From: Nitrospirota bacterium
Lineage (GTDB): Bacteria > Nitrospirota > 9FT-COMBO-42-15 > HDB-SIOI813
Reading direction: 5' to 3'
NCBI GenBank assembly: GCA_020846775.1
Contig: JADLDG010000035.1
Coordinates: 31,569 to 95,568, forward strand
Length of the DNA stretch: 64,000 nucleotides
The notes beneath the pieces were generated by a model that had not been told where the DNA came from, ran no database searches, and saw only the letters and a list, made by a program, of their open reading frames with translations. How positions within the stretch are numbered: the first letter of the stretch is position 1; every line of letters begins with the position of its first letter. Both the position numbers and the translations under genes were made by a program. Below are positions 1 through 64,000 of the stretch, piece by piece.

Positions 1-2287
1 GCTTCTTGTCGAGATATTAAGAGATAAAGAGATTGAAATAACCCCATTTGAGGCTACACTCTTTGCCATCGCAATATATGAAGAGACCGGCTCATTCACA
101 TTCCAGTCAACGACACAGCGAGACATCCTGGCTGCTGCATTTCTACTTTCATGCGGGCTTAATCTGAGGACATTATCACGATATATGGTACACGAAATGG
201 ATGCAGAGCAGATAGCCCTGCTGGACGAACTCATTCATAACGCAAAGACTATATATATTGACGGCGTCAAGGTAGTTATTGCAAAAGGAACAACTGATAA
301 ATATGTCTCGGAACTCTCGACCATTACACACAGAGTTCAGGATATGGAAAACCTTGACGTACTCTTTGTAATCGTAAGAATGGAAGATAAGATTCAGCTT
401 GTAGCCAGAGGCAGACTTTCTGAAATTGACCTGGGTGCAATCGCAAGATATTTCGGCGGCGGAGGTCATGCCACTGCAGCCTCCGCAAGCATTAAGGATC
501 TCACAACGATACAGGTAGAGGAAAAGATTTTAGAGCTCCTCAGAGAGACGATAAAACCGTTTAAAACCGCAAGGGATATAATGACAACCCCTGTTAAGAC
601 TATCAGTAATGACCTGACTATAAAAGAGGCAGGTGATCTTATGACCCGCTACAGCGTTAATGTGCTGCCCGTCATTGAGGGAGACAGTTTGATTGGCCTG
701 ATCTATCGGGAGATTATTCATAAGGCAATATTTCACAAGTTTGGAGAGGTACCGGTAACTGACTTCATGTCGACGGAGTTTGAAAAGGTCACGGGTGACA
801 CACCGTTCAGGGAGATAGAATCAAGCATGATTGAACATAATCAGCGGTTTATGCCGGTCGTTGAGGGTGACAGGGTAATAGGAGCGATTACCCGCACTGA
901 TATATTACGGGCGCTGCATGAGGATATATCAAGACCGTGGCTTTCATCCACTTTGGGTATAAGCAGTAAGGCTCATGAAAGAAATCTGAGAGTATTGCTT
1001 AAGGAACGGCTTCCGGCGAATATAGAAAAACTTCTCATGAGCATTGGAGAGGCCGCTGATTCATCCGGAGTTCATGCCTATGCCGTGGGTGGATTTGTAA
1101 GGGACCTCCTTTTTGGTTATAAAAACTATGACATTGACATAGTAATTGAGGGAAACGGTATAGAGTTTGCAGAAAAGTTCGCAGCAGATGCAGGCGCAAG
1201 GGTAAAGTGCCACCAGAAATTCGGCACAGCAGTAATCATTTTTCCGGATGGGTTCAAAATAGATGTTGCGACTGCACGGACAGAATATTATGAATATCCG
1301 ACGGCTCTGCCAAAGGTTGAAGTATCCTCCTTAAAAAAAGACCTGTACAGAAGGGACTTTACGATCAACACACTCGCAATAAAACTGAACGGGCCGGACT
1401 TCGGATTCCTTATAGATTATTTTGGAGGACAGAGGGATATAAAGGAGAGGACCATACGGGTGTTGCACAACCTTAGCTTTATTGAAGACCCCACACGTAT
1501 ATACAGGGCTATCAGATTTGAACAAAGATTCGGGCTCAGGATAGCGCGGCACACACAAAGCCTTATAAAAAGCACTGCAAAGATAGACCTTTTCCACAGA
1601 CTCTCTGGAAAGAGGTTATTTGCAGAAATTGTCCTGCTTCTGAGCGAAGATGACCCGGCAAAATCTCTTTCACGGCTCTCAGAGTTTGACCTCCTGAGGT
1701 TCATCCATCCTTCTCTTCAATGGGATGACAGATCAGTGACTATTTTTGAATCCATTAATGATGCCCTTGCATGGTACAGACTTCTTTTTCTTGATAAGAA
1801 ATATGATTCATGGAAAGTTTGCTTTTTCGGTTTTATTGACCAGCTGTCCTGCAAAGCAACAGAAGAAACATGCCTTCGGTTGGAAATCAGGGAGAGGCTT
1901 CTTGACGAAATACTATCTGTAAAAAAAGATACTCCTGATTTAACTCAAAAGCTCCTTAATATTAATGATCCCTCAAACAGTATGATATATGAGCTTCTGA
2001 ATAATCATTCTCAGGAACAGCTATTATACTTAATGGCCAGGACTGAAAAGGACGATGTAAAGAAATTTATCTCCATCTACCTGGATCATCTGCAGGATGT
2101 AAAACTCTTTATCACTGGTAAAGATATCGTACGACTTGGAGTTAAACCCGGCCCTGTATACACAAAGGCACTGAACCAGACTTTAAGTGCTAAACTCGAT
2201 GGAATAGTTAAAACCCGAGATGAAGAACTGGAATTTCTTAAAGGCATTATAATTAAGGATACACTACAGAATAGCCCCTGTGTATAG
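1..2287 (+). CDS. DHHA1-CBS pair-poly(A) polymerase/tRNA nucleotidyltransferase (CCA-adding) family protein, 5' end outside window
   Basis: The frame of ORF 185..2287 stays open back to nt 2, so the N-terminus lies upstream of the window. A GGGGH motif matches the DHHA1 signature. Two CBS-like repeats follow (LPVIEGD, MPVVEGD). The PolyA_pol head domain carries GGFVRDLL and DIDIVIE motifs. Confidence 0.6.
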   Translation, partial: LLVEILRDKEIEITPFEATLFAIAIYEETGSFTFQSTTQRDILAAAFLLSCGLNLRTLSRYMVHEMDAEQIALLDELIHNAKTIYIDGVKVVIAKGTTDKYVSELSTITHRVQDMENLDVLFVIVRMEDKIQLVARGRLSEIDLGAIARYFGGGGHATAASASIKDLTTIQVEEKILELLRETIKPFKTARDIMTTPVKTISNDLTIKEAGDLMTRYSVNVLPVIEGDSLIGLIYREIIHKAIFHKFGEVPVTDFMSTEFEKVTGDTPFREIESSMIEHNQRFMPVVEGDRVIGAITRTDILRALHEDISRPWLSSTLGISSKAHERNLRVLLKERLPANIEKLLMSIGEAADSSGVHAYAVGGFVRDLLFGYKNYDIDIVIEGNGIEFAEKFAADAGARVKCHQKFGTAVIIFPDGFKIDVATARTEYYEYPTALPKVEVSSLKKDLYRRDFTINTLAIKLNGPDFGFLIDYFGGQRDIKERTIRVLHNLSFIEDPTRIYRAIRFEQRFGLRIARHTQSLIKSTAKIDLFHRLSGKRLFAEIVLLLSEDDPAKSLSRLSEFDLLRFIHPSLQWDDRSVTIFESINDALAWYRLLFLDKKYDSWKVCFFGFIDQLSCKATEETCLRLEIRERLLDEILSVKKDTPDLTQKLLNINDPSNSMIYELLNNHSQEQLLYLMARTEKDDVKKFISIYLDHLQDVKLFITGKDIVRLGVKPGPVYTKALNQTLSAKLDGIVKTRDEELEFLKGIIIKDTLQNSPCV

Positions 2288-3383
2288 TCTGCAGGAACAC
2301 CTCATTTTCATCATAAAAGTAAACCCAAAGCCTTCTTGCAGAATAAACGGGGAATGAATATGATATTTCAGACGAACCTTTTGGTGACAATGACCTCAAC
2401 TCCCCTTTACCGTCATAGTATACTTTAATCTTCCGCTGCCTTTTTTCATTATTCCACATCCTGATTGTAATATTTGCTTTATCTCCGGCAAAATAAATCT
2501 CATTGTCTGAAAGCACTGAAAACCCGAGGGACGGCTGCGGAATGGGCTTTGCGGCCTTTCGACTTGCTGCCGGGACATTATGCGCGGATAATTCTTCAGT
2601 CGTCAAACCTGTCCAATTGATGAGTCCGCTGAAAAGGTTAATCTCGTCCCAGGTCGCCCGCTGATGCATATACGCCCAGTCTGTAAACAATGTTGTCGCA
2701 ATAACAGTCCCCTTCCCATATTTGTATACAACCATAACCGGCTGGCCGCTGATCCGGTTTCGAAGCAGAGGTTTACTCGTACTGGGAAAGATTTCTATAG
2801 ATCCGTCAACATTAATGTTAAGTTCTGAAGAAGTAAGCCTTGATGCTATAGGATGCGTCATTGACAGGATAGATGACGATGATAATTTACTCTGGTCTTC
2901 AATCCAGCCGTAAGCGGTAAGAGGTTTACCATCAGGGACCGGAAGAATAGAATAATCACTACCGACCCTCTGTGATAATACAAGCAGTGTCCCGCCGTCT
3001 TTAACATATTTCTTCAAAACGACCCTGAATCTCTCCCGGTCTTCTATTGATGTTAAACCACCCGAAGGGATAACAAGGAGCCGGATTGCTGAATAGATGT
3101 CTGGCGCTTCATTCTCTGCAATCATCCTTACCGGCAGAAACAATCCAAAAAACATCCCTGCATTCCTGCTGTATCCATTATCAAGTATTGCAATCCCGGA
3201 TTCATTATCAGTTTTAAGTCTAATATTCTCAAGATTTGTTGGATATAAATCATCGCCAAGGAGTGCACTGTCATCAGGCTGATCAGCGCCCGGATTATCA
3301 TTCTCTCGGAGTTGGGCCAACGATGATGAAGATATTGAAAATATAATAACCGCAAAAAAAATCGGAATGATACGTCTTAACAT
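2253..3383 (-). CDS. secreted hypothetical protein, possibly class I glutamine amidotransferase-like fold
   Basis: 376-aa ORF with an N-terminal signal-like hydrophobic segment. I recognise no clear catalytic motif. It overlaps the upstream CDS tail convergently by 35 nt. Confidence 0.35.
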   Translation of the reverse strand: MLRRIIPIFFAVIIFSISSSSLAQLRENDNPGADQPDDSALLGDDLYPTNLENIRLKTDNESGIAILDNGYSRNAGMFFGLFLPVRMIAENEAPDIYSAIRLLVIPSGGLTSIEDRERFRVVLKKYVKDGGTLLVLSQRVGSDYSILPVPDGKPLTAYGWIEDQSKLSSSSILSMTHPIASRLTSSELNINVDGSIEIFPSTSKPLLRNRISGQPVMVVYKYGKGTVIATTLFTDWAYMHQRATWDEINLFSGLINWTGLTTEELSAHNVPAASRKAAKPIPQPSLGFSVLSDNEIYFAGDKANITIRMWNNEKRQRKIKVYYDGKGELRSLSPKGSSEISYSFPVYSARRLWVYFYDENEVFLQTIHRGYSVVYP

Positions 3384-3407
3384 ATTCAGCCGTCCATATT
3401 TAACTCA

Positions 3408-4358
3408 CTATTTAACACTCAGGTGGTTATATAAGTCTGCCACCAATCCCTCCCGCAATCCGGAATCACTAACCGTCATCTCATCAAATCCAAACCATTC
3501 CATAACCTTATATGTGACCAACGCACCTGCGACAATCAGGTCCTCTCGTCCTTCCTCAACTCCTGGGAGATTGATCCTCTCTTCGTTGGTCATTCCTGCG
3601 AGAAGATTCAGGATATTTTTAATTCCACCTTTGCTGATCCTATAGCCGTTAATCTTCTCTGGATCGTATACCCGCATCTTCTGCTCTATGGCAGCAAGGC
3701 TTGTCACAGTGCCGGCGGTACCTATAAACTCGATACTTGCCAGGCTCCTGCCGCTATCTTTTAAACCAATGAAACTAACCTCTTTCTCAAGATGGTCAAC
3801 AATTGCAATTTCAAGCAATTTGATTTCTTTCGTCAGAGGGGGATCGGATTTAATATACCGCTCACTGAACCTGACAACACCAATATTTGTACTCTTCCTG
3901 AACACTATATTCCCTTTTGAAACCAATATAAACTCGGTACTGCCTCCCCCGATATCCATCATCAAAACATCATGTCCTGATATTTCTATCGCAGACGAAA
4001 CACCAAGCATTGTCAGTCTTGCCTCTTCCTCTCCGGAAATGACATTAACATCAATCCCTGTCTCAACTTTAACCCTGCTGATAAATTCTCTTCCATTGTC
4101 AGCCTCACGAACAGCGCTGGTGGCAACGGCATTAATACTTTCAACGTGCAAATCACTGCATTTGCCGGCGTATCCTTTAAGTACACTGATAACCCTATCC
4201 ACTGCCTCATCTTTAAGTATTCCGGCAGATGATATACCCTCACCAAGCCTTGCTATATGGCGGTCTGATTCTATTGTCCTGTATTTGCCTTCACCATAAT
4301 ATTCAGTAATCAGCAACCGTATGGTATTTGTACCAATGTCTATGCCAGCGAGTATCAC
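3408..4358 (-). CDS. ppx: Ppx/GppA family exopolyphosphatase / pppGpp phosphohydrolase (short form)
   Basis: N-terminus MILAGIDIGTNTIRLLI followed by actin-like ATPase motifs (DIGGGSTE). Length and motifs fit the single-module Ppx/GppA proteins. Confidence 0.7.
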   Translation of the reverse strand: MILAGIDIGTNTIRLLITEYYGEGKYRTIESDRHIARLGEGISSAGILKDEAVDRVISVLKGYAGKCSDLHVESINAVATSAVREADNGREFISRVKVETGIDVNVISGEEEARLTMLGVSSAIEISGHDVLMMDIGGGSTEFILVSKGNIVFRKSTNIGVVRFSERYIKSDPPLTKEIKLLEIAIVDHLEKEVSFIGLKDSGRSLASIEFIGTAGTVTSLAAIEQKMRVYDPEKINGYRISKGGIKNILNLLAGMTNEERINLPGVEEGREDLIVAGALVTYKVMEWFGFDEMTVSDSGLREGLVADLYNHLSVK

Positions 4359-4406
4359 TTGATGGCCCCATCGCTGTATCGCAACTCATTGCTCACTGCT
4401 TTATAC

Positions 4407-4730
4407 TCATTGCTTCTTCAACTCCCTTAAGCTCTCAATTTCCTTCTTAAACTGATCTTCTTCTATCATTACACTATCAATCATTTCGATTAGATTTTTT
4501 GTGTCGTCTCTGTTATTAAAGGAGCTGTCTTTTTTTTCAACTGCCTCCACAAACCTTTCCCCAAGCTCCCTGTAAAAAGCTGAAAGACGGTTATGGGTCT
4601 TGAATATATCCAGTCTGTATTTAACCAGGTCAACTTCCGTCATTGTCTTTAAAAAAAGGGAGGTACCCTCTTTTCTGATAACGGAAAGCCCTTCCGAAAG
4701 ATCATGCTGTATCCTGCTCAATATATCCAT
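4407..4730 (-). CDS. hypothetical protein
   Basis: 107-aa ORF, charged and helical in composition, on the same strand as its neighbours. No recognisable motif. Confidence 0.3.
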   Translation of the reverse strand: MDILSRIQHDLSEGLSVIRKEGTSLFLKTMTEVDLVKYRLDIFKTHNRLSAFYRELGERFVEAVEKKDSSFNNRDDTKNLIEMIDSVMIEEDQFKKEIESLRELKKQ

Positions 4731-4750
4731 TTGCTGATACTACATCGTTG

Positions 4751-6841
4751 TCAGGACAAAATCAACTTGTCCTTCCATCTGCGCTCAATTGCATTACGAA
4801 GTACTTTATGATCCGGATGTGTAAGCATTGGATCCTTTGCTACAAGGTCAAATGCCTCCCTGCGTGCAGTTTCCAGGACTTTAGAATTCCTGAGAATATT
4901 TGCGACCTTCAGTTCCGGAAGCCCTGCCTGTCTTGTACCAAAGAAGTCACCTGGTCCGCGTATAGACAGATCCTCCTCTGCTATCTCGAACCCGTTATTC
5001 GTCCTTTCCATAACTGTAAGTCTCCGTCTCCCATCTTCAGAGATAAAACCATCCGTTAAGAGGAGGCAGCAGGATTTACCACCGCCTCTTCCTACTCTGC
5101 CCCGCAGTTGATGTAGTTGAGAAAGCCCGAATCGTTCAGCATGTTCAATAACCATTGCAGTTGCATTGGGGACATCTATACCGACCTCAACAACAGTAGT
5201 AGATACAAGGATGTGAATATTATTATTTTTAAAATCTTCCATAATCATTTCTTTCTCTGTGTTTTTCATTCTTCCGTGCAGGAGACCGGTATTATATCCC
5301 TTAAATGCCTCACGCAGTTTTTCTGCCATTTCAACAGCACCTTTGAGGTCAACCTTCTCAGACTCTTCAACAAGAGGATAGATTACATAAACCTGCCTCC
5401 CTTTTCCAAGTTCTTCCTGCATTATATAGAAGGCATCTTTCCTGTTTTTTCCATACAGCCATCTCGTCTGAACAGGAGTTCGCTCAGGCGGCAACTCATC
5501 TATTACGGAGAGGTTGAGGTCACCATAAACCGTCAGGGCAAGTGTCCGTGGTATAGGTGTTGCCGTCATAATCAGGACATCAGGACTATACCCCTTTTTT
5601 TTAAGGGCTGCCCTCTGAAGCACGCCAAATTTATGCTGCTCATCTATCACGGAGAGGCCCAATCTCTGGAACTTTACCCCCTCCTCAAGGAGGGCATGAG
5701 TACCAACGATAATTCTTGCTCTTCCATTTGCTATATCATCAAGGATAGCGCTTTTTTCTCCCGGTTTTATGCTTCCCGTAAGAAGGGCTGACGGAATACC
5801 AAGTGTATCAAGGTATTTCTTAATGTTACGATAGTGCTGTTCAGCCAATATTCCTGTAGGCGCCATTATGACAGACTGATAGTCATTTTCTACAGCCATC
5901 AGCATAGCCCAAAGCGCCACTACTGTCTTTCCGCATCCCACATCTCCCTGAAGGAGTCTGTTCATAGGATGAGGCGCAGTCATATCCTCTTTGATTTCAC
6001 TAATAACCCTCTGCTGTGCATCCGTAAGTTTGAATGGCAAAAGTGAATAGAGTTTCTCAGTCATTTGGTCATTAATTTCAAAAGAAGTACCGCTCTCTTT
6101 CAAAACAATACCCTTTTTCAAGGCAAGCCCTGCCTCGAGAAGGAAAAACTCTTCAAATACAAGTCTTTTGTAGGCCAGGGTCTCACCATTATTAAGACTA
6201 TCCAAAGCTGAACCTTCAGGCGGAAAATGAACATCATTAATGGAATTATTCAATTCCGGAAGATTATACCTGACAAGAATCTCTGGTGAAAGCATTTCCG
6301 GGATATTTGTACTGTCGAGTACACCCTTGATTATAGCTCTAATAGTCTTTTGGGATAAACCATTAGTTACATGGTATACAGGCACAATCCTTCCTGTATG
6401 AATCAGATCATTATCTTCTGATCCTATGACCTCATATTCAGGCCCCTCCATACAGATGCCAGACCCGCGATAGTCGGATTTCACGTGACCACTGACTACT
6501 ACTGTAGTCCCTTTCCTCAGGACATCTTTAAGAAATGACTGATTAAACCACTTGGCCGTTATGTAACCGGTCTCATCTCCAATGACGGCCTCAAATATTT
6601 TCTTCCGTTGCCTTGGTGTAACTACGACCATTGCAGACACTATCTTTCCCTGGACAGTTGTAAACCCAGGGTTACTCGATCTATACAATTCTTTAATTGA
6701 AGTAAGGTTCCCCCTGTCCTCATACCTGAAAGGGAAATAATAGAGAAGGTCCTCCACTGTAAACAGGCCCAATCTGTTGAAAAGTCTGACCCTTGCAGGA
6801 CCGACCCCCTTTACATACTGTATATCACTATGAAATTCCAT
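4751..6841 (-). CDS. recG: ATP-dependent DNA helicase RecG
   Basis: Wedge domain followed by DEAD/DEAH helicase motifs (GDVGCGKT Walker A, DEQH, and a TATPIPRT motif). Start set at MEFHSDIQYVKGVG (ATG at 6839-6841) because the longer ORF would overlap rpmB on the opposite strand. Confidence 0.85.
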   Translation of the reverse strand: MEFHSDIQYVKGVGPARVRLFNRLGLFTVEDLLYYFPFRYEDRGNLTSIKELYRSSNPGFTTVQGKIVSAMVVVTPRQRKKIFEAVIGDETGYITAKWFNQSFLKDVLRKGTTVVVSGHVKSDYRGSGICMEGPEYEVIGSEDNDLIHTGRIVPVYHVTNGLSQKTIRAIIKGVLDSTNIPEMLSPEILVRYNLPELNNSINDVHFPPEGSALDSLNNGETLAYKRLVFEEFFLLEAGLALKKGIVLKESGTSFEINDQMTEKLYSLLPFKLTDAQQRVISEIKEDMTAPHPMNRLLQGDVGCGKTVVALWAMLMAVENDYQSVIMAPTGILAEQHYRNIKKYLDTLGIPSALLTGSIKPGEKSAILDDIANGRARIIVGTHALLEEGVKFQRLGLSVIDEQHKFGVLQRAALKKKGYSPDVLIMTATPIPRTLALTVYGDLNLSVIDELPPERTPVQTRWLYGKNRKDAFYIMQEELGKGRQVYVIYPLVEESEKVDLKGAVEMAEKLREAFKGYNTGLLHGRMKNTEKEMIMEDFKNNNIHILVSTTVVEVGIDVPNATAMVIEHAERFGLSQLHQLRGRVGRGGGKSCCLLLTDGFISEDGRRRLTVMERTNNGFEIAEEDLSIRGPGDFFGTRQAGLPELKVANILRNSKVLETARREAFDLVAKDPMLTHPDHKVLRNAIERRWKDKLILS

Positions 6842-6938
6842 AAACAGGTCTTCCAAATAAAAAGTTGCATTATTACCGTATCTTATGATAGTATTACGAG
6901 TCTTTTTATTCAAGGTTTTATTGATCAGGAGGGATAAA

Positions 6939-7130
6939 GTGGCAAGAGAATGTAAAGTATGTGGTAAAGGCAGGCGTTCTGGGAACAATGTTAGTCACGC
7001 AAACAACAGGACAAAAAGGGTGTTTCATCCAAATCTTCAGAGGGTACGGGTAATTGTAAACAGTGCACCAAAATACATCATGGCATGTACCCGTTGTCTT
7101 AGATCAAACCGTGTGCAAAAGGCGGTATAG
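6939..7130 (+). CDS. rpmB: 50S ribosomal protein L28
   Basis: The translation [37 protein letters not shown] is a typical L28 sequence. A GTG start at 6939 sits behind the RBS AGGAGGG at 6927-6933. Confidence 0.8.
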
Positions 7131-7131
7131 T

Positions 7132-7530
7132 TTAACGGCAGGCGATGGCTTCTATCTCAATACGAGCATCTTTGGGAAGGTTTGAAACTTCGACGGTAGA
7201 TCTCGCCGGTGGATTATCCGAAAAATAACTCTTATAAATATTATTAACCCTGTCAAAATCTTCAAGCCTTTTCAGGAATAACGTGGTTTTTACTATATCT
7301 GTCAACTCCATCCCGGCAGCTTCAAGAATGACTTTAATATTGGATATGACCTGCACCACCTGATCTTCTATTGGACCATTTACTGTTTCGTTTGTAGCAG
7401 GATTGACAGGTATCTGACCGGATATGAATAGAAACTTCCCAAATTTAATTGCCTGAGAATATGGACCTATTGCAACAGGCGCCTTTTTTGCCGAAACAAC
7501 CTTCTTGACATCATCACTCATCATTTTCAC
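7132..7530 (-). CDS. ridA: RidA/YjgF family reactive enamine/imine deaminase
   Basis: 132 aa. PVAIGPYSQAI and GQIPVNP motifs typical of YjgF/RidA. C-terminal EIEAIA motif. Confidence 0.8.
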   Translation of the reverse strand: MKMMSDDVKKVVSAKKAPVAIGPYSQAIKFGKFLFISGQIPVNPATNETVNGPIEDQVVQVISNIKVILEAAGMELTDIVKTTLFLKRLEDFDRVNNIYKSYFSDNPPARSTVEVSNLPKDARIEIEAIACR

Positions 7531-8119
7531 TTAACGCCTGCATTACCTCACCCTTTTCCAATGCCCGGTCCCTTAACATATCACGCTGTCTTTTAAAGAT
7601 GTACTTGATGAGGGTCTCTCTGTCATCCTCTTTTATTGTCAGGAAATTTATGACTGTCTCAAAATAGTTTTTTTCATCAGGTATTAGATCCTCTGACATA
7701 TCTCGTCTTATTACCTCGCCTGTTACAAAGATACTTGCAGGCGGGATAAAGGGGAGAACAATACATAAAATCATTAGCTGACCTGCCGTTGCAGGTGTAT
7801 CCAGGTGAATTCTTATACCAGAGGCACTGATACAGACATCCTGTTCCTTTGGTATCTCAACTATGGTCCTGCATTCAGGCGCTACGGTCTCAATAAGAAT
7901 ATCCATCTTCCTGTGTAAATCAATAATATGATTTAGCAACTTTGTATGATTCTCTTCTAATTCCTCTGAGGGCAGCAGTTGCGGGTATTTATTCCAAATA
8001 TAAGGGAAATATCTTTCAGGTCTGTTATTTTCTGCGATATCCTCTGCTGTAACAAACCTGTAGGCAAGCGGAATCTTATCTATGATCCTTACATTCTCTC
8101 TTCTGTCTATTGGCAGCAT
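7514..8119 (-). CDS. PilZ domain protein (putative c-di-GMP receptor)
   Basis: RxxxR motif (DRRENVR) at the N-terminus and a D/NxSxxG-like motif (CISASGIR). Its start overlaps the stop of the upstream GGDEF gene by a few nt, and its 3' end overlaps ridA. Confidence 0.55.
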   Translation of the reverse strand: MLPIDRRENVRIIDKIPLAYRFVTAEDIAENNRPERYFPYIWNKYPQLLPSEELEENHTKLLNHIIDLHRKMDILIETVAPECRTIVEIPKEQDVCISASGIRIHLDTPATAGQLMILCIVLPFIPPASIFVTGEVIRRDMSEDLIPDEKNYFETVINFLTIKEDDRETLIKYIFKRQRDMLRDRALEKGEVMQALSENDE

Positions 8120-8127
8120 ATTATATG

Positions 8128-9276
8128 TTAAAACACGAATGGTCCTAAAAATGAGTTGTCATGAGTAAATAAACGTCCACTCACCTCAATCCTGTTCCTG
8201 CCAGACTTCTTTGCATCATATAGGGCCTTGTCCGCCACGGAAATCATATCATCAACTGATTTGATTCCGGGACTAGGACAGCTTACAACACCAAAGCTTG
8301 CTGTCACCCTGATATTCTGCTCCTTAAAAAATACCGGTTGTTCTTCCAGAATTCTCTTAAGTCTTTTTGCGGCAAAAAATGCCTGTTCAACAGTTGTTTC
8401 CGGAAGGATAATTGCTATCTCATCTCCACCATAACGTGCAGGAACATCAATCTCTCTCAAACTCCTTATAAGCCTGTTTGAGATTTCATGTAATACAGCA
8501 TCACCTGCCTGATGTCCATGCTGATCATTAATATGCTTGAAATTATCCACATCTATCATCAGGAGTGAAACAGGATTTTGATACCTCATGGTGCTCTTAA
8601 ATGTTCTGGTAAGGCTCTCATAAAAATATCTGTTATTGAATAACCCGGTAAGGCTGTCAGTCGTTGCAAGTTCCTTTACTTCACGATGAATCTCTGAGTT
8701 CCTAAGTGCCAGCGCAAGGGTACTCACCAGCATAGATCCAAGATTATGCTCGTATCCTGTAAATTGTTTATCCATCTTCCTAATCAGGTGCAATGCTCCT
8801 ATTCTCGTATCACCAATTTCGATTGGATAACACAACCTGCCTGACAACTTTGAATTAAAACCCAAGCTCTCAGTCTGATCAGTTTTAATGCAATTTATTT
8901 CAACCTTGTAATCATCATTATCATCGGTCTCAACAACCTTCTTTATTGTTTGCAAGACATACTTCTTTATCTCTTCAGTATCTGCTACATATAACTGCAT
9001 TGTTGAGAATACCCATAACTTTTTTTGTTTGAATAGGACGACACAGAAAACATCGTGGGGCACTATATCCTGCATAATTGCAGCAGCGGAGGAAATGATT
9101 TTGTCGGAATCCAATGTACTTACTATTGCCTTACTCAGCTCATTTAAACAGCTTAAATCATCTCCCCATTTCTTCAAAGCATTCTTCTCTTCCAGAAGCT
9201 TCTTCTTTTGAATTCTTAATGCACTGTTTACCTTCTGAAGTTTCTTATATAGTTCCTGATCTATCTTTTTTTCCAT
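8128..9276 (-). CDS. GAF domain-containing diguanylate cyclase (GGDEF)
   Basis: N-terminal coiled-coil and GAF-like region. The C-terminal GGDEF domain has RYGGDEIAIILPE, so the final F of the signature is replaced by I. Confidence 0.75.
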   Translation of the reverse strand: MEKKIDQELYKKLQKVNSALRIQKKKLLEEKNALKKWGDDLSCLNELSKAIVSTLDSDKIISSAAAIMQDIVPHDVFCVVLFKQKKLWVFSTMQLYVADTEEIKKYVLQTIKKVVETDDNDDYKVEINCIKTDQTESLGFNSKLSGRLCYPIEIGDTRIGALHLIRKMDKQFTGYEHNLGSMLVSTLALALRNSEIHREVKELATTDSLTGLFNNRYFYESLTRTFKSTMRYQNPVSLLMIDVDNFKHINDQHGHQAGDAVLHEISNRLIRSLREIDVPARYGGDEIAIILPETTVEQAFFAAKRLKRILEEQPVFFKEQNIRVTASFGVVSCPSPGIKSVDDMISVADKALYDAKKSGRNRIEVSGRLFTHDNSFLGPFVF

Positions 9277-9491
9277 ATTGGCTTACATTATATGCACTAA
9301 CTATGCCATTACCTGAAGTCATTGTTGCGGTACAGCAGATAATCATTTCTAATTGATTTTATTCAATAAAATTGAAACTACCACGAGCTGCGTCAAACAA
9401 CAAATGCCAATTCGCCACTACTGTCGTCACATAATTGACGACTATTCGGCAGATTTGTCAACTCCCGGTGCAGTTTATGCCGCACGCCAAT

Positions 9492-10130
9492 TTAATAAGA
9501 ACCATAACCGATGCCCTGCTTCTCTATAAGCTGTGCAGTAATAGTGCCCACCTTAACCTTACTCTCCATCTTAACAGGCATCTTAACCTCGTCATCGGTA
9601 AACCAGATAAATACCTCTCCTTTATTGACAAATAATCCCTCAAATTTAATTAAGGTCTTAACTTTTAAAGTATCAAATGTGCCTGCTGGCACCACTACCT
9701 TCTCTTTATCCATAACAAGGAAAACCACTGTCCAGGTTTTCTTCCCGTCATGAACCTCAATGTTTACAGACTGCCCGGTCTGTAGTGGGATCGTCCGGAG
9801 AAAATATACCACTGATAACGGGTCATGAACACCGGAAGGTATTTTAGATATCTGTCTCTTGCCTCCGGATTTGTGGTTAATAAAAGTCGCCAGATTATCA
9901 TCTCTGTTAAAAACTATCTCCTTGTCACTCCTGTATGATCCTTCCTGTTGTCTTGAACGGTATTTATAAGGCTGAAGGCTCTTGATGTCAACATATGACT
10001 CGACGACATCCTTTACGGGATAAAACAATGAAATAACTGAATTTGATTTTAACTCAGAACTTATTTTAAGAACGGATTTATTATCATAAACTGCATTACT
10101 AACTTCAAAAACTGAGGTGCCTCCATTCAC
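9492..10130 (-). CDS. hypothetical protein (DUF3108-like beta-rich protein)
   Basis: 212-aa ORF. Family assignment is from memory of the motif pattern only. Confidence 0.35.
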   Translation of the reverse strand: MNGGTSVFEVSNAVYDNKSVLKISSELKSNSVISLFYPVKDVVESYVDIKSLQPYKYRSRQQEGSYRSDKEIVFNRDDNLATFINHKSGGKRQISKIPSGVHDPLSVVYFLRTIPLQTGQSVNIEVHDGKKTWTVVFLVMDKEKVVVPAGTFDTLKVKTLIKFEGLFVNKGEVFIWFTDDEVKMPVKMESKVKVGTITAQLIEKQGIGYGSY

Positions 10131-10249
10131 ACCATACCATGATACATCAAAAACCAGGCGTTCACCGGATGAAAATGGAATAGCTGAGGAGGAGGAAGAA
10201 AACGAAAGAGTTATGAATAAAAATATAACGATATAAGTCGTTATAGATT

Positions 10250-11191
10250 TTATATTGAAACCCTCATCTTTGCTTTAAAATATTCGATTGTCTTTGTTAG
10301 TCCCTCCGTTAATTCAACTGTCGGTTTCCACCCCAGGACAGAAGTTGCCCTTGCAATATCAGGCTGTCTTACCTTGGGGTCATCTTCAGGAAGGGGTGTA
10401 TTAATTATCCTGCTTTTACTGCCTGTAAGTGAGAGTATCTCTTTTGCCATGCCAACCACCGTCATTTCGTGCGGATTACCAATGTTGACAGGCATTTTAT
10501 AATCTGACATCAATAGCCTGTATATACCATCAACCATATCATCTATGTAGCAGAAACTCCTTGTCTGCAAACCGTCTCCAAAAACTGTTACATCCTCGTC
10601 CCTGAGTGCCTGAGCTATAAAGTTGGGAATAGCCCTCCCGTCCCTTATCCTCATCCTGGGTCCATAAGTATTAAATATCCTGACAATCCTTGTATCTACC
10701 TGGTGGTATCTGTGATATGCCATTGTCATAGCCTCTGCAAACCTTTTTGCCTCGTCGTAGACCCCTCGAGGGCCCACAGGATTCACATTGCCCCAGTAGT
10801 CTTCATTTTGAGGGTGGATTAGCGGATCACCATAAGTCTCAGATGTGGAAGCCAGAAGAAACCTCGCCTTTTTCTCTTTGGCCAGACCAAGAACTTTATG
10901 AGTGCCCAGGGAACCAACTTTTAGTGTCTGAATCGGATACTCCATGTAGTCAAGGGGACTAGCCGGACTTGCGAAGTGAAGTATATAGTCAAGATCCCCC
11001 TTAATATATATATAGTTTGTTACATCATAATTTATGAAAGAAAACCTGCTGCTTTGTATGTGACTTATATTATCCGATGAACCTGTGATGAGATTATCCA
11101 TGCAGATAACCTCATCTCCTCCGGCAAGAAACCTGTCACAGAGATGAGACCCTAAAAAACCTGCGCCGCCTGTTATTAATACCTTAGCCAT
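10250..11191 (-). CDS. NAD-dependent epimerase/dehydratase, UDP-glucuronate decarboxylase (UXS)-like
   Basis: Rossmann motif [18 protein letters not shown] YxxxK catalytic signature is present. Overall similarity to the UDP-xylose synthase family. Confidence 0.75.
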
Positions 11192-11309
11192 ATCTTTTAC
11201 CTCTTTATTCTGAACTCCCTGACCTTACCCGCATCCTCTCCCTGAGAAATTGCATATTCATCATTGTATTCTTCACATTGCTAATTGCTCTCTTTGACGC
11301 GGCTGTATC

Positions 11310-12089
11310 CTACTTCTGACCTTTGACGCCTTCAGCTTGACTGCCTCCTGACGTCGGTTTACCTGATCCCTGCAGAGGGCCCTTTGTTAAATCCGGGGAA
11401 TCTCCCCTAAGCTTGCCTAAACGGGCCTTTGCCTCCTGACTCCAGGCAGATGATGAATATGTCTTTATTAAATTATCGTATTGCTCTATCGCTGAAGCTG
11501 TATCACCTGAAGCCTCATAAGCCATGGCCATCTCATAAACAGCTCTGTCTTTTATCAATGCAGTCTTTAGCGAGAGCACCTTTTTGAATGTTGATAGGGC
11601 ATCAGTGTAATCACCCTTTGCCATGTATGCTGAACCAAGATTGATATATACCAGAGGAAGTATTGTATCCTGCTCAGGAAATTTGTCAATAAAGATCTTG
11701 TATACCCTGATGGCATCATCATATTGTCCAAGGGCTGAGTAACTATTGCCAATATAATAATAAGCTATACGTGCACTCTTGCTGCCTGAATATTTGTCAG
11801 CAATTTCCTGAAACATAGATATTGACTTTGAATAGTTTTCTTCCTGGAAGTAATTGTAAGCGCTATACTCCATAGCAGAGGCTTTCTTATCCCAATGAGA
11901 TGTCAGAAGTTTATATGATATCGCACCGGCAATAATGATAACGATAGCTGATACCGCTATAATCAGCGGCATTTTGTACTTTTCAAATATTCCGGTTGAC
12001 CTGGTCTCAATCTCCTGTAAAATGGCATGCAAGTCTTCTGGTTGACTTGATCCTTCTTTTTTTCTGGGTACCCGTTTCTTTATTTTCAC
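11310..12089 (-). CDS. TPR repeat protein with N-terminal membrane anchor (YbgF/Tol-Pal-like)
   Basis: One TM helix followed by several 34-residue TPR-like repeats (AxxYYxxG patterns). Gly/Ser-rich C-terminal tail. Confidence 0.55.
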   Translation of the reverse strand: MKIKKRVPRKKEGSSQPEDLHAILQEIETRSTGIFEKYKMPLIIAVSAIVIIIAGAISYKLLTSHWDKKASAMEYSAYNYFQEENYSKSISMFQEIADKYSGSKSARIAYYYIGNSYSALGQYDDAIRVYKIFIDKFPEQDTILPLVYINLGSAYMAKGDYTDALSTFKKVLSLKTALIKDRAVYEMAMAYEASGDTASAIEQYDNLIKTYSSSAWSQEAKARLGKLRGDSPDLTKGPLQGSGKPTSGGSQAEGVKGQK

Positions 12090-12195
12090 AAAATCACCTC
12101 TTTATATAGTTTGTAAATCAAATTCCTAAACTTATAAATACTATGTAATTCAACTTTCCTTGTCAAGTGGCCAATTGTATGGTATCTATTTATAA

Positions 12196-12993
12196 GTGAA
12201 TCAAACCTTTCATAACCTTAAGTACATTGAAAAAAAAAGATGGGAACTATTAAGTCTTGAATTATTAGTCCTCTCTTTCCTCACTATTTCCATCATAGTA
12301 TTGTCTCTCCTTGAACAAAAGTATTTAACTCTCTTATTTTTGCCAATTCTTACGGTATTATTCTCTGCCTACATAATTAACAAACAGCGGGAATTAAAGA
12401 AACTTGATGAAGACCTTTCAGAGGAGCTGTTCAGGAATGTTGAAGAGAAGATGAAGGCAGCCTCAATGCAAGAGAGACTAAGAGAAGTAACCCTGCTATA
12501 CAGGGCAGGCCGCATAACGGTTTCATCTCTAACACTGCAAATGAAGCTCGACAAGATGCTGCATCTTGCTTTCAATATGGTAAATGCCAATAGAGCGTCA
12601 ATCATGTTGATAAATGAGAGAATGGGGAACTTTGTAGTTGCAAGCTCTATAGGCAATTACCCGGACATAGTAAGGGCCAATTCGCAAAGGGTGGATGAAG
12701 GCGTAGCGGGATGGGTCTGCAAACACGGGACACCTCTGATCCTTACAGGGAAAGTTAATGATGACAGGTTTCACAACTTCCAGGACAAGCCTGAAGATAT
12801 CTCTTCTTCGATTTGCCTGCCCATAAAACTGAAAGGACAGGTAATAGGAGCGCTTAATTTAAATTATCAGCATGAACAAAAAAGGGTTTTTACAGAACAC
12901 GATGTACGTTTATTGTCCATCTTTGCAAGATATATCTCGACAACAATTGAGCAAACACAGATTTCTTTAAAGAAACAATCAATCCAGGCTTAA
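12196..12993 (+). CDS. membrane-anchored GAF domain protein
   Basis: Two N-terminal hydrophobic helices followed by a GAF-like domain (ASIMLINERMGNFVVASS ... LPIKLKGQVIGALNL). Confidence 0.5.
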   Translation: MNQTFHNLKYIEKKRWELLSLELLVLSFLTISIIVLSLLEQKYLTLLFLPILTVLFSAYIINKQRELKKLDEDLSEELFRNVEEKMKAASMQERLREVTLLYRAGRITVSSLTLQMKLDKMLHLAFNMVNANRASIMLINERMGNFVVASSIGNYPDIVRANSQRVDEGVAGWVCKHGTPLILTGKVNDDRFHNFQDKPEDISSSICLPIKLKGQVIGALNLNYQHEQKRVFTEHDVRLLSIFARYISTTIEQTQISLKKQSIQA

Positions 12994-13749
12994 TGAATTC
13001 CTTGTTTTTGCATTCTTGCAAAAGATCTTCGCACCTATAATACCGAGTTCATACAATATTATAAGTGGAACAGCCATTAATAATTGATTAAATACATCAG
13101 GAGTCGGTGTTAATACGGCTGCCACTATAAAATTGACAAGAATGGCATACTTGCGGTTCTTTGTTAAAAATCCTATGGTAAGAATCCCTGTTTTAGTAAG
13201 AAAAATAATCACAATCGGAAGTTCGAAAATTAAGCCAAATGCCAGCATGAACTTCATAACAAAATCCAGATATGAACCGATTGATATCATGGGAGTCAGG
13301 TTCGACGTCTTGTATGTAAACAGAAATTCAAGAGCATATCTGAGAATAACAAAATAACAGAAAAGAACTCCAAGTACGAAGGAAACTATACCTACAATCA
13401 GAAAGGGCAGTGCATATTTTCGTTCATTTCCATAAAGCCCGGGTGATGCAAACCTCCACAACTGGTAAAGAATTACAGGCATGGCAATAAAAAACCCTGC
13501 AAGAAATGCCACCTTAAAGTTAGTCCAGAGTGCCTCGGCAGGGGATAAGAACACGAAGCTATGCTTGTGCTCACTGCTTATAAGATCTGTTAGAATTTTA
13601 AGAAGATCTTCAGAAAAATAAAAGGAAATAACGAACCCGGCAACAACCGCTACTACGGATACAATCAGACAAGTCCTTAGCTCTGCCAGGTGCCCTGTCA
13701 GAGACATCTTCTTGTCTGAGAATGTCTCATTTACATTATCATTACTCAT
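12979..13749 (-). CDS. tatC: Sec-independent protein translocase TatC
   Basis: N-terminal LTGHLAELRTCLI motif and six predicted TM segments. Length (256 aa) is typical of TatC. Confidence 0.8.
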   Translation of the reverse strand: MSNDNVNETFSDKKMSLTGHLAELRTCLIVSVVAVVAGFVISFYFSEDLLKILTDLISSEHKHSFVFLSPAEALWTNFKVAFLAGFFIAMPVILYQLWRFASPGLYGNERKYALPFLIVGIVSFVLGVLFCYFVILRYALEFLFTYKTSNLTPMISIGSYLDFVMKFMLAFGLIFELPIVIIFLTKTGILTIGFLTKNRKYAILVNFIVAAVLTPTPDVFNQLLMAVPLIILYELGIIGAKIFCKNAKTRNSLSLD

Positions 13750-13772
13750 CTATTCCGCTTCTTACATCTTTC

Positions 13773-14021
13773 TTAGACGCTCTTCTTTCCTGCCTTCTGC
13801 TTACTTTCCTCTTCCCGGAATATCTTGAGCATTATATCCTTTGCAAGAAGTTTCTCCTTCTGTAGATTCTTTCGAAGAACCTCGTCTTCAGGTGTAAGTA
13901 CGTGCTTTCTGTTCAGACTCCGTATTTCCCGTTCAAGCCTGTCATGTTTTTCCTCCATTAGCAGATACTCATCATTCTCCCTGCGCAGTTTTTCTTTCAA
14001 AGCCACACGCTTCTCTTTCAT
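13773..14021 (-). CDS. small coiled-coil protein (DUF465/YdcH-like)
   Basis: 82 aa, highly charged and helical. Pattern resembles the DUF465 family. Confidence 0.35.
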   Translation of the reverse strand: MKEKRVALKEKLRRENDEYLLMEEKHDRLEREIRSLNRKHVLTPEDEVLRKNLQKEKLLAKDIMLKIFREEESKQKAGKKSV

Positions 14022-14042
14022 AAATCCCCCTCTCCGGCCCCA

Positions 14043-14504
14043 TTAAAGCTCAAGGGCCATAACAAGTGCATCTTCCACAGGATTCTTATAGTACTTGGTT
14101 CTGCATACAATAACATTAAATCCAAATTTTCTATACAATTCCTGAGCCGCCATATTAGACCGCCTCACTTCCAATAATACGGTCTTTACACCATCTATTT
14201 TCCAGTAATCAATTGCAAATAGTAAGATGATTCGAGCGATGCCTTTTCTTCTGTAATTCTTTAGTACTGCAATGTTCATAATATGTGCTTCATCAACTAC
14301 GCGCCAGAAGCAAAAATATCCAACTAATTTCCCTGAAATCTGCCTGGCCACCCAGAGACGCGAAAATGAATTAAACAATTCTGAATGAAACATCTCAATG
14401 GCCCATGGATCAGAAAAGGCCTCTCGTTCAATCTGCATAACATCAAAGAGGTCCTCTTCTTTCATATCTTCAATTACGATGTTGTCCTCTCTGATCAATA
14501 CCAT
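14043..14504 (-). CDS. rimI: ribosomal-protein-alanine N-acetyltransferase (GNAT)
   Basis: GNAT motifs (QIEREAFSDPW ... RRKGIARIIL). Start moved to MVLIRE (14504) because the longer ORF would run into tsaB. Location next to tsaB is typical. Confidence 0.7.
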   Translation of the reverse strand: MVLIREDNIVIEDMKEEDLFDVMQIEREAFSDPWAIEMFHSELFNSFSRLWVARQISGKLVGYFCFWRVVDEAHIMNIAVLKNYRRKGIARIILLFAIDYWKIDGVKTVLLEVRRSNMAAQELYRKFGFNVIVCRTKYYKNPVEDALVMALEL

Positions 14505-14535
14505 CCCTCTGCCGGCCTCCTGCTTCCCCGTACGA

Positions 14536-15228
14536 TTATCCCTGTCTTGCCATAAACTTAATCTCTGCCTCAGACTTACGTATATAGACAGGGACCAGAC
14601 TTCCGGAACCGGCCTTGCCCTTCTGAAAGTTTTGCAGACCCAATATTGCAACAGATATCCCGGAAGGCAGTATAGTATTGGCAGGGGCAAAAAATGCCAG
14701 ATCTCCCAGATGTCTCTTTAACAGATCCCTGTAGACATGTACCCCATCCCCTGTAAACATAACTGGTTCATTGAGCCTGTCAATGAGCTTATCGGGGGAT
14801 ATTACAAAATCATCTGTCTGCCTGATAATACTACCATTGTCCGTATATTTAAAGAGGGCCGTATAAACCTCACTTTTCTTAGCGTCGAGGAGTGGACAGA
14901 CGAGATACCTGCAAAACGGGGTATTAAATGCAAGCGCCTCGAGAGTAGATACAGGAACAACACTCTTTCCAGATACCAAACTGAGCCCTTTGACCGTACC
15001 CAGACCTATCCTCAGTCCTGTAAAAGAACCAGGCCCTATTGAGATTGCCAAACACTCTATCTGATCCAGGGTAATTTGTACACTCTCAATAAGACCGGAG
15101 ACAGCCTCCATCAATCTCTCAGAATGAGTTCTCTCAATATTGAGGCTAATCTGACCAAGGGGCCTGTCATCATCAATAATACCAACACTACCCATCATGG
15201 TGGATGTATCTACACCTATTACCTTCAT
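14536..15228 (-). CDS. tsaB: tRNA threonylcarbamoyladenosine biosynthesis protein TsaB (YeaZ)
   Basis: N-terminus MKVIGVDTSTMMGSVGI and an inactive Kae1/YgjD-like fold. Conserved tsaB-rimI pairing. Confidence 0.75.
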   Translation of the reverse strand: MKVIGVDTSTMMGSVGIIDDDRPLGQISLNIERTHSERLMEAVSGLIESVQITLDQIECLAISIGPGSFTGLRIGLGTVKGLSLVSGKSVVPVSTLEALAFNTPFCRYLVCPLLDAKKSEVYTALFKYTDNGSIIRQTDDFVISPDKLIDRLNEPVMFTGDGVHVYRDLLKRHLGDLAFFAPANTILPSGISVAILGLQNFQKGKAGSGSLVPVYIRKSEAEIKFMARQG

Positions 15229-15926
15229 TTCTTAACCTCATTATATACTATCTTCTTAAACCTCACCCTACCTATCTTTCGTCCTATTCCATTGTTTATT
15301 ATAATCTCAAACGGCGTCATTATGCCATTGACAGCCCTGAAGTCTCTGTAGATCGCATCAAAAATTCTGACACCATATTTGTCAGGAAGGCTTGAGTAAA
15401 GTTCTTTTTTTACTATCACCGTTTCTGTTTTGTCAATCCACCAGCGCCGTAGCGGATTGGCAATACCGCCTGAACAGATCAGCTGAGTCACCACATAGAG
15501 ATTACCTGTCTCCTCTGTAAACCAGCTATATTCCCTGGAATTATCACTTCCGTAAAAATCAATAACCTCCTTAATGATGTTTGGAGGTAGTGTATCCTTA
15601 TCCGGGAAATTACTAACATCACCGGAAATAACTCCATCTACAAGCTTGATATCAAATAGGGTAAAACCGGCCGGCGAGAGACCGACAAGCCGGAAGATGC
15701 CCTCTTTTTCATAACTTAAATATGCATCAATGGAAGGGCTGGCAACATCAGCAGGTTTAATATTCAGTTCAGCCCTTAAACTATTTACGGCCAGTAATCT
15801 CTCCTGAAGAAATTCAAAAGAACTTGTATCACTGCTTACAGAGAGATTAAGCGGCGGCCTCACTGATGTACATGATAGAAGAAACGGAATTGATAACAGT
15901 ATAAATAAATAAAATACAATTTTCAT
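15225..15926 (-). CDS. putative lipoprotein
   Basis: Signal peptide with lipobox (FLLSC). 233 aa. No catalytic motifs. Confidence 0.4.
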   Translation of the reverse strand: MKIVFYLFILLSIPFLLSCTSVRPPLNLSVSSDTSSFEFLQERLLAVNSLRAELNIKPADVASPSIDAYLSYEKEGIFRLVGLSPAGFTLFDIKLVDGVISGDVSNFPDKDTLPPNIIKEVIDFYGSDNSREYSWFTEETGNLYVVTQLICSGGIANPLRRWWIDKTETVIVKKELYSSLPDKYGVRIFDAIYRDFRAVNGIMTPFEIIINNGIGRKIGRVRFKKIVYNEVKK

Positions 15927-17281
15927 CAGAAAAACATCGCATCAATCGCACTCTTGACCGTTGAAACTCCAATTACCTCAACATTGGTATTTATGGAAAG
16001 CTGACCTGCATTACGCTCAGGAATTATACAACGTTTAAAACCCAACTTTGCGGACTCCTTTACCCTGACGTCCGCGGAGGTCACGCCACGAACTTCACCA
16101 CCCAGACCAACTTCCCCAAAAACCACCGTTTCCGGATCAATAGGAATCTCCCTGAAACTTGATGTCAGAGCGGCTATAATGCTCAGGTCAATAGCAGGCT
16201 CACTTAACTCAAGACCTCCAACGACATTGACAAAAATGTCCTGGCCCTGAATATGGATACCGACTCTTTTGTCAAGAACCCCGACCAGAAGCAGCAACCG
16301 GTTATAGTCAACACCGATTGCCCCCCTCTTAGGTATACCAAAAGGAGATGCGCTGACCAGTGCCTGAATCTCGGTCAGTATGGGCCGGCTACCCTCTATG
16401 CTGGCTGCTACAACTGAACCTGCTGAACCTGCTGTCCTCTCTGACAAAAAAAGACTTGAAGGATTTGATACCTCCTCAAGACCGCCTTCCCTCATTTCAA
16501 ACACCCCTATTTCATGGGTAGACCCAAAACGATTTTTTACTGACCTTAATATTCTGTATGGATGTCCCCTGTCACCTTCAAAATACAAAACAGTATCAAC
16601 GATATGCTCCAGCACCCTCGGACCCGCGATTGTCCCATCCTTTGTAACATGACCGACAATAAAAACAGGTACCCCGTTCTTTTTTGCATAATTCATCAGG
16701 ATAGAGGCTGTTTCACGCACCTGACTAACACTGCCCGGGGCTGAAGAAATAGCGGCAGTATACATGGTTTGTATAGAGTCAACTATCAGGGCATTGTATG
16801 CTGACTTCTGAAGGTGTATCAGTATTTCATCTAAGGAAGTCTCAGATACGATGTAAAGGCCTTTTGAAGAAACATCAAGCCTTTCAGACCGGAGCTTAAT
16901 CTGTGCAGGTGATTCTTCACCTGATATATACAGAACTTTTTTTGTAACGTCTGTTACTTTCTCAGCAACCTGCAGGAGAAGTGTTGACTTTCCAATTCCA
17001 GGGTCTCCGCCTATCAGAACAACTGATCCCGGGACAATTCCACCGCCCAGTACTCTGTCGAACTCCCCGATTCCGGTCAGCAGTCTGTCACCCTTCTCAT
17101 ACTCTATATCATCAAGTACACAGGGGATAATTTCTGAATCAGGGCTCCTGGTGGTAAGCGGTACGGCATTGACACTCTCTTCCGCTATAGTATTCCATCC
17201 GTTGCAATCGGGACACCGTCCCATCCATTTAGCTGAACTATAACCACAGGCTTGACATATAAACAGACTCTTCAGTTTCAT
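15926..17281 (-). CDS. radA: DNA repair protein RadA/Sms
   Basis: N-terminal zinc ribbon CxxC...CxxC (CQACGY...CPDCNGW). Walker A GDPGIGKST. KNRFG motif. Lon-like C-terminal domain. Confidence 0.9.
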   Translation of the reverse strand: MKLKSLFICQACGYSSAKWMGRCPDCNGWNTIAEESVNAVPLTTRSPDSEIIPCVLDDIEYEKGDRLLTGIGEFDRVLGGGIVPGSVVLIGGDPGIGKSTLLLQVAEKVTDVTKKVLYISGEESPAQIKLRSERLDVSSKGLYIVSETSLDEILIHLQKSAYNALIVDSIQTMYTAAISSAPGSVSQVRETASILMNYAKKNGVPVFIVGHVTKDGTIAGPRVLEHIVDTVLYFEGDRGHPYRILRSVKNRFGSTHEIGVFEMREGGLEEVSNPSSLFLSERTAGSAGSVVAASIEGSRPILTEIQALVSASPFGIPKRGAIGVDYNRLLLLVGVLDKRVGIHIQGQDIFVNVVGGLELSEPAIDLSIIAALTSSFREIPIDPETVVFGEVGLGGEVRGVTSADVRVKESAKLGFKRCIIPERNAGQLSINTNVEVIGVSTVKSAIDAMFF

Positions 17282-17307
17282 ATCCTGTCTTTATTAACTT
17301 TTAGACC

Positions 17308-17667
17308 CTACTCCCCTCCATCTGCATTGCCTCCCAGTGTCCGTGTGACTAATTCACTGATTTTTTTCTTATCCTTCGACGAAATATTTACGAATTTTAT
17401 ACCCATACCGGGAACAAAGTCCCTTGCAAATTCTATTCTGCTCCATACTACCAATCCTTTCATAACAGTCTTGTCAATATCTCCCGGCAGGAACAATTCC
17501 ATTGTAATGACATCGTCTATTGAGAACGGGTGAAAAGTCTCTATAAACAGACCACCTCCCCCGATAACTGAGGTGAAACCCTCCTCTATCACTATGCTTT
17601 CAGGACTATGGTACTTTATAATCAGGGAAAGAGGAGCGCGTAAAAATCGTCGTCGTTCCTTATTCAT
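17308..17667 (-). CDS. PilZ domain protein (putative c-di-GMP receptor)
   Basis: RxxxR (RRRFLR) and DxSxGG-like (TSVIGGGG) motifs. 119 aa. Immediately downstream of purF. Confidence 0.65.
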   Translation of the reverse strand: MNKERRRFLRAPLSLIIKYHSPESIVIEEGFTSVIGGGGLFIETFHPFSIDDVITMELFLPGDIDKTVMKGLVVWSRIEFARDFVPGMGIKFVNISSKDKKKISELVTRTLGGNADGGE

Positions 17668-17681
17668 ATATCAGAATTACT

Positions 17682-19058
17682 TCATACGTCAAAAAGACCA
17701 AGCTGATTTATTTCGTCATCACTAAACGGAATAGGATAATCCCCATTAAAACAAGCAACACAGAATTTATCCGGCGGGTTGCTGACGGCCTTTAACATCC
17801 CCTCTATACTCAGATATGCGAGGGTATCTGCCGTTATTTGCCTGCCGATATCTTCAACCTCCATATTCGAGGCAATAAGCTCCCTTCTTGTAGGTGTATC
17901 TATACCATAAAAACAGGAGTATTTTACAGGCGGTGATGCTATCCGCATATGAACCTCGACTGCCCCTGCCTCCCGTATCATTGTTACTATCTTCTTGCTT
18001 GTGGTACCCCTGACGATGGAATCATCCACAACTACGACCCTTTTTCCTTTCAACACTTCTTTAACAGGGTTCAGTTTCAGTCTTACGCCAAAGTTTCTAA
18101 TGGATTGCTTTGGAACAATGAATGTCCGACCAACATAATGACTCCTGATAAGTCCGTTGTCAAACGGAATACCGCTGCCCTCGGCAAAGCCCATGGCAGC
18201 AGGGGTTCCGGAGTCAGGAACAGGGATAACAATATCAGCATCAACCGCCGATTCTTTAGCCAGTTCTACACCCATCTTCTTCCGTATACTATTGACGCTC
18301 TCACCATACACATAACTGTCAGGACGTGCAAAGTAGATATGCTCAAAAATACAAAACGCCTCATTTACTTTATCAAATGGCATATATGATGTCAGTCCAT
18401 TATTATTTATGACTACAACTTCTCCCGGCAGGATGTCCCGAATAAAACGTGCGCCTATCAACTCAAAGGAACTTGTCTCGGAAGAAAGTACAAGAGACCC
18501 GTTGATTTCACCAAGTGACAGTGGACGAAAACCATAGGAATCCCTTACACCAATCATCTCCTTATCCGTAAGTATCAGCATCGAGTATGCGCCTTTTACC
18601 TTTTTCAGTGCATCTATTATTCTATCAAGTATAGTCTTCTCTCTGGAAAGCGCTATCAGGTGGACAATGACCTCACTGTCAATAGAAGACTGAAAGATTG
18701 AGCCATGTGCCTCCAGCTCACGCCTGAGAAAGGATGCGTTGACTAAATTACCGTTATGGGCCAGTGCAAGAGAGCCCATTGCAAAGTTTACAACTACAGG
18801 CTGCACATTTTCGATGATACTATCGCCGCAAGTTGAGTATCTGTTGTGACCTATAGCGCTCCTCCCCTTCAGAAATTCGAAATTATCATCCTTGAAGATC
18901 TCGGAAACAAGTCCCATCCCTTTTTTGCTGTAAAGTTTACTGCCATCACATGATACTATTCCTGACCCTTCCTGCCCTCTGTGTTGAAGACCATGGAGCC
19001 CCAGATATGTGAGGTTTGCTGCCTCGTTATGATTAAAGATGCCAAATATTCCGCACAT
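17682..19058 (-). CDS. purF: amidophosphoribosyltransferase
   Basis: Catalytic N-terminal cysteine in MCGIFGI. PRTase motif VVVVDDSIVRGTT. Start set at MCGIFG, so the ORF-track N-terminal extension was discarded. Confidence 0.9.
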   Translation of the reverse strand: MCGIFGIFNHNEAANLTYLGLHGLQHRGQEGSGIVSCDGSKLYSKKGMGLVSEIFKDDNFEFLKGRSAIGHNRYSTCGDSIIENVQPVVVNFAMGSLALAHNGNLVNASFLRRELEAHGSIFQSSIDSEVIVHLIALSREKTILDRIIDALKKVKGAYSMLILTDKEMIGVRDSYGFRPLSLGEINGSLVLSSETSSFELIGARFIRDILPGEVVVINNNGLTSYMPFDKVNEAFCIFEHIYFARPDSYVYGESVNSIRKKMGVELAKESAVDADIVIPVPDSGTPAAMGFAEGSGIPFDNGLIRSHYVGRTFIVPKQSIRNFGVRLKLNPVKEVLKGKRVVVVDDSIVRGTTSKKIVTMIREAGAVEVHMRIASPPVKYSCFYGIDTPTRRELIASNMEVEDIGRQITADTLAYLSIEGMLKAVSNPPDKFCVACFNGDYPIPFSDDEINQLGLFDV

Positions 19059-19066
19059 ATATGACC

Positions 19067-21286
19067 CTATTCTTCCCCAAGATATCCCTGCATAGCATTT
19101 TCCCATGCGTCAGCTATGACATCCACCGGCATATCAATTAAAACAGTTGTTTTATGTCGAATCACGAGTTTGTCTCCCACAACTTTTCCAATGACGGTAA
19201 AAGGAACCCCTCTGTTCACGGCAACTCCCTCCAACTCTTTAACCCTCTCAGGGCTTACAGTAATTATAATCCTTGATTGTGTCTCCCCAAAGAGAATGGC
19301 ATCCGCTCTTATTTCATCTGAAAGCCCTATTTCTGCTCCCATATTTCTCTTATCATCAGGCCTTATGCAACACTCGGAAAGGGCCACCGCCAGTCCACCC
19401 TCTGATGTATCATGTGCTGACTTTATTATACCCTGTTTAATTCCGTAAAGACAAAGTTCCTGCACATTTTTTTCAAGGTCAAGGTCAAGAAATGGAGGAA
19501 CTCCCCTGACCTTATAATGTATTTCCCTGAGATATTCACTCATTCCAAGTTCTTCAATATTGTTCCCTAAGAGGATTATTATGTCCCCTTCTTTTTTAAA
19601 GTAGTGCGTCATGCATTTAGATATATCTTCAATTATACCAGCCATTCCAATTACTGGAGTTGGATAAATGGATATATCGTTTGTCTCATTATAAAAACTT
19701 ACATTACCGCTTATAACAGGTATGTTAAATTTCCTGCAGACTACTGATATGCCTTCTATTGCCTGCTGAAACTGCCACATAATCTCAGGCTTTTCAGGAT
19801 TTCCGAAGTTGAGACAATCTGTGAGCCCAACAGGTTCGCCTCCTGCACATACAATATTTCTCGCGGCCTCTGCAACGGCTATTGCACCTCCGGCATAAGG
19901 ATCAGAGAAACAGTAACGACTGTTACAGTCTGTTGTAATGGCTATCCCTTTATTAGTCCCCTTTATCCTGATAACAGCAGAGTCAGAGCCAGGGCCAACG
20001 ACGGTATCTGTGCGCACCATATGATCATACTGCCTGTATACGCATTCTTTGGATGCAATCGTGGGGGAAGAGAGAATCGTCAGGAGAGCTTTATTCAGAT
20101 CCTCAGGTACCGGGAGATTGTCCATGTCAAGGTCATGAAGGATATCAAGATAAGGCGGAGGGGCCAGGCTCCTGTCATAAAGCGGGGCCTCATCAGTCAA
20201 GGACTCAATCGGGATTTCTGCAACCAATTCATCCATGTTAATTACCCGGATCTTTTTGCTACCAGTAACCTCACCTATAACAACTGCATCAAGGTCCCAT
20301 TTATGAAATATCTCCATAACTTCCTTTTCTTTTGCAGGTTCAGTCACTATCAGCATCCTTTCCTGAGATTCTGACAGCATTACCTCATAAGGGGTCATAC
20401 CGGATTCCCTCATGGGGACACGGTCAATATGAATATCAATGCCAGTTCCTGCCCTTCCTGCCATCTCGCAGGATGAACTTGTAAGCCCTGCGGCCCCCAT
20501 ATCCTGTATACCGACAATGAGTCCCTTGTTCATGACCTCAAGGCAAGCCTCGAGAAGAAGCTTTTCTGTAAATGGGTCTCCAACCTGCACTGTAGGCCTC
20601 TTTGCATCGGATGTTTCATCAAACACATCAGAAGCCATTGTAGCGCCATGAATACCGTCCCTGCCTGTCTTTGATCCAACATAAATAACAGGATTACCAA
20701 CACCGCTTGCCACGCCTTTAAATATCCTGTCCTTTTTGACTATTCCAAGGGCAAATACATTTACAAGTATGTTGTTGTTGTAAATCTCATCAAAATATAT
20801 TTCTCCACCGACTGTAGGAACCCCCATACAATTACCATAGCCTGCGATTCCACTTACTACACCGGTGAAAAGATATCTGTTGCGAGGTATCTTTATATCA
20901 CCAAAACGAAGTGAATTAAGTATTGCTACCGGCCTTGCCCCCATAGTGAAAATATCCCTCAGGATACCACCCACTCCGGTAGCAGCGCCCTGATATGGCT
21001 CAATAAATGACGGGTGATTATGGCTCTCCATCTTAAAGACTGCTGCAAGTCCATCACCAAGGTCTATAATCCCGGCATTCTCGCCGGGTCCCTGCAATAC
21101 CCTGTCACCTTTGGTAGGAAACTTCTTCAGGTGTATTCTTGAGCTCTTATAACTACAGTGCTCGCTCCACATTACAGAAAAGATACCCAACTCTACAATG
21201 CGAGGTTCCCTTCCAAGGATCTTTAATATCCTCTCGTATTCATCAACAGTAAATCCATGTGATTCTATTATTTCATTAGATAACAA
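19067..21286 (-). CDS. purL: phosphoribosylformylglycinamidine synthase subunit PurL
   Basis: 739 aa with duplicated AIRS-like domains typical of PurL, sitting between purQ and purF. Confidence 0.9.
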
Positions 21287-21299
21287 GGGTATCCCTCAA

Positions 21300-22007
21300 T
21301 CATGATTTATGCTTCATCTTTTCCACATAATATACCATTGACTCAAAAAGGGTATATCCATCCGTCCCGCCAAGTATCTTTTCCCCGCATCGCTCAGGAT
21401 GCGGCATCATTCCCAGCACATTTCCCTTATCATTGCATACCCCTGCAATATTACCGATTGATCCATTAGGATTAAAATCATCATCTGTATTTCCATCATT
21501 CCCCGCATATCTGAAAACAATCTGATTATTCTTCCTAAGCTGAGAATATGACTCCTGGTCTATGTAATAATTACCTTCTGCGTGTGCAATCGGCATCTTT
21601 ACAATCTGATTTTCAAAATATTTAAGGGTAAAAGGTGTATTAATATTATCAACTCTTAGATAAACATCCTTACAGATAAACTTTAAGGATTTATTCCGTA
21701 ACATCACACCTGGAAGGAGCCCTGCCTCGAGGAGTATCTGAAAACCATTACATATGCCAAGGACAAGCCCTCCACTTTCTGCAAATTGCCTTACAGCTGT
21801 CATGATCGGGGAAAGCCGGGCTATAGATCCCGTTCGAAGGTAATCACCATAAGAAAAACCGCCGGGCAGGATGACTGCATCATATTGAGAGAGATCATTT
21901 TCCTTGTGCCATACAAAACTTGCAGGCCTGCCTAATACATGCTTTACTATATTATAGCAATCATGGTCACAATTAGAACCGGGAAATACGATTATGGCAA
22001 ATTTCAT
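21300..22007 (-). CDS. purQ: phosphoribosylformylglycinamidine synthase glutaminase subunit PurQ
   Basis: [16 protein letters not shown] start and a GICNGFQ glutaminase nucleophile motif. Start set at MKFAIIV. Confidence 0.9.
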
Positions 22008-22069
22008 TTTTAAAGAAGATTCGCTGCGAATCACACACCTTTTCGTTTATTATAACAGGAATTAAACTT

Positions 22070-22705
22070 TTACGGCAAGACCAAATTACACTGCTGGCTT
22101 TTATTGATAAAATCAACTATTGCTTCATTGAAATAATCTGGCAGAGGCGGCAGGATTACTGAAGTTCGCTGCCGATACAGTGCCCTGCCTTTTTCAATCT
22201 CTTTACTCAGGATATCATAGAATGTACCATCTGCAGCGCTCATATACGCTGTTTCATGGTTATAATGCACAATATCTGAAACAATGGCCCGTGCCAATCT
22301 CTTCATATCCTCTTTTATCTGCATATCCGAATCGCATGTGTAATACTTACAAACTGCCGCGAGGAGTTTAGTACTGACCAAATCTCTGTCAATAACATCA
22401 TCTGCATACTGATGCGCATCCTTACTGCTTTGAACATCGTACCCCGTTATCAGGACGACTCTTGTATTCCTGAAACGCTCCACACCCTTGATTATCTCGC
22501 ATGGTGAAAATCCCATTATCCTGGATAGTCCGGAGTCTGCGATTACTACAGCAGGACAGTACGATTCAATCAAACTGAAAAGCATATGCTGGTTTAATGC
22601 GGAAATAAATCTGAACCATTTAGGTTCAAGGATACGGGTAATAATTTCATTCAACCCCGGCTCAGTCGTGCATATCAAAATTACATCTGACGACGCATAA
22701 CTCAT
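22070..22705 (-). CDS. atypical/degenerate receiver (REC-like) domain protein with unknown C-terminal domain
   Basis: N-terminal roughly 120 aa follow the REC topology (DVILICTTEPGL ... PAVVIADSG ... VVLITGYD ... KLLAAV) but lack the canonical acidic DD pocket. The C-terminal roughly 90 aa are unknown. Its stop overlaps the cheW start (ATGA). Confidence 0.4.
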   Translation of the reverse strand: MSYASSDVILICTTEPGLNEIITRILEPKWFRFISALNQHMLFSLIESYCPAVVIADSGLSRIMGFSPCEIIKGVERFRNTRVVLITGYDVQSSKDAHQYADDVIDRDLVSTKLLAAVCKYYTCDSDMQIKEDMKRLARAIVSDIVHYNHETAYMSAADGTFYDILSKEIEKGRALYRQRTSVILPPLPDYFNEAIVDFINKSQQCNLVLP

Positions 22706-23202
22706 ATGTGCTCCATCCTGGTCTCAATCAATAATATTAAGTTATTATTGAATTTAAAAGCTGCCTTAAAATATTTTAAGCTCTCTTTTCCAATAAAATC
22801 AGGAACAGGCAAATATCTGCCTAAAGGTACAGACACGATCCCTTCAACTGAATCAGCAAGTATACCTATAAAGAAATCATCATAATGCACTATCAGAATA
22901 CGAGTGCTCCCGGTGACATTTGTAGCTGATCTTCCGATATATTCCATAAAATCAAGCACTGGAATTACTATCCCTCTTAAAGGCAAAACACCTTTGACAT
23001 ATGAGCACGTGTTGGGAACTGCTGTAAGCCCTGTGTAGTGAATCACTTCCTTTACCATTGAAACTCCCATGGCATATTCCTGACGGGATAGCCTGAAAAT
23101 CAGACATTTTTCTGCTGAATATTCAGAACTGATATCTGAGCTGCCTGCGATAGATGTGTCGTCTTTTCCCCGTAAATTAGGACGATATGTCATAATTGTC
23201 AT
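22702..23202 (-). CDS. cheW: chemotaxis coupling protein CheW
   Basis: 166 aa. CheW-like domain pattern (LIFRLSRQEYAMGVSMVKEV ... GVLPLRGIVIPVLDF ... RILIV). Confidence 0.75.
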   Translation of the reverse strand: MTIMTYRPNLRGKDDTSIAGSSDISSEYSAEKCLIFRLSRQEYAMGVSMVKEVIHYTGLTAVPNTCSYVKGVLPLRGIVIPVLDFMEYIGRSATNVTGSTRILIVHYDDFFIGILADSVEGIVSVPLGRYLPVPDFIGKESLKYFKAAFKFNNNLILLIETRMEHI

Positions 23203-23208
23203 AAACCT

Positions 23209-24135
23209 TCATATCCCGCTGCCATATGCAACTCGGTTTCTGCCATCACGTTTTGCCCTGTACAATGCCTGATCAGCCTTATTAATCAATGCATCACAAC
23301 CCTCCTTGGTGTCATCAGGGAATGTCGATACTCCTATGCTTGCTGTCACCGGTCTGCCACCATTCAACTCAATCAGGAGCGGGTTATCTTCTATGATTTT
23401 TCGGATTCTTTCAGCCACAATGTGAGACCCGATAACTGTATTTTGTGACAGGACGATAATAAATTCATCACCTCCATATCTAACTGCAAAATCATATCCT
23501 CTAACCATTACCTGCAGAAGTTTTGCGACTTCCTTGATAATTTCATCACCACGCTGATGTCCAAAGGTATCGTTAATGTCTTTGAAATTATCAATATCCA
23601 TGATTATCAGGGAAAGCTTAAGGTTAAAACGATCACTTCTATTATATTCTCTCCTGAGTGTATCGTATAGATATCGCTGATTATATAAACCAGTTAGTGA
23701 ATCTACTACAGTTACATGTTCCAACTCTGCTATTTTGGTTTTTAGTTCTTTCTGAAGGCTTTTCATCCTCAATAATATACTTACCCTTAAAGACAATTCA
23801 TGCGGATGAAATGGTTTAGTCATGTAATCTATGGCCCCGCTTTCGAGGCCTTTAATCCTGTCATATATTTTCCGGTTGGAAGACAACATGATAACCATGA
23901 TATCCTCAAACCTCTTTTCCTTGTTTATCATTTCCATTAACCGGAATCCATCCATTCCCGGCATCACTACATCGCAGACTATCATATCAATATTTTCTTT
24001 AGATAAGATCTTTAAAGCGCTGAAACCATCATTTGCCTCAAAATAACGTACAAACAGGTTTGCATTCCTGAGACTTTCGATTACTTTCTGTCGCAAAAGT
24101 GGGGAATCATCAATTATTAATACACTGTTATTCAT
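23209..24135 (-). CDS. response regulator-diguanylate cyclase (REC-GGDEF, WspR/PleD-like)
   Basis: REC domain (LIIDDSPLLRQ, phospho-acceptor D in IVCDVVMPGMDG, conserved K in TKPF). GGDEF domain with an intact GGDEF signature and an RxxD I-site five residues upstream (RGYD). Start set at MNNSVLIIDD. Confidence 0.8.
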   Translation of the reverse strand: MNNSVLIIDDSPLLRQKVIESLRNANLFVRYFEANDGFSALKILSKENIDMIVCDVVMPGMDGFRLMEMINKEKRFEDIMVIMLSSNRKIYDRIKGLESGAIDYMTKPFHPHELSLRVSILLRMKSLQKELKTKIAELEHVTVVDSLTGLYNQRYLYDTLRREYNRSDRFNLKLSLIIMDIDNFKDINDTFGHQRGDEIIKEVAKLLQVMVRGYDFAVRYGGDEFIIVLSQNTVIGSHIVAERIRKIIEDNPLLIELNGGRPVTASIGVSTFPDDTKEGCDALINKADQALYRAKRDGRNRVAYGSGI

Positions 24136-24288
24136 TAAACGACTTTTCGGTAACTGATTGAATATCTTAAGAAAGAGAACACGGTAAAAGCGCAAACCCG
24201 ATTAGTCGGGAAATCACTCCGGGGAATTAGTTAACTGCCTGAGAAATCGTCTGAATATTGTTCTAAAGTGGATACAGGATAGTCTATT

Positions 24289-26376
24289 TCAGGCAAAAAC
24301 TCTTTCTGCAAGTCCGATGACGTCTATAACTGGTACAACCTTTCTGGCATCTATCTCTGCAAACCCTTCAATACCCTGAATTTCTTTTAGGAACTTACCG
24401 GGAGGTTTAATAAGGATCTCTCTCTGACCATGTATTTTATCAACTATAATACCCATTCTCTTCTGTGCCAAGCCCGCTATAATTACGTATTCATTCTTGC
24501 TGTATGACTCCCAGTGACCTTCATGGTATTTCAGGACATCCTTTAATCTAACCAGAGGCAAGAAATCTCCTCTAAGGTTAATACTTTCTCTATCCCTGAT
24601 AATTTTTATTTCGCATTCCTTTAAGCTGAGATTTTCCGATATCAAATTTACAGGTATTGCAAATTCCCGTCCTGACTCTGAAACTATCAGAGCCCTGACT
24701 ATAAGCAATGTTACAGGAAGTGTAATACGGAAAGTAGTTCTCTTACCATAAACTGTTTCAACTTCTATCATACCAGACAAATCCTCTATGCTCTTTGCTA
24801 CCACATCAAGGCCTACCCCTCTGCCGGATATGTCATCTATTGTGTTTTTTGTGGTAAAGCCCGGCATAAAAAGCATCTTCAGGAGTGTCTTTTCATCCAT
24901 TTCATCATTTCTAAGCAGACCCATGATAAGCGCCCTGTTTTTAATAACATCAAAATCAATACCACATCCATCATCTTCAATGTCAATCACCACAGTCCCA
25001 TCTCTCTGCACAGACGTAATTCTTATTGTCCCTGCAGGATCCTTACCTCTTTTTCTCCGTACTTCATCATCCTCTATACCATGATCAATTGCGTTACGTA
25101 TTATATGCATTAGTGGGTCTGCAATTTCTTCTATAATTGACTTGTCCAGTTTAGTATCACCACCGGACACTTCAAACTTTATTTTCTTCGACAAGTCCTT
25201 TGAAAGCACTTCCACTATTCTATTTAGCCTTGTGTACAAATACTCTATGGGTACCAACCTTATATCTATGAGTTTATCTCTCAAGAATGCTATTTTCTTG
25301 TGCAGCTGCCTGGTAGATCTATGAATGTCAAGGAAAACCAGGTCTTTGCCGTACTTCATCTTCAGGTCATTCATCAGGTGTGTTACAGTACTATTTAATA
25401 ATAATATTTCTCCTACGGTATCAAGCAGTGTCTCCAGCCTTTCAATATCAACCCTGACTGTCTTGGCTATGCTTTTTACCGTCTGTGGAGGAGGTTCGAC
25501 CTGATCAATAATTTGTTCCTGTATTTGAGTTTCAAATGGGTCACCTTCCAAGTCTATATTCTGGATACTTATTATTTCACCAGAAAATAGAGGATCCCGC
25601 TCACTAACCCTGTCTTCCGCAACTTGTTCAAGAAACTCCTGCCCCTGCATCATTTGAGTCCCTGAGACCAGTTCATAACGACGCAAAATATCTTCATGTT
25701 GCGAGGAATAAAGAAGTTCAAAAGATGCCATGTCATCCTCGGAAAACCCGGAGACTGGCATTACTGTGATAACCTCTCCGTAGCATGTAAGATTCGCCCT
25801 GAGTTCTGTCATCGCATCATCAACAGTGTCAATATGCGTTCGTACAATAATCCTGAAAATCCTGCGCCCTTCTTTAACAGACTCCATAAGTCTGTGTTGC
25901 TCAAATTCAGGCAGCCTCCCTAACAGAGCATACGGTAATCCGGCAAATCTATTGTTCTTAAAAGTTTCATCATGTATCCCGCTATCAAGGTATAGCCCCA
26001 TTTTTTCAATTACCGGCCCTATCTCAGTATACTCTTCTCCCTGATCATTAATATTGTTAAGGAGCTCCGTAAAGACATCAGCAACTTCAAATAACGTATC
26101 TACAACTTTATAATTTAGCTGAATCCTGCCGAACCTGAGACAATCCAACAAATCTTCGAGGTTGTGACTTAATGAGCTTATCCTTGGAAACCCGGATATC
26201 TCAGAAATTCCTTTCAAGGTATGGATTTCACGAAACACAGCATTAACTACATCCGGATATTGTACCGTTGCTGTATTGCATGTTGATTTCAGTATATAGA
26301 GGTTTTTGTTGAAATTACTGACAATATCCTCTGCCTCAGCCAGGAAGTCCTTGTGATTATTATATTGTTTATTCAT
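24289..26376 (-). CDS. cheA: CheA-type histidine kinase (Hpt - atypical linker - dimerization - HATPase - CheW-like)
   Basis: Hpt motif HTLKG. H-kinase dimerization region (VRVDIERLETLLDTVGE). HATPase_c (DHGIE...DDGCGID, GRGVGLDVV). C-terminal CheW-like domain. A roughly 200-aa segment between Hpt and dimerization is not a canonical P2. No fused REC. Confidence 0.8.
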   Translation of the reverse strand: MNKQYNNHKDFLAEAEDIVSNFNKNLYILKSTCNTATVQYPDVVNAVFREIHTLKGISEISGFPRISSLSHNLEDLLDCLRFGRIQLNYKVVDTLFEVADVFTELLNNINDQGEEYTEIGPVIEKMGLYLDSGIHDETFKNNRFAGLPYALLGRLPEFEQHRLMESVKEGRRIFRIIVRTHIDTVDDAMTELRANLTCYGEVITVMPVSGFSEDDMASFELLYSSQHEDILRRYELVSGTQMMQGQEFLEQVAEDRVSERDPLFSGEIISIQNIDLEGDPFETQIQEQIIDQVEPPPQTVKSIAKTVRVDIERLETLLDTVGEILLLNSTVTHLMNDLKMKYGKDLVFLDIHRSTRQLHKKIAFLRDKLIDIRLVPIEYLYTRLNRIVEVLSKDLSKKIKFEVSGGDTKLDKSIIEEIADPLMHIIRNAIDHGIEDDEVRRKRGKDPAGTIRITSVQRDGTVVIDIEDDGCGIDFDVIKNRALIMGLLRNDEMDEKTLLKMLFMPGFTTKNTIDDISGRGVGLDVVAKSIEDLSGMIEVETVYGKRTTFRITLPVTLLIVRALIVSESGREFAIPVNLISENLSLKECEIKIIRDRESINLRGDFLPLVRLKDVLKYHEGHWESYSKNEYVIIAGLAQKRMGIIVDKIHGQREILIKPPGKFLKEIQGIEGFAEIDARKVVPVIDVIGLAERVFA

Positions 26377-26389
26377 CTTTCCAACTTTG

Positions 26390-27409
26390 TTACTTTGATG
26401 CCATTAATACAATACCTGCTACCTTGATAAAAGCCTCAAGGGTTGAAGTATCACCTATTTGCCCCCTTCCAGGCAGATTGTCTCCATATAGTATCGCTGT
26501 AACCGTTTTATCTTCTATTAAAGGAGCTACGAAGACCTCTTCAGGTAATCCTGCGCCAAGATGTTTAAAAAGGTATGAATTCCAATCAGATTCAGGCAAC
26601 TGCCCTTTGTAACTCATTCTATTAGTTATAACATCTTTAATTACAGAAGGCTTATCAAGGGGAATACAAAGCCCCTCTATCCTTATTTCAGCTGAATCCA
26701 ACGATATTCCAACTTGTCCAAACCCAACTGCCTTCTCTCCGTCAAGCTTGAATATAACCGCTCTGCTCATCATTTCTCCTGCAAACCTCAGAAGCATGAC
26801 TAACATCTCAGTACTCGCTGCAGGAACTGACAGCTCTTCAATCAATGAAATCAGGGTGTTGGGATAAGCTCCATACTCTACGGCTGAAGATCCTGAGGGC
26901 ATGTTTTCTATAGGTACTTGAACCATCTTTTTGCCCTCGTCCCTCAGTCTGGTTCCTTCGAGCAGGATATACTCAGTACTCACACTTATATTTTGAGGAA
27001 TTTTAGGCATTGGCTGTTCCGGTTCAAAGCGAAACACCCCTTCTTCCCAAGACAACATTTCATATATGATTTCTTTTATCTGCGACTGGATAAAGGATTC
27101 AAGTGCATCTTTTTCAATCAACTTGTTCTCTGTCAGTATGGCGCCCAAGGGTTCATAAATCTTCCTGTCCCGTTGAATCCTCAAGGCTGCTTCGAGGTCG
27201 CCTTCCATCAAGACACCTTCCCTGATCAGCCTTTCTCCAAGTTTTTCTTTGCCATGCATTGAGGCATACAGCATCTTCCCGTCGTGAAATACAACTCTCC
27301 CACTTCCGGCAGGGCTTTCTAATTTCAAGATTCCGCTTTTCTTGCTCAAATGGACTATCTGAAGTATATCCGGAAGGCTAAGATCTGATAAGTGTCCTTC
27401 GAGGCTCAT
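26390..27409 (-). CDS. DUF4388-like N-terminal domain plus GAF-like domain protein
   Basis: N-terminus LSDLSLPDILQIVHLSKKSGILKL matches, from memory, the DUF4388 domain seen in Che-associated proteins. The C-terminal half resembles a GAF fold. Sits between purS and cheA. Confidence 0.4.
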   Translation of the reverse strand: MSLEGHLSDLSLPDILQIVHLSKKSGILKLESPAGSGRVVFHDGKMLYASMHGKEKLGERLIREGVLMEGDLEAALRIQRDRKIYEPLGAILTENKLIEKDALESFIQSQIKEIIYEMLSWEEGVFRFEPEQPMPKIPQNISVSTEYILLEGTRLRDEGKKMVQVPIENMPSGSSAVEYGAYPNTLISLIEELSVPAASTEMLVMLLRFAGEMMSRAVIFKLDGEKAVGFGQVGISLDSAEIRIEGLCIPLDKPSVIKDVITNRMSYKGQLPESDWNSYLFKHLGAGLPEEVFVAPLIEDKTVTAILYGDNLPGRGQIGDTSTLEAFIKVAGIVLMASK

Positions 27410-27441
27410 AATTAATAAGGGTTCTATGAAAACAATAAGGT

Positions 27442-27687
27442 CTATTTTTCAATTTCATATCGGAAATCCTCTACAATAGTATTAGCGAGGAGCTTATTAC
27501 ACATCTCCTTAATCTGAGAATCCAAATTCTCCCCGGATGTATCATCGAAACTTAACTCTATATACTTTCCTATCCTGACATCAGCAACAGATGCATACCC
27601 CAGAGTCTTTAATGAATGTTTAACCGCCTTACCCTGCGGATCCAAGATACCATTTTTTAACGTAACATATACTCGTGCCTTCAACAA
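27442..27687 (-). CDS. purS: phosphoribosylformylglycinamidine synthase subunit PurS
   Basis: 81 aa. MLKARVYVTLKNGILDPQGKAV is a typical PurS sequence. Confidence 0.85.
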   Translation of the reverse strand: MLKARVYVTLKNGILDPQGKAVKHSLKTLGYASVADVRIGKYIELSFDDTSGENLDSQIKEMCNKLLANTIVEDFRYEIEK

Positions 27688-27730
27688 TCAACCTCCCTCC
27701 GGCCGATAGATTACACCTACCAACCTTTCA

Positions 27731-29020
27731 TCAGAATATCCTGTTAAAAATATAATCTACATGCTTCAAATGATAATCCATATCAAAGCATGACCTTACA
27801 TCAGCCTCACTCAACTGCGACATTACATCTGAATCATGAAGAAGCAGATTCTGAAATTCCTCGCCTTTGTTCCATGCACTCATGGCATTTTTCTGTACCA
27901 GCCTGTATGCCTTATCCCTGTCCATTCCTTTTCTTACAAGCTCGAGCAATACCCTTTGTGAATTAATAAGTCCACGGGTCAAGTTTAGATTCTTCATCAT
28001 ATTTTCAGGGTAGACGACCATATCCCTCATGATACTTATCAACCTGTTGAGCATATAGTCTATAAGAATCGTACTATCAGGCATAATAATGCGTTCCGCT
28101 GAAGAGTGGCTGATATCACGCTCATGCCACAGCGGGATGTTCTCCAGCGCCGCAACACAATTGGACCGGACAATCCTCGCCAGGCCGCAGATATTTTCAG
28201 ATCCTACCGGATTCCTCTTGTGCGGCATTGCAGAAGAACCCTTCTGTCCTTCGGTAAAAGGTTCCTCAACCTCCAGCACCTCTGTTCTTTGGAGATGCCG
28301 GATCTCAGTAGCAATTTTATCAAGTGTACCTGATATAATGCCGAGCGTACACATGAATTCGGCGTGCCGGTCTCGCTGCAAAATCTGGGTAGATACGGGC
28401 GCTGGTTTTAAGCCCAGCTTTTGACACACATATTCTTCAACAAATGGTGGTATGTTGGCAAAGGTTCCAACCGCACCTGATATCTTGCCACAGGCAATCG
28501 TATCCCTTGCCCTGACAAGGCGATCTATATTCCTCTTTGTCTCTTCGTACCATAAGGCCATTTTAAGCCCAAACGTCACCGGCTCTGCATGAATGCCGTG
28601 AGAACGTCCCATCATGACGGTATTCTTGTAGACATTTGCCTTTTCCTTTAACACATCCAGAAGCCTGTACAGATCATCAAGGATAATGTCTGACGCATCC
28701 ATTAATTGCAGGGCAAGCCCTGTATCAAGGATATCAGATGATGTCAGTCCCAGATGGAGGTATTTTGCTTCATCACCGATACACTCGGAAACTGCAGTGA
28801 GAAAGGCTATAACATCATGTTTAACATCAAGTTCAATCTCATTGATCCGTTCCGTATTTATTCTACCCTTTTCTTTAATTACTTTGACTGCACCCTCAGG
28901 TATCTCACCCTTTTGGGCCAATGCCTCACAAACCAGAACTTCAATGGCAAGCCACTTACTATATTTATTTTCCGGTTCCCATACATGCTTCATCTCAGGC
29001 AGTGCATAACGATCTATCAT
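27731..29020 (-). CDS. purB: adenylosuccinate lyase
   Basis: 429 aa. Fumarate lyase superfamily signature (GSSAMPHKRNP). Confidence 0.9.
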   Translation of the reverse strand: MIDRYALPEMKHVWEPENKYSKWLAIEVLVCEALAQKGEIPEGAVKVIKEKGRINTERINEIELDVKHDVIAFLTAVSECIGDEAKYLHLGLTSSDILDTGLALQLMDASDIILDDLYRLLDVLKEKANVYKNTVMMGRSHGIHAEPVTFGLKMALWYEETKRNIDRLVRARDTIACGKISGAVGTFANIPPFVEEYVCQKLGLKPAPVSTQILQRDRHAEFMCTLGIISGTLDKIATEIRHLQRTEVLEVEEPFTEGQKGSSAMPHKRNPVGSENICGLARIVRSNCVAALENIPLWHERDISHSSAERIIMPDSTILIDYMLNRLISIMRDMVVYPENMMKNLNLTRGLINSQRVLLELVRKGMDRDKAYRLVQKNAMSAWNKGEEFQNLLLHDSDVMSQLSEADVRSCFDMDYHLKHVDYIFNRIF

Positions 29021-29076
29021 AATATTCTTCCCTCATCCTTCCTATAACTTACGCAGCGCTGTCAGCCCCGGGCTAA

Positions 29077-29499
29077 TTATAATTTCCAATCCAGTATCTC
29101 CTGATGATCTTTAACTATCCTGTCAAGTATACCGTTTACAAATGAGCCCGACTCTTCTTCACCAAATCTCTTGGCAATCTCAATTGCCTCATTTATGGTC
29201 ACCTTAACAGGGATATCCTGGATATAGAGCAATTCAAATACAGACATCCTCAATATATTACGATCTACAACGGCCATCCTGTCAATGCTCCAGTTACTTG
29301 CAGACAGTCTGATCTTATCATCTATCTCATCAAGATTCTTAATTACTCCATCAACAAGGTTATTGGCGAATTCTACTATATTCTCCGGCGCCTCATGATC
29401 TTCCCAAAAACCGTCGGCAAGACCGGCAGACTGATGACTGACATCATATTGATACAACATCTGCAACGCGAACTCTCTTGATTTTCTGCGATATCCCAT
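29077..29499 (-). CDS. nusB: transcription antitermination factor NusB
   Basis: RRKSREFALQMLYQ N-terminus. 140 aa. Classic position after ribH. Confidence 0.85.
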   Translation of the reverse strand: MGYRRKSREFALQMLYQYDVSHQSAGLADGFWEDHEAPENIVEFANNLVDGVIKNLDEIDDKIRLSASNWSIDRMAVVDRNILRMSVFELLYIQDIPVKVTINEAIEIAKRFGEEESGSFVNGILDRIVKDHQEILDWKL

Positions 29500-29978
29500 T
29501 ATGTGAGCAATTTATAGAGGTTGGCCATCTCAATTGCCTGAAGAGCGGCATCCCATCCTCTGTTTCTGCTCTTGGTGCCTGCCCTCTCAATTGCCTGATC
29601 CACACTATCTGTGGTCAGGACACCATATATAACAGGAACGCCGGACTCAAGCGCAATATTCGCTATACCCTTCGTAACTTCTGAAGATATATATTCGAAG
29701 TGTGGTGTAGCTCCCCGGATAACCGCGCCAAGGCAGATAATTGAGTCATACTTATCAGACACAGCCATCTTCTTGGCAACCATTGGAATTTCAAATGAGC
29801 CAGGCACCCTCACAACGGTAATATTACTATCATCTACATCACATTGTTTAAGTGCATCCAAAGCGCCCGTCAGGAGCCTGCTCGTAATGAAATCATTAAA
29901 CCTGCTTACGACAATTCCAAACTTTAAACCCTTTCCAGCTATAGCACCCTCTATCGGTTCAGGCATAAATCCCTCCAA
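29499..29978 (-). CDS. ribH: 6,7-dimethyl-8-ribityllumazine synthase
   Basis: [14 protein letters not shown] motif. About 155 aa. Confidence 0.85.
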
Positions 29979-29992
29979 TATATTATTTTAAT

Positions 29993-31192
29993 TCATATTT
30001 TACTTAACATGTGCCCTAATTTTCTCTTCTTGGCTGTAAGATAATCAATATTTTCCTTATGTGGAGTAACTTCAATAGGGACACGCTCAATCACATCCAA
30101 GCCAAACCCCTCCAGACCAACAATCTTTCTTGGATTGTTGGTCATCAACCGTAAATGTTTCACATTAAGATCAACCAGTATCTGCGCCCCGACGCCATAT
30201 TCCCGCAATACAGGCTTGTCCCCACCCATCACATTGTCCTTTGCACCCTCTATCTCTTCATCCTGCAACTTGTATAATGTTATCTTTCCGATCATTGTTT
30301 CTTTCAGGTCATGATTAATATAGAGGATTATACCAACACCTTCATTCTCTATTATCTCCATAGCCTTTTGAAGCTGTTCGCCGCAGTCACACCTCCTGGA
30401 TCTGAAGATGTCCCCCGTGATACAGGCGGAATGTACACGCACGAGAACGCTCTTCAAATTGCTAATATCTCCTTTTATAAGGGCAAGATGTATATTATGG
30501 TCAAGTTCATCTTCATAAACAATTACCTTAAAATCACCGAAATCCGTGGGCAGCTTCGAATCAGCTACCCTCCTTACAAAGGATTCTTTCTGCAGCCGGT
30601 ACTCAATCAGATCCTTTACAGTAACAACCTTAAGAGCATAATCCTCGGCAAACTTAATCAGCTCCGGCAGTCTGGACATGCTGCCGTCTTCATTCATTAT
30701 TTCGCAAATGACACCGGATGGATGTAACCCTGCAAGCCTTGACAGGTCCACTGACCCTTCCGTCTGGCCGGCCCTTTTCAGGACACCACCCTTTTGCGCT
30801 TTGATAGGAAAGATATGCCCCGGCCTCGCCAAATCAAGAGGTCTGGTTTCAGGGTCTATAGTCTTCAGTATTGTTACTGCCCTGTCTTGCGCTGATATGC
30901 CTGTTGTAATCCCATGCCTGGCGTCTATGGAAACAGTAAATGCGGTCCCAAAAGGGGCTGTATTGTCGTTCGTCATGGGCTGAAGAGATAGTTCCTCTAC
31001 ACGTTCTGGCGTGAGTGTCAGACATATTAGCCCTCTGCCAAAGCGGGCCATAAAATTAATAGCCTCAGGGGTAACCTTTTCAGCAGCCATAACGAGGTCA
31101 CCTTCATTCTCTCGGTCCTCATCATCAACTAAAATAACCATCTTCCCCTGCCGAATATCTTCTATTGCCTCTTCTATAGAGTTAAGTCCCAT
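29993..31192 (-). CDS. ribBA: bifunctional 3,4-dihydroxy-2-butanone-4-phosphate synthase / GTP cyclohydrolase II
   Basis: DHBP synthase N-terminal half (DRENEGDL). GTP cyclohydrolase II half with a CxxC...C zinc motif ([10 protein letters not shown]). Confidence 0.9.
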
Positions 31193-31826
31193 GATTTCTG
31201 CTCCTTATTTGCTCCTTGATCTCTTCCAACTCCCTCTCAATCCTGTCAATCCTGTCAGATACCGGGTCAGGGAGATGAACATGATCCAACATGGTTTCTG
31301 TAAGCCTCCTCCCGCCCTGTTTAACAATACGACCTGGAACACCAACAACAGTAGAGTCAGGTGGAACAGACTCCAGCACAACTGAATTAGCTCCAATCTT
31401 TACATTGTCTCCAATTACAATATTTCCAAGGATCTTCGCGCCCACGCCGACAACTATATTATTCCCTAATGTCGGGTGACGCTTTCCTCTCTCCTTACCG
31501 GTCCCGCCTAATGTAACACCCTGAAAGATGGTAACATTGCTGCCAACCACTGTCGTCTCTCCAATTACAACGCCCATGCCATGATCTATAAAAAAGGATG
31601 AACCAATCCTTGCACCAGGATGTATTTCTATCCCTGTCAGAAATCTGCTTAAATGCGATATAATCCTTGGTAAAAGAGGGATACCCCTTCTCCATAACCC
31701 GTGTGCCATCCTGTGAAACATAACTGCGTGAAAACCCGGACATGTAAGAAAAACCTCAACTTTTCCGGAAGCAGCCGGATCCCTTTCGAAAACTGCATTT
31801 AAATCCTTCGATAAATTATCAAACAT
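31182..31826 (-). CDS. cysE: serine O-acetyltransferase
   Basis: SATase N-terminal helical domain and left-handed beta-helix hexapeptide repeats ([25 protein letters not shown]). Overlaps ribBA and ispF by a few nt. Confidence 0.8.
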
Positions 31827-32292
31827 ATGTTAGAACACAAACTGCGTATGCAGATATACCTTCACCCTTTCCAATTGCTCCAATACCTTCACTGGTCGTA
31901 GCCTTGACATTTACCTGACTCACATTAATTTCCAGGGCTTTGGCAATGTTGCCCATCATTGCATCTCTGTATGGCAGAACCCTGGGCGCCTCAGCAATTA
32001 TTACAGAATCCAAATTTGAAACACAGAACCCTTTTTGCGTTATAATGCTATTTGTCCTCTTCAATAATTCAATACTTGAGATACCCTTTAAAGATAGGTC
32101 TGTGTTAGGGAAATGTATTCCTATATCTCCCTCGCCAGCAGCGCCAAGCATAGCATCACAAAGGGCATGGAGTAATACATCTGCATCCGAGTGTCCTATA
32201 AGTTTCTTGTCAAAGGGGATACGCACATTACCAAGTATCACTGCATCACCCTCTCCAAACCTGTGGATATCAAAACCGATGCCAGTCCTCAT
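31819..32292 (-). CDS. ispF: 2-C-methyl-D-erythritol 2,4-cyclodiphosphate synthase
   Basis: [12 protein letters not shown] ... [10 protein letters not shown] metal-binding motifs. 157 aa. Confidence 0.9.
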
Positions 32293-32993
32293 TTCATGCT
32301 CTTTTTCCCACGCATCATTAATATCATGTCAGCAACCAGCAGGTCCTCTTTTGTAGTAATCTTTATATTGTCCGGGGTTCCTTCCACTATTTTAACCTTA
32401 TAACCGAGTCTCTCCACCAATGATGACTCATCTGTACCTGTAAATTTGTCATTATATGCCCTGACATACGCCTCCTCCAATATACGCCTCTTAAATACCT
32501 GCGGAGTCTGCGCATACCACATAACAGAACGGTCCGGGGTAGATATTATTATACCATCAACACCAACATTCTTAATCGTGTCCTTAACAGGGACTGCAGT
32601 AACGACCCCGTCAGTAAACATAGCCAGCTTTATTGCCTCACTTATTGTCTTCTGAGACACAAATGGTCTAACCCCGTCATGTACTACGACGATTTCCGTA
32701 TCTTCATCAAGCTCTTTAATCCCCCTGTAAACTGAATCCTGACGCCTTTCTCCTCCTATGACAATCTTTAAGACCTTCTTAAACCCATACCTCTCAACAA
32801 CTTCTTTTAGACAATAATTCTCCTCTCCTGACCTTGTAACGACAAGTATCTGATTGACATCAGGACATCTTTCAACCGCATCAAGAGTATACGCAAGTAC
32901 CGGTTTGTCTCCGAGGTGGATAAAGTGTTTGGGTGTGGAATGAAGCATCCGCGTCCCTTTACCTCCCGCCGGTATTATTGCAGTTACCTTCAC
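32289..32993 (-). CDS. ispD: 2-C-methyl-D-erythritol 4-phosphate cytidylyltransferase
   Basis: AIIPAGGKGTRM nucleotidyltransferase motif. 4-nt overlap with ispF. Confidence 0.85.
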   Translation of the reverse strand: MKVTAIIPAGGKGTRMLHSTPKHFIHLGDKPVLAYTLDAVERCPDVNQILVVTRSGEENYCLKEVVERYGFKKVLKIVIGGERRQDSVYRGIKELDEDTEIVVVHDGVRPFVSQKTISEAIKLAMFTDGVVTAVPVKDTIKNVGVDGIIISTPDRSVMWYAQTPQVFKRRILEEAYVRAYNDKFTGTDESSLVERLGYKVKIVEGTPDNIKITTKEDLLVADMILMMRGKKSMK

Positions 32994-33013
32994 TCGAAAT
33001 AGCCTTTCAAATC

Positions 33014-33093
33014 CCCCCTGCCCCCCTTTTCTAAAGTGGGGTAACTAATTCCCCCCTTTGAAAAAGGGGGATTAAGGGGGATTAAGGGGGATT
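33014..33093. repeat. G/C-tract palindrome plus tandem decamer repeat (GGGGGATTAA)x3
   Basis: Visible directly in the sequence: cccccctttgaaaaaggggg followed by gattaaggggg three times. It lies in the htrA-ispD intergenic region and stands out in an AT-rich genome. Confidence 0.6.
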
Positions 33094-33107
33094 ATTTTCA
33101 TGTACCT

Positions 33108-34622
33108 TTATGGAGACAGTGTAACGTAAATCGTCATTCCGTCACGATAAATGAGGATTAAAACACTATCCCCTGATTTTATTTCTTCTGCAATCTTATT
33201 AAAATCTTTGACCGACTTAATATCCTTCCGGTTTATTTGCAAAATTACATCACCTGCCTTAAGTCCGTAGTCTTCAGCAGGAGTATCTGCATTCACTCCT
33301 GCAACTATTATCCCTTTGATTTTTTCTGGGATATCATATCGCTGCCTTAATTCAGGAGTAAGGCTCTGTATTGTTAATCCCTGAAAAAAGCCGCCCGCAC
33401 TTCCTTCTCCGTTTTCTCCCTTAGCCATTTCTGCAGGAAGTTCTCCAATAACAACTTTGATCAGCTCTGTCCTTCCATCCCTAATTACCTTAACGTCAAT
33501 AGTCTTTCCAACTTGTGTCTGAGCAACGATATTTCTGAGATGTGAATTATTCTCAACCTCTTTACCATTGTACTGTAATATTACATCACCCCTCTGAAGC
33601 CCCGCCTTATCCGCCGGACTGCCTTCCATAACATCACTGACAAGCGCCCCCCTGTTGCTGCTGAGCTTAAACTGTTTTGCCAGCTCCGGGGTAATGTCCT
33701 GTATATAAACCCCAAGCCATCCCCGGGTAACCCTTCCCTCTTTGACCAGACTGTCCATGACAGATTTAGCCATGTTACTCGGCACAGCAAAACCTATCCC
33801 CATATAGCCGCCGCTTCTCGTAAATATGGCGGTATTTATTCCTATCAACTCACCCCTTATATTTACGAGGGCGCCGCCGGAATTACCGGGATTAATTGCA
33901 GCATCTGTCTGAATAAAATCCTCATAATCAGCAATACCTACATTTGCCCTTCCTTTAGCGCTTATGATACCACTCGTAACCGTCTGATTGAGACCGAACG
34001 GACTGCCTATTGCAAGGACAAACTCTCCAACCTCAATATTATCAGAATCTCCCCACACTATAGCCGGCAGATCGCTGGCCTTAATTTTTACTATTGCGAG
34101 ATCAGTCTTTGGGTCTGCACCAACCACCTTACCGACATATTCCTTTCTGTCAGACAGCACAACCTTTATTTCATCAGCACCCTCAACTACATGGTTATTT
34201 GTCACAATATAGCCATCATCAGTGACAATTACTCCGGAACCGAGACTCTGCTCTTTATGTTTTCGAGGCATCTCATGCTCTCTGAAAAGGTCATCGCCAA
34301 AAAAACGCCTGAAAAAAGGGTCATTAAAGAAGGGGGACAACTGTCCTTTTTCCATCCCTCTCATCGTCTTGGTAGTTGAGATGTTTACTACAGCCGGAGT
34401 TACACGCTTGGAAATTTCAACAAAGGCCTTTTCAGTTTCAGCCAATTGCTGAGTGATCCTGGGTGGAATGGGTTCAACCTTGGCCTGACCAAGGGGAATC
34501 CAGCCAAGATTAGAAGAAATAATAACGCCGGCCGTTACACCAATAGAAATAAGTATAATTGCAATTACGACATTTTTCTTTTCAAGTCTCTTTAAAAAAC
34601 CCATTATAAATCCCCTCCTCAA
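33108..34622 (-). CDS. htrA: periplasmic serine endoprotease DegP/HtrA with two PDZ domains
   Basis: Catalytic triad context (HVVEGAD ... DLAIVKI ... GNSGGAL) plus two PDZ-like segments. N-terminal TM/signal segment. Confidence 0.85.
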   Translation of the reverse strand: MRRGFIMGFLKRLEKKNVVIAIILISIGVTAGVIISSNLGWIPLGQAKVEPIPPRITQQLAETEKAFVEISKRVTPAVVNISTTKTMRGMEKGQLSPFFNDPFFRRFFGDDLFREHEMPRKHKEQSLGSGVIVTDDGYIVTNNHVVEGADEIKVVLSDRKEYVGKVVGADPKTDLAIVKIKASDLPAIVWGDSDNIEVGEFVLAIGSPFGLNQTVTSGIISAKGRANVGIADYEDFIQTDAAINPGNSGGALVNIRGELIGINTAIFTRSGGYMGIGFAVPSNMAKSVMDSLVKEGRVTRGWLGVYIQDITPELAKQFKLSSNRGALVSDVMEGSPADKAGLQRGDVILQYNGKEVENNSHLRNIVAQTQVGKTIDVKVIRDGRTELIKVVIGELPAEMAKGENGEGSAGGFFQGLTIQSLTPELRQRYDIPEKIKGIIVAGVNADTPAEDYGLKAGDVILQINRKDIKSVKDFNKIAEEIKSGDSVLILIYRDGMTIYVTLSP

Positions 34623-34721
34623 GAGTTAAGATATTAATTCACATTATATTATTATTCAGATTAAATTGTAAAGAAGACTTGAGTATTGACATTGCAGTTG
34701 TTTTTAGGATAGTTTGCAATC

Positions 34722-36098
34722 ATGAACCATAAGCCTGTCAGCCTGGAAGAAAAAGACAAGAGATACATATGGCATCCCTTTACACAGATGAAGGAGTGGC
34801 TGGCTGAAACCCCTCTTGTAATTGATAAGGGGGCCGGCTCGTACATTTTCGACACAAAAGGGAGGAAATATATAGACGGGTCATCTTCCATATGGGTTAA
34901 CATTCATGGGCACAGAAAAAAAGAGATTGACACGGCAATTCAGGGACAACTCAAAAAAATAGCCCACAGCACTCTACTCGGCCTTTCAAATACAGCCTCA
35001 ATACTGTTGGCTGAAAAACTAATCGGACTGGCACATAACTCCGGACTTCATTCCATGTCAAAGGTTTTTTACTCAGATAATGGCTCAACTGCAGTTGAAG
35101 TAGGACTAAAGATGGCATTCAGCTACTGGCAGCTTAAAGGAGGCAGATATAAGAAGAAGACTAAATTTCTTGCATTGGAAAATGCATATCATGGAGATAC
35201 GATCGGCTCTGTGAGCCTCGGAGGTATAGACCTGTTTCACAAATTATATAAACCCCTGCTGTTTGAAACCATAAGAATCCCCTCACCTGACTGCTACAGG
35301 TGTAAGGCTGGCAGCGCTTATCCTGATTGCGACCTGACATGTGCGAGAGAGACAGAAAGGATATTCAGACGACATCATAAGGAGATAGCAGCTATCATTA
35401 TTGAGCCGATAGTACAGGCTGCTGCGGGAATAATCATATCTCCACCAGGGTATCTCAGTCTGATTAGTTCAATATGTAAGCAATATGATATCTTATTCAT
35501 CGCGGATGAGGTTGCAACTGGGTTTGGACGTACCGGGAAAATGTTTGCATGTGAACATGAAGGGATCCATCCTGATATGATGGCAATTGCCAAAGGGATT
35601 ACCGGCGGGTATCTTCCGCTAGCAGCCACATTAGTCACTGACGATATATACAATGCATTCCTTGGAGAGTATAGGGAGTTTAAGACTTTTTTCCATGGTC
35701 ACAGCTACACAGGTAATCCCCTTGGATGTGCTGCTGCCATAGCAAACATTGATATTTTTGAACATGATAAAGTCCTTGAGAAGGTCAGGATGAAAGGCCG
35801 CCTGCTTGAGAAGCTGCTTGCCCCATTGAAGGATCACCCCCATATCGGAGATATCAGGCAAAAGGGGCTGATGGCAGGCATAGAGCTTGTACAAGATAAA
35901 TCAGCAAAGACACCATACCCACTGGAAGATAAAACCGGCTACCGGGTATGCACAAGAGCAAGAGATATGGGGCTTATATTAAGGCCTATCGGAAATGTTA
36001 TTGTATTAATGCCGCCTCTTAGTATATCATCAGCAGCTTTAAAAAAAATGGCCTCCATAATTGTCCATGCTATAGACTCAGTCACAGGCAGTGGATAA
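34722..36098 (+). CDS. bioA: adenosylmethionine-8-amino-7-oxononanoate aminotransferase
   Basis: YIWHPFTQM N-terminus. Class III aminotransferase with PLP lysine context (AIAKGITGGYLPL). 458 aa. Confidence 0.85.
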   Translation: MNHKPVSLEEKDKRYIWHPFTQMKEWLAETPLVIDKGAGSYIFDTKGRKYIDGSSSIWVNIHGHRKKEIDTAIQGQLKKIAHSTLLGLSNTASILLAEKLIGLAHNSGLHSMSKVFYSDNGSTAVEVGLKMAFSYWQLKGGRYKKKTKFLALENAYHGDTIGSVSLGGIDLFHKLYKPLLFETIRIPSPDCYRCKAGSAYPDCDLTCARETERIFRRHHKEIAAIIIEPIVQAAAGIIISPPGYLSLISSICKQYDILFIADEVATGFGRTGKMFACEHEGIHPDMMAIAKGITGGYLPLAATLVTDDIYNAFLGEYREFKTFFHGHSYTGNPLGCAAAIANIDIFEHDKVLEKVRMKGRLLEKLLAPLKDHPHIGDIRQKGLMAGIELVQDKSAKTPYPLEDKTGYRVCTRARDMGLILRPIGNVIVLMPPLSISSAALKKMASIIVHAIDSVTGSG

Positions 36099-36233
36099 CG
36101 GAAACCATTAAAAACAAATCAATAAATATCGTTTACACCTATACATGCGTTGGCATAACCAATAAAACTTCTTGAAATTTACATGGCTAATATGTTATCA
36201 ATACAGATTGCTAATATTTGCAGGAGGGAATAA

Positions 36234-36590
36234 TTGACACGGACAATACAGTATTACATTGACAGACATGCAAAAAAAACTCTAAAACAAATAAACAACA
36301 AACTAAGAAGATTTGTGTTATGCACCTTTAATCAAAAATATATCGAGGAGAAACAGAAGGCAAGATTTGGAGATTGCTTCCAGTGCGGAAAGTGCTGCAG
36401 CCTGATATTGAAATGTCCTTTCCTTGAGGGTACTGACGGAAACACTAAGTGTGCAATTTATAATACTGGAAGGCCAAAACAGTGCGAGGCATTTCCTATT
36501 GACCATAAAGATTTACGTGATGTAGATTTCCTCTGCGGTTATTTTTTTAGCGAAGAGTTAAAAAAACCACAATTCAGTATGACAGAATGA
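36234..36590 (+). CDS. YkgJ/UPF0153-family putative Fe/Zn-chelating protein (CxxCxxCC)
   Basis: CFQCGKCCS motif plus further Cys pairs. 118 aa. Confidence 0.45.
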   Translation: MTRTIQYYIDRHAKKTLKQINNKLRRFVLCTFNQKYIEEKQKARFGDCFQCGKCCSLILKCPFLEGTDGNTKCAIYNTGRPKQCEAFPIDHKDLRDVDFLCGYFFSEELKKPQFSMTE

Positions 36591-36673
36591 CCATAATTCA
36601 CAATCCGATATAAATCTTAATTACATTAGAACGTCAAATATTGATTTAATTGAAACGAATTGCCTTGCCTCCT

Positions 36674-38755
36674 TTAATCACTATTTATTATACCTTCAAT
36701 CTTCTTCAGGAGTTCTTCCATGTTGTAAGGTTTAATAATATAATTTCCCCCGATCTTCCTGATTAATGCATCAGCCCTCCCCCCAAGCACATCACCCGTA
36801 GAAAAAAGCATCTTGTTCTCCATATACGGCTTATTTTTGCTTACCCATTCGAATACCCCTGCTCCATCTATCCCCGGCATCTTAAAATCACATATGATCA
36901 TGTCGAAATCTTCATTATTCAATTTGCTGATTGCCTCATTACCTGAATTTGCCCCTTCAACAATATATTTGTTCCCTACTATGTGTATCATTACGTCAAG
37001 CTGGTCTTCTTCATCATCAACTATCAGAATTTTCTTCAGCTTCACATCAGGAACATTAACAACTTCTTCAATAGAGGTCAGAAGAGAGTGATACACTGCA
37101 TCTTCTGCAGAAGGTATGGGCATTCGAATAGTAAATTGCGTCCTGCCGTTTTCACTGCTGGCAGTTATGTCGCCGCCATGCTCACGTATTATACCGTAAC
37201 ACAGACTGAGTCCAAGTCCGGTGCCCCTGCCAACTTCTTTGCTTGTATAGAATGGATCAAAGATTTTGCTTATAGCCTCCTTAGGTATTTCCGGTCCATT
37301 GTTAATAAATTCAATATTGATTTCATCATCCTTTACACTCGATTTAATTTCCAGAATTCCACCGGCACCCCCTTTTTCTTCAATGGCATCACAGGCATTG
37401 TTGATAATATTTACAAAGACCTGTTCAATCTGTCTTTCATCAGCAAATGTCAACGGCATAGTATCATCAAGATCTGACTTAAGGGTTATGGCAGTTGATG
37501 ACAGCCTGTAATGAAGCAGTGATATTACACTTTGCAGTATACTATTAATATTAACAGAACTTTTGTGAGGTTTATCCTGTCTTGAAAAGCGCAACAATGA
37601 TTCAACAATACGTTTTGCGCCAATTGCCGAACGATTTACGGTCTTTATCAGCTTTAATTCATTCTCCTCAAGCGATGACTGCTGGAGAAGTTCAGAATAG
37701 ACTAATATAGGGAGGAGCCTGTTATTGAGTTCATGCGCAATGCCCGAGACAAAAGTAACAAGTGAAGCGAGTTTTTCAGTCTGCAAGAGCCTTTTCTCAA
37801 GCATCTTACGCTCAGTAATATCCTTTGCCACCCCGAGTAAACCAATTATCCCCTGACCGCTGCTCCTAAGGGGGGTAAAACTGCACAATGTCTGCCATAC
37901 GGTTTCGTCCTTGCCTTTAAGATCCATCTCAAGGGTCTTCTTCCCACCCTGTTTGAGCACCTGAACAAAGGCACGTATAGCCTCCTCACTCATTAACAGG
38001 GTATCAAACACCTGACCGACAAGTTCATCCTTAGTATATCCAAGGTCCTCCACTCTTTTATTAAGGAAGATGAATCTGCCTTCATTGTCTATGGTAAATA
38101 TTATATCACTGGCGTTCTCAAAGATATTTTTCAGATATTCGTGAGACTCCTCTATTTCTTTAGTCCTCTCAATAACCGTCAATTGCAGGTGTTTGTTTAA
38201 CAGCTCAAGGTCTTTCTGAAGACGGACAAGATTTATAAGATGGCCAATAGTTGTAGAAAGAATAGAGAAGACCTTCTCATGGTGCTTACTGAAAAACTTA
38301 TGTTTACTGTGAGAAAGGTTTAACACACCCAAACACCGCCCGCCGGCAGAAACCGGCAGACAGAGTAAAGACCCTATGTCAACGGCTGATTTTAGTTTCA
38401 CAAATCTGACATCGTTATCTACATCTGATATGAGTATAGGGGCATTGTTTTTTGCAACCATACCTGCGACCCCTTCGCCTACTCTGAATGCCCTGTCATG
38501 AACCTCCTCATTCCTATCTGCCTCCGGAGGTGAAACGCCTGCCTGATTTACTACGTAATTACCACTATCATCGAGAAGCATAATTGAACAATGTTCAAGG
38601 CCAAGCTCATCAGACAGTATTTTCACAACCTCATCACATATAGACTTCACGTCGGACTTCTTATTCAGCATCGCGACAATACGCTGGAAGGCTGATAGAC
38701 TTTGCATGACGTCGCTGTAAAACTGTTGTAGTTCTGAATTAATATCCAAACTCAC
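36674..38755 (-). CDS. hybrid sensor histidine kinase (GAF-PAS-HisKA-HATPase-REC)
   Basis: N-terminal GAF. PAS region. H-box (IAHELNNRL). HATPase N/G boxes (INNACDA ... GRGTGLGLS). C-terminal receiver (KILIVDDEEDQ ... MIICDFKMPGIDG). RBS TAAGGAGTG upstream. Confidence 0.75.
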   Translation of the reverse strand: MSLDINSELQQFYSDVMQSLSAFQRIVAMLNKKSDVKSICDEVVKILSDELGLEHCSIMLLDDSGNYVVNQAGVSPPEADRNEEVHDRAFRVGEGVAGMVAKNNAPILISDVDNDVRFVKLKSAVDIGSLLCLPVSAGGRCLGVLNLSHSKHKFFSKHHEKVFSILSTTIGHLINLVRLQKDLELLNKHLQLTVIERTKEIEESHEYLKNIFENASDIIFTIDNEGRFIFLNKRVEDLGYTKDELVGQVFDTLLMSEEAIRAFVQVLKQGGKKTLEMDLKGKDETVWQTLCSFTPLRSSGQGIIGLLGVAKDITERKMLEKRLLQTEKLASLVTFVSGIAHELNNRLLPILVYSELLQQSSLEENELKLIKTVNRSAIGAKRIVESLLRFSRQDKPHKSSVNINSILQSVISLLHYRLSSTAITLKSDLDDTMPLTFADERQIEQVFVNIINNACDAIEEKGGAGGILEIKSSVKDDEINIEFINNGPEIPKEAISKIFDPFYTSKEVGRGTGLGLSLCYGIIREHGGDITASSENGRTQFTIRMPIPSAEDAVYHSLLTSIEEVVNVPDVKLKKILIVDDEEDQLDVMIHIVGNKYIVEGANSGNEAISKLNNEDFDMIICDFKMPGIDGAGVFEWVSKNKPYMENKMLFSTGDVLGGRADALIRKIGGNYIIKPYNMEELLKKIEGIINSD

Positions 38756-39011
38756 TCCTTATTTAACCTGTTTATCACGCTGATTTTAACTTAAATTGAT
38801 CTATCTCACAAGCAAAACGAGTTCAATGCGTTTTACGGGTAATTCAATATATTCAAGAGTTACATTAGATGTTTTGAATGACATGCAGACTTGTTGGCAT
38901 TGCAGAATGGGCGATTACCACATCGCGCAGCATTTCTTAATCAGGTAAGATGATATTTTTTGGCCTTGGCTTAACGGGGCCGATAATTTTAGAGAACGGA
39001 CCCGTCTCTAT

Positions 39012-39428
39012 CTATTGTCCCACCAATTTTTCATTAAGTTCAGATAAACCATTTTTACCTTCTAAAAGAATTGGATTCAATTCATACTCTATAAGGTCCG
39101 CGAGGGTTATCCAATCCTTTCCTTCAAAGGCAGAGAGCATCTCTTTAAAGATATCAATGGATTTATTCCACGATGAAAGGGATTCTGATGAGATTTCGGA
39201 CTGTTCCAGACCATTCCTCAATTCCCTGATAAAATCCATAAGGTCGCTGAGATTGTCCATCAAGCCTGATATTTCATTAAAGACCCTCTCAGTTTGTTCA
39301 ATCCTGAGGGAATTGGCACAATCCATTAATCTGGCGCTGATCTGCCCAATACTCTCACAGGTGCTTATAATGCCATCAGTTATAGCTGTCAATAATTCCT
39401 CCCTTTTCTTAACATCTATGTTTGCCAT
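39012..39428 (-). CDS. hypothetical protein
   Basis: 138-aa acidic helical ORF. Its start overlaps the stop region of the upstream GT9-like gene (39416..39428), suggesting co-transcription with the flagellar modification island. Confidence 0.35.
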   Translation of the reverse strand: MANIDVKKREELLTAITDGIISTCESIGQISARLMDCANSLRIEQTERVFNEISGLMDNLSDLMDFIRELRNGLEQSEISSESLSSWNKSIDIFKEMLSAFEGKDWITLADLIEYELNPILLEGKNGLSELNEKLVGQ

Positions 39429-41134
39429 ACGCCTCTCCCTTCTAATGTTAAAGTGCTATTGTTGTTAAACGGTTCAATAAGCTGAATCATTGCAGAGGTC
39501 TGGATTATAAGATTCTTGTATAAGGTGCATGCTGCACTGGCTAAGACCGCTACGTCTTCGCCTTCAAGACTTTCTCTCCCGAATTTAAAGTAAATCACAA
39601 TGGGACGCAGTGCAATATTAGTAAAACCAATTATATCTATATCCTGATCAATTAGTGGTACATCTGCCCAGATATCTTTAATCTTTGCGATATCAGGATT
39701 TTCCCTCTTAGCCTCTTCCGCTATCAGGCTGACTTTTTCAAGTGCCCTCCCGGCTAATTCCTTAAGGCTCCTGAGTGCATCAATCTCATTACTAATTTCC
39801 CAACCGTTAATCCCTTCTGTCACCACTTTTGAAAAAAGGGATTTATCGGGATGATGGCGTAGCGGGGAATTCTCCGGCACAATGGAAGCAGCATTGTGAT
39901 CAAGGGTCTGCAGCCACACCAGTCTGTACAAGTGACGGAAAAAGTCTTCCCTGGTAATGGGCCTTTTGATCCTTGGTATGTACTCTAATAATCCATCATC
40001 AGAAAAGACGGCCTCATTAACCTGCATACCATCCCATAAAGGGGAGTCATCAACCTCCTTTAAACGACCATCGTTATAAAGCATCTCAATAACCCTGTAG
40101 ACACCATCCACACTGACAGTGTCATTACAGATCATGTCCTGACACTTTACATGAAAGCTGCAAGGGTGACAAGGGAGATTCGACTCTATTACTATATGTC
40201 CTTTCCCATATGGGCCGGTCTCACGGAAATAGGCCGCACCGAGGGAGATTCCTATAACCCTTGTCCCTACGGCCGTCGCAATATGCATTGTACCTGAATC
40301 GTTAGAAACAAGAAGATTACAGCACTTCAGATAGGCAGCAAGCTCCTTCAGCGATGTCTTGCCGACCATATCTATTACATCGCTTCCAACCCCCATCTTT
40401 ATTTCTTCACCCAGCGCCCTTTCGCCGCCTGAACCGAAGACTATAACCTTTGCTCCAAGCCTGCTCGTTAATTTCTTTGCAAGTTCAACATATCGTCCTG
40501 TGGCCCACATCTTATGTCTGTCACTAGCGCCCGGCTGAAATCCTATTACAAAATCACCACCGCTGACCCCCGATTTCCGTAATTGCGATTTAGCGGTATC
40601 AAAGACTTCTTCCGGGACTTCCAGAAAAAGTCCTTTTTCTTTCGGCATGGCCCCACCGGCCTTAATATATATGTCACATAGATGAAAAGGATTGTAAATC
40701 CTTCCAGGGACTATATTGAAGAAATATCTTAACCATGGATGTTTTATAAGGGAATGTCCTTTATTATCAGCAATGTATCCCCTGAACTCTTTAGAGCTGA
40801 CGAGAGACATTATGGCTGCACTCACTGTTGTATGAGTGAAGTTTATCACACAGTCATACCCGACCCTGTTTATATCCTCCAACATCTCTTCCATATACCT
40901 GTATTTGCTGACAAGACCGGGGAACTCACCACGCCCGCCCGCTATGAATCCATCCATATTGAAGCTTATGAGCCTGTCTACAAATGGGATGTAGTTACAT
41001 ATTTCGGCAAAGGCGGAGTTTATCAGCAACGTAATCCTGACATCAGTGTAGGCGTCTTTTAGACCTGCCATCACAGGGGTAGTTTGAACAAGGTCTCCCA
41101 TACGTGTAAGATTGATTATCAGGACATTTTTCAT
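39416..41134 (-). CDS. glycosyltransferase family 9 (heptosyltransferase-like) fused to a roughly 230-aa C-terminal domain of unknown function
   Basis: N-terminal NVLIINLTRMGDLVQTTPV pattern typical of GT9/RfaF-WaaC. C-terminal third has no recognisable motif. Confidence 0.5.
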   Translation of the reverse strand: MKNVLIINLTRMGDLVQTTPVMAGLKDAYTDVRITLLINSAFAEICNYIPFVDRLISFNMDGFIAGGRGEFPGLVSKYRYMEEMLEDINRVGYDCVINFTHTTVSAAIMSLVSSKEFRGYIADNKGHSLIKHPWLRYFFNIVPGRIYNPFHLCDIYIKAGGAMPKEKGLFLEVPEEVFDTAKSQLRKSGVSGGDFVIGFQPGASDRHKMWATGRYVELAKKLTSRLGAKVIVFGSGGERALGEEIKMGVGSDVIDMVGKTSLKELAAYLKCCNLLVSNDSGTMHIATAVGTRVIGISLGAAYFRETGPYGKGHIVIESNLPCHPCSFHVKCQDMICNDTVSVDGVYRVIEMLYNDGRLKEVDDSPLWDGMQVNEAVFSDDGLLEYIPRIKRPITREDFFRHLYRLVWLQTLDHNAASIVPENSPLRHHPDKSLFSKVVTEGINGWEISNEIDALRSLKELAGRALEKVSLIAEEAKRENPDIAKIKDIWADVPLIDQDIDIIGFTNIALRPIVIYFKFGRESLEGEDVAVLASAACTLYKNLIIQTSAMIQLIEPFNNNSTLTLEGRGVWQT

Positions 41135-41137
41135 TGA

Positions 41138-42952
41138 TCAATCCTTCTTCGCAGCAAACTGCTTACCGATCTCATTTATCAATACAAATATCTTATCCAC
41201 TCTCGAAAGTTCACCCACACCGGACGCCATATCATCAACGATATCAGAGATAGTAATAGCTCCTTTATTTCTGAACCGTTCCAGATACCTGCCAAGTTCA
41301 GTATGCCTGTCAGCCTCTGCGATAAGCCCCTCCACATCCTCTTTTCTTGAATCCCATGAAGGACGCTCATATCCCCTTTCAAGGATAAACTCAAACATCT
41401 TTTCCATCCTGTGCTCATAAGTATGTTCTTTTATCACCCTTTCCATTCCTCTTTGCGCTATCGCAGCCATTTCTTCATGATTTTCCAGATAATAGTTGAT
41501 CTTTCTCCTCGCATCAGTGAGATCTTTAAAGCATATAATCTCTTCATCCATATTGAACAGTTCTAACAAATTAGACCGGCAATCAACCAATTGAAAAGAC
41601 CCGCATGCTGCTATTTCAAATGTCCTTGGATTGACAAAATCACCGTGAGGGTTAACCCCTTCGTGATATGTGGAAGAATGGATGTTAATATTTATCTTCG
41701 AAGCATTAAATATCTTTACTGTCTCTTCTGTATCTATCCATTCACCGCCTCTTTGAATATGCCTCAGCAATGGCAGGCCGACATCCCACTCGCTCCCCCA
41801 TATCTTAAGATCAAAATCAAGCAATCCGCTGAAGAAAAACCTCCTGTTATGGTATCCGGCCCCAACAAACGATATATCACTTCCGTAAGTGTCTATTTCT
41901 TCTTTTGTCAGGTAAAGCCTCCGGTGAACTTCCTGAGATGCAGCCATAGGAAGATATGAGTAGTTTCTAACGCCACTCGCATCTAATTTGTCAAAAAACT
42001 GGTCCCTCTGGATGGTGAAGAAATAATCATAAAGGGGCGCTATCCTCTCCCAGTAGTTCATAAACCTGAAGTCCTCAACAAACCAGAAGGCGGTGGGTAT
42101 CCTGTTCTCTTTAAGCTTCTGCAGACTTCCTTCGGTTAAAGGGGCCTGTGCAAGGGCAAAAACGAGGTCTGGCTTAAACTCTGCGCACCGTGCTATGGCT
42201 GCCTCTGACAGAAAGGAGATAAACATGGAGCGCAGTTGATTCTGATGGGCCTTTTCACCTGTTATCCCGGGGATTGACTGAAAGACTTCGTTATACTTAC
42301 TGTTGTCTACATAATCAACCTGATGACCCAGTTTTTTCAAGGCAGAGACGCAGTATCCTGCAACAGGGAGAGAGCCGCCGTAGATCGGCCCTACGACCAT
42401 GATCTTCAAACCACTCTTCACAGTCTGACGTAATCTTAGTTTCTTATGGAGGTTCTTTAAACATGATTCACTTACCATGACAGATGGACTATGCTCTACT
42501 ATTGTAAAGCATTTTGGCAACAACGGTATTTTATCCCCTGTTAACAGTTTCACCCTTGTGAGGACATGAGTTAAATCAAAATGTTCCAGAGCTGTTTTCA
42601 GGATATCGAGCCTTGGCTCATAGACAATTATCTCCATACCTGAAATATTGCAAATATCGAGCTCGCAAAGCCCGGCAACATGGTACCCAAGTCCAAAACC
42701 GAGGACGACAACAGCAGATCCCATTTCAACCTTTTCCCGCTGATATTCAACCCACTTGCCAGCCTCCTTCTCAGGATCATACAGGCTATGCAGGGTGATA
42801 TCCCCTACCTTCAAAGAAAGTTTCCCTGACTTAGATGTATGCAGCTTCAAATCATCACTGACACATGCCTCAATAACTGAAGTTGCAAGTGCAGGGTCAT
42901 ATTTCTTCATGACCTCTAAATTTCTATCGAATATGAGGTTATTGGCAGACAT
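41138..42952 (-). CDS. Maf-like (DUF115/MptE-like N-terminal) - CgeB-like (DUF3880 + GT1) putative flagellin glycosyltransferase
   Basis: N-terminal HSLYDPEKEA and VVLGFGLGYH motifs recur in the paralog at 46778..48460. The C-terminal half resembles the CgeB/YkvP glycosyltransferase-like domain. Confidence 0.5.
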   Translation of the reverse strand: MSANNLIFDRNLEVMKKYDPALATSVIEACVSDDLKLHTSKSGKLSLKVGDITLHSLYDPEKEAGKWVEYQREKVEMGSAVVVLGFGLGYHVAGLCELDICNISGMEIIVYEPRLDILKTALEHFDLTHVLTRVKLLTGDKIPLLPKCFTIVEHSPSVMVSESCLKNLHKKLRLRQTVKSGLKIMVVGPIYGGSLPVAGYCVSALKKLGHQVDYVDNSKYNEVFQSIPGITGEKAHQNQLRSMFISFLSEAAIARCAEFKPDLVFALAQAPLTEGSLQKLKENRIPTAFWFVEDFRFMNYWERIAPLYDYFFTIQRDQFFDKLDASGVRNYSYLPMAASQEVHRRLYLTKEEIDTYGSDISFVGAGYHNRRFFFSGLLDFDLKIWGSEWDVGLPLLRHIQRGGEWIDTEETVKIFNASKININIHSSTYHEGVNPHGDFVNPRTFEIAACGSFQLVDCRSNLLELFNMDEEIICFKDLTDARRKINYYLENHEEMAAIAQRGMERVIKEHTYEHRMEKMFEFILERGYERPSWDSRKEDVEGLIAEADRHTELGRYLERFRNKGAITISDIVDDMASGVGELSRVDKIFVLINEIGKQFAAKKD

Positions 42953-42989
42953 AATTTCCTGAATTATCTTCTTCCTTTTCTCATTAAGT

Positions 42990-43991
42990 CTAAACTATTG
43001 CTTTTGACGAAGCCCTGTTTATTATGCCTTTAAGCCCAATGGCATCACTTCTTTCGGGCTCAAACAGGAGAAGTTTATCTATGCTATCAAGTGCCTTATC
43101 AAGTTGCCCGAGCTTGAAGCTCACATCTGCATGCCGATAAAGAAAATCAGTATCAGCCGGATGATGTACCAAATACTCCTCCAGGATATCAATAGCCTTA
43201 TTGAAATCCTGGGAATCGATTGCTGACATCAGGGTATTACACATCTTTTTATTTCCAGACTTTTCTGCCTTTATCAGGTATTGAATTATAAAGAGATCTT
43301 TAAGTTCTTCATGTGACAGACCTTTCAGATTAACCCTGCCAAAGGATATCTCTCCTGAAAGAGGATCATGCAAGGAACTATAAGCAGGATCAATATTGGC
43401 AGTTATCCCTGTTATCTCATATCCAGCCTCTGTAAACAGGGATTCCATATCTTTCATCGTAAAGAATCTCAGATGGGTTCTATCGAGGATACCCGAGTCC
43501 TGATACTTCCAATGCCCTTCCACCAGCATGTTTAGAACCCCGTAATACCGTACATTCGGAATGCTTGCGACAATAGAACCAGAATCAGCAAGATAGTGTT
43601 TGAATCTCCTGAGTGTTGACAATGGTTCCTTCAGGTGTTCCAGTATGTCGGCAAATATAATACAGTCAAAATAACCATCTTCATATTGAAGTTCCAGACA
43701 CGTCACATCTCCCTTTATAACCCGTGACAGATTCTCATTTGCCCTCTTACTCGCAATTGGATCAACTTCAATACCAACAACTTCTTCAGCCCCTTTTTCC
43801 AGCAGCCTTTTCCCGAGTATACCCTCTCCGCAACCCACATCAAGAATCCTCATGGCTTCCTCGGGCACAAGAGTCTCGACTTCTTTTCTTCCCTGGCGAA
43901 AGTATTCCCTGTCAACAGTCTTATCTAATCCATTTTGCGTCTGACTCCTCGTATCGTTAATCACTTTATCTCCTGCGCTACATGGATACAT
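42990..43991 (-). CDS. class I SAM-dependent methyltransferase fused to TPR repeats
   Basis: SAM-binding motif I ILDVGCGEGILG. Motif post-I/II (DCIIFADILEHL). C-terminal TPR-like repeats. Confidence 0.6.
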   Translation of the reverse strand: MYPCSAGDKVINDTRSQTQNGLDKTVDREYFRQGRKEVETLVPEEAMRILDVGCGEGILGKRLLEKGAEEVVGIEVDPIASKRANENLSRVIKGDVTCLELQYEDGYFDCIIFADILEHLKEPLSTLRRFKHYLADSGSIVASIPNVRYYGVLNMLVEGHWKYQDSGILDRTHLRFFTMKDMESLFTEAGYEITGITANIDPAYSSLHDPLSGEISFGRVNLKGLSHEELKDLFIIQYLIKAEKSGNKKMCNTLMSAIDSQDFNKAIDILEEYLVHHPADTDFLYRHADVSFKLGQLDKALDSIDKLLLFEPERSDAIGLKGIINRASSKAIV

Positions 43992-46767
43992 AGCCTTCTA
44001 TCTGTCTTTTAAGTTCCACCGCCCCTGTCATTTCTTTATTGAACAATAAAACCTTTTCCAGATTGTCCAGCGCGGTGTCATAGTCATGAAGCTTAGAACA
44101 AACCTCCGAATATTTAATGATAATTGACAAATCAAGTGGATGTAACTCTAAATATGATTCTATTAGTCCCCTGGCGTCTGCATGCCTTCCTTCTGCAATG
44201 GTGGCATCAATCTCAGCTATCAGATCCGCTGGCTCTTCAAATGCCTTTCTGAAAAACCTGAGTGGCGCGCTATTCAACATTTCCAGACCCATTTCTTTTA
44301 CAATGTTATAAAACCCTTCGTTGGTATAACGTTCCACATTCAGATGCCATCCGGCCTCACCATTGTTATTATAAAATGAAGCAAACATAATTAAATAACC
44401 ATTAGGGTTTAAGTGTTCAATCAGGTATTTGACGGTTTTCTCCGGTTCTACCAAATGTTCAACCACATCCAGCATGATCACAACATCATATCTATTTGAA
44501 CCGAGGAAATCATCCTTGTATGCATCAATCATGTTCACATCAAGGCATCTCCTTCCAAACCGCCATTTTGCATAATTGAAGGTCTTGCCGGGGATATCTG
44601 CATAATTAAGTCGTATGTCACTTATCCTGGACAGATTGATGATCTGACTCCCTATCCCGCCGCCAAAATCAAGAATGTCAAGCTTTCCACGTTCAGAGGA
44701 GACTTGCCGACAAAATCTGGTTATCTCATCAATCCCCTGCATATACATGGGATTCTCATAATTGTATTGGACCAGATCATAGAGATATGAATCCGTATTG
44801 ATGTAAAACTCGTTGACCTTTTCCTGGGTCAGAATGCATTTAGAGATGTCACCCCAATCTTTAATCTGTTGGTCATAAACACACCTTATACGACTTATAA
44901 CCTCATCAACATCTACGCCGGTATAACGTGCCAATTCCTGGACCGCTCCTCTAAAAGAGGACTGTACCAGTTCTTCAAAAAGAAGACTGAACTTCTGGGC
45001 TATCTTTTGTGAGTCAAATTCATTAATAGCCCGCTCCCTTCCTTTTATACACAACTCTTTTTTTAATGTGTCATCTTTCAGAAGATTTATAATCGCAGAA
45101 GAAAGTCCTCTCGGATCATTGGATTGAACAAGTATTCCTGCATCACCCACCACCTCCGGAATAGAGCCGGAATAAGTTGAGATAACTGGAAGACCGCAGG
45201 CCATAGCCTCTGTCAAAACCATTCCGAACTGTTCCTTCCATGTTCTTGTAGAAATACTTGGAAGAACAAATATATCGGCCATGTTAAACATTTCATGCAT
45301 TCTGTGGTAAGGGTAGCCCTCTATAAATGTAAACATTGAGCCGACTCCAAGCTCCTCAACCCTGCTTTTAATCCCAGCTGATTCAGATCCTTTTCCAATG
45401 ACTACAAACCTGAAGTGAACATCCTTAACACTATCCTCCTGGGTAACCAATTTTGCAGCGTATAGCAGGTCATAGATACCCTTTTCCCAGACTATTCTTC
45501 CTGTAAACAACACAACTCGCTCCTCTTTGCCGATACCAAATTCTTTTCTTAACCTCCATCTTGCCTCGTTATCCGGCCTGAACCTGTTTACATCAATTCC
45601 CATTGGAATGACAGTTATCTTGTCTTCCGGTACCCCTTCTATGATCAGGGCATCTTTTGCTCTTTCGGTCACGGCAACAAAGTGATCCACCATCTGCCGG
45701 TTAAACCGCTTCATCTCTCTCATCTGCTCATCTTCCTCGTAGGCGAAGGGGATATTTTCCCATTCGAGAGCAATGATCCTCTTTCCAAATTTTTGTTTCA
45801 TAACTGCTGCCTGATATGTAAATATCCAGGTAATATCAGCTGTATAAATAATATCCTTATCGAGGAGTTCTGCCTCAAGGCCTATCATATAGGCAGGGTT
45901 TTGAGGATGGGGAGGAAGTTTAACAACAGGAAGAGTAATATGGGATAGATCAAAACTTGATTGAGTTGTCGTATAAGAAGTTATGTCAAATGTTTTGTAC
46001 AGAGGTTCATAATTCTGCATCTCCCAGTGATTAAGATTAGGCCCCCTTAATATCGCAACCCTGGGACGTTCAGACATCTTTTCAGAAGTATATGGTGGAA
46101 CCCAACGGCTAACCATAGTCCTAAGCGGCCTGACCTGGACATCATATTCCCTGTAAAAAAGTTCTTCCGGATTATTGAAACCACTTTCTTCCATTTGTGA
46201 ATATTGCTCACTTTTTTTCCAATACTTTTCCTTATCCAGGAAACCATAATGTACAACGTATGCATCCCAGTGTTTGTCTAATCCATCGTAAGGTTTCGTC
46301 AATAGTTCATGTAACTGCCCCTCCCATTTGACCTCCTTGCGGTTACGCCAAATCCTCGGAATATTTTCATAATCATCAGCTCCCCTGGAATAATACTTTT
46401 CATTTCCAATGAGATTACACTGACGGATGAAATAACCGGTAGTGTCTCCCGGAGTTGATTCAAGCAGGGTTCTTATATTTTCTTCGAAGTACTGCGAAAA
46501 TGCCTCATCTGCATCAAGGCGCACCACCCAGTCACCTGTGCAATTGTCAAGAGAGATCTGCCGCTGCTTCCCAAAATGGCCTTCCCATATATGTTGAATC
46601 AACGTAACATTCCGGTAAGACCTGAGTATTTCCAGCGTGCCATCAGTACTGCCACCATCAACAACTACGATCTCGTCGGCAAATGTACATGAGCTCAACG
46701 CCCTTGCAATATTCTTTTCCTCATTCATTGTAATCATCGAAACGGAAATCTTCATAACTTCCTCCAA
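43978..46767 (-). CDS. multidomain glycosyltransferase: GT2 - GT4(GT1-fold) - SAM methyltransferase - TPR (929 aa)
   Basis: N-terminal GT-A (ISVSMITMNEEKNI ... VVDGGSTDGT ... DADE). Central GT-B/GT4 segment (VLFTGRIVWEKGI ... EQFGMVLTEAMACGLPVI). C-terminal SAM MTase motif I (ILDFGGGIGSQ ... MLDVVEHL). TPR tail. Confidence 0.6.
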   Translation of the reverse strand: MEEVMKISVSMITMNEEKNIARALSSCTFADEIVVVDGGSTDGTLEILRSYRNVTLIQHIWEGHFGKQRQISLDNCTGDWVVRLDADEAFSQYFEENIRTLLESTPGDTTGYFIRQCNLIGNEKYYSRGADDYENIPRIWRNRKEVKWEGQLHELLTKPYDGLDKHWDAYVVHYGFLDKEKYWKKSEQYSQMEESGFNNPEELFYREYDVQVRPLRTMVSRWVPPYTSEKMSERPRVAILRGPNLNHWEMQNYEPLYKTFDITSYTTTQSSFDLSHITLPVVKLPPHPQNPAYMIGLEAELLDKDIIYTADITWIFTYQAAVMKQKFGKRIIALEWENIPFAYEEDEQMREMKRFNRQMVDHFVAVTERAKDALIIEGVPEDKITVIPMGIDVNRFRPDNEARWRLRKEFGIGKEERVVLFTGRIVWEKGIYDLLYAAKLVTQEDSVKDVHFRFVVIGKGSESAGIKSRVEELGVGSMFTFIEGYPYHRMHEMFNMADIFVLPSISTRTWKEQFGMVLTEAMACGLPVISTYSGSIPEVVGDAGILVQSNDPRGLSSAIINLLKDDTLKKELCIKGRERAINEFDSQKIAQKFSLLFEELVQSSFRGAVQELARYTGVDVDEVISRIRCVYDQQIKDWGDISKCILTQEKVNEFYINTDSYLYDLVQYNYENPMYMQGIDEITRFCRQVSSERGKLDILDFGGGIGSQIINLSRISDIRLNYADIPGKTFNYAKWRFGRRCLDVNMIDAYKDDFLGSNRYDVVIMLDVVEHLVEPEKTVKYLIEHLNPNGYLIMFASFYNNNGEAGWHLNVERYTNEGFYNIVKEMGLEMLNSAPLRFFRKAFEEPADLIAEIDATIAEGRHADARGLIESYLELHPLDLSIIIKYSEVCSKLHDYDTALDNLEKVLLFNKEMTGAVELKRQIEGYVSM

Positions 46768-46777
46768 AACCAGCTGT

Positions 46778-48460
46778 TCAGGAATAGCGCTTCTTCATGC
46801 TGTCAATCAGCATCTTTATCCGGTGGACATACGTATGTTCCCTCGAGATCCTTTCTCTTCCACATTCCGATATTCGCTTTCTTTCCTGAGAATTGTTCAG
46901 ATAAAACTTTAAAAGTCCCGGTATCTCCTCCCTGTTTTTATAGGTTATAACCTCTTTCCCTATATCAAAGAGATCACCTAACGCATCCTGATCATCAGTC
47001 AATAGAAATGCACCACATGCCGGGACATCAAAGACCCGCTGATTAACGGCGCTACCCATCTGCAGATTAGTAGCGTTGAAATTTATCTTGCAGGCATTGT
47101 AAAAGCGGGGAAGTTCACTGTAATAGTTTAACGGAGGCCTGATATTGAAATCTCTGCTTAAGAGTTCATGCCAGCCTTTATCCCCGTAAACCCTCGGACT
47201 GTATTCTTTAAGTCTTTCTATGCAAGAGAGTCTGTATATAAGTGTTGATCTCCAGAGAACAGCGGCCTCAAGATCAAGCCTCTCCTGAACAGGAAGGGCT
47301 CTTACTTTTTCTTGCTCATCATTATTCAACATTCTCAATAATTCATCGAAAGACAGATGAGAGGAACCAAGGCGCTGCGATAACCTTTCAGTAATAGAGC
47401 GCAATTTCACTGGTACCTTTTTCAGCTTTTCTGCTGCCGGTTCGACCATAGAGTTGCCTACAAAACCTATGACTGTATTGAATCTGTTTTTATCCTTCTG
47501 ACTTAAATTTAAAGGTTTAAAGACATCAGTGTCCGCTGCAAGTGGCAGGTATTCAACTAACTCAAAACCCATAGCCTTCATATCGTTTATATATCCCTTA
47601 TCCCATAAATAAAGTGAGACATATGGAGATACATTTTTTTCAAAGGCCTTGACTATAAGATTCGGGCTGTCAACATACCACGATGCCACAGGCATCTCAA
47701 TTGATTTTAAAAAAGATGTCAAGACCCCGTCTTCATCAAAGCCAAGATGGTTAATGGTGAGGAGGAAATCCGGTTTGAATTCAAGGATGGTACTCAACAT
47801 GCGCGATACAATGGCCTCCCCATCTTCTCCCTTCTTTAAAGGAACTTTTACGACCTCTTGACCAAGGCGTTTAATAGCGTCTGCCACCTCGGAGGTCAGG
47901 AAATAGCCATAATCTATAAAGGCGATCTTAGTCTTTTCCTCCTTAAACCTTGGGTATCTGAGCCTTTCCCAGAGCCTGACTGATGTTGTGTTTTTTAAGG
48001 AGATAAGGATAGGATTATAGTAGTCTGGCATGGCTGAAACGACCGGAGCCAGGGGAAAGGAGGCAACAGAAGGCATTCCAGACGTTAACTGATACCTGGT
48101 AATCTCTCTTATAGCCGCATCAGAAGTGACTCCGATTATGAATCTAACCCTATCTTCGATCTCTCCCATCCTACCATATTCCTTTGCCAGTCCATACATC
48201 TCATGACTTGATTCAACCACAATAATCCTGGCCTCCGGAAACCTGCGGACAAGCTCCATCAGATGATAACCAAGCCCCAATCCTAATACCACTAATAGCC
48301 CTTTCCCATCAAAATAAAAGGCATCTGCAATTGCCCTGGCTTCTGCCTCGGGGTCATAGAGGCTGTGAAGTGTTTTTAAAGAGCCGTCTTCATACGTAAC
48401 CCTTATTGAATAACTGCCATTTTTCGTTTCTACTAAGGAATGATTATTGATAACAGACAC
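46778..48460 (-). CDS. Maf-like (DUF115) - CgeB-like putative glycosyltransferase, paralog of 41138..42952
   Basis: HSLYDPEAEA and VVLGLGLGYH N-terminal motifs. C-terminal CgeB-like region. Same architecture as the first paralog. Confidence 0.5.
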   Translation of the reverse strand: MSVINNHSLVETKNGSYSIRVTYEDGSLKTLHSLYDPEAEARAIADAFYFDGKGLLVVLGLGLGYHLMELVRRFPEARIIVVESSHEMYGLAKEYGRMGEIEDRVRFIIGVTSDAAIREITRYQLTSGMPSVASFPLAPVVSAMPDYYNPILISLKNTTSVRLWERLRYPRFKEEKTKIAFIDYGYFLTSEVADAIKRLGQEVVKVPLKKGEDGEAIVSRMLSTILEFKPDFLLTINHLGFDEDGVLTSFLKSIEMPVASWYVDSPNLIVKAFEKNVSPYVSLYLWDKGYINDMKAMGFELVEYLPLAADTDVFKPLNLSQKDKNRFNTVIGFVGNSMVEPAAEKLKKVPVKLRSITERLSQRLGSSHLSFDELLRMLNNDEQEKVRALPVQERLDLEAAVLWRSTLIYRLSCIERLKEYSPRVYGDKGWHELLSRDFNIRPPLNYYSELPRFYNACKINFNATNLQMGSAVNQRVFDVPACGAFLLTDDQDALGDLFDIGKEVITYKNREEIPGLLKFYLNNSQERKRISECGRERISREHTYVHRIKMLIDSMKKRYS

Positions 48461-49973
48461 CCTTTGCTAAAATCTCATCTATTTTATTTAATTCCGAAGT
48501 AACTCTGTTGAGGGATTCCGCCTCCAGGTAATACGCTCCTATAGCATCACCCACAGTCATAGCATATATTTTATAAATACATGCTACAAAGTCTTCCTCC
48601 CGGCCGGATAACGTATTATGTCTGGCCAAAAGATATTCGGAAAACTGATTAAGGTAGTTCATGATATTCGGGATCAATATATTCTGTTTAAAATTATACA
48701 TATTTTGGGGGGAGCGAACGGCATTTTCAAACAACATAGAATACAAAATATTCAGGCCCTCGTCTCCCTGTATTCTCATTCTTTTCAAACCTTTTTCTAT
48801 CCCGTCAGGATGCTTATTTATATTCTTCTGAATAGCACTTAGTAGTGATTTTAATGCTGTCATGGGATTGCTGTTCACGGGGTTAGACTCAGAAATTGAG
48901 AGGTTAATAAGGTTATAGGTACCAATAATCACAGCTACTAACTGGTCCCAGGTAATGTTATATCTTGAAAATAAATAGGGCAGTTCGTTTTGCAAAGTAT
49001 GAACATTGGCCTTTGAACCTATACTATGCCGTTTTAATACGTCAACCGCACCCCTTTCATGCCAATGATAAACGCCCGTTGAATTTAAGTAGCCGATAAC
49101 CTTACGTTTGTGCAGGAGTTTTACACCAAAGTCAATATCCTCTGCATTCATCATGGGGGTGAATTTGACCTCTCCAAATATATCCCTTCTCACACATGAT
49201 GAAACGTTGTCAAAGAATGTCAGCCTCCTTTTCGTAGCCCCATCAAATGCCCTCAGGCCTATTCCCCCAATGTCCATCAAGAGGGTGTACATGGAGTCCT
49301 GCTCAAACCCCAGTATTGTACCCAGCAATTCATTCTTCCATAAACTGAAGAGGTCAGCTTCAGGTTTAACAAACTGCTTTGACGAAAGGGCAGCTAATCG
49401 CGGGTATTCGATTAATGGGCATACCATGTTGTAAAGCCAATAATTATTGATAGGAAGAGCGTCTTGCACTGTAAAGACGAGGTAATCACCTGTCGCTTTT
49501 GCAGCCCCTGTATTTCGGGTCATACCATGATTGAATTCCTTCTGAGGGATATCTATAATTACCGCTCCGAACCCGGCAGCTATCTCTTTTGAATTGTCTG
49601 AAGATCCAGAATCGATCACAATAATTTCTATATCATTTACCTTTCTCTGAGACCTTATCATACCGAGTAAACCCTTTAATTTCTCTCCGCCATTATTGAC
49701 CGGTATAATAACTGAGACTTTATCCGCTATGGCAGACGGCCTTGTTCTTACATCAATTGGCGTTATCTCAAAGAGCAGACTCAATGCATTCCGCAGGGAA
49801 TCATCTTTTTCGACCAGTTTATTGCTCAAATCGGATATCGTACGTTCTGCAGCCATTACTTTCTTTAGATATCTTGTGGCTGCTTCATGTTTTTCCTTGA
49901 ATATGCGACTGGCACATTCCAGGGCCCATTCCATCTCCCGCACTTTGTCTTTTATCACCATATCATTTTGCAT
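48444..49973 (-). CDS. family 2 glycosyltransferase with N-terminal coiled coil and C-terminal unknown domain
   Basis: GT-A motifs VSVIIPVNNGGEKL ... IIVIDSGSSDNS ... DxD-like VQD. Confidence 0.55.
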   Translation of the reverse strand: MQNDMVIKDKVREMEWALECASRIFKEKHEAATRYLKKVMAAERTISDLSNKLVEKDDSLRNALSLLFEITPIDVRTRPSAIADKVSVIIPVNNGGEKLKGLLGMIRSQRKVNDIEIIVIDSGSSDNSKEIAAGFGAVIIDIPQKEFNHGMTRNTGAAKATGDYLVFTVQDALPINNYWLYNMVCPLIEYPRLAALSSKQFVKPEADLFSLWKNELLGTILGFEQDSMYTLLMDIGGIGLRAFDGATKRRLTFFDNVSSCVRRDIFGEVKFTPMMNAEDIDFGVKLLHKRKVIGYLNSTGVYHWHERGAVDVLKRHSIGSKANVHTLQNELPYLFSRYNITWDQLVAVIIGTYNLINLSISESNPVNSNPMTALKSLLSAIQKNINKHPDGIEKGLKRMRIQGDEGLNILYSMLFENAVRSPQNMYNFKQNILIPNIMNYLNQFSEYLLARHNTLSGREEDFVACIYKIYAMTVGDAIGAYYLEAESLNRVTSELNKIDEILAKGVCYQ

Positions 49974-49984
49974 TATTTCTCCCC

Positions 49985-51319
49985 TTACGCCAGAAAGGTA
50001 TCATTGATCATTATGGATTCTAAAAAGTCATAATCCACATTTCTAACCTTTGGAGCCATCGCACCTCTATCACTCAAAGACTCTGTATTGTCATCTCCAA
50101 CAATGAGGTTATTGGTTTTATAAAAGTCATATAATGCGCTTCCAGGGACCGGGGTATAAAAGGCAGGGGAAAAATGGACAGGTTTGACCCGTAAAACACC
50201 TTCAACAGTCATCAGATCATCTTCTTTGTGCCATCCGGTATCTGTTGGTATACCAAGGATATAGTTTGCCCAGACCTTTACACCATGTTTATGACAAATC
50301 TCCGCTGCCTTGAAGTTTTGATCTACCGTAACCCCTTTATTGAACCACTTCAATACCCTCGGGCTGAATGACTCAAATCCTACTATCAATAAGAGAAGAC
50401 CTGCAGCTGCCATATCCCCTATGAGTTTATCATTTTTACATATGTTATCAGCCCTGCTTGATGTGACCCATTTAAGACCATATTTCACGATTCCGCTGGA
50501 ATGAAGGGCAGTTATGAACTCTTCAACCCATTTTGGAGATACTATGAACTGATCATCATGGAACATAACGGATTTAATGCCATACCTGTCTATCAGCATC
50601 TTCAGTTCAGCTATGACATTTGACACGCTTCTCCCCCGAATATAAGTTTTTCGAGTCCCGTTTTCTCTTAATTTCGTATAGAGCTGATGCTCTCCAGGCC
50701 CACAACAGAACTTGCATGTATAAGGACATCCCCTTACGTTGATCATCTCAGCCATAGGTAAGGGAAACCTGAAACCAGTTAATCCAAATGGTTCGGAAAA
50801 CATTCTCCTTTTAAAGTCCGGCCAAATTTCCCTTTCCGGGAATGGGATCGTATCAAGATCCGGAGTTTCACCCCAAAAGCATTTAGGGAACATAGACGGA
50901 TCTTCTACCAATTCCACGAAGCTGATTTCTCCTTCACCCTGGATAACATAATCGAAATTGCCGCTATCAATGCACTCCTGCGGGAACATGGTTGGGTGAA
51001 CTCCGCCAGCGACCACAATTACCCCTGGTAAGACCTCTTTGGCTCTTTTGGCAGCTTCCAGAGCTATAGAATATTCTACAGAATGTATGGATATTCCTAT
51101 GAACTCCGGAGAGATAGCCTTTACAACCTGTTCATATTCACTCCAACCTGACAATGTCCTTAAGTCAGCAAGATGAACATCGTGCCCCCTTGCCTTTAAC
51201 GACCCTGCCAGATATGCAAGACCAAGGCGAATGAATGTTGTATCTGGTGATGGTTTGCTTATGTCCGCATTCCATGTGCTATATGCTATTGATGGATTAA
51301 CCAGTAAGACCTTTGCCAT
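49985..51319 (-). CDS. B12-binding domain radical SAM protein (class B rSAM)
   Basis: N-terminal cobalamin-binding-like Rossmann segment. CxxxCxxC cluster motif (CPYTCKFC). Confidence 0.65.
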   Translation of the reverse strand: MAKVLLVNPSIAYSTWNADISKPSPDTTFIRLGLAYLAGSLKARGHDVHLADLRTLSGWSEYEQVVKAISPEFIGISIHSVEYSIALEAAKRAKEVLPGVIVVAGGVHPTMFPQECIDSGNFDYVIQGEGEISFVELVEDPSMFPKCFWGETPDLDTIPFPEREIWPDFKRRMFSEPFGLTGFRFPLPMAEMINVRGCPYTCKFCCGPGEHQLYTKLRENGTRKTYIRGRSVSNVIAELKMLIDRYGIKSVMFHDDQFIVSPKWVEEFITALHSSGIVKYGLKWVTSSRADNICKNDKLIGDMAAAGLLLLIVGFESFSPRVLKWFNKGVTVDQNFKAAEICHKHGVKVWANYILGIPTDTGWHKEDDLMTVEGVLRVKPVHFSPAFYTPVPGSALYDFYKTNNLIVGDDNTESLSDRGAMAPKVRNVDYDFLESIMINDTFLA

Positions 51320-51353
51320 TTGAAGCCTCCATTAAAGAAGTAATTGAATATTT

Positions 51354-52988
51354 TCATTCCAATTGACCGGAATGCTCCCTGCACTCTTTAAATGACCTTA
51401 ATCCGCTTCCCCTGATGAGTTTTATTGTCTCTATTCTTTTAGGTGTCAGCCATGCATCCCTGACAGACATCTCTGTTATATTTGCTTCTGGCTTATCCCA
51501 GGCACCGGCTTCGCATGGGCAAAGCACCACGTCACCATCCGTTGTTATCGCCATCTCATTTTCTATGAAATAGCACAGATTGAAATTTGGCACCTCTTGT
51601 GAGACTTCAGCATCCATTTCCCCTCCTCTTATCCTGTATGCCGGGAACTGAACCTTATTAATGCCCAATTTTTCAAAATAATCTGTAAATTCCTTTCTAC
51701 TTTCAGACATGGTTAGAGGGAGTTGAATCTTTGTCACCCATACATCAGTTTTTGAGTTAAGTCGTTCTCTTATGGAGAGGAAGTTTTTAATATTAGTTAA
51801 AACTACATCAAGATCCAGACCCCGTCTTATCCTTTTGTATAAATCTTTATTCAATGTATCTATAGAAAATACGACAATATCAACATTTCCATCCAATAAC
51901 TGATTTGCCTTATACGTATCCAATAAATATCCAGGCGTCGCTATCCAGTTTTCAAATCCAAGTTTTTTTGCTCTCTTCATAAACCTGTATATCCTGTCGT
52001 CATACAATGGATCATTAATCCACTCCCAGTTTATTTTACACTTCCAGTCAACTTCATCAAAGATTTTATCAACCAGCCTCTCTGGCATCAATTTGTTTTT
52101 TCGTTTTTTTAAAACCATTTTCCTGGGACACATCAAACAACTCGAGGGACATCCAATAGCTGTTTCGAGAGAAAAATATGTGGGCAGCAAAATAGATTTA
52201 TCCAGAATATCCGCACAATCCTCCGAATTAGTACACTTATTGAAAGTATCTGCCTCGTCCTGAGTTAGTCTGATCTTTGAATTATCAGTTTTGATAAAAT
52301 ATCTGTCTTCAACTTGCCTGTCATCTTTCGTCTTATATGCAATGCTTACTTCATGGATACCATCTATCAGAACCAGCGTATTTATGTAAAACCTAAATCC
52401 GCTGCAGCTTGAGTTATTTATGTCGGGATAGATCAATGCGACATCATCCCTCTGCAACCCATATTCTGCCCGCAACAAGTGCCTGCCATCAACATATACT
52501 TCGATAGATCCAATGCCTGTAATGGATATCGCCCATCCTTCAAAGCGCTTGATACCCTGAAGAGGTTGGAGCAATTCCGGCAAATCAAGATGTCTGTGAA
52601 CATTCTCCTCAATTTCAAAATCCTTGTAAATTTTCTTGCATATTTCACGGAGATTAATTGTAGCCTCCGAATATGCAGGGGCCAAATCCAGCGCCTTTGT
52701 GAACTGAAATATTGCATCTATAGACTTTCCTTTAATAAATAAACACGCCCCGTAATTATTTCTTATCTCCGGATTATCCGGATACCTCTCTGTCAAATAC
52801 CCAAATATCCTTTCTGCCTCATCAAATAATCCTGATCCATATTTCCCCATGGCTTGTTCCATCAAGGTAAAATCCTCTGAATTGATATTAAGACCTGCCC
52901 TATGACTGTTGTCTAACATGAGTAAACGACTCCAAATGGTATCTTCTTGACTCCCGCCGCAGTTTAGACGCAGAGGAGTGACTGACAT
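51354..52988 (-). CDS. TPR - radical SAM / SPASM-like domain protein
   Basis: N-terminal TPR. CxxxCxxC motif (CPSSCLMC). C-terminal Cys-rich auxiliary-cluster-like segment (CYFIENEMAITTDGDVVLCPCEAG). Confidence 0.55.
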   Translation of the reverse strand: MSVTPLRLNCGGSQEDTIWSRLLMLDNSHRAGLNINSEDFTLMEQAMGKYGSGLFDEAERIFGYLTERYPDNPEIRNNYGACLFIKGKSIDAIFQFTKALDLAPAYSEATINLREICKKIYKDFEIEENVHRHLDLPELLQPLQGIKRFEGWAISITGIGSIEVYVDGRHLLRAEYGLQRDDVALIYPDINNSSCSGFRFYINTLVLIDGIHEVSIAYKTKDDRQVEDRYFIKTDNSKIRLTQDEADTFNKCTNSEDCADILDKSILLPTYFSLETAIGCPSSCLMCPRKMVLKKRKNKLMPERLVDKIFDEVDWKCKINWEWINDPLYDDRIYRFMKRAKKLGFENWIATPGYLLDTYKANQLLDGNVDIVVFSIDTLNKDLYKRIRRGLDLDVVLTNIKNFLSIRERLNSKTDVWVTKIQLPLTMSESRKEFTDYFEKLGINKVQFPAYRIRGGEMDAEVSQEVPNFNLCYFIENEMAITTDGDVVLCPCEAGAWDKPEANITEMSVRDAWLTPKRIETIKLIRGSGLRSFKECREHSGQLE

Positions 52989-53065
52989 GGTAATAAAGCA
53001 AATACCTTGCCATGTATTATAAGAGGTAATATAAGTAGAATTAAAAGGATAAGTCTGGAAATAAA

Positions 53066-53461
53066 TCAGATGCTTATGCTTATAGTGGAGCCATTCTGAT
53101 TACATTTATTATGACGGGAAAATAATTTAAAGTTCTCAAGAACACTTATCTGGTCCAATAAAGAAGCCATTTCTAACTGAAGTGTATTCTTCATCTCATT
53201 GTTACGGGTCAGAATTTTCTCGATGTTTATAACCATCTCCCTTGAACCATTATTACGGTGATTATGGGCCTCCTCATTCAATGGGAGTAACTGTGTATTC
53301 ATTACTTCTCTGTCAATATTTTGGATGTCATCAATAATTCTCTGACGTTTTTCGAGTATTTCTAACGCCTCATCAAACCTTTCATCCCGAAGTGCATTTA
53401 ACTGATCCTCTGCCAGTCCAAGCAGTTTTTTGTACAGACTTAAGACTCTTTCACTACTCAT
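53066..53461 (-). CDS. putative flagellar export chaperone FliT-like protein
   Basis: 131-aa helical protein immediately after fliS (4-nt overlap), in the fliD-fliS-fliT position of Bacillus-type operons. No diagnostic motif. Confidence 0.3.
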   Translation of the reverse strand: MSSERVLSLYKKLLGLAEDQLNALRDERFDEALEILEKRQRIIDDIQNIDREVMNTQLLPLNEEAHNHRNNGSREMVINIEKILTRNNEMKNTLQLEMASLLDQISVLENFKLFSRHNKCNQNGSTISISI

Positions 53462-53874
53462 ACCCTCAACTCCATCCCTGCAGAAACTGCCTCTTTTGGA
53501 ATATTAACAATGTTATTCTTGCCAATATCTTTCCATGCAGATCGTAATACCTCGAGGACCTTAACAGCATCGTCAAGCGCTTTTTCGTCGTTCTTCATAT
53601 TGGCTGTTATTAATCTGTCTAAGACAAAATCATAGAGCCTGCTCAGATTTTTAGCGATCTCCCCGCCTGCCTCCATGTTGATCGAGCTTAATAGCTCCCC
53701 AACCACTGAGGAAGCCTTTCCTATATAAAGCCCCTTACCTGCGATGTCACCAAGCTCTATTCTCTTCCTTGCAACCTTGATAAAATTGATGGCCCCATCA
53801 TACATCAGGGAAATGACTTTTACACTATCGGAAGTATTCACTTCTGCCTTCCTGTAATCTGACACTTGTTGCAT
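53458..53874 (-). CDS. fliS: flagellin-specific chaperone FliS
   Basis: VISLMYDGAINFIKVA pattern. 138 aa. Position after fliD. Confidence 0.8.
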   Translation of the reverse strand: MQQVSDYRKAEVNTSDSVKVISLMYDGAINFIKVARKRIELGDIAGKGLYIGKASSVVGELLSSINMEAGGEIAKNLSRLYDFVLDRLITANMKNDEKALDDAVKVLEVLRSAWKDIGKNNIVNIPKEAVSAGMELRV

Positions 53875-53895
53875 GTTATATACCTCCCGATTATT

Positions 53896-55293
53896 TTACT
53901 GTGAATTCCATTTTGTAATCTGATTATTCAGAAATGTCCCCTGAGAAGTCAGTCCATTTAGCAGTGATTCCAATGCCGAAAATCGTCTCCGCAGATCATC
54001 TTCTACTTTCACCAATCTTGTTTCAAGAGAAGTTATATTACTTGCAATATTATTGACAACAGATTGAAGACCGCTTTTCCTTATGGTCAGAGCTCCGTCG
54101 GTTGATTTTGTGATAGTGTCAGCGTAACTCCATATCTGATTGGCTATGCCGGTAGTGGCAGTTGCAAATAGTTTGGACACATCGTCAATCCTAGCTGAAA
54201 GCTTGTCGCTCAATGTCGTGCTGTTAATCGTTAGTGTCCCATCCTTTGAGTTAGTAGTTATGCCTATCCCTGCGAGTGAATCTACATCAGATGAAGCAGC
54301 TGAAACCGTGCCTATTACCATTGCCTTCATGCTTCTAACCACATCCCTTGCCGTCGCATCACCGAGTAAGGGACCTCCAGTCTTGGTAGTGCTGTCCCAT
54401 GAAGACTTCGAAGCGGCATAATTTATAGCATTGTTATATGCCGTTACAAAGTCCTCGATCTTTTTCTTTATCGAGTCTGTATCATTTGTAACCGCAACAG
54501 TAGCAGAGCTTGTAGATTCCTTTTTAAGGGTAAGGGTTAAACCTGATATTACACCTGATACGTTATTTGAACTGCTTGTAATGTCAATGCCGTTAATCCT
54601 GAGTTTGGCATCCTGGGCGGTCTGATTAGTGGTAAAGGCGCTGCCGGTTAAATCTACTGTACTGCCTGTGCCATCCAGGGTTGTTCCGGAATCGATACTG
54701 ATAGTCTTTGTGCTGCCGCTATCATTACCGGTTAGCGCCAGCTTGTAAACAGAACCATCATATATTATTGTAGCATTAACCCCGGGATTACCAGAGTCGC
54801 TATTGATAAGGTCCCTAAGTCCCTCAAGAGTAGTTCCGTCTGCGACGGTGATGGAACTCTGGGAGCCTGCATAGGTATATTGAAATATTTTATCAGAGCC
54901 GCTGCTGTTAACGCTTGTATTGATGGCAGCAGTCCCAGCAGTATGCGATTTCTGCTCTGACTGGGCGAGCTGTATCTTACCTGCGGTGGAATGAGATGCT
55001 ATCGTATAGCTCCCGGCAGGTGCAGAGTTCGTAGCCGATGCATCAAGGATAGTGCTATCACTGACTGATGCCTTTTTTGCAAAAAAGTTGGATGTTGTCC
55101 TCAATTCATCAGCAGCAGTCTTTAATGACAAGATCTTTGATTGAAAGTCACTATAAGCCGTTATTTTATCGTTGTAGGCCGTCTGTTTGCTTTGAAGCAG
55201 GGTCACCGGACGACGCTCCAACTCCATCAGCTTGGTTATTATATCATTTGCGTTAATGCCGGAACTAAGACCGGAAACAGAAAAAGTAGACAT
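53896..55293 (-). CDS. fliD: flagellar filament capping protein FliD
   Basis: N-terminus SGLSSGINANDIITKLMELERRP is a typical FliD sequence, with a C-terminal coiled coil. 465 aa. Confidence 0.85.
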   Translation of the reverse strand: MSTFSVSGLSSGINANDIITKLMELERRPVTLLQSKQTAYNDKITAYSDFQSKILSLKTAADELRTTSNFFAKKASVSDSTILDASATNSAPAGSYTIASHSTAGKIQLAQSEQKSHTAGTAAINTSVNSSGSDKIFQYTYAGSQSSITVADGTTLEGLRDLINSDSGNPGVNATIIYDGSVYKLALTGNDSGSTKTISIDSGTTLDGTGSTVDLTGSAFTTNQTAQDAKLRINGIDITSSSNNVSGVISGLTLTLKKESTSSATVAVTNDTDSIKKKIEDFVTAYNNAINYAASKSSWDSTTKTGGPLLGDATARDVVRSMKAMVIGTVSAASSDVDSLAGIGITTNSKDGTLTINSTTLSDKLSARIDDVSKLFATATTGIANQIWSYADTITKSTDGALTIRKSGLQSVVNNIASNITSLETRLVKVEDDLRRRFSALESLLNGLTSQGTFLNNQITKWNSQ

Positions 55294-55323
55294 CCATTAC
55301 ACCCCTTCATCCTGAAAAACAAT

Positions 55324-55698
55324 CTAGGCAAATACATCTAACATATGCCATTTATGTCCCTTGATCTTCTTGGAAAGCTCAATAAGCTCCTCCGAAGGTA
55401 TCTGTCTGATGACGTCCCCGCTCTCTTTATCTACAACCTTGACTATCACGGCATCCAACTCATTATCAATCTCAAATCTAATTTCCTTGTTGAAAGAGTT
55501 TTCAAGATTGGTAATGGCATCTGACAGCTGTTCCTTTCTGTTCTTTTTGACTTCTACATCTTTCGACGGAGGCTTCCCTGAGTTCTGTTTAACCGCATCT
55601 CCACGATTGTTTTCTGTTCTTAACGGGACAGTAGTGTCATGTATTCCCACCACTGCTACATTCATGCTGCTATTATCGCTCATCATAGCTGACTCCAT
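55324..55698 (-). CDS. flaG: flagellar protein FlaG
   Basis: C-terminal FlaG pattern (VVKVVDKESGDVIRQIPSEELIEL). Start proposed at MESAMMSDN (55698) because the longer ORF would run through an apparent terminator hairpin. Confidence 0.6.
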   Translation of the reverse strand: MESAMMSDNSSMNVAVVGIHDTTVPLRTENNRGDAVKQNSGKPPSKDVEVKKNRKEQLSDAITNLENSFNKEIRFEIDNELDAVIVKVVDKESGDVIRQIPSEELIELSKKIKGHKWHMLDVFA

Positions 55699-55704
55699 GT
55701 AAAT

Positions 55705-55736
55705 ATGGGGACGGCACTGTTGGCAGGCCGCCCCCA
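55705..55736 (-). terminator. putative rho-independent terminator downstream of flagellin gene
   Basis: Minus-strand ggggcggcctgccaacagtgccgtcccc forms an imperfect GC stem followed by atattt. It is conspicuously GC-rich and lies about 30-60 nt after the fliC stop. Confidence 0.4.
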
Positions 55737-55763
55737 TATCCTTATTAATTTCAGATTAACACC

Positions 55764-56618
55764 CTACTTCAAGAGCTGAAGCGCAATCTGTGGAAGCGTA
55801 TTAGCCTGGGCTAAGACTGCCGTTGAGGCCTGCATCAATATCTGATTCTTGGTAAATACAGCTGTCTCGTAGGCAAAATCAGCATCTCTGATACGTGACT
55901 CTGCAGCCGTGAAATTCTCAGAAGCTACACTCAAATTGGAGATGGTTATCTCAAGTCTATTCTGAGAAGCACCAATATCACCTCTCTTACCAGCAACGTT
56001 TGAGATTGCACTGTCAATCATGGACAGCGCAGCTGCTGCACTTGCGACGACAGAGATAGTCGTAGCAGCGCCTGTAAGTCCAAGGGCGCTCTGGGCGTGC
56101 AGTGATGCCGCCCCGCTGAGTCCCGAAAGAACATTGACTGTATTGCCGGATCCATTCTGGAATCCAACCTGCAATGATATGCCTGTTCCGCTGAGTGAAC
56201 CATCCAGCAGTTTCGTGCCGTTAAATTCGGTAACATCGGCGATCCTGTTTATCTCAGCAGTCAGGGACTGATATTCCTGATCCAGTTTTGCCCTTTCAGT
56301 ATCGCCAAGGCTTCCATTGGCAGACTGTTGTGCGAGCTCCCTCATCCTTATCAGGATGTTGCTTACCTCTCCCATAGCGCCTTCTGCCACCTGAGTAAGA
56401 CTCATCCCATCCTGAGAGTTTCTAATGGCCTGGCCGATGCTGCGGACGTGGGCCCTTAACTTCTCAGATATTGCCAGACCTGCGGCATCATCCTTTGCTG
56501 TATTAATCCTCAATCCTGAAGACAGTCTCTGTATGGATTGGGTCAAAGCTTCGTTGTTCTTAGAAAGTGTTTTTTGAGCCGTCAGAGATGCGAAGTTGGT
56601 GTTGATTACTAATGACAT
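55764..56618 (-). CDS. fliC: flagellin (short form, D0/D1 only)
   Basis: N-terminus INTNFASLTAQKTLSKNNEALTQSIQRLSSGLRINTAKDDAAGLAISEKL. Conserved C-terminus. 284 aa. Strong SD AAGGAGGA. Confidence 0.9.
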   Translation of the reverse strand: MSLVINTNFASLTAQKTLSKNNEALTQSIQRLSSGLRINTAKDDAAGLAISEKLRAHVRSIGQAIRNSQDGMSLTQVAEGAMGEVSNILIRMRELAQQSANGSLGDTERAKLDQEYQSLTAEINRIADVTEFNGTKLLDGSLSGTGISLQVGFQNGSGNTVNVLSGLSGAASLHAQSALGLTGAATTISVVASAAAALSMIDSAISNVAGKRGDIGASQNRLEITISNLSVASENFTAAESRIRDADFAYETAVFTKNQILMQASTAVLAQANTLPQIALQLLK

Positions 56619-56623
56619 GTTAT

Positions 56624-56686
56624 AATCCTCCTTGTTATTTATTGATACCGGCAGCCATGCCGGTATTGGGCATCCTTGCCCATGTT
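56624..56686 (-). promoter_or_regulatory. flagellin 5' leader with putative CsrA binding sites (GGA-loop hairpin plus SD-overlapping site)
   Basis: Minus-strand hairpin tgggca-AGGA-tgccca (56667-56682). Adjacent 9-bp-stem hairpin (56645-56666). SD caAGGAGGA (56627-56632). This matches the known two-site CsrA binding architecture of hag leaders. Confidence 0.45.
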
Positions 56687-56753
56687 AGTCACTCTTTTTT
56701 TCACCTCCTTTTTCTCTTATTATTTATATTTGTTAAATTATCCATTGGATTCA

Positions 56754-56780
56754 TTTTCGGAATCTTCTCAGTAAACTTAA
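56754..56780 (-). promoter_or_regulatory. putative sigma-28 (FliA/SigD) promoter of flagellin gene
   Basis: Minus-strand TTAAGTTT-N11-TCCGAAAA versus the consensus TAAAGTTT-N11-GCCGATAA (7/8 and 6/8). Confidence 0.4.
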
Positions 56781-56917
56781 GAAACCATCTTTTATCCCAT
56801 ACTCACTATCAAAATAGGCCTTACAGGGATCCAAAGAGACATAGATAGACAAAATAATCACCTGTAAACTCCTTAATCAACGACGTGATATTATGAGAGT
56901 ATAATAAGCACTTTCTT

Positions 56918-57370
56918 CTATGGATTGGAGACAGGAATATCTTGTAATAATGGATAGCGAAGTGGATATTTATCATCTAAGAGGACAAACTGTTTTGCCT
57001 CTCCCGTCTTCAGATTTACAATAAGCGGTCCCTGGAGATTTGCTGTCATCATCTCTGGCATCTCATGGGGTATAGTTACAATTACAAATATGCAGCAGTC
57101 GGCGAGGCCGTTCATATTAAGTTCCCGCAAGACGTGCTCATCTATTTCACTATTATAATCAGGACATAAGAGCAACGGATCTATTACCACAAATACCAGA
57201 TCAGGTTCATTAACAGCCTGAAGCCATTTGAATGGTATATCAGGGTTATTCATATTGTCTAATAAAACGTAGTGTTTTACATCAGCAAAGCCAAGCAGAC
57301 CACTGTGAAATATGATAACCTTGTCTTCGTCTATCTCAATTTCGCCAAATCTGGATGTATAGAGTTTCAT
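56918..57370 (-). CDS. fliW: flagellar assembly factor FliW
   Basis: 150 aa. N-terminus FGEIEIDEDKVIIFHSGLLGF typical of FliW. Adjacent to csrA and flagellin. Confidence 0.85.
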   Translation of the reverse strand: MKLYTSRFGEIEIDEDKVIIFHSGLLGFADVKHYVLLDNMNNPDIPFKWLQAVNEPDLVFVVIDPLLLCPDYNSEIDEHVLRELNMNGLADCCIFVIVTIPHEMPEMMTANLQGPLIVNLKTGEAKQFVLLDDKYPLRYPLLQDIPVSNP

Positions 57371-57428
57371 TGGCCCCCTCTCTCACCATACACCCTCACT
57401 CTCAGGTGAAAGGGTTAGAAGTGAGAAG

Positions 57429-57674
57429 TTATTCATGTCCTTTTTTATCCTCTGTCCAAAGTTTGAAGAGTCTTTGCAGATTCTCAGCAGTTAAAGATGC
57501 TGCCTTTATGTTTTCTGCTTTAATCTTTTCATAAACCTCGTCGCGATGAACCTGTGTATCCTTTGGGGCCTCAATCCCAATCCTGACCTGATTCCCATGA
57601 ATCTCCAGGATTACAACCCTTATATCTTCTCCAATTCTTATCCCTTCATCTGACTTCCTTGTCAGAATTAACAT
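57429..57674 (-). CDS. csrA: carbon storage regulator CsrA (FliW-partnered type with C-terminal extension)
   Basis: [20 protein letters not shown] ... [19 protein letters not shown]. Start set at MLILTRK. Confidence 0.85.
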
Positions 57675-57765
57675 CGCAGCCCTCCGTGGCATTAGGTTTA
57701 TGCTGTATCCATCTCCCCGATTAATCAGTTCGGCAATGACATAAAAGCATCGGTATCATATCATA

Positions 57766-58659
57766 TTACCTCATAAAATCTAAAATAGATTGCTGAAGCA
57801 CCTTGGCTGCTGTTGCCCTGGATACTTCAAGCATGGATTGCTGTAAGGCAAGTTGAGATATAATATTAGTAATATCTGCATCTTCAGTATCACTTTTGTA
57901 TTTTGCCAGATCATTCAGTAATTTGTCAAAATGACTTTTTGCAATATCAAGCCTGTTTAATCTTGCGCCAATATATGATCGTGCATCATTCACCTGATCC
58001 ATACCTGCATCTATTTTAGTCATTGCTCCCTGAATCGCTGCACTATCGTTACTTTCCATGGCTGACTTCAGATCGGCCAGCGATGCAAGTATGTCTGTAC
58101 CATCTGCAGAGGAACCAAATACAGCATAACCGGGCATATTCATTGACATGGTGTTCCCGGCATCTATCTCCACATCCATATATCCATCAGGAGAAGCTGT
58201 ACCTGTATAACTGCCGGTATTATCATAAGGCGCAACATCCGTCCTGAAACCAGCAAAGATGTATCTGTTATCATACTTCGAATTTGCAATCTGCTTTACC
58301 TGTTCATATAACTGCTCAACCTCCTTAGCCATAGTCATCTTGTCAGACGCACTATTAGTCCCGTTGAGGGCTGATACTGCAAGTTCTCTTGCCCGTTGAA
58401 GGACATCCAGTGTAGATGACGCAGCAGTTTCCGTTGCATTCAAAAAGGCAGTACCATTATTAATGTTCCGCTGGTATTGATCTGCTTTCGATATTGCCGA
58501 ATTATAATTGATTATCCTGGCTGCTCCTGCAGGGTCATCGGAGGGTCTGGTTATCTTTTTACCGGACGAGGCGCTGTTTTGGAGCTCCATCAGCTTATCT
58601 AAATTCCGCTGCATGTTCCCCATAACAGTATTAAACATTAAATTATTTGAAACGCGCAT
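57766..58659 (-). CDS. flgL: flagellar hook-associated protein 3 FlgL
   Basis: Flagellin-like N-terminus (MRVSNNLMFNTVMGNMQRN ... LSSGKKITRPSDDPAGAA). 297 aa. Position after flgK. Confidence 0.8.
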   Translation of the reverse strand: MRVSNNLMFNTVMGNMQRNLDKLMELQNSASSGKKITRPSDDPAGAARIINYNSAISKADQYQRNINNGTAFLNATETAASSTLDVLQRARELAVSALNGTNSASDKMTMAKEVEQLYEQVKQIANSKYDNRYIFAGFRTDVAPYDNTGSYTGTASPDGYMDVEIDAGNTMSMNMPGYAVFGSSADGTDILASLADLKSAMESNDSAAIQGAMTKIDAGMDQVNDARSYIGARLNRLDIAKSHFDKLLNDLAKYKSDTEDADITNIISQLALQQSMLEVSRATAAKVLQQSILDFMR

Positions 58660-58680
58660 CTCTATTTCCCTTAATTAACC

Positions 58681-60363
58681 CTATCTCACTATATCCAGCA
58701 GGGTCTGCATCAACTCATCACCTATTCTCAGAAGTCTTGCAGATGCCTCATACGCATGCTGATACTTCATTAGGTTTGTCATCTCTTCATCAATTGATAC
58801 CCCTGAGACAGACTCCCTCATATTAGTCAACTGCTCTGAAGAGAACTCCTGTGCCGCATACTGATTGTTAATAGATTGAGATTTGACGCCAATAGTACTC
58901 ACTATCGAACTGTAATAACTGCTGAAGCTGGAGTTCCCGTCTATCGTCAAGGCATCCTGAAGATTTACGAGCGCAAGTGAATTCCTGTTATCACCCCTGT
59001 TGTCGTTTGCAGAAGTAGCTGCTGCTATTTTAGCAGTATCATTCATACCTAAAGCTACTTTAATATCCTTTGCCGTATTTTTGTGTGCGCTTATATCAAA
59101 TTTGTCCCCAGCGGAAAAACTTCCTGATAACGTCACAGCAAGCCCTTCAAAAGTAAAGCTTGCAGGATCAGAATAAGCTGCGGTGATTGAGGTATTAGTA
59201 CTTTTATTAATTAGTGTATAGTTTCCGCCTGAAAATGTGAGTCCATAATTATTAAATTTCAAGGCGGCTGGATCATCTATCGTGATATTCAAATTCCCTG
59301 TACCAGTATTTGTGCTCAATGCCTTTATGGACCCAACATCCTGAGACAGCACATCTCCCGCTTCAAATGCGGGAGAAAATAAATTCGTCCCTGTGGAACC
59401 ATCAAGTCCGTACCCTTCCCTGTGGACCTGATTTATCTGGGTTGCAATTGAGGAAGCAACTCTGTCCAGTTCATCCATGGCATTCTTTGTCTCTGTGTCT
59501 CTTATAGTAAGAAATCCCTTAAGCCTGCCATTGGAAATGCTGTCTGTCAGATTAAGTATATTGTTGTTATCCGGAGAAAATACAACATCATAGTAGCCAT
59601 TGTTGTCAGGATTACTTTTAATATCCAGTGCCCATGAATTTCCCTTTTCAACCAGAGTGGCCATCCCTCCGCCAATAACGGTGATCTGTCCTGAGTTATC
59701 CTCAAAATATTGAACATCTATTTTCTCAGCAAGATCATTAAGTAGTCTTCCGCGCATGTCCCTGAAATCATTTGCATTCTGACCGCTGACCTCAGCCCTG
59801 TTTATTTCAACATTAAGTGACGATATCTGCTTTGAAATATTGTTAATATCGTTGACAGCCTGTCTGACCTGCGAATTCGTATCCTTCTGCAACTGTTCCA
59901 GACTTGTGTAGACGCTATTTATTGTATCTGAAAGTGCATCAGCACTGGATAAGACTGAGCTCCTTTCTGCCGTGCCTGCAGGATTTGCTGATAAATCATG
60001 CATGGAATTAAAAAACTGGGTCAACATTTCATTAATACCGGTTCCCGAAGAGTCGTAAAACAGGTCCTCAATCTTAGAAATAGCGTTTTTTTGAACATCC
60101 AGATTTCCAAGGGTCTCACGGTTGTCTGTAAGTTGTCCTTCTAAGAAGCTATCGTATTTTCTTTGTATATTAACCGCATTTACCCCAGTCCCTGACTGCC
60201 CCGGCTGACTATTAAGAGGCATACCCTCTTCTAATATTACTTCCTGCCTTGAAAATCCCTTTGTGTTTACATTGGCAAGATTATGTGCAGTCACCTGGAT
60301 GGCCTTCTGCTGTGCCATCATCCCGTGTTTACCTATATTAAAAATGTCATAAATACTGCTCAT
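58681..60363 (-). CDS. flgK: flagellar hook-associated protein 1 FlgK
   Basis: N-terminus LNIGKHGMMAQQKAIQVTAHNLANVNTKGFSRQ typical of FlgK. 560 aa. Confidence 0.85.
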   Translation of the reverse strand: MSSIYDIFNIGKHGMMAQQKAIQVTAHNLANVNTKGFSRQEVILEEGMPLNSQPGQSGTGVNAVNIQRKYDSFLEGQLTDNRETLGNLDVQKNAISKIEDLFYDSSGTGINEMLTQFFNSMHDLSANPAGTAERSSVLSSADALSDTINSVYTSLEQLQKDTNSQVRQAVNDINNISKQISSLNVEINRAEVSGQNANDFRDMRGRLLNDLAEKIDVQYFEDNSGQITVIGGGMATLVEKGNSWALDIKSNPDNNGYYDVVFSPDNNNILNLTDSISNGRLKGFLTIRDTETKNAMDELDRVASSIATQINQVHREGYGLDGSTGTNLFSPAFEAGDVLSQDVGSIKALSTNTGTGNLNITIDDPAALKFNNYGLTFSGGNYTLINKSTNTSITAAYSDPASFTFEGLAVTLSGSFSAGDKFDISAHKNTAKDIKVALGMNDTAKIAAATSANDNRGDNRNSLALVNLQDALTIDGNSSFSSYYSSIVSTIGVKSQSINNQYAAQEFSSEQLTNMRESVSGVSIDEEMTNLMKYQHAYEASARLLRIGDELMQTLLDIVR

Positions 60364-60365
60364 AT

Positions 60366-60866
60366 CTACCCTTTCTTGCAGACCATTGTACCGACCATGC
60401 TTTCCTGATGAGCTATCCTGCCTGACTGATGATACACTGGCAATTGATTGACGAGACGATTAAGAAAGGATAAAGAGTTTCTTGTATAATTGATCGCCCT
60501 GTCTGCAAGTATCCCGTTTATCTGATTAATCTCTCGTATGCTGTCAATCAGTGATTTAAGATTAGACTGACATGATTCCATCACTTTTTTGTATCTCATA
60601 GGCGCTTTATTTATTATGATTGATAACGTCGTTGTAATGTCCGTCTCATTATGGCCCTGTATCTCAGCGATAAGTTCAACCCTTGCATCTTCCAGCACTT
60701 TTAGATTGAATATTATAGTCTCCTTCTGATTGTGACATTCATGCAGTTTTTCCAGGGATAGATCAATCATATATTGTCTTTCTTTCTGGAGAATAGTAAG
60801 GAAGTCCCTGAAAATCCCCACTTCCTTTTCCAGAATTTCCAGAAGATCTGAATATTTATCGTCCAT
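60366..60866 (-). CDS. flgN: flagellar export chaperone FlgN
   Basis: 166-aa helical protein between flgM and flgK. Its N-terminus (LLEILEKEVGIFRDFLTILQKERQ) resembles FlgN. Confidence 0.6.
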   Translation of the reverse strand: MDDKYSDLLEILEKEVGIFRDFLTILQKERQYMIDLSLEKLHECHNQKETIIFNLKVLEDARVELIAEIQGHNETDITTTLSIIINKAPMRYKKVMESCQSNLKSLIDSIREINQINGILADRAINYTRNSLSFLNRLVNQLPVYHQSGRIAHQESMVGTMVCKKG

Positions 60867-60869
60867 TGA

Positions 60870-61196
60870 TTATTCCTCTGTCATCCCTTTATACATAAGT
60901 TCACCTAATAATTTTGATGCCACATTCTCCGGATTTACTTTATATTTGCCCAGTTGCAAGTCATTTCCGATAGACTTAATTTTATCATCTCTGACTTCAG
61001 GCAAGCGATTGATGACATCCCTTATCTTGCTGAAGATTAAAGCCCGGTCCGAGATATTTACATCATTACTTGTTAATGACTTATTTATCCCTTCACTTTT
61101 TTTCGTCCTGGACAGCGTTTCTCTTATTACAGATGATCTTCCTGCCTCTATACCATTAAGGATATTGTTTTCTGTTATCTTTTCAGTAATCTTCAT
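60870..61196 (-). CDS. flgM: anti-sigma-28 factor FlgM
   Basis: C-terminal FlgM pattern (RALIFSKIRDVINRLPEVRDDKIKSIGNDLQLGKYKV). Start set at MKITEK (or at MRGPYMKIT, 61211), because the longer track ORF would contain its own promoter. Confidence 0.65.
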   Translation of the reverse strand: MKITEKITENNILNGIEAGRSSVIRETLSRTKKSEGINKSLTSNDVNISDRALIFSKIRDVINRLPEVRDDKIKSIGNDLQLGKYKVNPENVASKLLGELMYKGMTEE

Positions 61197-61232
61197 ATAA
61201 GGACCTCTCATGATAAATGTTCTTAAACATTG

Positions 61233-61259
61233 TATCGGCGAGCGTGCATGCAATGTTTA
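61233..61259 (-). promoter_or_regulatory. putative sigma-28 promoter upstream of flgM-flgN-flgK-flgL
   Basis: Minus-strand TAAACATT-N11-GCCGATAC versus the consensus TAAAGTTT-N11-GCCGATAA (6/8 and 7/8, exact spacing). It sits between the rod-binding gene stop and the flgM start. Confidence 0.5.
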
Positions 61260-61601
61260 TTATAGTTTCCCGTCCTTTTCATTTGCGCCTGATGTCCATT
61301 GTCTGATGAGGAGTTGTGAGAGCCCCAGACCTCCGCTACCTGCAATTCCCTGAGCAACGTTATCATCCATCAGAGATGTATAAACATCTCCGCCAGTGCC
61401 GGGGTCAAGGAGACCACCTTTAGGTACTGTATCCCTCATCTTCTTGAGAAGGTATGCAACAAAATATGCCTCAAATTCCTTTGCAGCCTTCTCAAACCCC
61501 TTCACATCTTTCTTTCCTTTTAAATCCGTTAACTGGTTCTGGTTGAGCTGTAACTGATCTATTTTCATTATATAATCCCACCCTTGCTTCTTCGACTCCA
61601 A
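61260..61601 (-). CDS. flagellar rod-binding protein (FlgJ N-terminal-domain-like)
   Basis: FEAYFVAYLLKKMRDT motif typical of the rod-binding domain. No muramidase domain. 113 aa. Follows flgI. Confidence 0.6.
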   Translation of the reverse strand: MESKKQGWDYIMKIDQLQLNQNQLTDLKGKKDVKGFEKAAKEFEAYFVAYLLKKMRDTVPKGGLLDPGTGGDVYTSLMDDNVAQGIAGSGGLGLSQLLIRQWTSGANEKDGKL

Positions 61602-61640
61602 TCAGTTGTGTTCAAAAATGCACCTATTAATCAACATCAG

Positions 61641-62756
61641 CTAAATAATCTCGAGATCTGCCTGCAGCGCTCCTCCAGCCTTGATAGCCTGCAAAATAGC
61701 TATTAGATCTCTGGGTGTAACCCCTACAGAATTTAATGCCCTTACTACCTCATCAACAGTAACACCGGACTGCAATACCATCAGTCTGGCCTCCTGTTCA
61801 TCCACAGAAACATCTTTCTGCGGTACAACAACAGTCTGCCCCTTTGAAAAAGCCCCTGGTTGTGATACGTCCAACTGTGTTTTAACCTGGATTGTAAGGC
61901 TTCCATGAGAAATTGCCACTGTTGAAATACGCACGTTCTCACCCATGACAACTGTACCTGTACGTTCATTCAGGATAATCCTGGCACGGGAATCTACTCT
62001 GACATCAAGATTTTCAATGTCAGCAATTAGCTCAACCGCCTTGTTCTCATATTCCGGAGGAATTGAAATGAGAACTGTACTTGCATCCTGAGGACGAGCA
62101 ACCCCCTGTCCAAGATTCTGATTGACTATATCAGCAAGTCTCACAGCAGTACTGAAGTCATGGTTTCGCAGGGTAATAGTAAGATCCTTCCTGCTGTTAA
62201 GATCCATCTCTACTTCCCGTTCTATGATAGCGCCATCTGCAATTCTCCCGACTGTTGAATGGTTTTTCTGGACACTATCACCTCCGCTGCCTCCGATATA
62301 TCCGCCGAGAGAGACTGGTCCCTGGGCAATTGCATATACCAACTGGTTTGCCCCTTTAAGAGGTGTAAACAGCAAGGTTCCACCCTGAAGACTGGTTGAA
62401 TCACCAATGGATGAAACTATCACATCTATCCTGCTCCCTTTTTTTGCAAAGGGTGGTAGTTTTGCAGTAACCATAACTGCTGCTACATTCTTAACACTTA
62501 CATCTGCCGGATCAATTGTAATACCCAACTTTGTCAACATAGACGTAACACTTCGAATTGTAAACTCCGTCCCCTTCTTATCACCTGTTCCATTAAGACC
62601 AATTATCAATCCATATCCAATTAATTGATTGTCCCGGACCCCTCCGATATTGGCGATATCTTTTATACGGGCTGCATGAAGAGGAGCTGCAACCAGAAAT
62701 AATGTTAATATTGTTATAATTGCAGTTATTTTCTTATTTGATATATTCATTCCCAT
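61641..62756 (-). CDS. flgI: flagellar P-ring protein FlgI
   Basis: Signal peptide then ARIKDIANIGGVRDNQLIGYGLIIGLNGTGDK. Start moved to MGMNISNKK to avoid a 40-nt overlap with flgH. Confidence 0.85.
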   Translation of the reverse strand: MGMNISNKKITAIITILTLFLVAAPLHAARIKDIANIGGVRDNQLIGYGLIIGLNGTGDKKGTEFTIRSVTSMLTKLGITIDPADVSVKNVAAVMVTAKLPPFAKKGSRIDVIVSSIGDSTSLQGGTLLFTPLKGANQLVYAIAQGPVSLGGYIGGSGGDSVQKNHSTVGRIADGAIIEREVEMDLNSRKDLTITLRNHDFSTAVRLADIVNQNLGQGVARPQDASTVLISIPPEYENKAVELIADIENLDVRVDSRARIILNERTGTVVMGENVRISTVAISHGSLTIQVKTQLDVSQPGAFSKGQTVVVPQKDVSVDEQEARLMVLQSGVTVDEVVRALNSVGVTPRDLIAILQAIKAGGALQADLEII

Positions 62757-62782
62757 ATCCCCAACTTCATTACAGGGTTTTA

Positions 62783-63445
62783 CTAGAACGGCCATACCGC
62801 ATCCATTATCCGTATAAACCACCCAACCTTCTGTTTATCTCCTATAACGCCTTCTCCTGTATAAATTATCTTTGCGTCTGATATATAAGTAGACAATACC
62901 ATATTACTCGGGCCTATATCCTCAGGCCTGATAATTCCACTGAGAGAGATATGCTGCGTCTCATTGTTTACTATTACCTCCCGCCTGCCGTCTATAACCA
63001 GGTTACCATTAGGAAGTCTGTCAATGACCTTTGCTGTGAGCATGGCAGTAAGGTCACTGCTCCTTGATGTCGAGCCTGAACCATCATGTTTTTCACTGGT
63101 CTCCGCGCCTACCCCACCCTGAGATAATTTATCAGGCGACATTCCGAAAAATGCCGATATTGACGTTGACAGGCTTGAGTCTTTTTCCGTTTTAGTTGAA
63201 GCGTTCTTGTTCCCCCTCGAGCTTTCAACTATCCGCACAGTAACTACATCACCGACATTATGCGCTTTCAGATCTCCAAATAGAAAGCCATCCTGCCTGT
63301 CTTCAGACCAGAGTGAACCGTCACTACCAGCCTTTGTAACCCGTTCAGCCGAGCCTTCTGAGAGAATCTGTTTTTTATCTTCTGCCGTTGTAAATACCGG
63401 AGATAAAGTAAGTACAAGTCCAATCACCATTATCAAATATTTCAT
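62783..63445 (-). CDS. flgH: flagellar L-ring lipoprotein FlgH
   Basis: Signal peptide and GDIITVxIxE-like motif (GDVVTVRIVESS). 220 aa. Confidence 0.85.
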   Translation of the reverse strand: MKYLIMVIGLVLTLSPVFTTAEDKKQILSEGSAERVTKAGSDGSLWSEDRQDGFLFGDLKAHNVGDVVTVRIVESSRGNKNASTKTEKDSSLSTSISAFFGMSPDKLSQGGVGAETSEKHDGSGSTSRSSDLTAMLTAKVIDRLPNGNLVIDGRREVIVNNETQHISLSGIIRPEDIGPSNMVLSTYISDAKIIYTGEGVIGDKQKVGWFIRIMDAVWPF

Positions 63446-63457
63446 ACTACCCCCTTA

Positions 63458-64000
63458 TCACCATTTAACACTCACTGAACCATCACCATCAACCTCGCCA
63501 ATCACCTCTTTTCGGGATTGCGTGTTGGTAATCCTTACAGGCCGGCCCCTGTACCCGTCTTCATCTGCCACGCCAACAGCAATAACCTTAAGCGACGCTG
63601 ACTCGGCAACAATAAATACCTTTTCTCCTTTTTTAAATAATGGCGGCTCCTCTAATATATTTTCAGTCAGTATTGAATTGGTCCCGACAAATCGTTTAAC
63701 CCGCTTTCCAGGAATCTGGTTGATATCACTAATGTAACCTGCCGGTAATCTTGACAGGTCCTTTCTCCCAATATAAATATCATCAGCTCCAACCATCTGT
63801 CTTTCCTTCAGAGGTTTGGATGCAAGGACAACTTCTACCAATACCTCAATCTCTGCAGTTACCCATGATGACTGAAATGAATTGTCTGAACCAGCTATGT
63901 CCAGCAGGAATGATGACCTTCCTATCATCGAAGATGACGGGGCTACTTTAATGTTATAACTCCAGCCTGCCGGTAGAGCTAATTTATTTGAAATATTGAC
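63458..64000 (-). CDS. flgA: flagellar P-ring assembly chaperone FlgA (5' end beyond window)
   Basis: SAF-domain C-terminus (IAVGVADEDGYRGRPVRITN). The reading frame stays open from the track start (63928) to the window edge, so the N-terminus is probably outside the window. Confidence 0.65.
   Translation of the reverse strand, partial: VNISNKLALPAGWSYNIKVAPSSSMIGRSSFLLDIAGSDNSFQSSWVTAEIEVLVEVVLASKPLKERQMVGADDIYIGRKDLSRLPAGYISDINQIPGKRVKRFVGTNSILTENILEEPPLFKKGEKVFIVAESASLKVIAVGVADEDGYRGRPVRITNTQSRKEVIGEVDGDGSVSVKW

Follow-up and report, generated by a model that had tools for sequence, protein, structure and literature searches.

The locus described here, part of a 64,000-nt stretch of Nitrospirota DNA (the window), raises the question of what a radical SAM enzyme fused to a TPR module does among late flagellar genes, and on what kind of substrate. 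To our knowledge, nearly all work on flagellin glycosylation has concerned Pse/Leg-type systems, which combine classical nucleotide-sugar enzymes with Maf or FlmG transferases, and our literature searches for radical SAM enzymes in flagellin glycosylation, and for CgeB in connection with flagellin, returned nothing relevant. The original prediction was that the enzyme may modify the flagellin polypeptide or a FliS-bound export intermediate rather than a sugar. Our analysis favours a different substrate: with a probability of roughly 0.6, the protein is a radical tailoring enzyme that forms an optional component of a flagellin O-glycosylation pathway.

The ORF (hereafter, the target) was confirmed on the minus strand, with a longest reading of 544 aa (Table 1). 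Its true start is probably M24, at position 52919, which would give a gene of 51354..52919 and a protein of 521 aa, because the NCBI annotation and all orthologues begin there and a GGAG lies 10 nt upstream of this ATG. The gene is the next one downstream of the FliT-like ORF, at a distance of 77 nt, or 146 nt from the likelier start. Its position directly after fliS/fliT-like genes, as first described, is solid with respect to fliS, whereas the FliT match is sub-threshold; GlfM, to which the small protein may be similar, itself resembles FliS/FliT by HHpred. The target comprises four modules: some three TPR repeats are followed by a Big_7-like Ig sandwich and then the radical SAM core, with an auxiliary-cluster domain at the C-terminus. 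Pfam, phmmer and the AlphaFold model bore out the earlier calls of a radical SAM domain, a SPASM/twitch-like tail and a TPR.

Table 1. Features of the flagellar island in the window, by descending position; the modules of the target follow its entry.
Feature	Position	Strand	Remarks
Flagellin, 284 aa	55764..56618	minus	Presumed final glycan acceptor; Ser/Thr-rich central segment
fliD, filament cap	53896..55293	minus	Conserved; FliD-annotated counterparts in L001 and L020
fliS, flagellin export chaperone	53458..53874	minus	PF02561, E 2e-35
FliT-like small helical protein, possibly a GlfM-like adaptor	53066..53461	minus	FliT E 0.0025, 19 bits vs 29.5
Target ORF	51354..52988	minus	TPR / Ig-like / radical SAM / Twitch enzyme; 544 aa as longest ORF
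TPR-like module	52623..52880	minus	Residues 37-122, ~2.5-3 repeats; phmmer, helical hairpins in the model, translation checked
Ig-like beta-sandwich, Big_7-like repeat unit	52284..52601	minus	Residues 130-235; model strands 131-234
Radical SAM partial TIM-barrel core	51648..52187	minus	Residues 268-447
CPSSCLMC motif	52128..52151	minus	CxxxCxxC, predicted ligands C280/C284/C287 of the SAM-cleaving [4Fe-4S] cluster; invariant in family
Twitch-type auxiliary-cluster domain	51381..51575	minus	Residues 472-536; Cys472-x12-Gly-x4-Cys490, Cys492, Cys536 invariant
B12-binding radical SAM partner	49985..51319	minus	PF02310 + PF04055; most conserved cassette gene
GT2 glycosyltransferase, 509 aa	48444..49973	minus	PF00535; obligate partner, beside or fused with B12-rSAM
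CgeB/Maf-like glycosyltransferase	46778..48460	minus	DUF3880 + Glyco_trans_1_2, weak Maf_flag10_N; candidate flagellin glycosyltransferase
GT2-GT4-methyltransferase fusion, 929 aa	43978..46767	minus	TPR-like C-terminus
SAM methyltransferase	42990..43991	minus	C-terminal TPR_19
Second CgeB/Maf-like glycosyltransferase	41138..42952	minus	
GT9-family glycosyltransferase	39416..41134	minus	Last island gene

The catalytic core belongs to the radical SAM superfamily by both profile and fold: PF04055 scores 46 bits (E 6e-12) against a gathering score of 29.5, and the model adopts the partial (beta/alpha)6 TIM barrel. The CPSSCLMC motif, present in the translation where it had been reported, places CxxxCxxC at residues 280-287, and this motif is invariant in the 12 tight-family and 23 wider-family sequences, as well as in a 38-sequence alignment. 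At the position of the GGE motif, the alignment gives G-E-P-L in the wider family and an invariant W-I-N-D/E-P-L in the tight family, in which the acidic residue is retained and the glycines are replaced.

A Cys-rich C-terminal segment, beginning with CYFIENEMAITTDGDVVLCPCEAG... at 51575, is likewise present, and of the two kinds of auxiliary-cluster tail with which it had been compared, SPASM and twitch, the second proved apt. A full SPASM domain carries a seven-Cys motif (CX9-15GX4C, a gap, CX2CX5CX3C, a gap and C) and two auxiliary clusters. On the target, the SPASM profile PF13186 reaches 22.6 bits against a gathering score of 21.5, which is barely above the threshold, and alignment reveals the first half of the motif, C472-x12-G-x4-C490. 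The CX2CX5CX3C element, sought by regex and alignment in the tight and wider families, was found in 0 of 35 sequences, which rules out a full SPASM domain; since every family member lacks it, the tail is a Twitch-type domain with one predicted auxiliary cluster. The Twitch domain, a truncated SPASM with a single auxiliary cluster (PMC9012708), was recognised by CX9-15GX4C around a beta-hairpin, followed by a helix and further Cys ligand(s), amounting to one cluster's worth. The target displays precisely this Cys, hairpin, Cys, helix, Cys topology: its tail contains exactly four Cys (472, 490, 492 and 536), all of them invariant, with the half-motif as CX12GX4C, and in the core model (core numbering) strands E214-217 and E222-224 lie between C208 and C226, while helix 252-264 precedes C272. 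Judged by its conserved residues, the family is an unnamed, compact Twitch subfamily with an unusual predicted ligand arrangement, C-x17-C-x-C ... C.

Among characterised proteins, BtrN (2-deoxy-scyllo-inosamine dehydrogenase of the butirosin pathway; PDB 4M7T) is the archetypal Twitch radical SAM enzyme, and the Twitch hairpin of the target, between C472 and C490, aligns to it. The two proteins share 18% identity (27 bits, E 2e-5 by profile), and the last two ligands of BtrN form a CxxC after the helix, whereas in the target family a CPC follows the hairpin directly and just one distal Cys remains. In addition, BtrN has no TPR or Ig extension and acts in a non-flagellar antibiotic pathway. 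Membership of the target in the BtrN (DOIA dehydrogenase) family was rejected in view of the weak score and of a context that is flagellar and glycosyltransferase-rich, with no aminoglycoside cluster. Two further sugar-modifying radical SAM enzymes, BlsE (cytosylglucuronate decarboxylase; PDB 7VOB) and DesII (PDB 8HZV), show 15% identity, operate outside glycoprotein pathways and are devoid of TPR or Ig modules. Fold comparison with the full-length AlphaFold model (pLDDT 70.7) gave generic radical SAM matches only, and with the core model (pLDDT 91), sugar-acting and peptide-acting enzymes scored within about 2 Z units of each other.

The N-terminus contains a TPR repeat domain, albeit a short one of about three repeats. 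All Pfam TPR models stay under their gathering scores on the target (19-23 bits); phmmer matches the region to consensus TPR (CTPR) proteins (E 5e-8) and to the OGT TPR domain (E 9e-8), the AlphaFold model forms helical hairpins at residues 37-122, and precomputed TPR_16/TPR_2 matches are on record for the orthologues P0003 and P0004. Binding of flagellin through a TPR, which the original prediction considered, has experimental precedent in other proteins and was demonstrated for FlmG (PMC7591256) and Maf-1 (bioRxiv 10.1101/2023.12.03.569772). FlmG of Caulobacter and Maf-1 of Shewanella are TPR-bearing flagellin glycosyltransferases, with GmaR of Listeria being a related case, and the target resembles the first two in joining a catalytic domain to a TPR module and in being the product of a flagellar locus. 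However, its catalytic domain is a radical SAM domain instead of a glycosyltransferase, and its TPR is short and followed by an Ig domain. By analogy with FlmG and Maf-1, the TPR-Ig part of the long form possibly serves for docking, the most plausible partner being flagellin or a complex bound to it.

Between the TPR and the catalytic core lies an Ig-like domain of about 105 aa, absent from the original prediction. It gives three alignments with the tandem repeats of P0012, a protein that carries PF17957, and Foldseek relates it to the sandwiches of sulfite oxidase, SoxZ and Fn3; a sequence search of the PDB yielded no match to this domain. BLAST detected no paralogues of the TPR and Ig parts in the other island proteins or in the rest of the window.

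The genes surrounding the target have the makeup of a flagellin glycosylation island, with glycosyltransferases, including CgeB/Maf-like ones, embedded in the same orientation among the genes for flagellin, FliD and FliS. The intergenic spacing between fliS and the GT9 gene ranges from -17 to +77 nt and is operon-like; promoter and terminator scans of the island gave no excess over shuffled sequence and are therefore uninformative on the operon boundaries. The Maf_flag10_N matches on the CgeB-like glycosyltransferases are weak (22 and 35 bits, the gathering score being 23.5), and the orthologues of the first of these proteins in the cassette loci are 38-52% identical. The GT2 of the cassette resembles the GT2 domain of GmaR (E 3e-7), with chondroitin synthase also among its PDB matches. 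No Pse/Leg or other nucleotide-sugar biosynthesis genes were recognisable in 39416-52988, the sole epimerase/dehydratase in the window (10250..11191) being located about 30 kb away; in lacking genes for pseudaminic or legionaminic acid synthesis, the island differs from the FlmG and Maf-1 systems.

The core formed by the B12-binding radical SAM enzyme (B12-rSAM), the GT2 and the CgeB/Maf-like glycosyltransferase was found in flagellar loci in four independent contexts, namely the window, L001/L010 of the Acidobacteriota, L020 and L022. In L001 the island is inserted between fliS and motAB, and in L022 it precedes flbD-motAB and flaF-flbT, so the flagellar link noted for the window is real and recurs in another phylum. 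An rSAM-SPASM gene that occupies the equivalent position in L022 was rejected as an orthologue of the target (29 bits). Such a cassette could also build or tailor a non-flagellar glycan, for example a polysaccharide of the envelope or the glycan of an S-layer or other glycoprotein, with the flagellar adjacency reflecting genome organisation only. Three of the seven long contexts (L011, L019 and L021) contain the B12-rSAM/GT2 core and show flagellar genes nowhere within 10 kb of it, L021 adjoins rmlACD and RgpF-type rhamnan genes, distant twitch relatives are encoded beside Wzm/Wzt O-antigen-type exporters, and GT9, represented in the island, is the heptosyltransferase family. Nevertheless, we consider a non-flagellar glycan unlikely, given that the core lies within late flagellar operons at four independent loci from at least two phyla, that its gaps are operon-like, that the CgeB-like proteins do match the Maf N-terminal domain, however weakly, and that TPR fusions are typical of cytoplasmic flagellin-modifying enzymes; moreover, the window island contains no flippase, ABC exporter, polymerase or initiating phosphoglycosyl transferase.

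The target family itself is rare: a set of 5.8 billion proteins contains only about 12 clusters of it, which come from Nitrospirota and Acidobacteriota, and pattern scans added just two loci in genomes and four in metagenomes; because of this rarity, the statistics of its flagellar linkage are thin. Its company, on the other hand, is constant: wherever the contig is long enough, the gene adjoins those for the B12-rSAM, the GT2 and the CgeB/Maf-like glycosyltransferase. The distant relatives occur as fusions with a Hexapep acyltransferase, a methyltransferase, a PMT_2 GT-C or a B12-rSAM, and their loci are glycan-assembly clusters (Wzm/Wzt, AglB, GT2/GT4, methyltransferases).

These associations speak against the original prediction, in which the TPR would dock on flagellin or a FliS-bound intermediate and the enzyme would act on the chain by radical chemistry, for example an epimerisation, an oxidation of hydroxyl or C-H groups or a C-C/C-O crosslink. 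The precedent of FlmG and Maf-1 is compatible with the docking part of this proposal; as for the chemistry, we find a polypeptide substrate improbable. The target-family gene was never encountered without glycosyltransferases and B12-rSAM, the wider family resides in glycan clusters, and the TPR-Ig extension is dispensable, being missing in genuine short orthologues, whose N-terminus is only about 30-55 residues long, with some 45 residues ahead of CxxxCxxC. Furthermore, the flagellar island L020, a close relative with a flagellin of 62% identity, possesses the core and is devoid of the twitch enzyme. The flagellins, with 25-27% Ser+Thr in their central regions, contain neither Cys nor Trp, so sactionine/ranthionine thioethers and Lys-Trp crosslinks are impossible; epimerisation, or a different alteration of the flagellin backbone or side chains, keeps a low probability. 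The radical SAM-SPASM maturases of RiPPs (SuiB, CteB, ChlB and PqqE), as well as anSME, hold two auxiliary clusters by means of the seven-Cys motif, whereas the target lacks its CX2CX5CX3C part, and the RiPP enzymes are accompanied by an RRE domain and a neighbouring precursor gene, neither of which was found with the target: Pfam and NCBIfam detect no RRE (PqqD-like) domain in it, and the flanking gaps of 77 (or 146) nt and 34 nt leave no room for a precursor-peptide gene. The same holds for L004, where the gene of the target family runs into the GT2 gene ahead of it and another glycosyltransferase gene follows within 15 nt.

Curated families did not provide a name for the target, as every NCBIfam match is far under its cutoff. 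The top match is TIGR04317 (tungsten-cofactor oxidoreductase radical SAM maturase; E 1e-21), followed by the spiro-SPASM and Geo-metal maturase families, and a corresponding role in cofactor or metalloenzyme maturation is all but refuted by the score (77 bits, whereas the curated cutoff is 380, with all 38 relatives matching the same generic models sub-threshold and TIGR04317 at 77-80 bits) and by the gene context, which includes no oxidoreductase or cofactor genes nearby in any locus.

Returning to the tailoring of a flagellin glycan as the preferred reading, we infer the substrate class, the reaction type and the role of the TPR as follows. As a radical SAM enzyme of the cytoplasm, the target would carry two iron-sulfur clusters, of which the CxxxCxxC cluster would cleave SAM to produce the 5'-deoxyadenosyl radical, and this would abstract hydrogen from one of the carbons in a sugar unit. 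The radical so formed on the substrate may then be resolved with the Twitch [4Fe-4S] cluster (predicted ligands C472, C490, C492 and C536) acting as the electron acceptor, so that the sugar would be oxidised, decarboxylated or epimerised, in the manner of BtrN and BlsE. In this task the target would work together with the conserved core, and, since the island is devoid of classical nucleotide-sugar modification genes, radical chemistry probably substitutes for them. Judging by its absence from L020, the twitch enzyme behaves like an optional tailoring step. If the N-terminal TPR-Ig part docks on flagellin, the sugar may be tailored after its transfer to the protein. That the long form uses this part to dock on flagellin or a flagellin-chaperone complex, and performs its radical chemistry on a protein-bound O-glycan or a side chain, is a more tentative proposal, which we regard as possible and yet somewhat unlikely.

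Should the glycan-tailoring reading be correct, uncultured Nitrospirota, Acidobacteriota and related lineages would use two radical SAM enzymes and two glycosyltransferases, conserved as a set in their late flagellar operons, to decorate filaments with sugars derived by C-H activation, for example keto, deoxy, C-methyl or epimerised ones. The TPR-Ig-rSAM fusion would extend the principle of TPR docking on flagellin from glycosyltransferases to a radical enzyme. If docking on a protein-bound substrate also holds, this would be the first known radical SAM enzyme acting on a flagellar filament protein, and together with the B12-rSAM::GT2 partner it would constitute a flagellin glycan pathway of Nitrospirota/Acidobacteriota that relies on radical chemistry, not on classical nucleotide-sugar enzymes. 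For radical SAM enzymology, the family offers a Twitch subfamily with a defined biological context in which to search for the substrate.

The B12-rSAM partner is 62-79% identical across the cassette loci, and its best PDB relative is AprD4 (radical SAM 1,2-diol dehydratase; 6FD2; E 5e-8), followed by TokK and MgmA, which are class B B12-dependent radical SAM methylases. Its NCBIfam matches to AprD4, HpnR, BchE and the P- and C-methylase families are sub-threshold, all of them far under the cutoffs. We propose that the partner is either a C-methylase or an AprD4-like dehydratase. Unlike the characterised enzymes of the AprD4, TokK and MgmA type, it is fused to the GT2 in several genomes and elsewhere forms a sulfotransferase::B12-rSAM fusion.

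The TPR/radical SAM enzyme encoded beside the late flagellar genes probably acts in glycan tailoring within a flagellin glycosylation pathway, a reading to which we assign a probability of about 0.6. The open reading frame of the original prediction (544 aa) and its radical SAM assignment both stand, the latter with a Pfam Radical_SAM match of 46.4 bits (E 6e-12; gathering score 29.5), and corrections concern the start codon, an overlooked Ig-like domain and how the Cys-rich tail is classified. Because the NCBI annotation of an identical protein ('radical SAM protein, Nitrospirae bacterium MAG') and all orthologues start at M24, with GGAG 10 nt upstream of its ATG, the true gene probably encodes 521 aa. 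The protein consists of four modules: TPR, Ig-like, radical SAM barrel and C-terminal domain. Several Pfam TPR models match, each below its gathering score, and the TPR call is supported by phmmer matches to consensus TPR proteins (E 5e-8) and the human OGT TPR domain (E 9e-8), by TPR_16 and TPR_2 matches on record for orthologues, and by helical hairpins at residues 37-122 of the AlphaFold model. The Ig-like region can be aligned, three times over, to tandem repeats in P0012, a protein that carries PF17957 (Big_7). Two genuine short orthologues, P0009 (310 aa; its gene overlaps the GT2 gene before it at the stop codon) and that of locus L011 (325 aa), lack both TPR and Ig, and the N-terminal TPR-Ig extension is therefore accessory.

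The tail had been likened to SPASM/twitch auxiliary clusters, and the twitch half of this comparison holds. C280, C284, C287, C472, C490, C492 and C536 are invariant over the ten closest homologues, and the tail contains exactly four Cys in the tight family (the enzyme and its close orthologues). A regular-expression search of 12 tight-family members and 23 more distant relatives recovered the CX12GX4C half-motif in all 35 sequences. CX2CX5CX3C, the motif for the second auxiliary cluster in full SPASM domains, occurs in none of the same 35, ruling such a domain out; the Pfam SPASM match is marginal (22.6 bits versus a gathering score of 21.5). Modelling the core alone from a 36-sequence alignment gave a confident structure (pLDDT 91.2, pTM 0.89) with the expected Twitch topology of Cys, beta-hairpin, Cys, helix, Cys. 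Motifs and model thus identify the tail as a Twitch-type domain, predicted to hold one cluster, as defined in PMC9012708. In the tight family, the usual SAM-binding G-G-E-P-L is replaced by an invariant I-N-W-E-W-I-N-D/E-P-L (residues 319-330); position 329 is Cys in nine of ten members and Tyr in the window protein.

Features of the window and of the loci fetched for comparison (nt, unless residues are indicated)
Feature	Locus	Position	Strand
Island gene 1, radical SAM/Twitch enzyme, full ORF	window	51354..52988	-
Same gene from M24 (probable)	window	51354..52919	-
CPSSCLMC	window	52128..52151	-
Cys-rich tail, CYFIENEMAITTDGDVVLCPCEAG...KEC	window	51381..51575	-
TPR	enzyme	residues ~37-122	
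Ig-like beta-sandwich	enzyme	residues ~130-235	
Radical SAM barrel	enzyme	residues ~268-447	
C-terminal auxiliary-cluster domain	enzyme	residues 472-536	
FliT-like helical ORF, 131 aa, between fliS and island	window	53066-53461	-
Island gene 2, B12-binding radical SAM (B12-rSAM)	window	49985..51319	-
Island gene 3, GT2	window	48444..49973	-
Island gene 4, CgeB/Maf-like GT	window	46778..48460	-
Island gene 5, 929-aa GT2-GT4-methyltransferase-TPR fusion	window	43978-46767	-
Island gene 6, methyltransferase-TPR	window		-
Island gene 7, second CgeB/Maf-like GT	window		-
Island gene 8 (last), GT9	window		-
csrA-fliW pair	window	56918-57692	-
Hybrid GAF-PAS histidine kinase with receiver domain	window	36674-38755	-
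B12-rSAM::GT2 fusion	L001	6939-9821	
B12-rSAM::GT2 fusion	L003	151-3051	
B12-rSAM::GT2 fusion	L008	1651-4545	
Second rSAM-SPASM gene	L008	514-1635	
Second rSAM-SPASM gene	L011	5675-6916	
Two adjacent multi-rSAM giants	L012	4247-13936	
Free TPR protein, 68 aa	L019	9769-9975	
Free TPR protein, 184 aa	L020	7608-8162	
Free TPR protein, 336 aa	L022	7974-8984	
P0190, Sulfotransfer_1/B12-rSAM fusion	L020	10001-12064	

The family is rare. Among 5.8 billion proteins, about ten clusters exceed 48% identity to the enzyme; a profile search of 1.84 billion representatives gave 18 matches below 1e-30, adding a few members, and pattern scans recovered two loci, in an Acidobacteriota and a Nitrospiria MAG, from 185,579 species genomes and four from JGI metagenomes. 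No NCBIfam model reached its cutoff for the enzyme or any of 38 relatives, the best being TIGR04317 (77-80 bits versus 380). Outside the tight family, 4611 matches below 1e-10 form a large, looser group of radical SAM/twitch proteins, 300-350 aa long, with the same invariant Cys and Gly. Many distant relatives are fused to hexapeptide acyltransferases (~598 aa); in others the fusion partner is a methyltransferase, a PMT_2 GT-C domain, or additional radical SAM and B12 modules. The three distant-relative contexts examined are all glycan-assembly clusters, and none of the three bears a peptide-maturation signature. L014 combines Wzm/Wzt and Wzt_C with GT2, GT4 and methyltransferases; L013 has AglB/STT3, GTs and Wzm/Wzt; L012 has GT2/GT4, an ABC transporter and multi-rSAM proteins of giant size. 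The L012 giants (1917 and 1311 aa; Candidatus Kaelpia imicola, JAVCCL010000026.1) both have a striking architecture in which several modules of radical SAM/SPASM type are chained with B12-binding ones.

When the window's proteins were searched by tblastn against every fetched locus, orthologues of the enzyme always adjoined, where the contig was long enough, those of B12-rSAM (62-70% identity), the 509-aa GT2 (30-35%) and the 560-aa CgeB-like GT (38-52%). In the Acidobacteriota MAG (L001/L010), these genes and one for a DUF8042 protein make up the whole island, inserted between flagellin-fliD-fliS and flbD-motA-motB. B12-rSAM and GT2 are 11 nt apart in the window and fused into a single protein of 960-966 aa in three loci; this Rosetta-stone fusion ties a glycosyltransferase to a radical SAM enzyme of class-B-like type. 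Two loci, L008 and L011, carry with the cassette a further rSAM-SPASM gene of another kind (373-413 aa), which has strong Pfam SPASM matches and is absent from the window.

In the window, the minus-strand late flagellar cluster (flgI, flgM, flgN, flgK, flgL, csrA, fliW, flagellin, flaG, fliD, fliS, FliT-like ORF) is followed by the island, with gaps of -17 to +77 nt between consecutive genes. Promoter and terminator pattern scans gave no excess over shuffled sequence and are therefore uninformative. Genes for nucleotide-sugar synthesis, a flippase, an exporter or an initiating transferase are all absent from the island. Of the fliS/fliT-like neighbours originally proposed, fliS is solid (PF02561, E 2e-35), whereas the FliT match is sub-threshold (E 0.0025). 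GlfM, a small helical specificity factor for Maf-2, has been reported to resemble FliS/FliT by HHpred, and the FliT-like ORF, like a 119-aa ORF in the same slot of L020, could be a chaperone or a glycosylation adaptor. Domain shuffling among island enzymes is extensive: the 929-aa protein has GT2, GT4, class I methyltransferase and a TPR-like C-terminus in a single chain, and L004 encodes a 1026-aa GT4/CgeB-GT/methyltransferase fusion in a different order.

As a probe, B12-rSAM revealed a much larger family (68 matches below 1e-80, 60-79% identity) in Nitrospirota, Thermodesulfobacteriota and 'Deltaproteobacteria' MAGs. Four close homologues (P0190, P0194, P0197, P0199; 687-704 aa, 76-79% identity) are fused to Sulfotransfer_1, P0190 within a flagellin-fliD-fliS island devoid of the twitch rSAM. 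Four long contigs were compared. L020 repeats the window layout of flagellin (62% identical), flaG, fliD, fliS (55%), small ORF and island, and has no orthologue of the enzyme, whose slot is taken by a sulfotransferase, a free TPR protein and a 374-aa protein. L022 has a free TPR protein, a 322-aa rSAM-SPASM (ruled out as an orthologue at 29 bits), B12-rSAM, an MT::GT2 fusion and a triple-GT2-TPR protein, then flbD-motAB and flaF-flbT. L019, a complete Nitrospiraceae genome, encodes a TPR mini-protein, B12-rSAM, GT2, CgeB-like GT and GT4, with no flagellar genes within 10 kb; in L021, the core sits in an rmlACD/RgpF polysaccharide cluster. From these contexts, the invariant core pairs B12-rSAM with GT2, the CgeB-like GT is usually present too, and the twitch enzyme is an optional accessory of the core. 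Of the seven long contexts, four place this core in a flagellar locus. A TPR element recurs just upstream of B12-rSAM, free or fused, and in the window it is fused to the twitch rSAM.

Counting for a sugar substrate are the constant co-occurrence of the enzyme with glycosyltransferases, the fusion of its partner radical SAM to GT2 or sulfotransferase, the glycan clusters of its relatives, and the optional, 'tailoring-like' distribution of the gene with its dispensable TPR-Ig. Pointing the same way, BtrN and BlsE have the same one-cluster Twitch architecture, B12-rSAM matches the sugar diol dehydratase AprD4 (E 5e-8), and GT2 matches GmaR, the GlcNAc transferase for Listeria flagellin (E 3e-7). 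Less probably, the enzyme acts on the flagellin polypeptide rather than a sugar, as originally proposed, by epimerisation or side-chain oxidation; in fold, enzymes that modify peptides lie just as near. FlmG binds flagellins through its N-terminal TPR, which glycosylation requires (PMC7591256), and the C-terminal TPR of Maf-1 plays the same part (bioRxiv 10.1101/2023.12.03.569772). By analogy, flagellin docking by the enzyme's TPR is plausible, and equally compatible with tailoring of a sugar already attached to flagellin; that the docked enzyme performs radical SAM chemistry on a flagellin-bound substrate seems to us rather doubtful. A RiPP-like or crosslinking role on flagellin is disfavoured, as the enzyme has no RRE domain, there is no room for a precursor gene, and the flagellins of the window and L001 contain neither Cys nor Trp.

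For glycan tailoring, the C280/C284/C287 cluster would cleave SAM reductively, and the resulting 5'-deoxyadenosyl radical would take a hydrogen from a carbon of the sugar. Oxidation or rearrangement of the substrate radical could follow, with the C472/C490/C492/C536 cluster as putative electron acceptor, a role also proposed for the auxiliary cluster of BtrN. The product might be handed to the B12-rSAM/GT2 pair, or the substrate received from it, and the CgeB/Maf-like GT would be the likely flagellin transferase. We are far less sure of the specific reaction type than of glycan tailoring itself. The fold class and cofactor logic are already known; new are the rare, unnamed subfamily with its C-x17-C-x-C...C ligand pattern, the fusion of a twitch radical SAM to TPR and Ig modules, and membership in a radical-SAM-rich flagellin glycosylation cassette, on which a literature search found nothing.

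Residues 316-349 of the window GT2 gave a summed phmmer match to TAL-effector repeat proteins (E 4.8e-12); it covers a single 34-residue stretch, none of the matches passes individually, and it is probably an artefact of one segment matched to many repeats. A hybrid histidine kinase is encoded just past the island's GT9. Directly upstream of the flagellin gene lies the csrA-fliW pair, in keeping with the FliW-CsrA-flagellin partner-switch arrangement.
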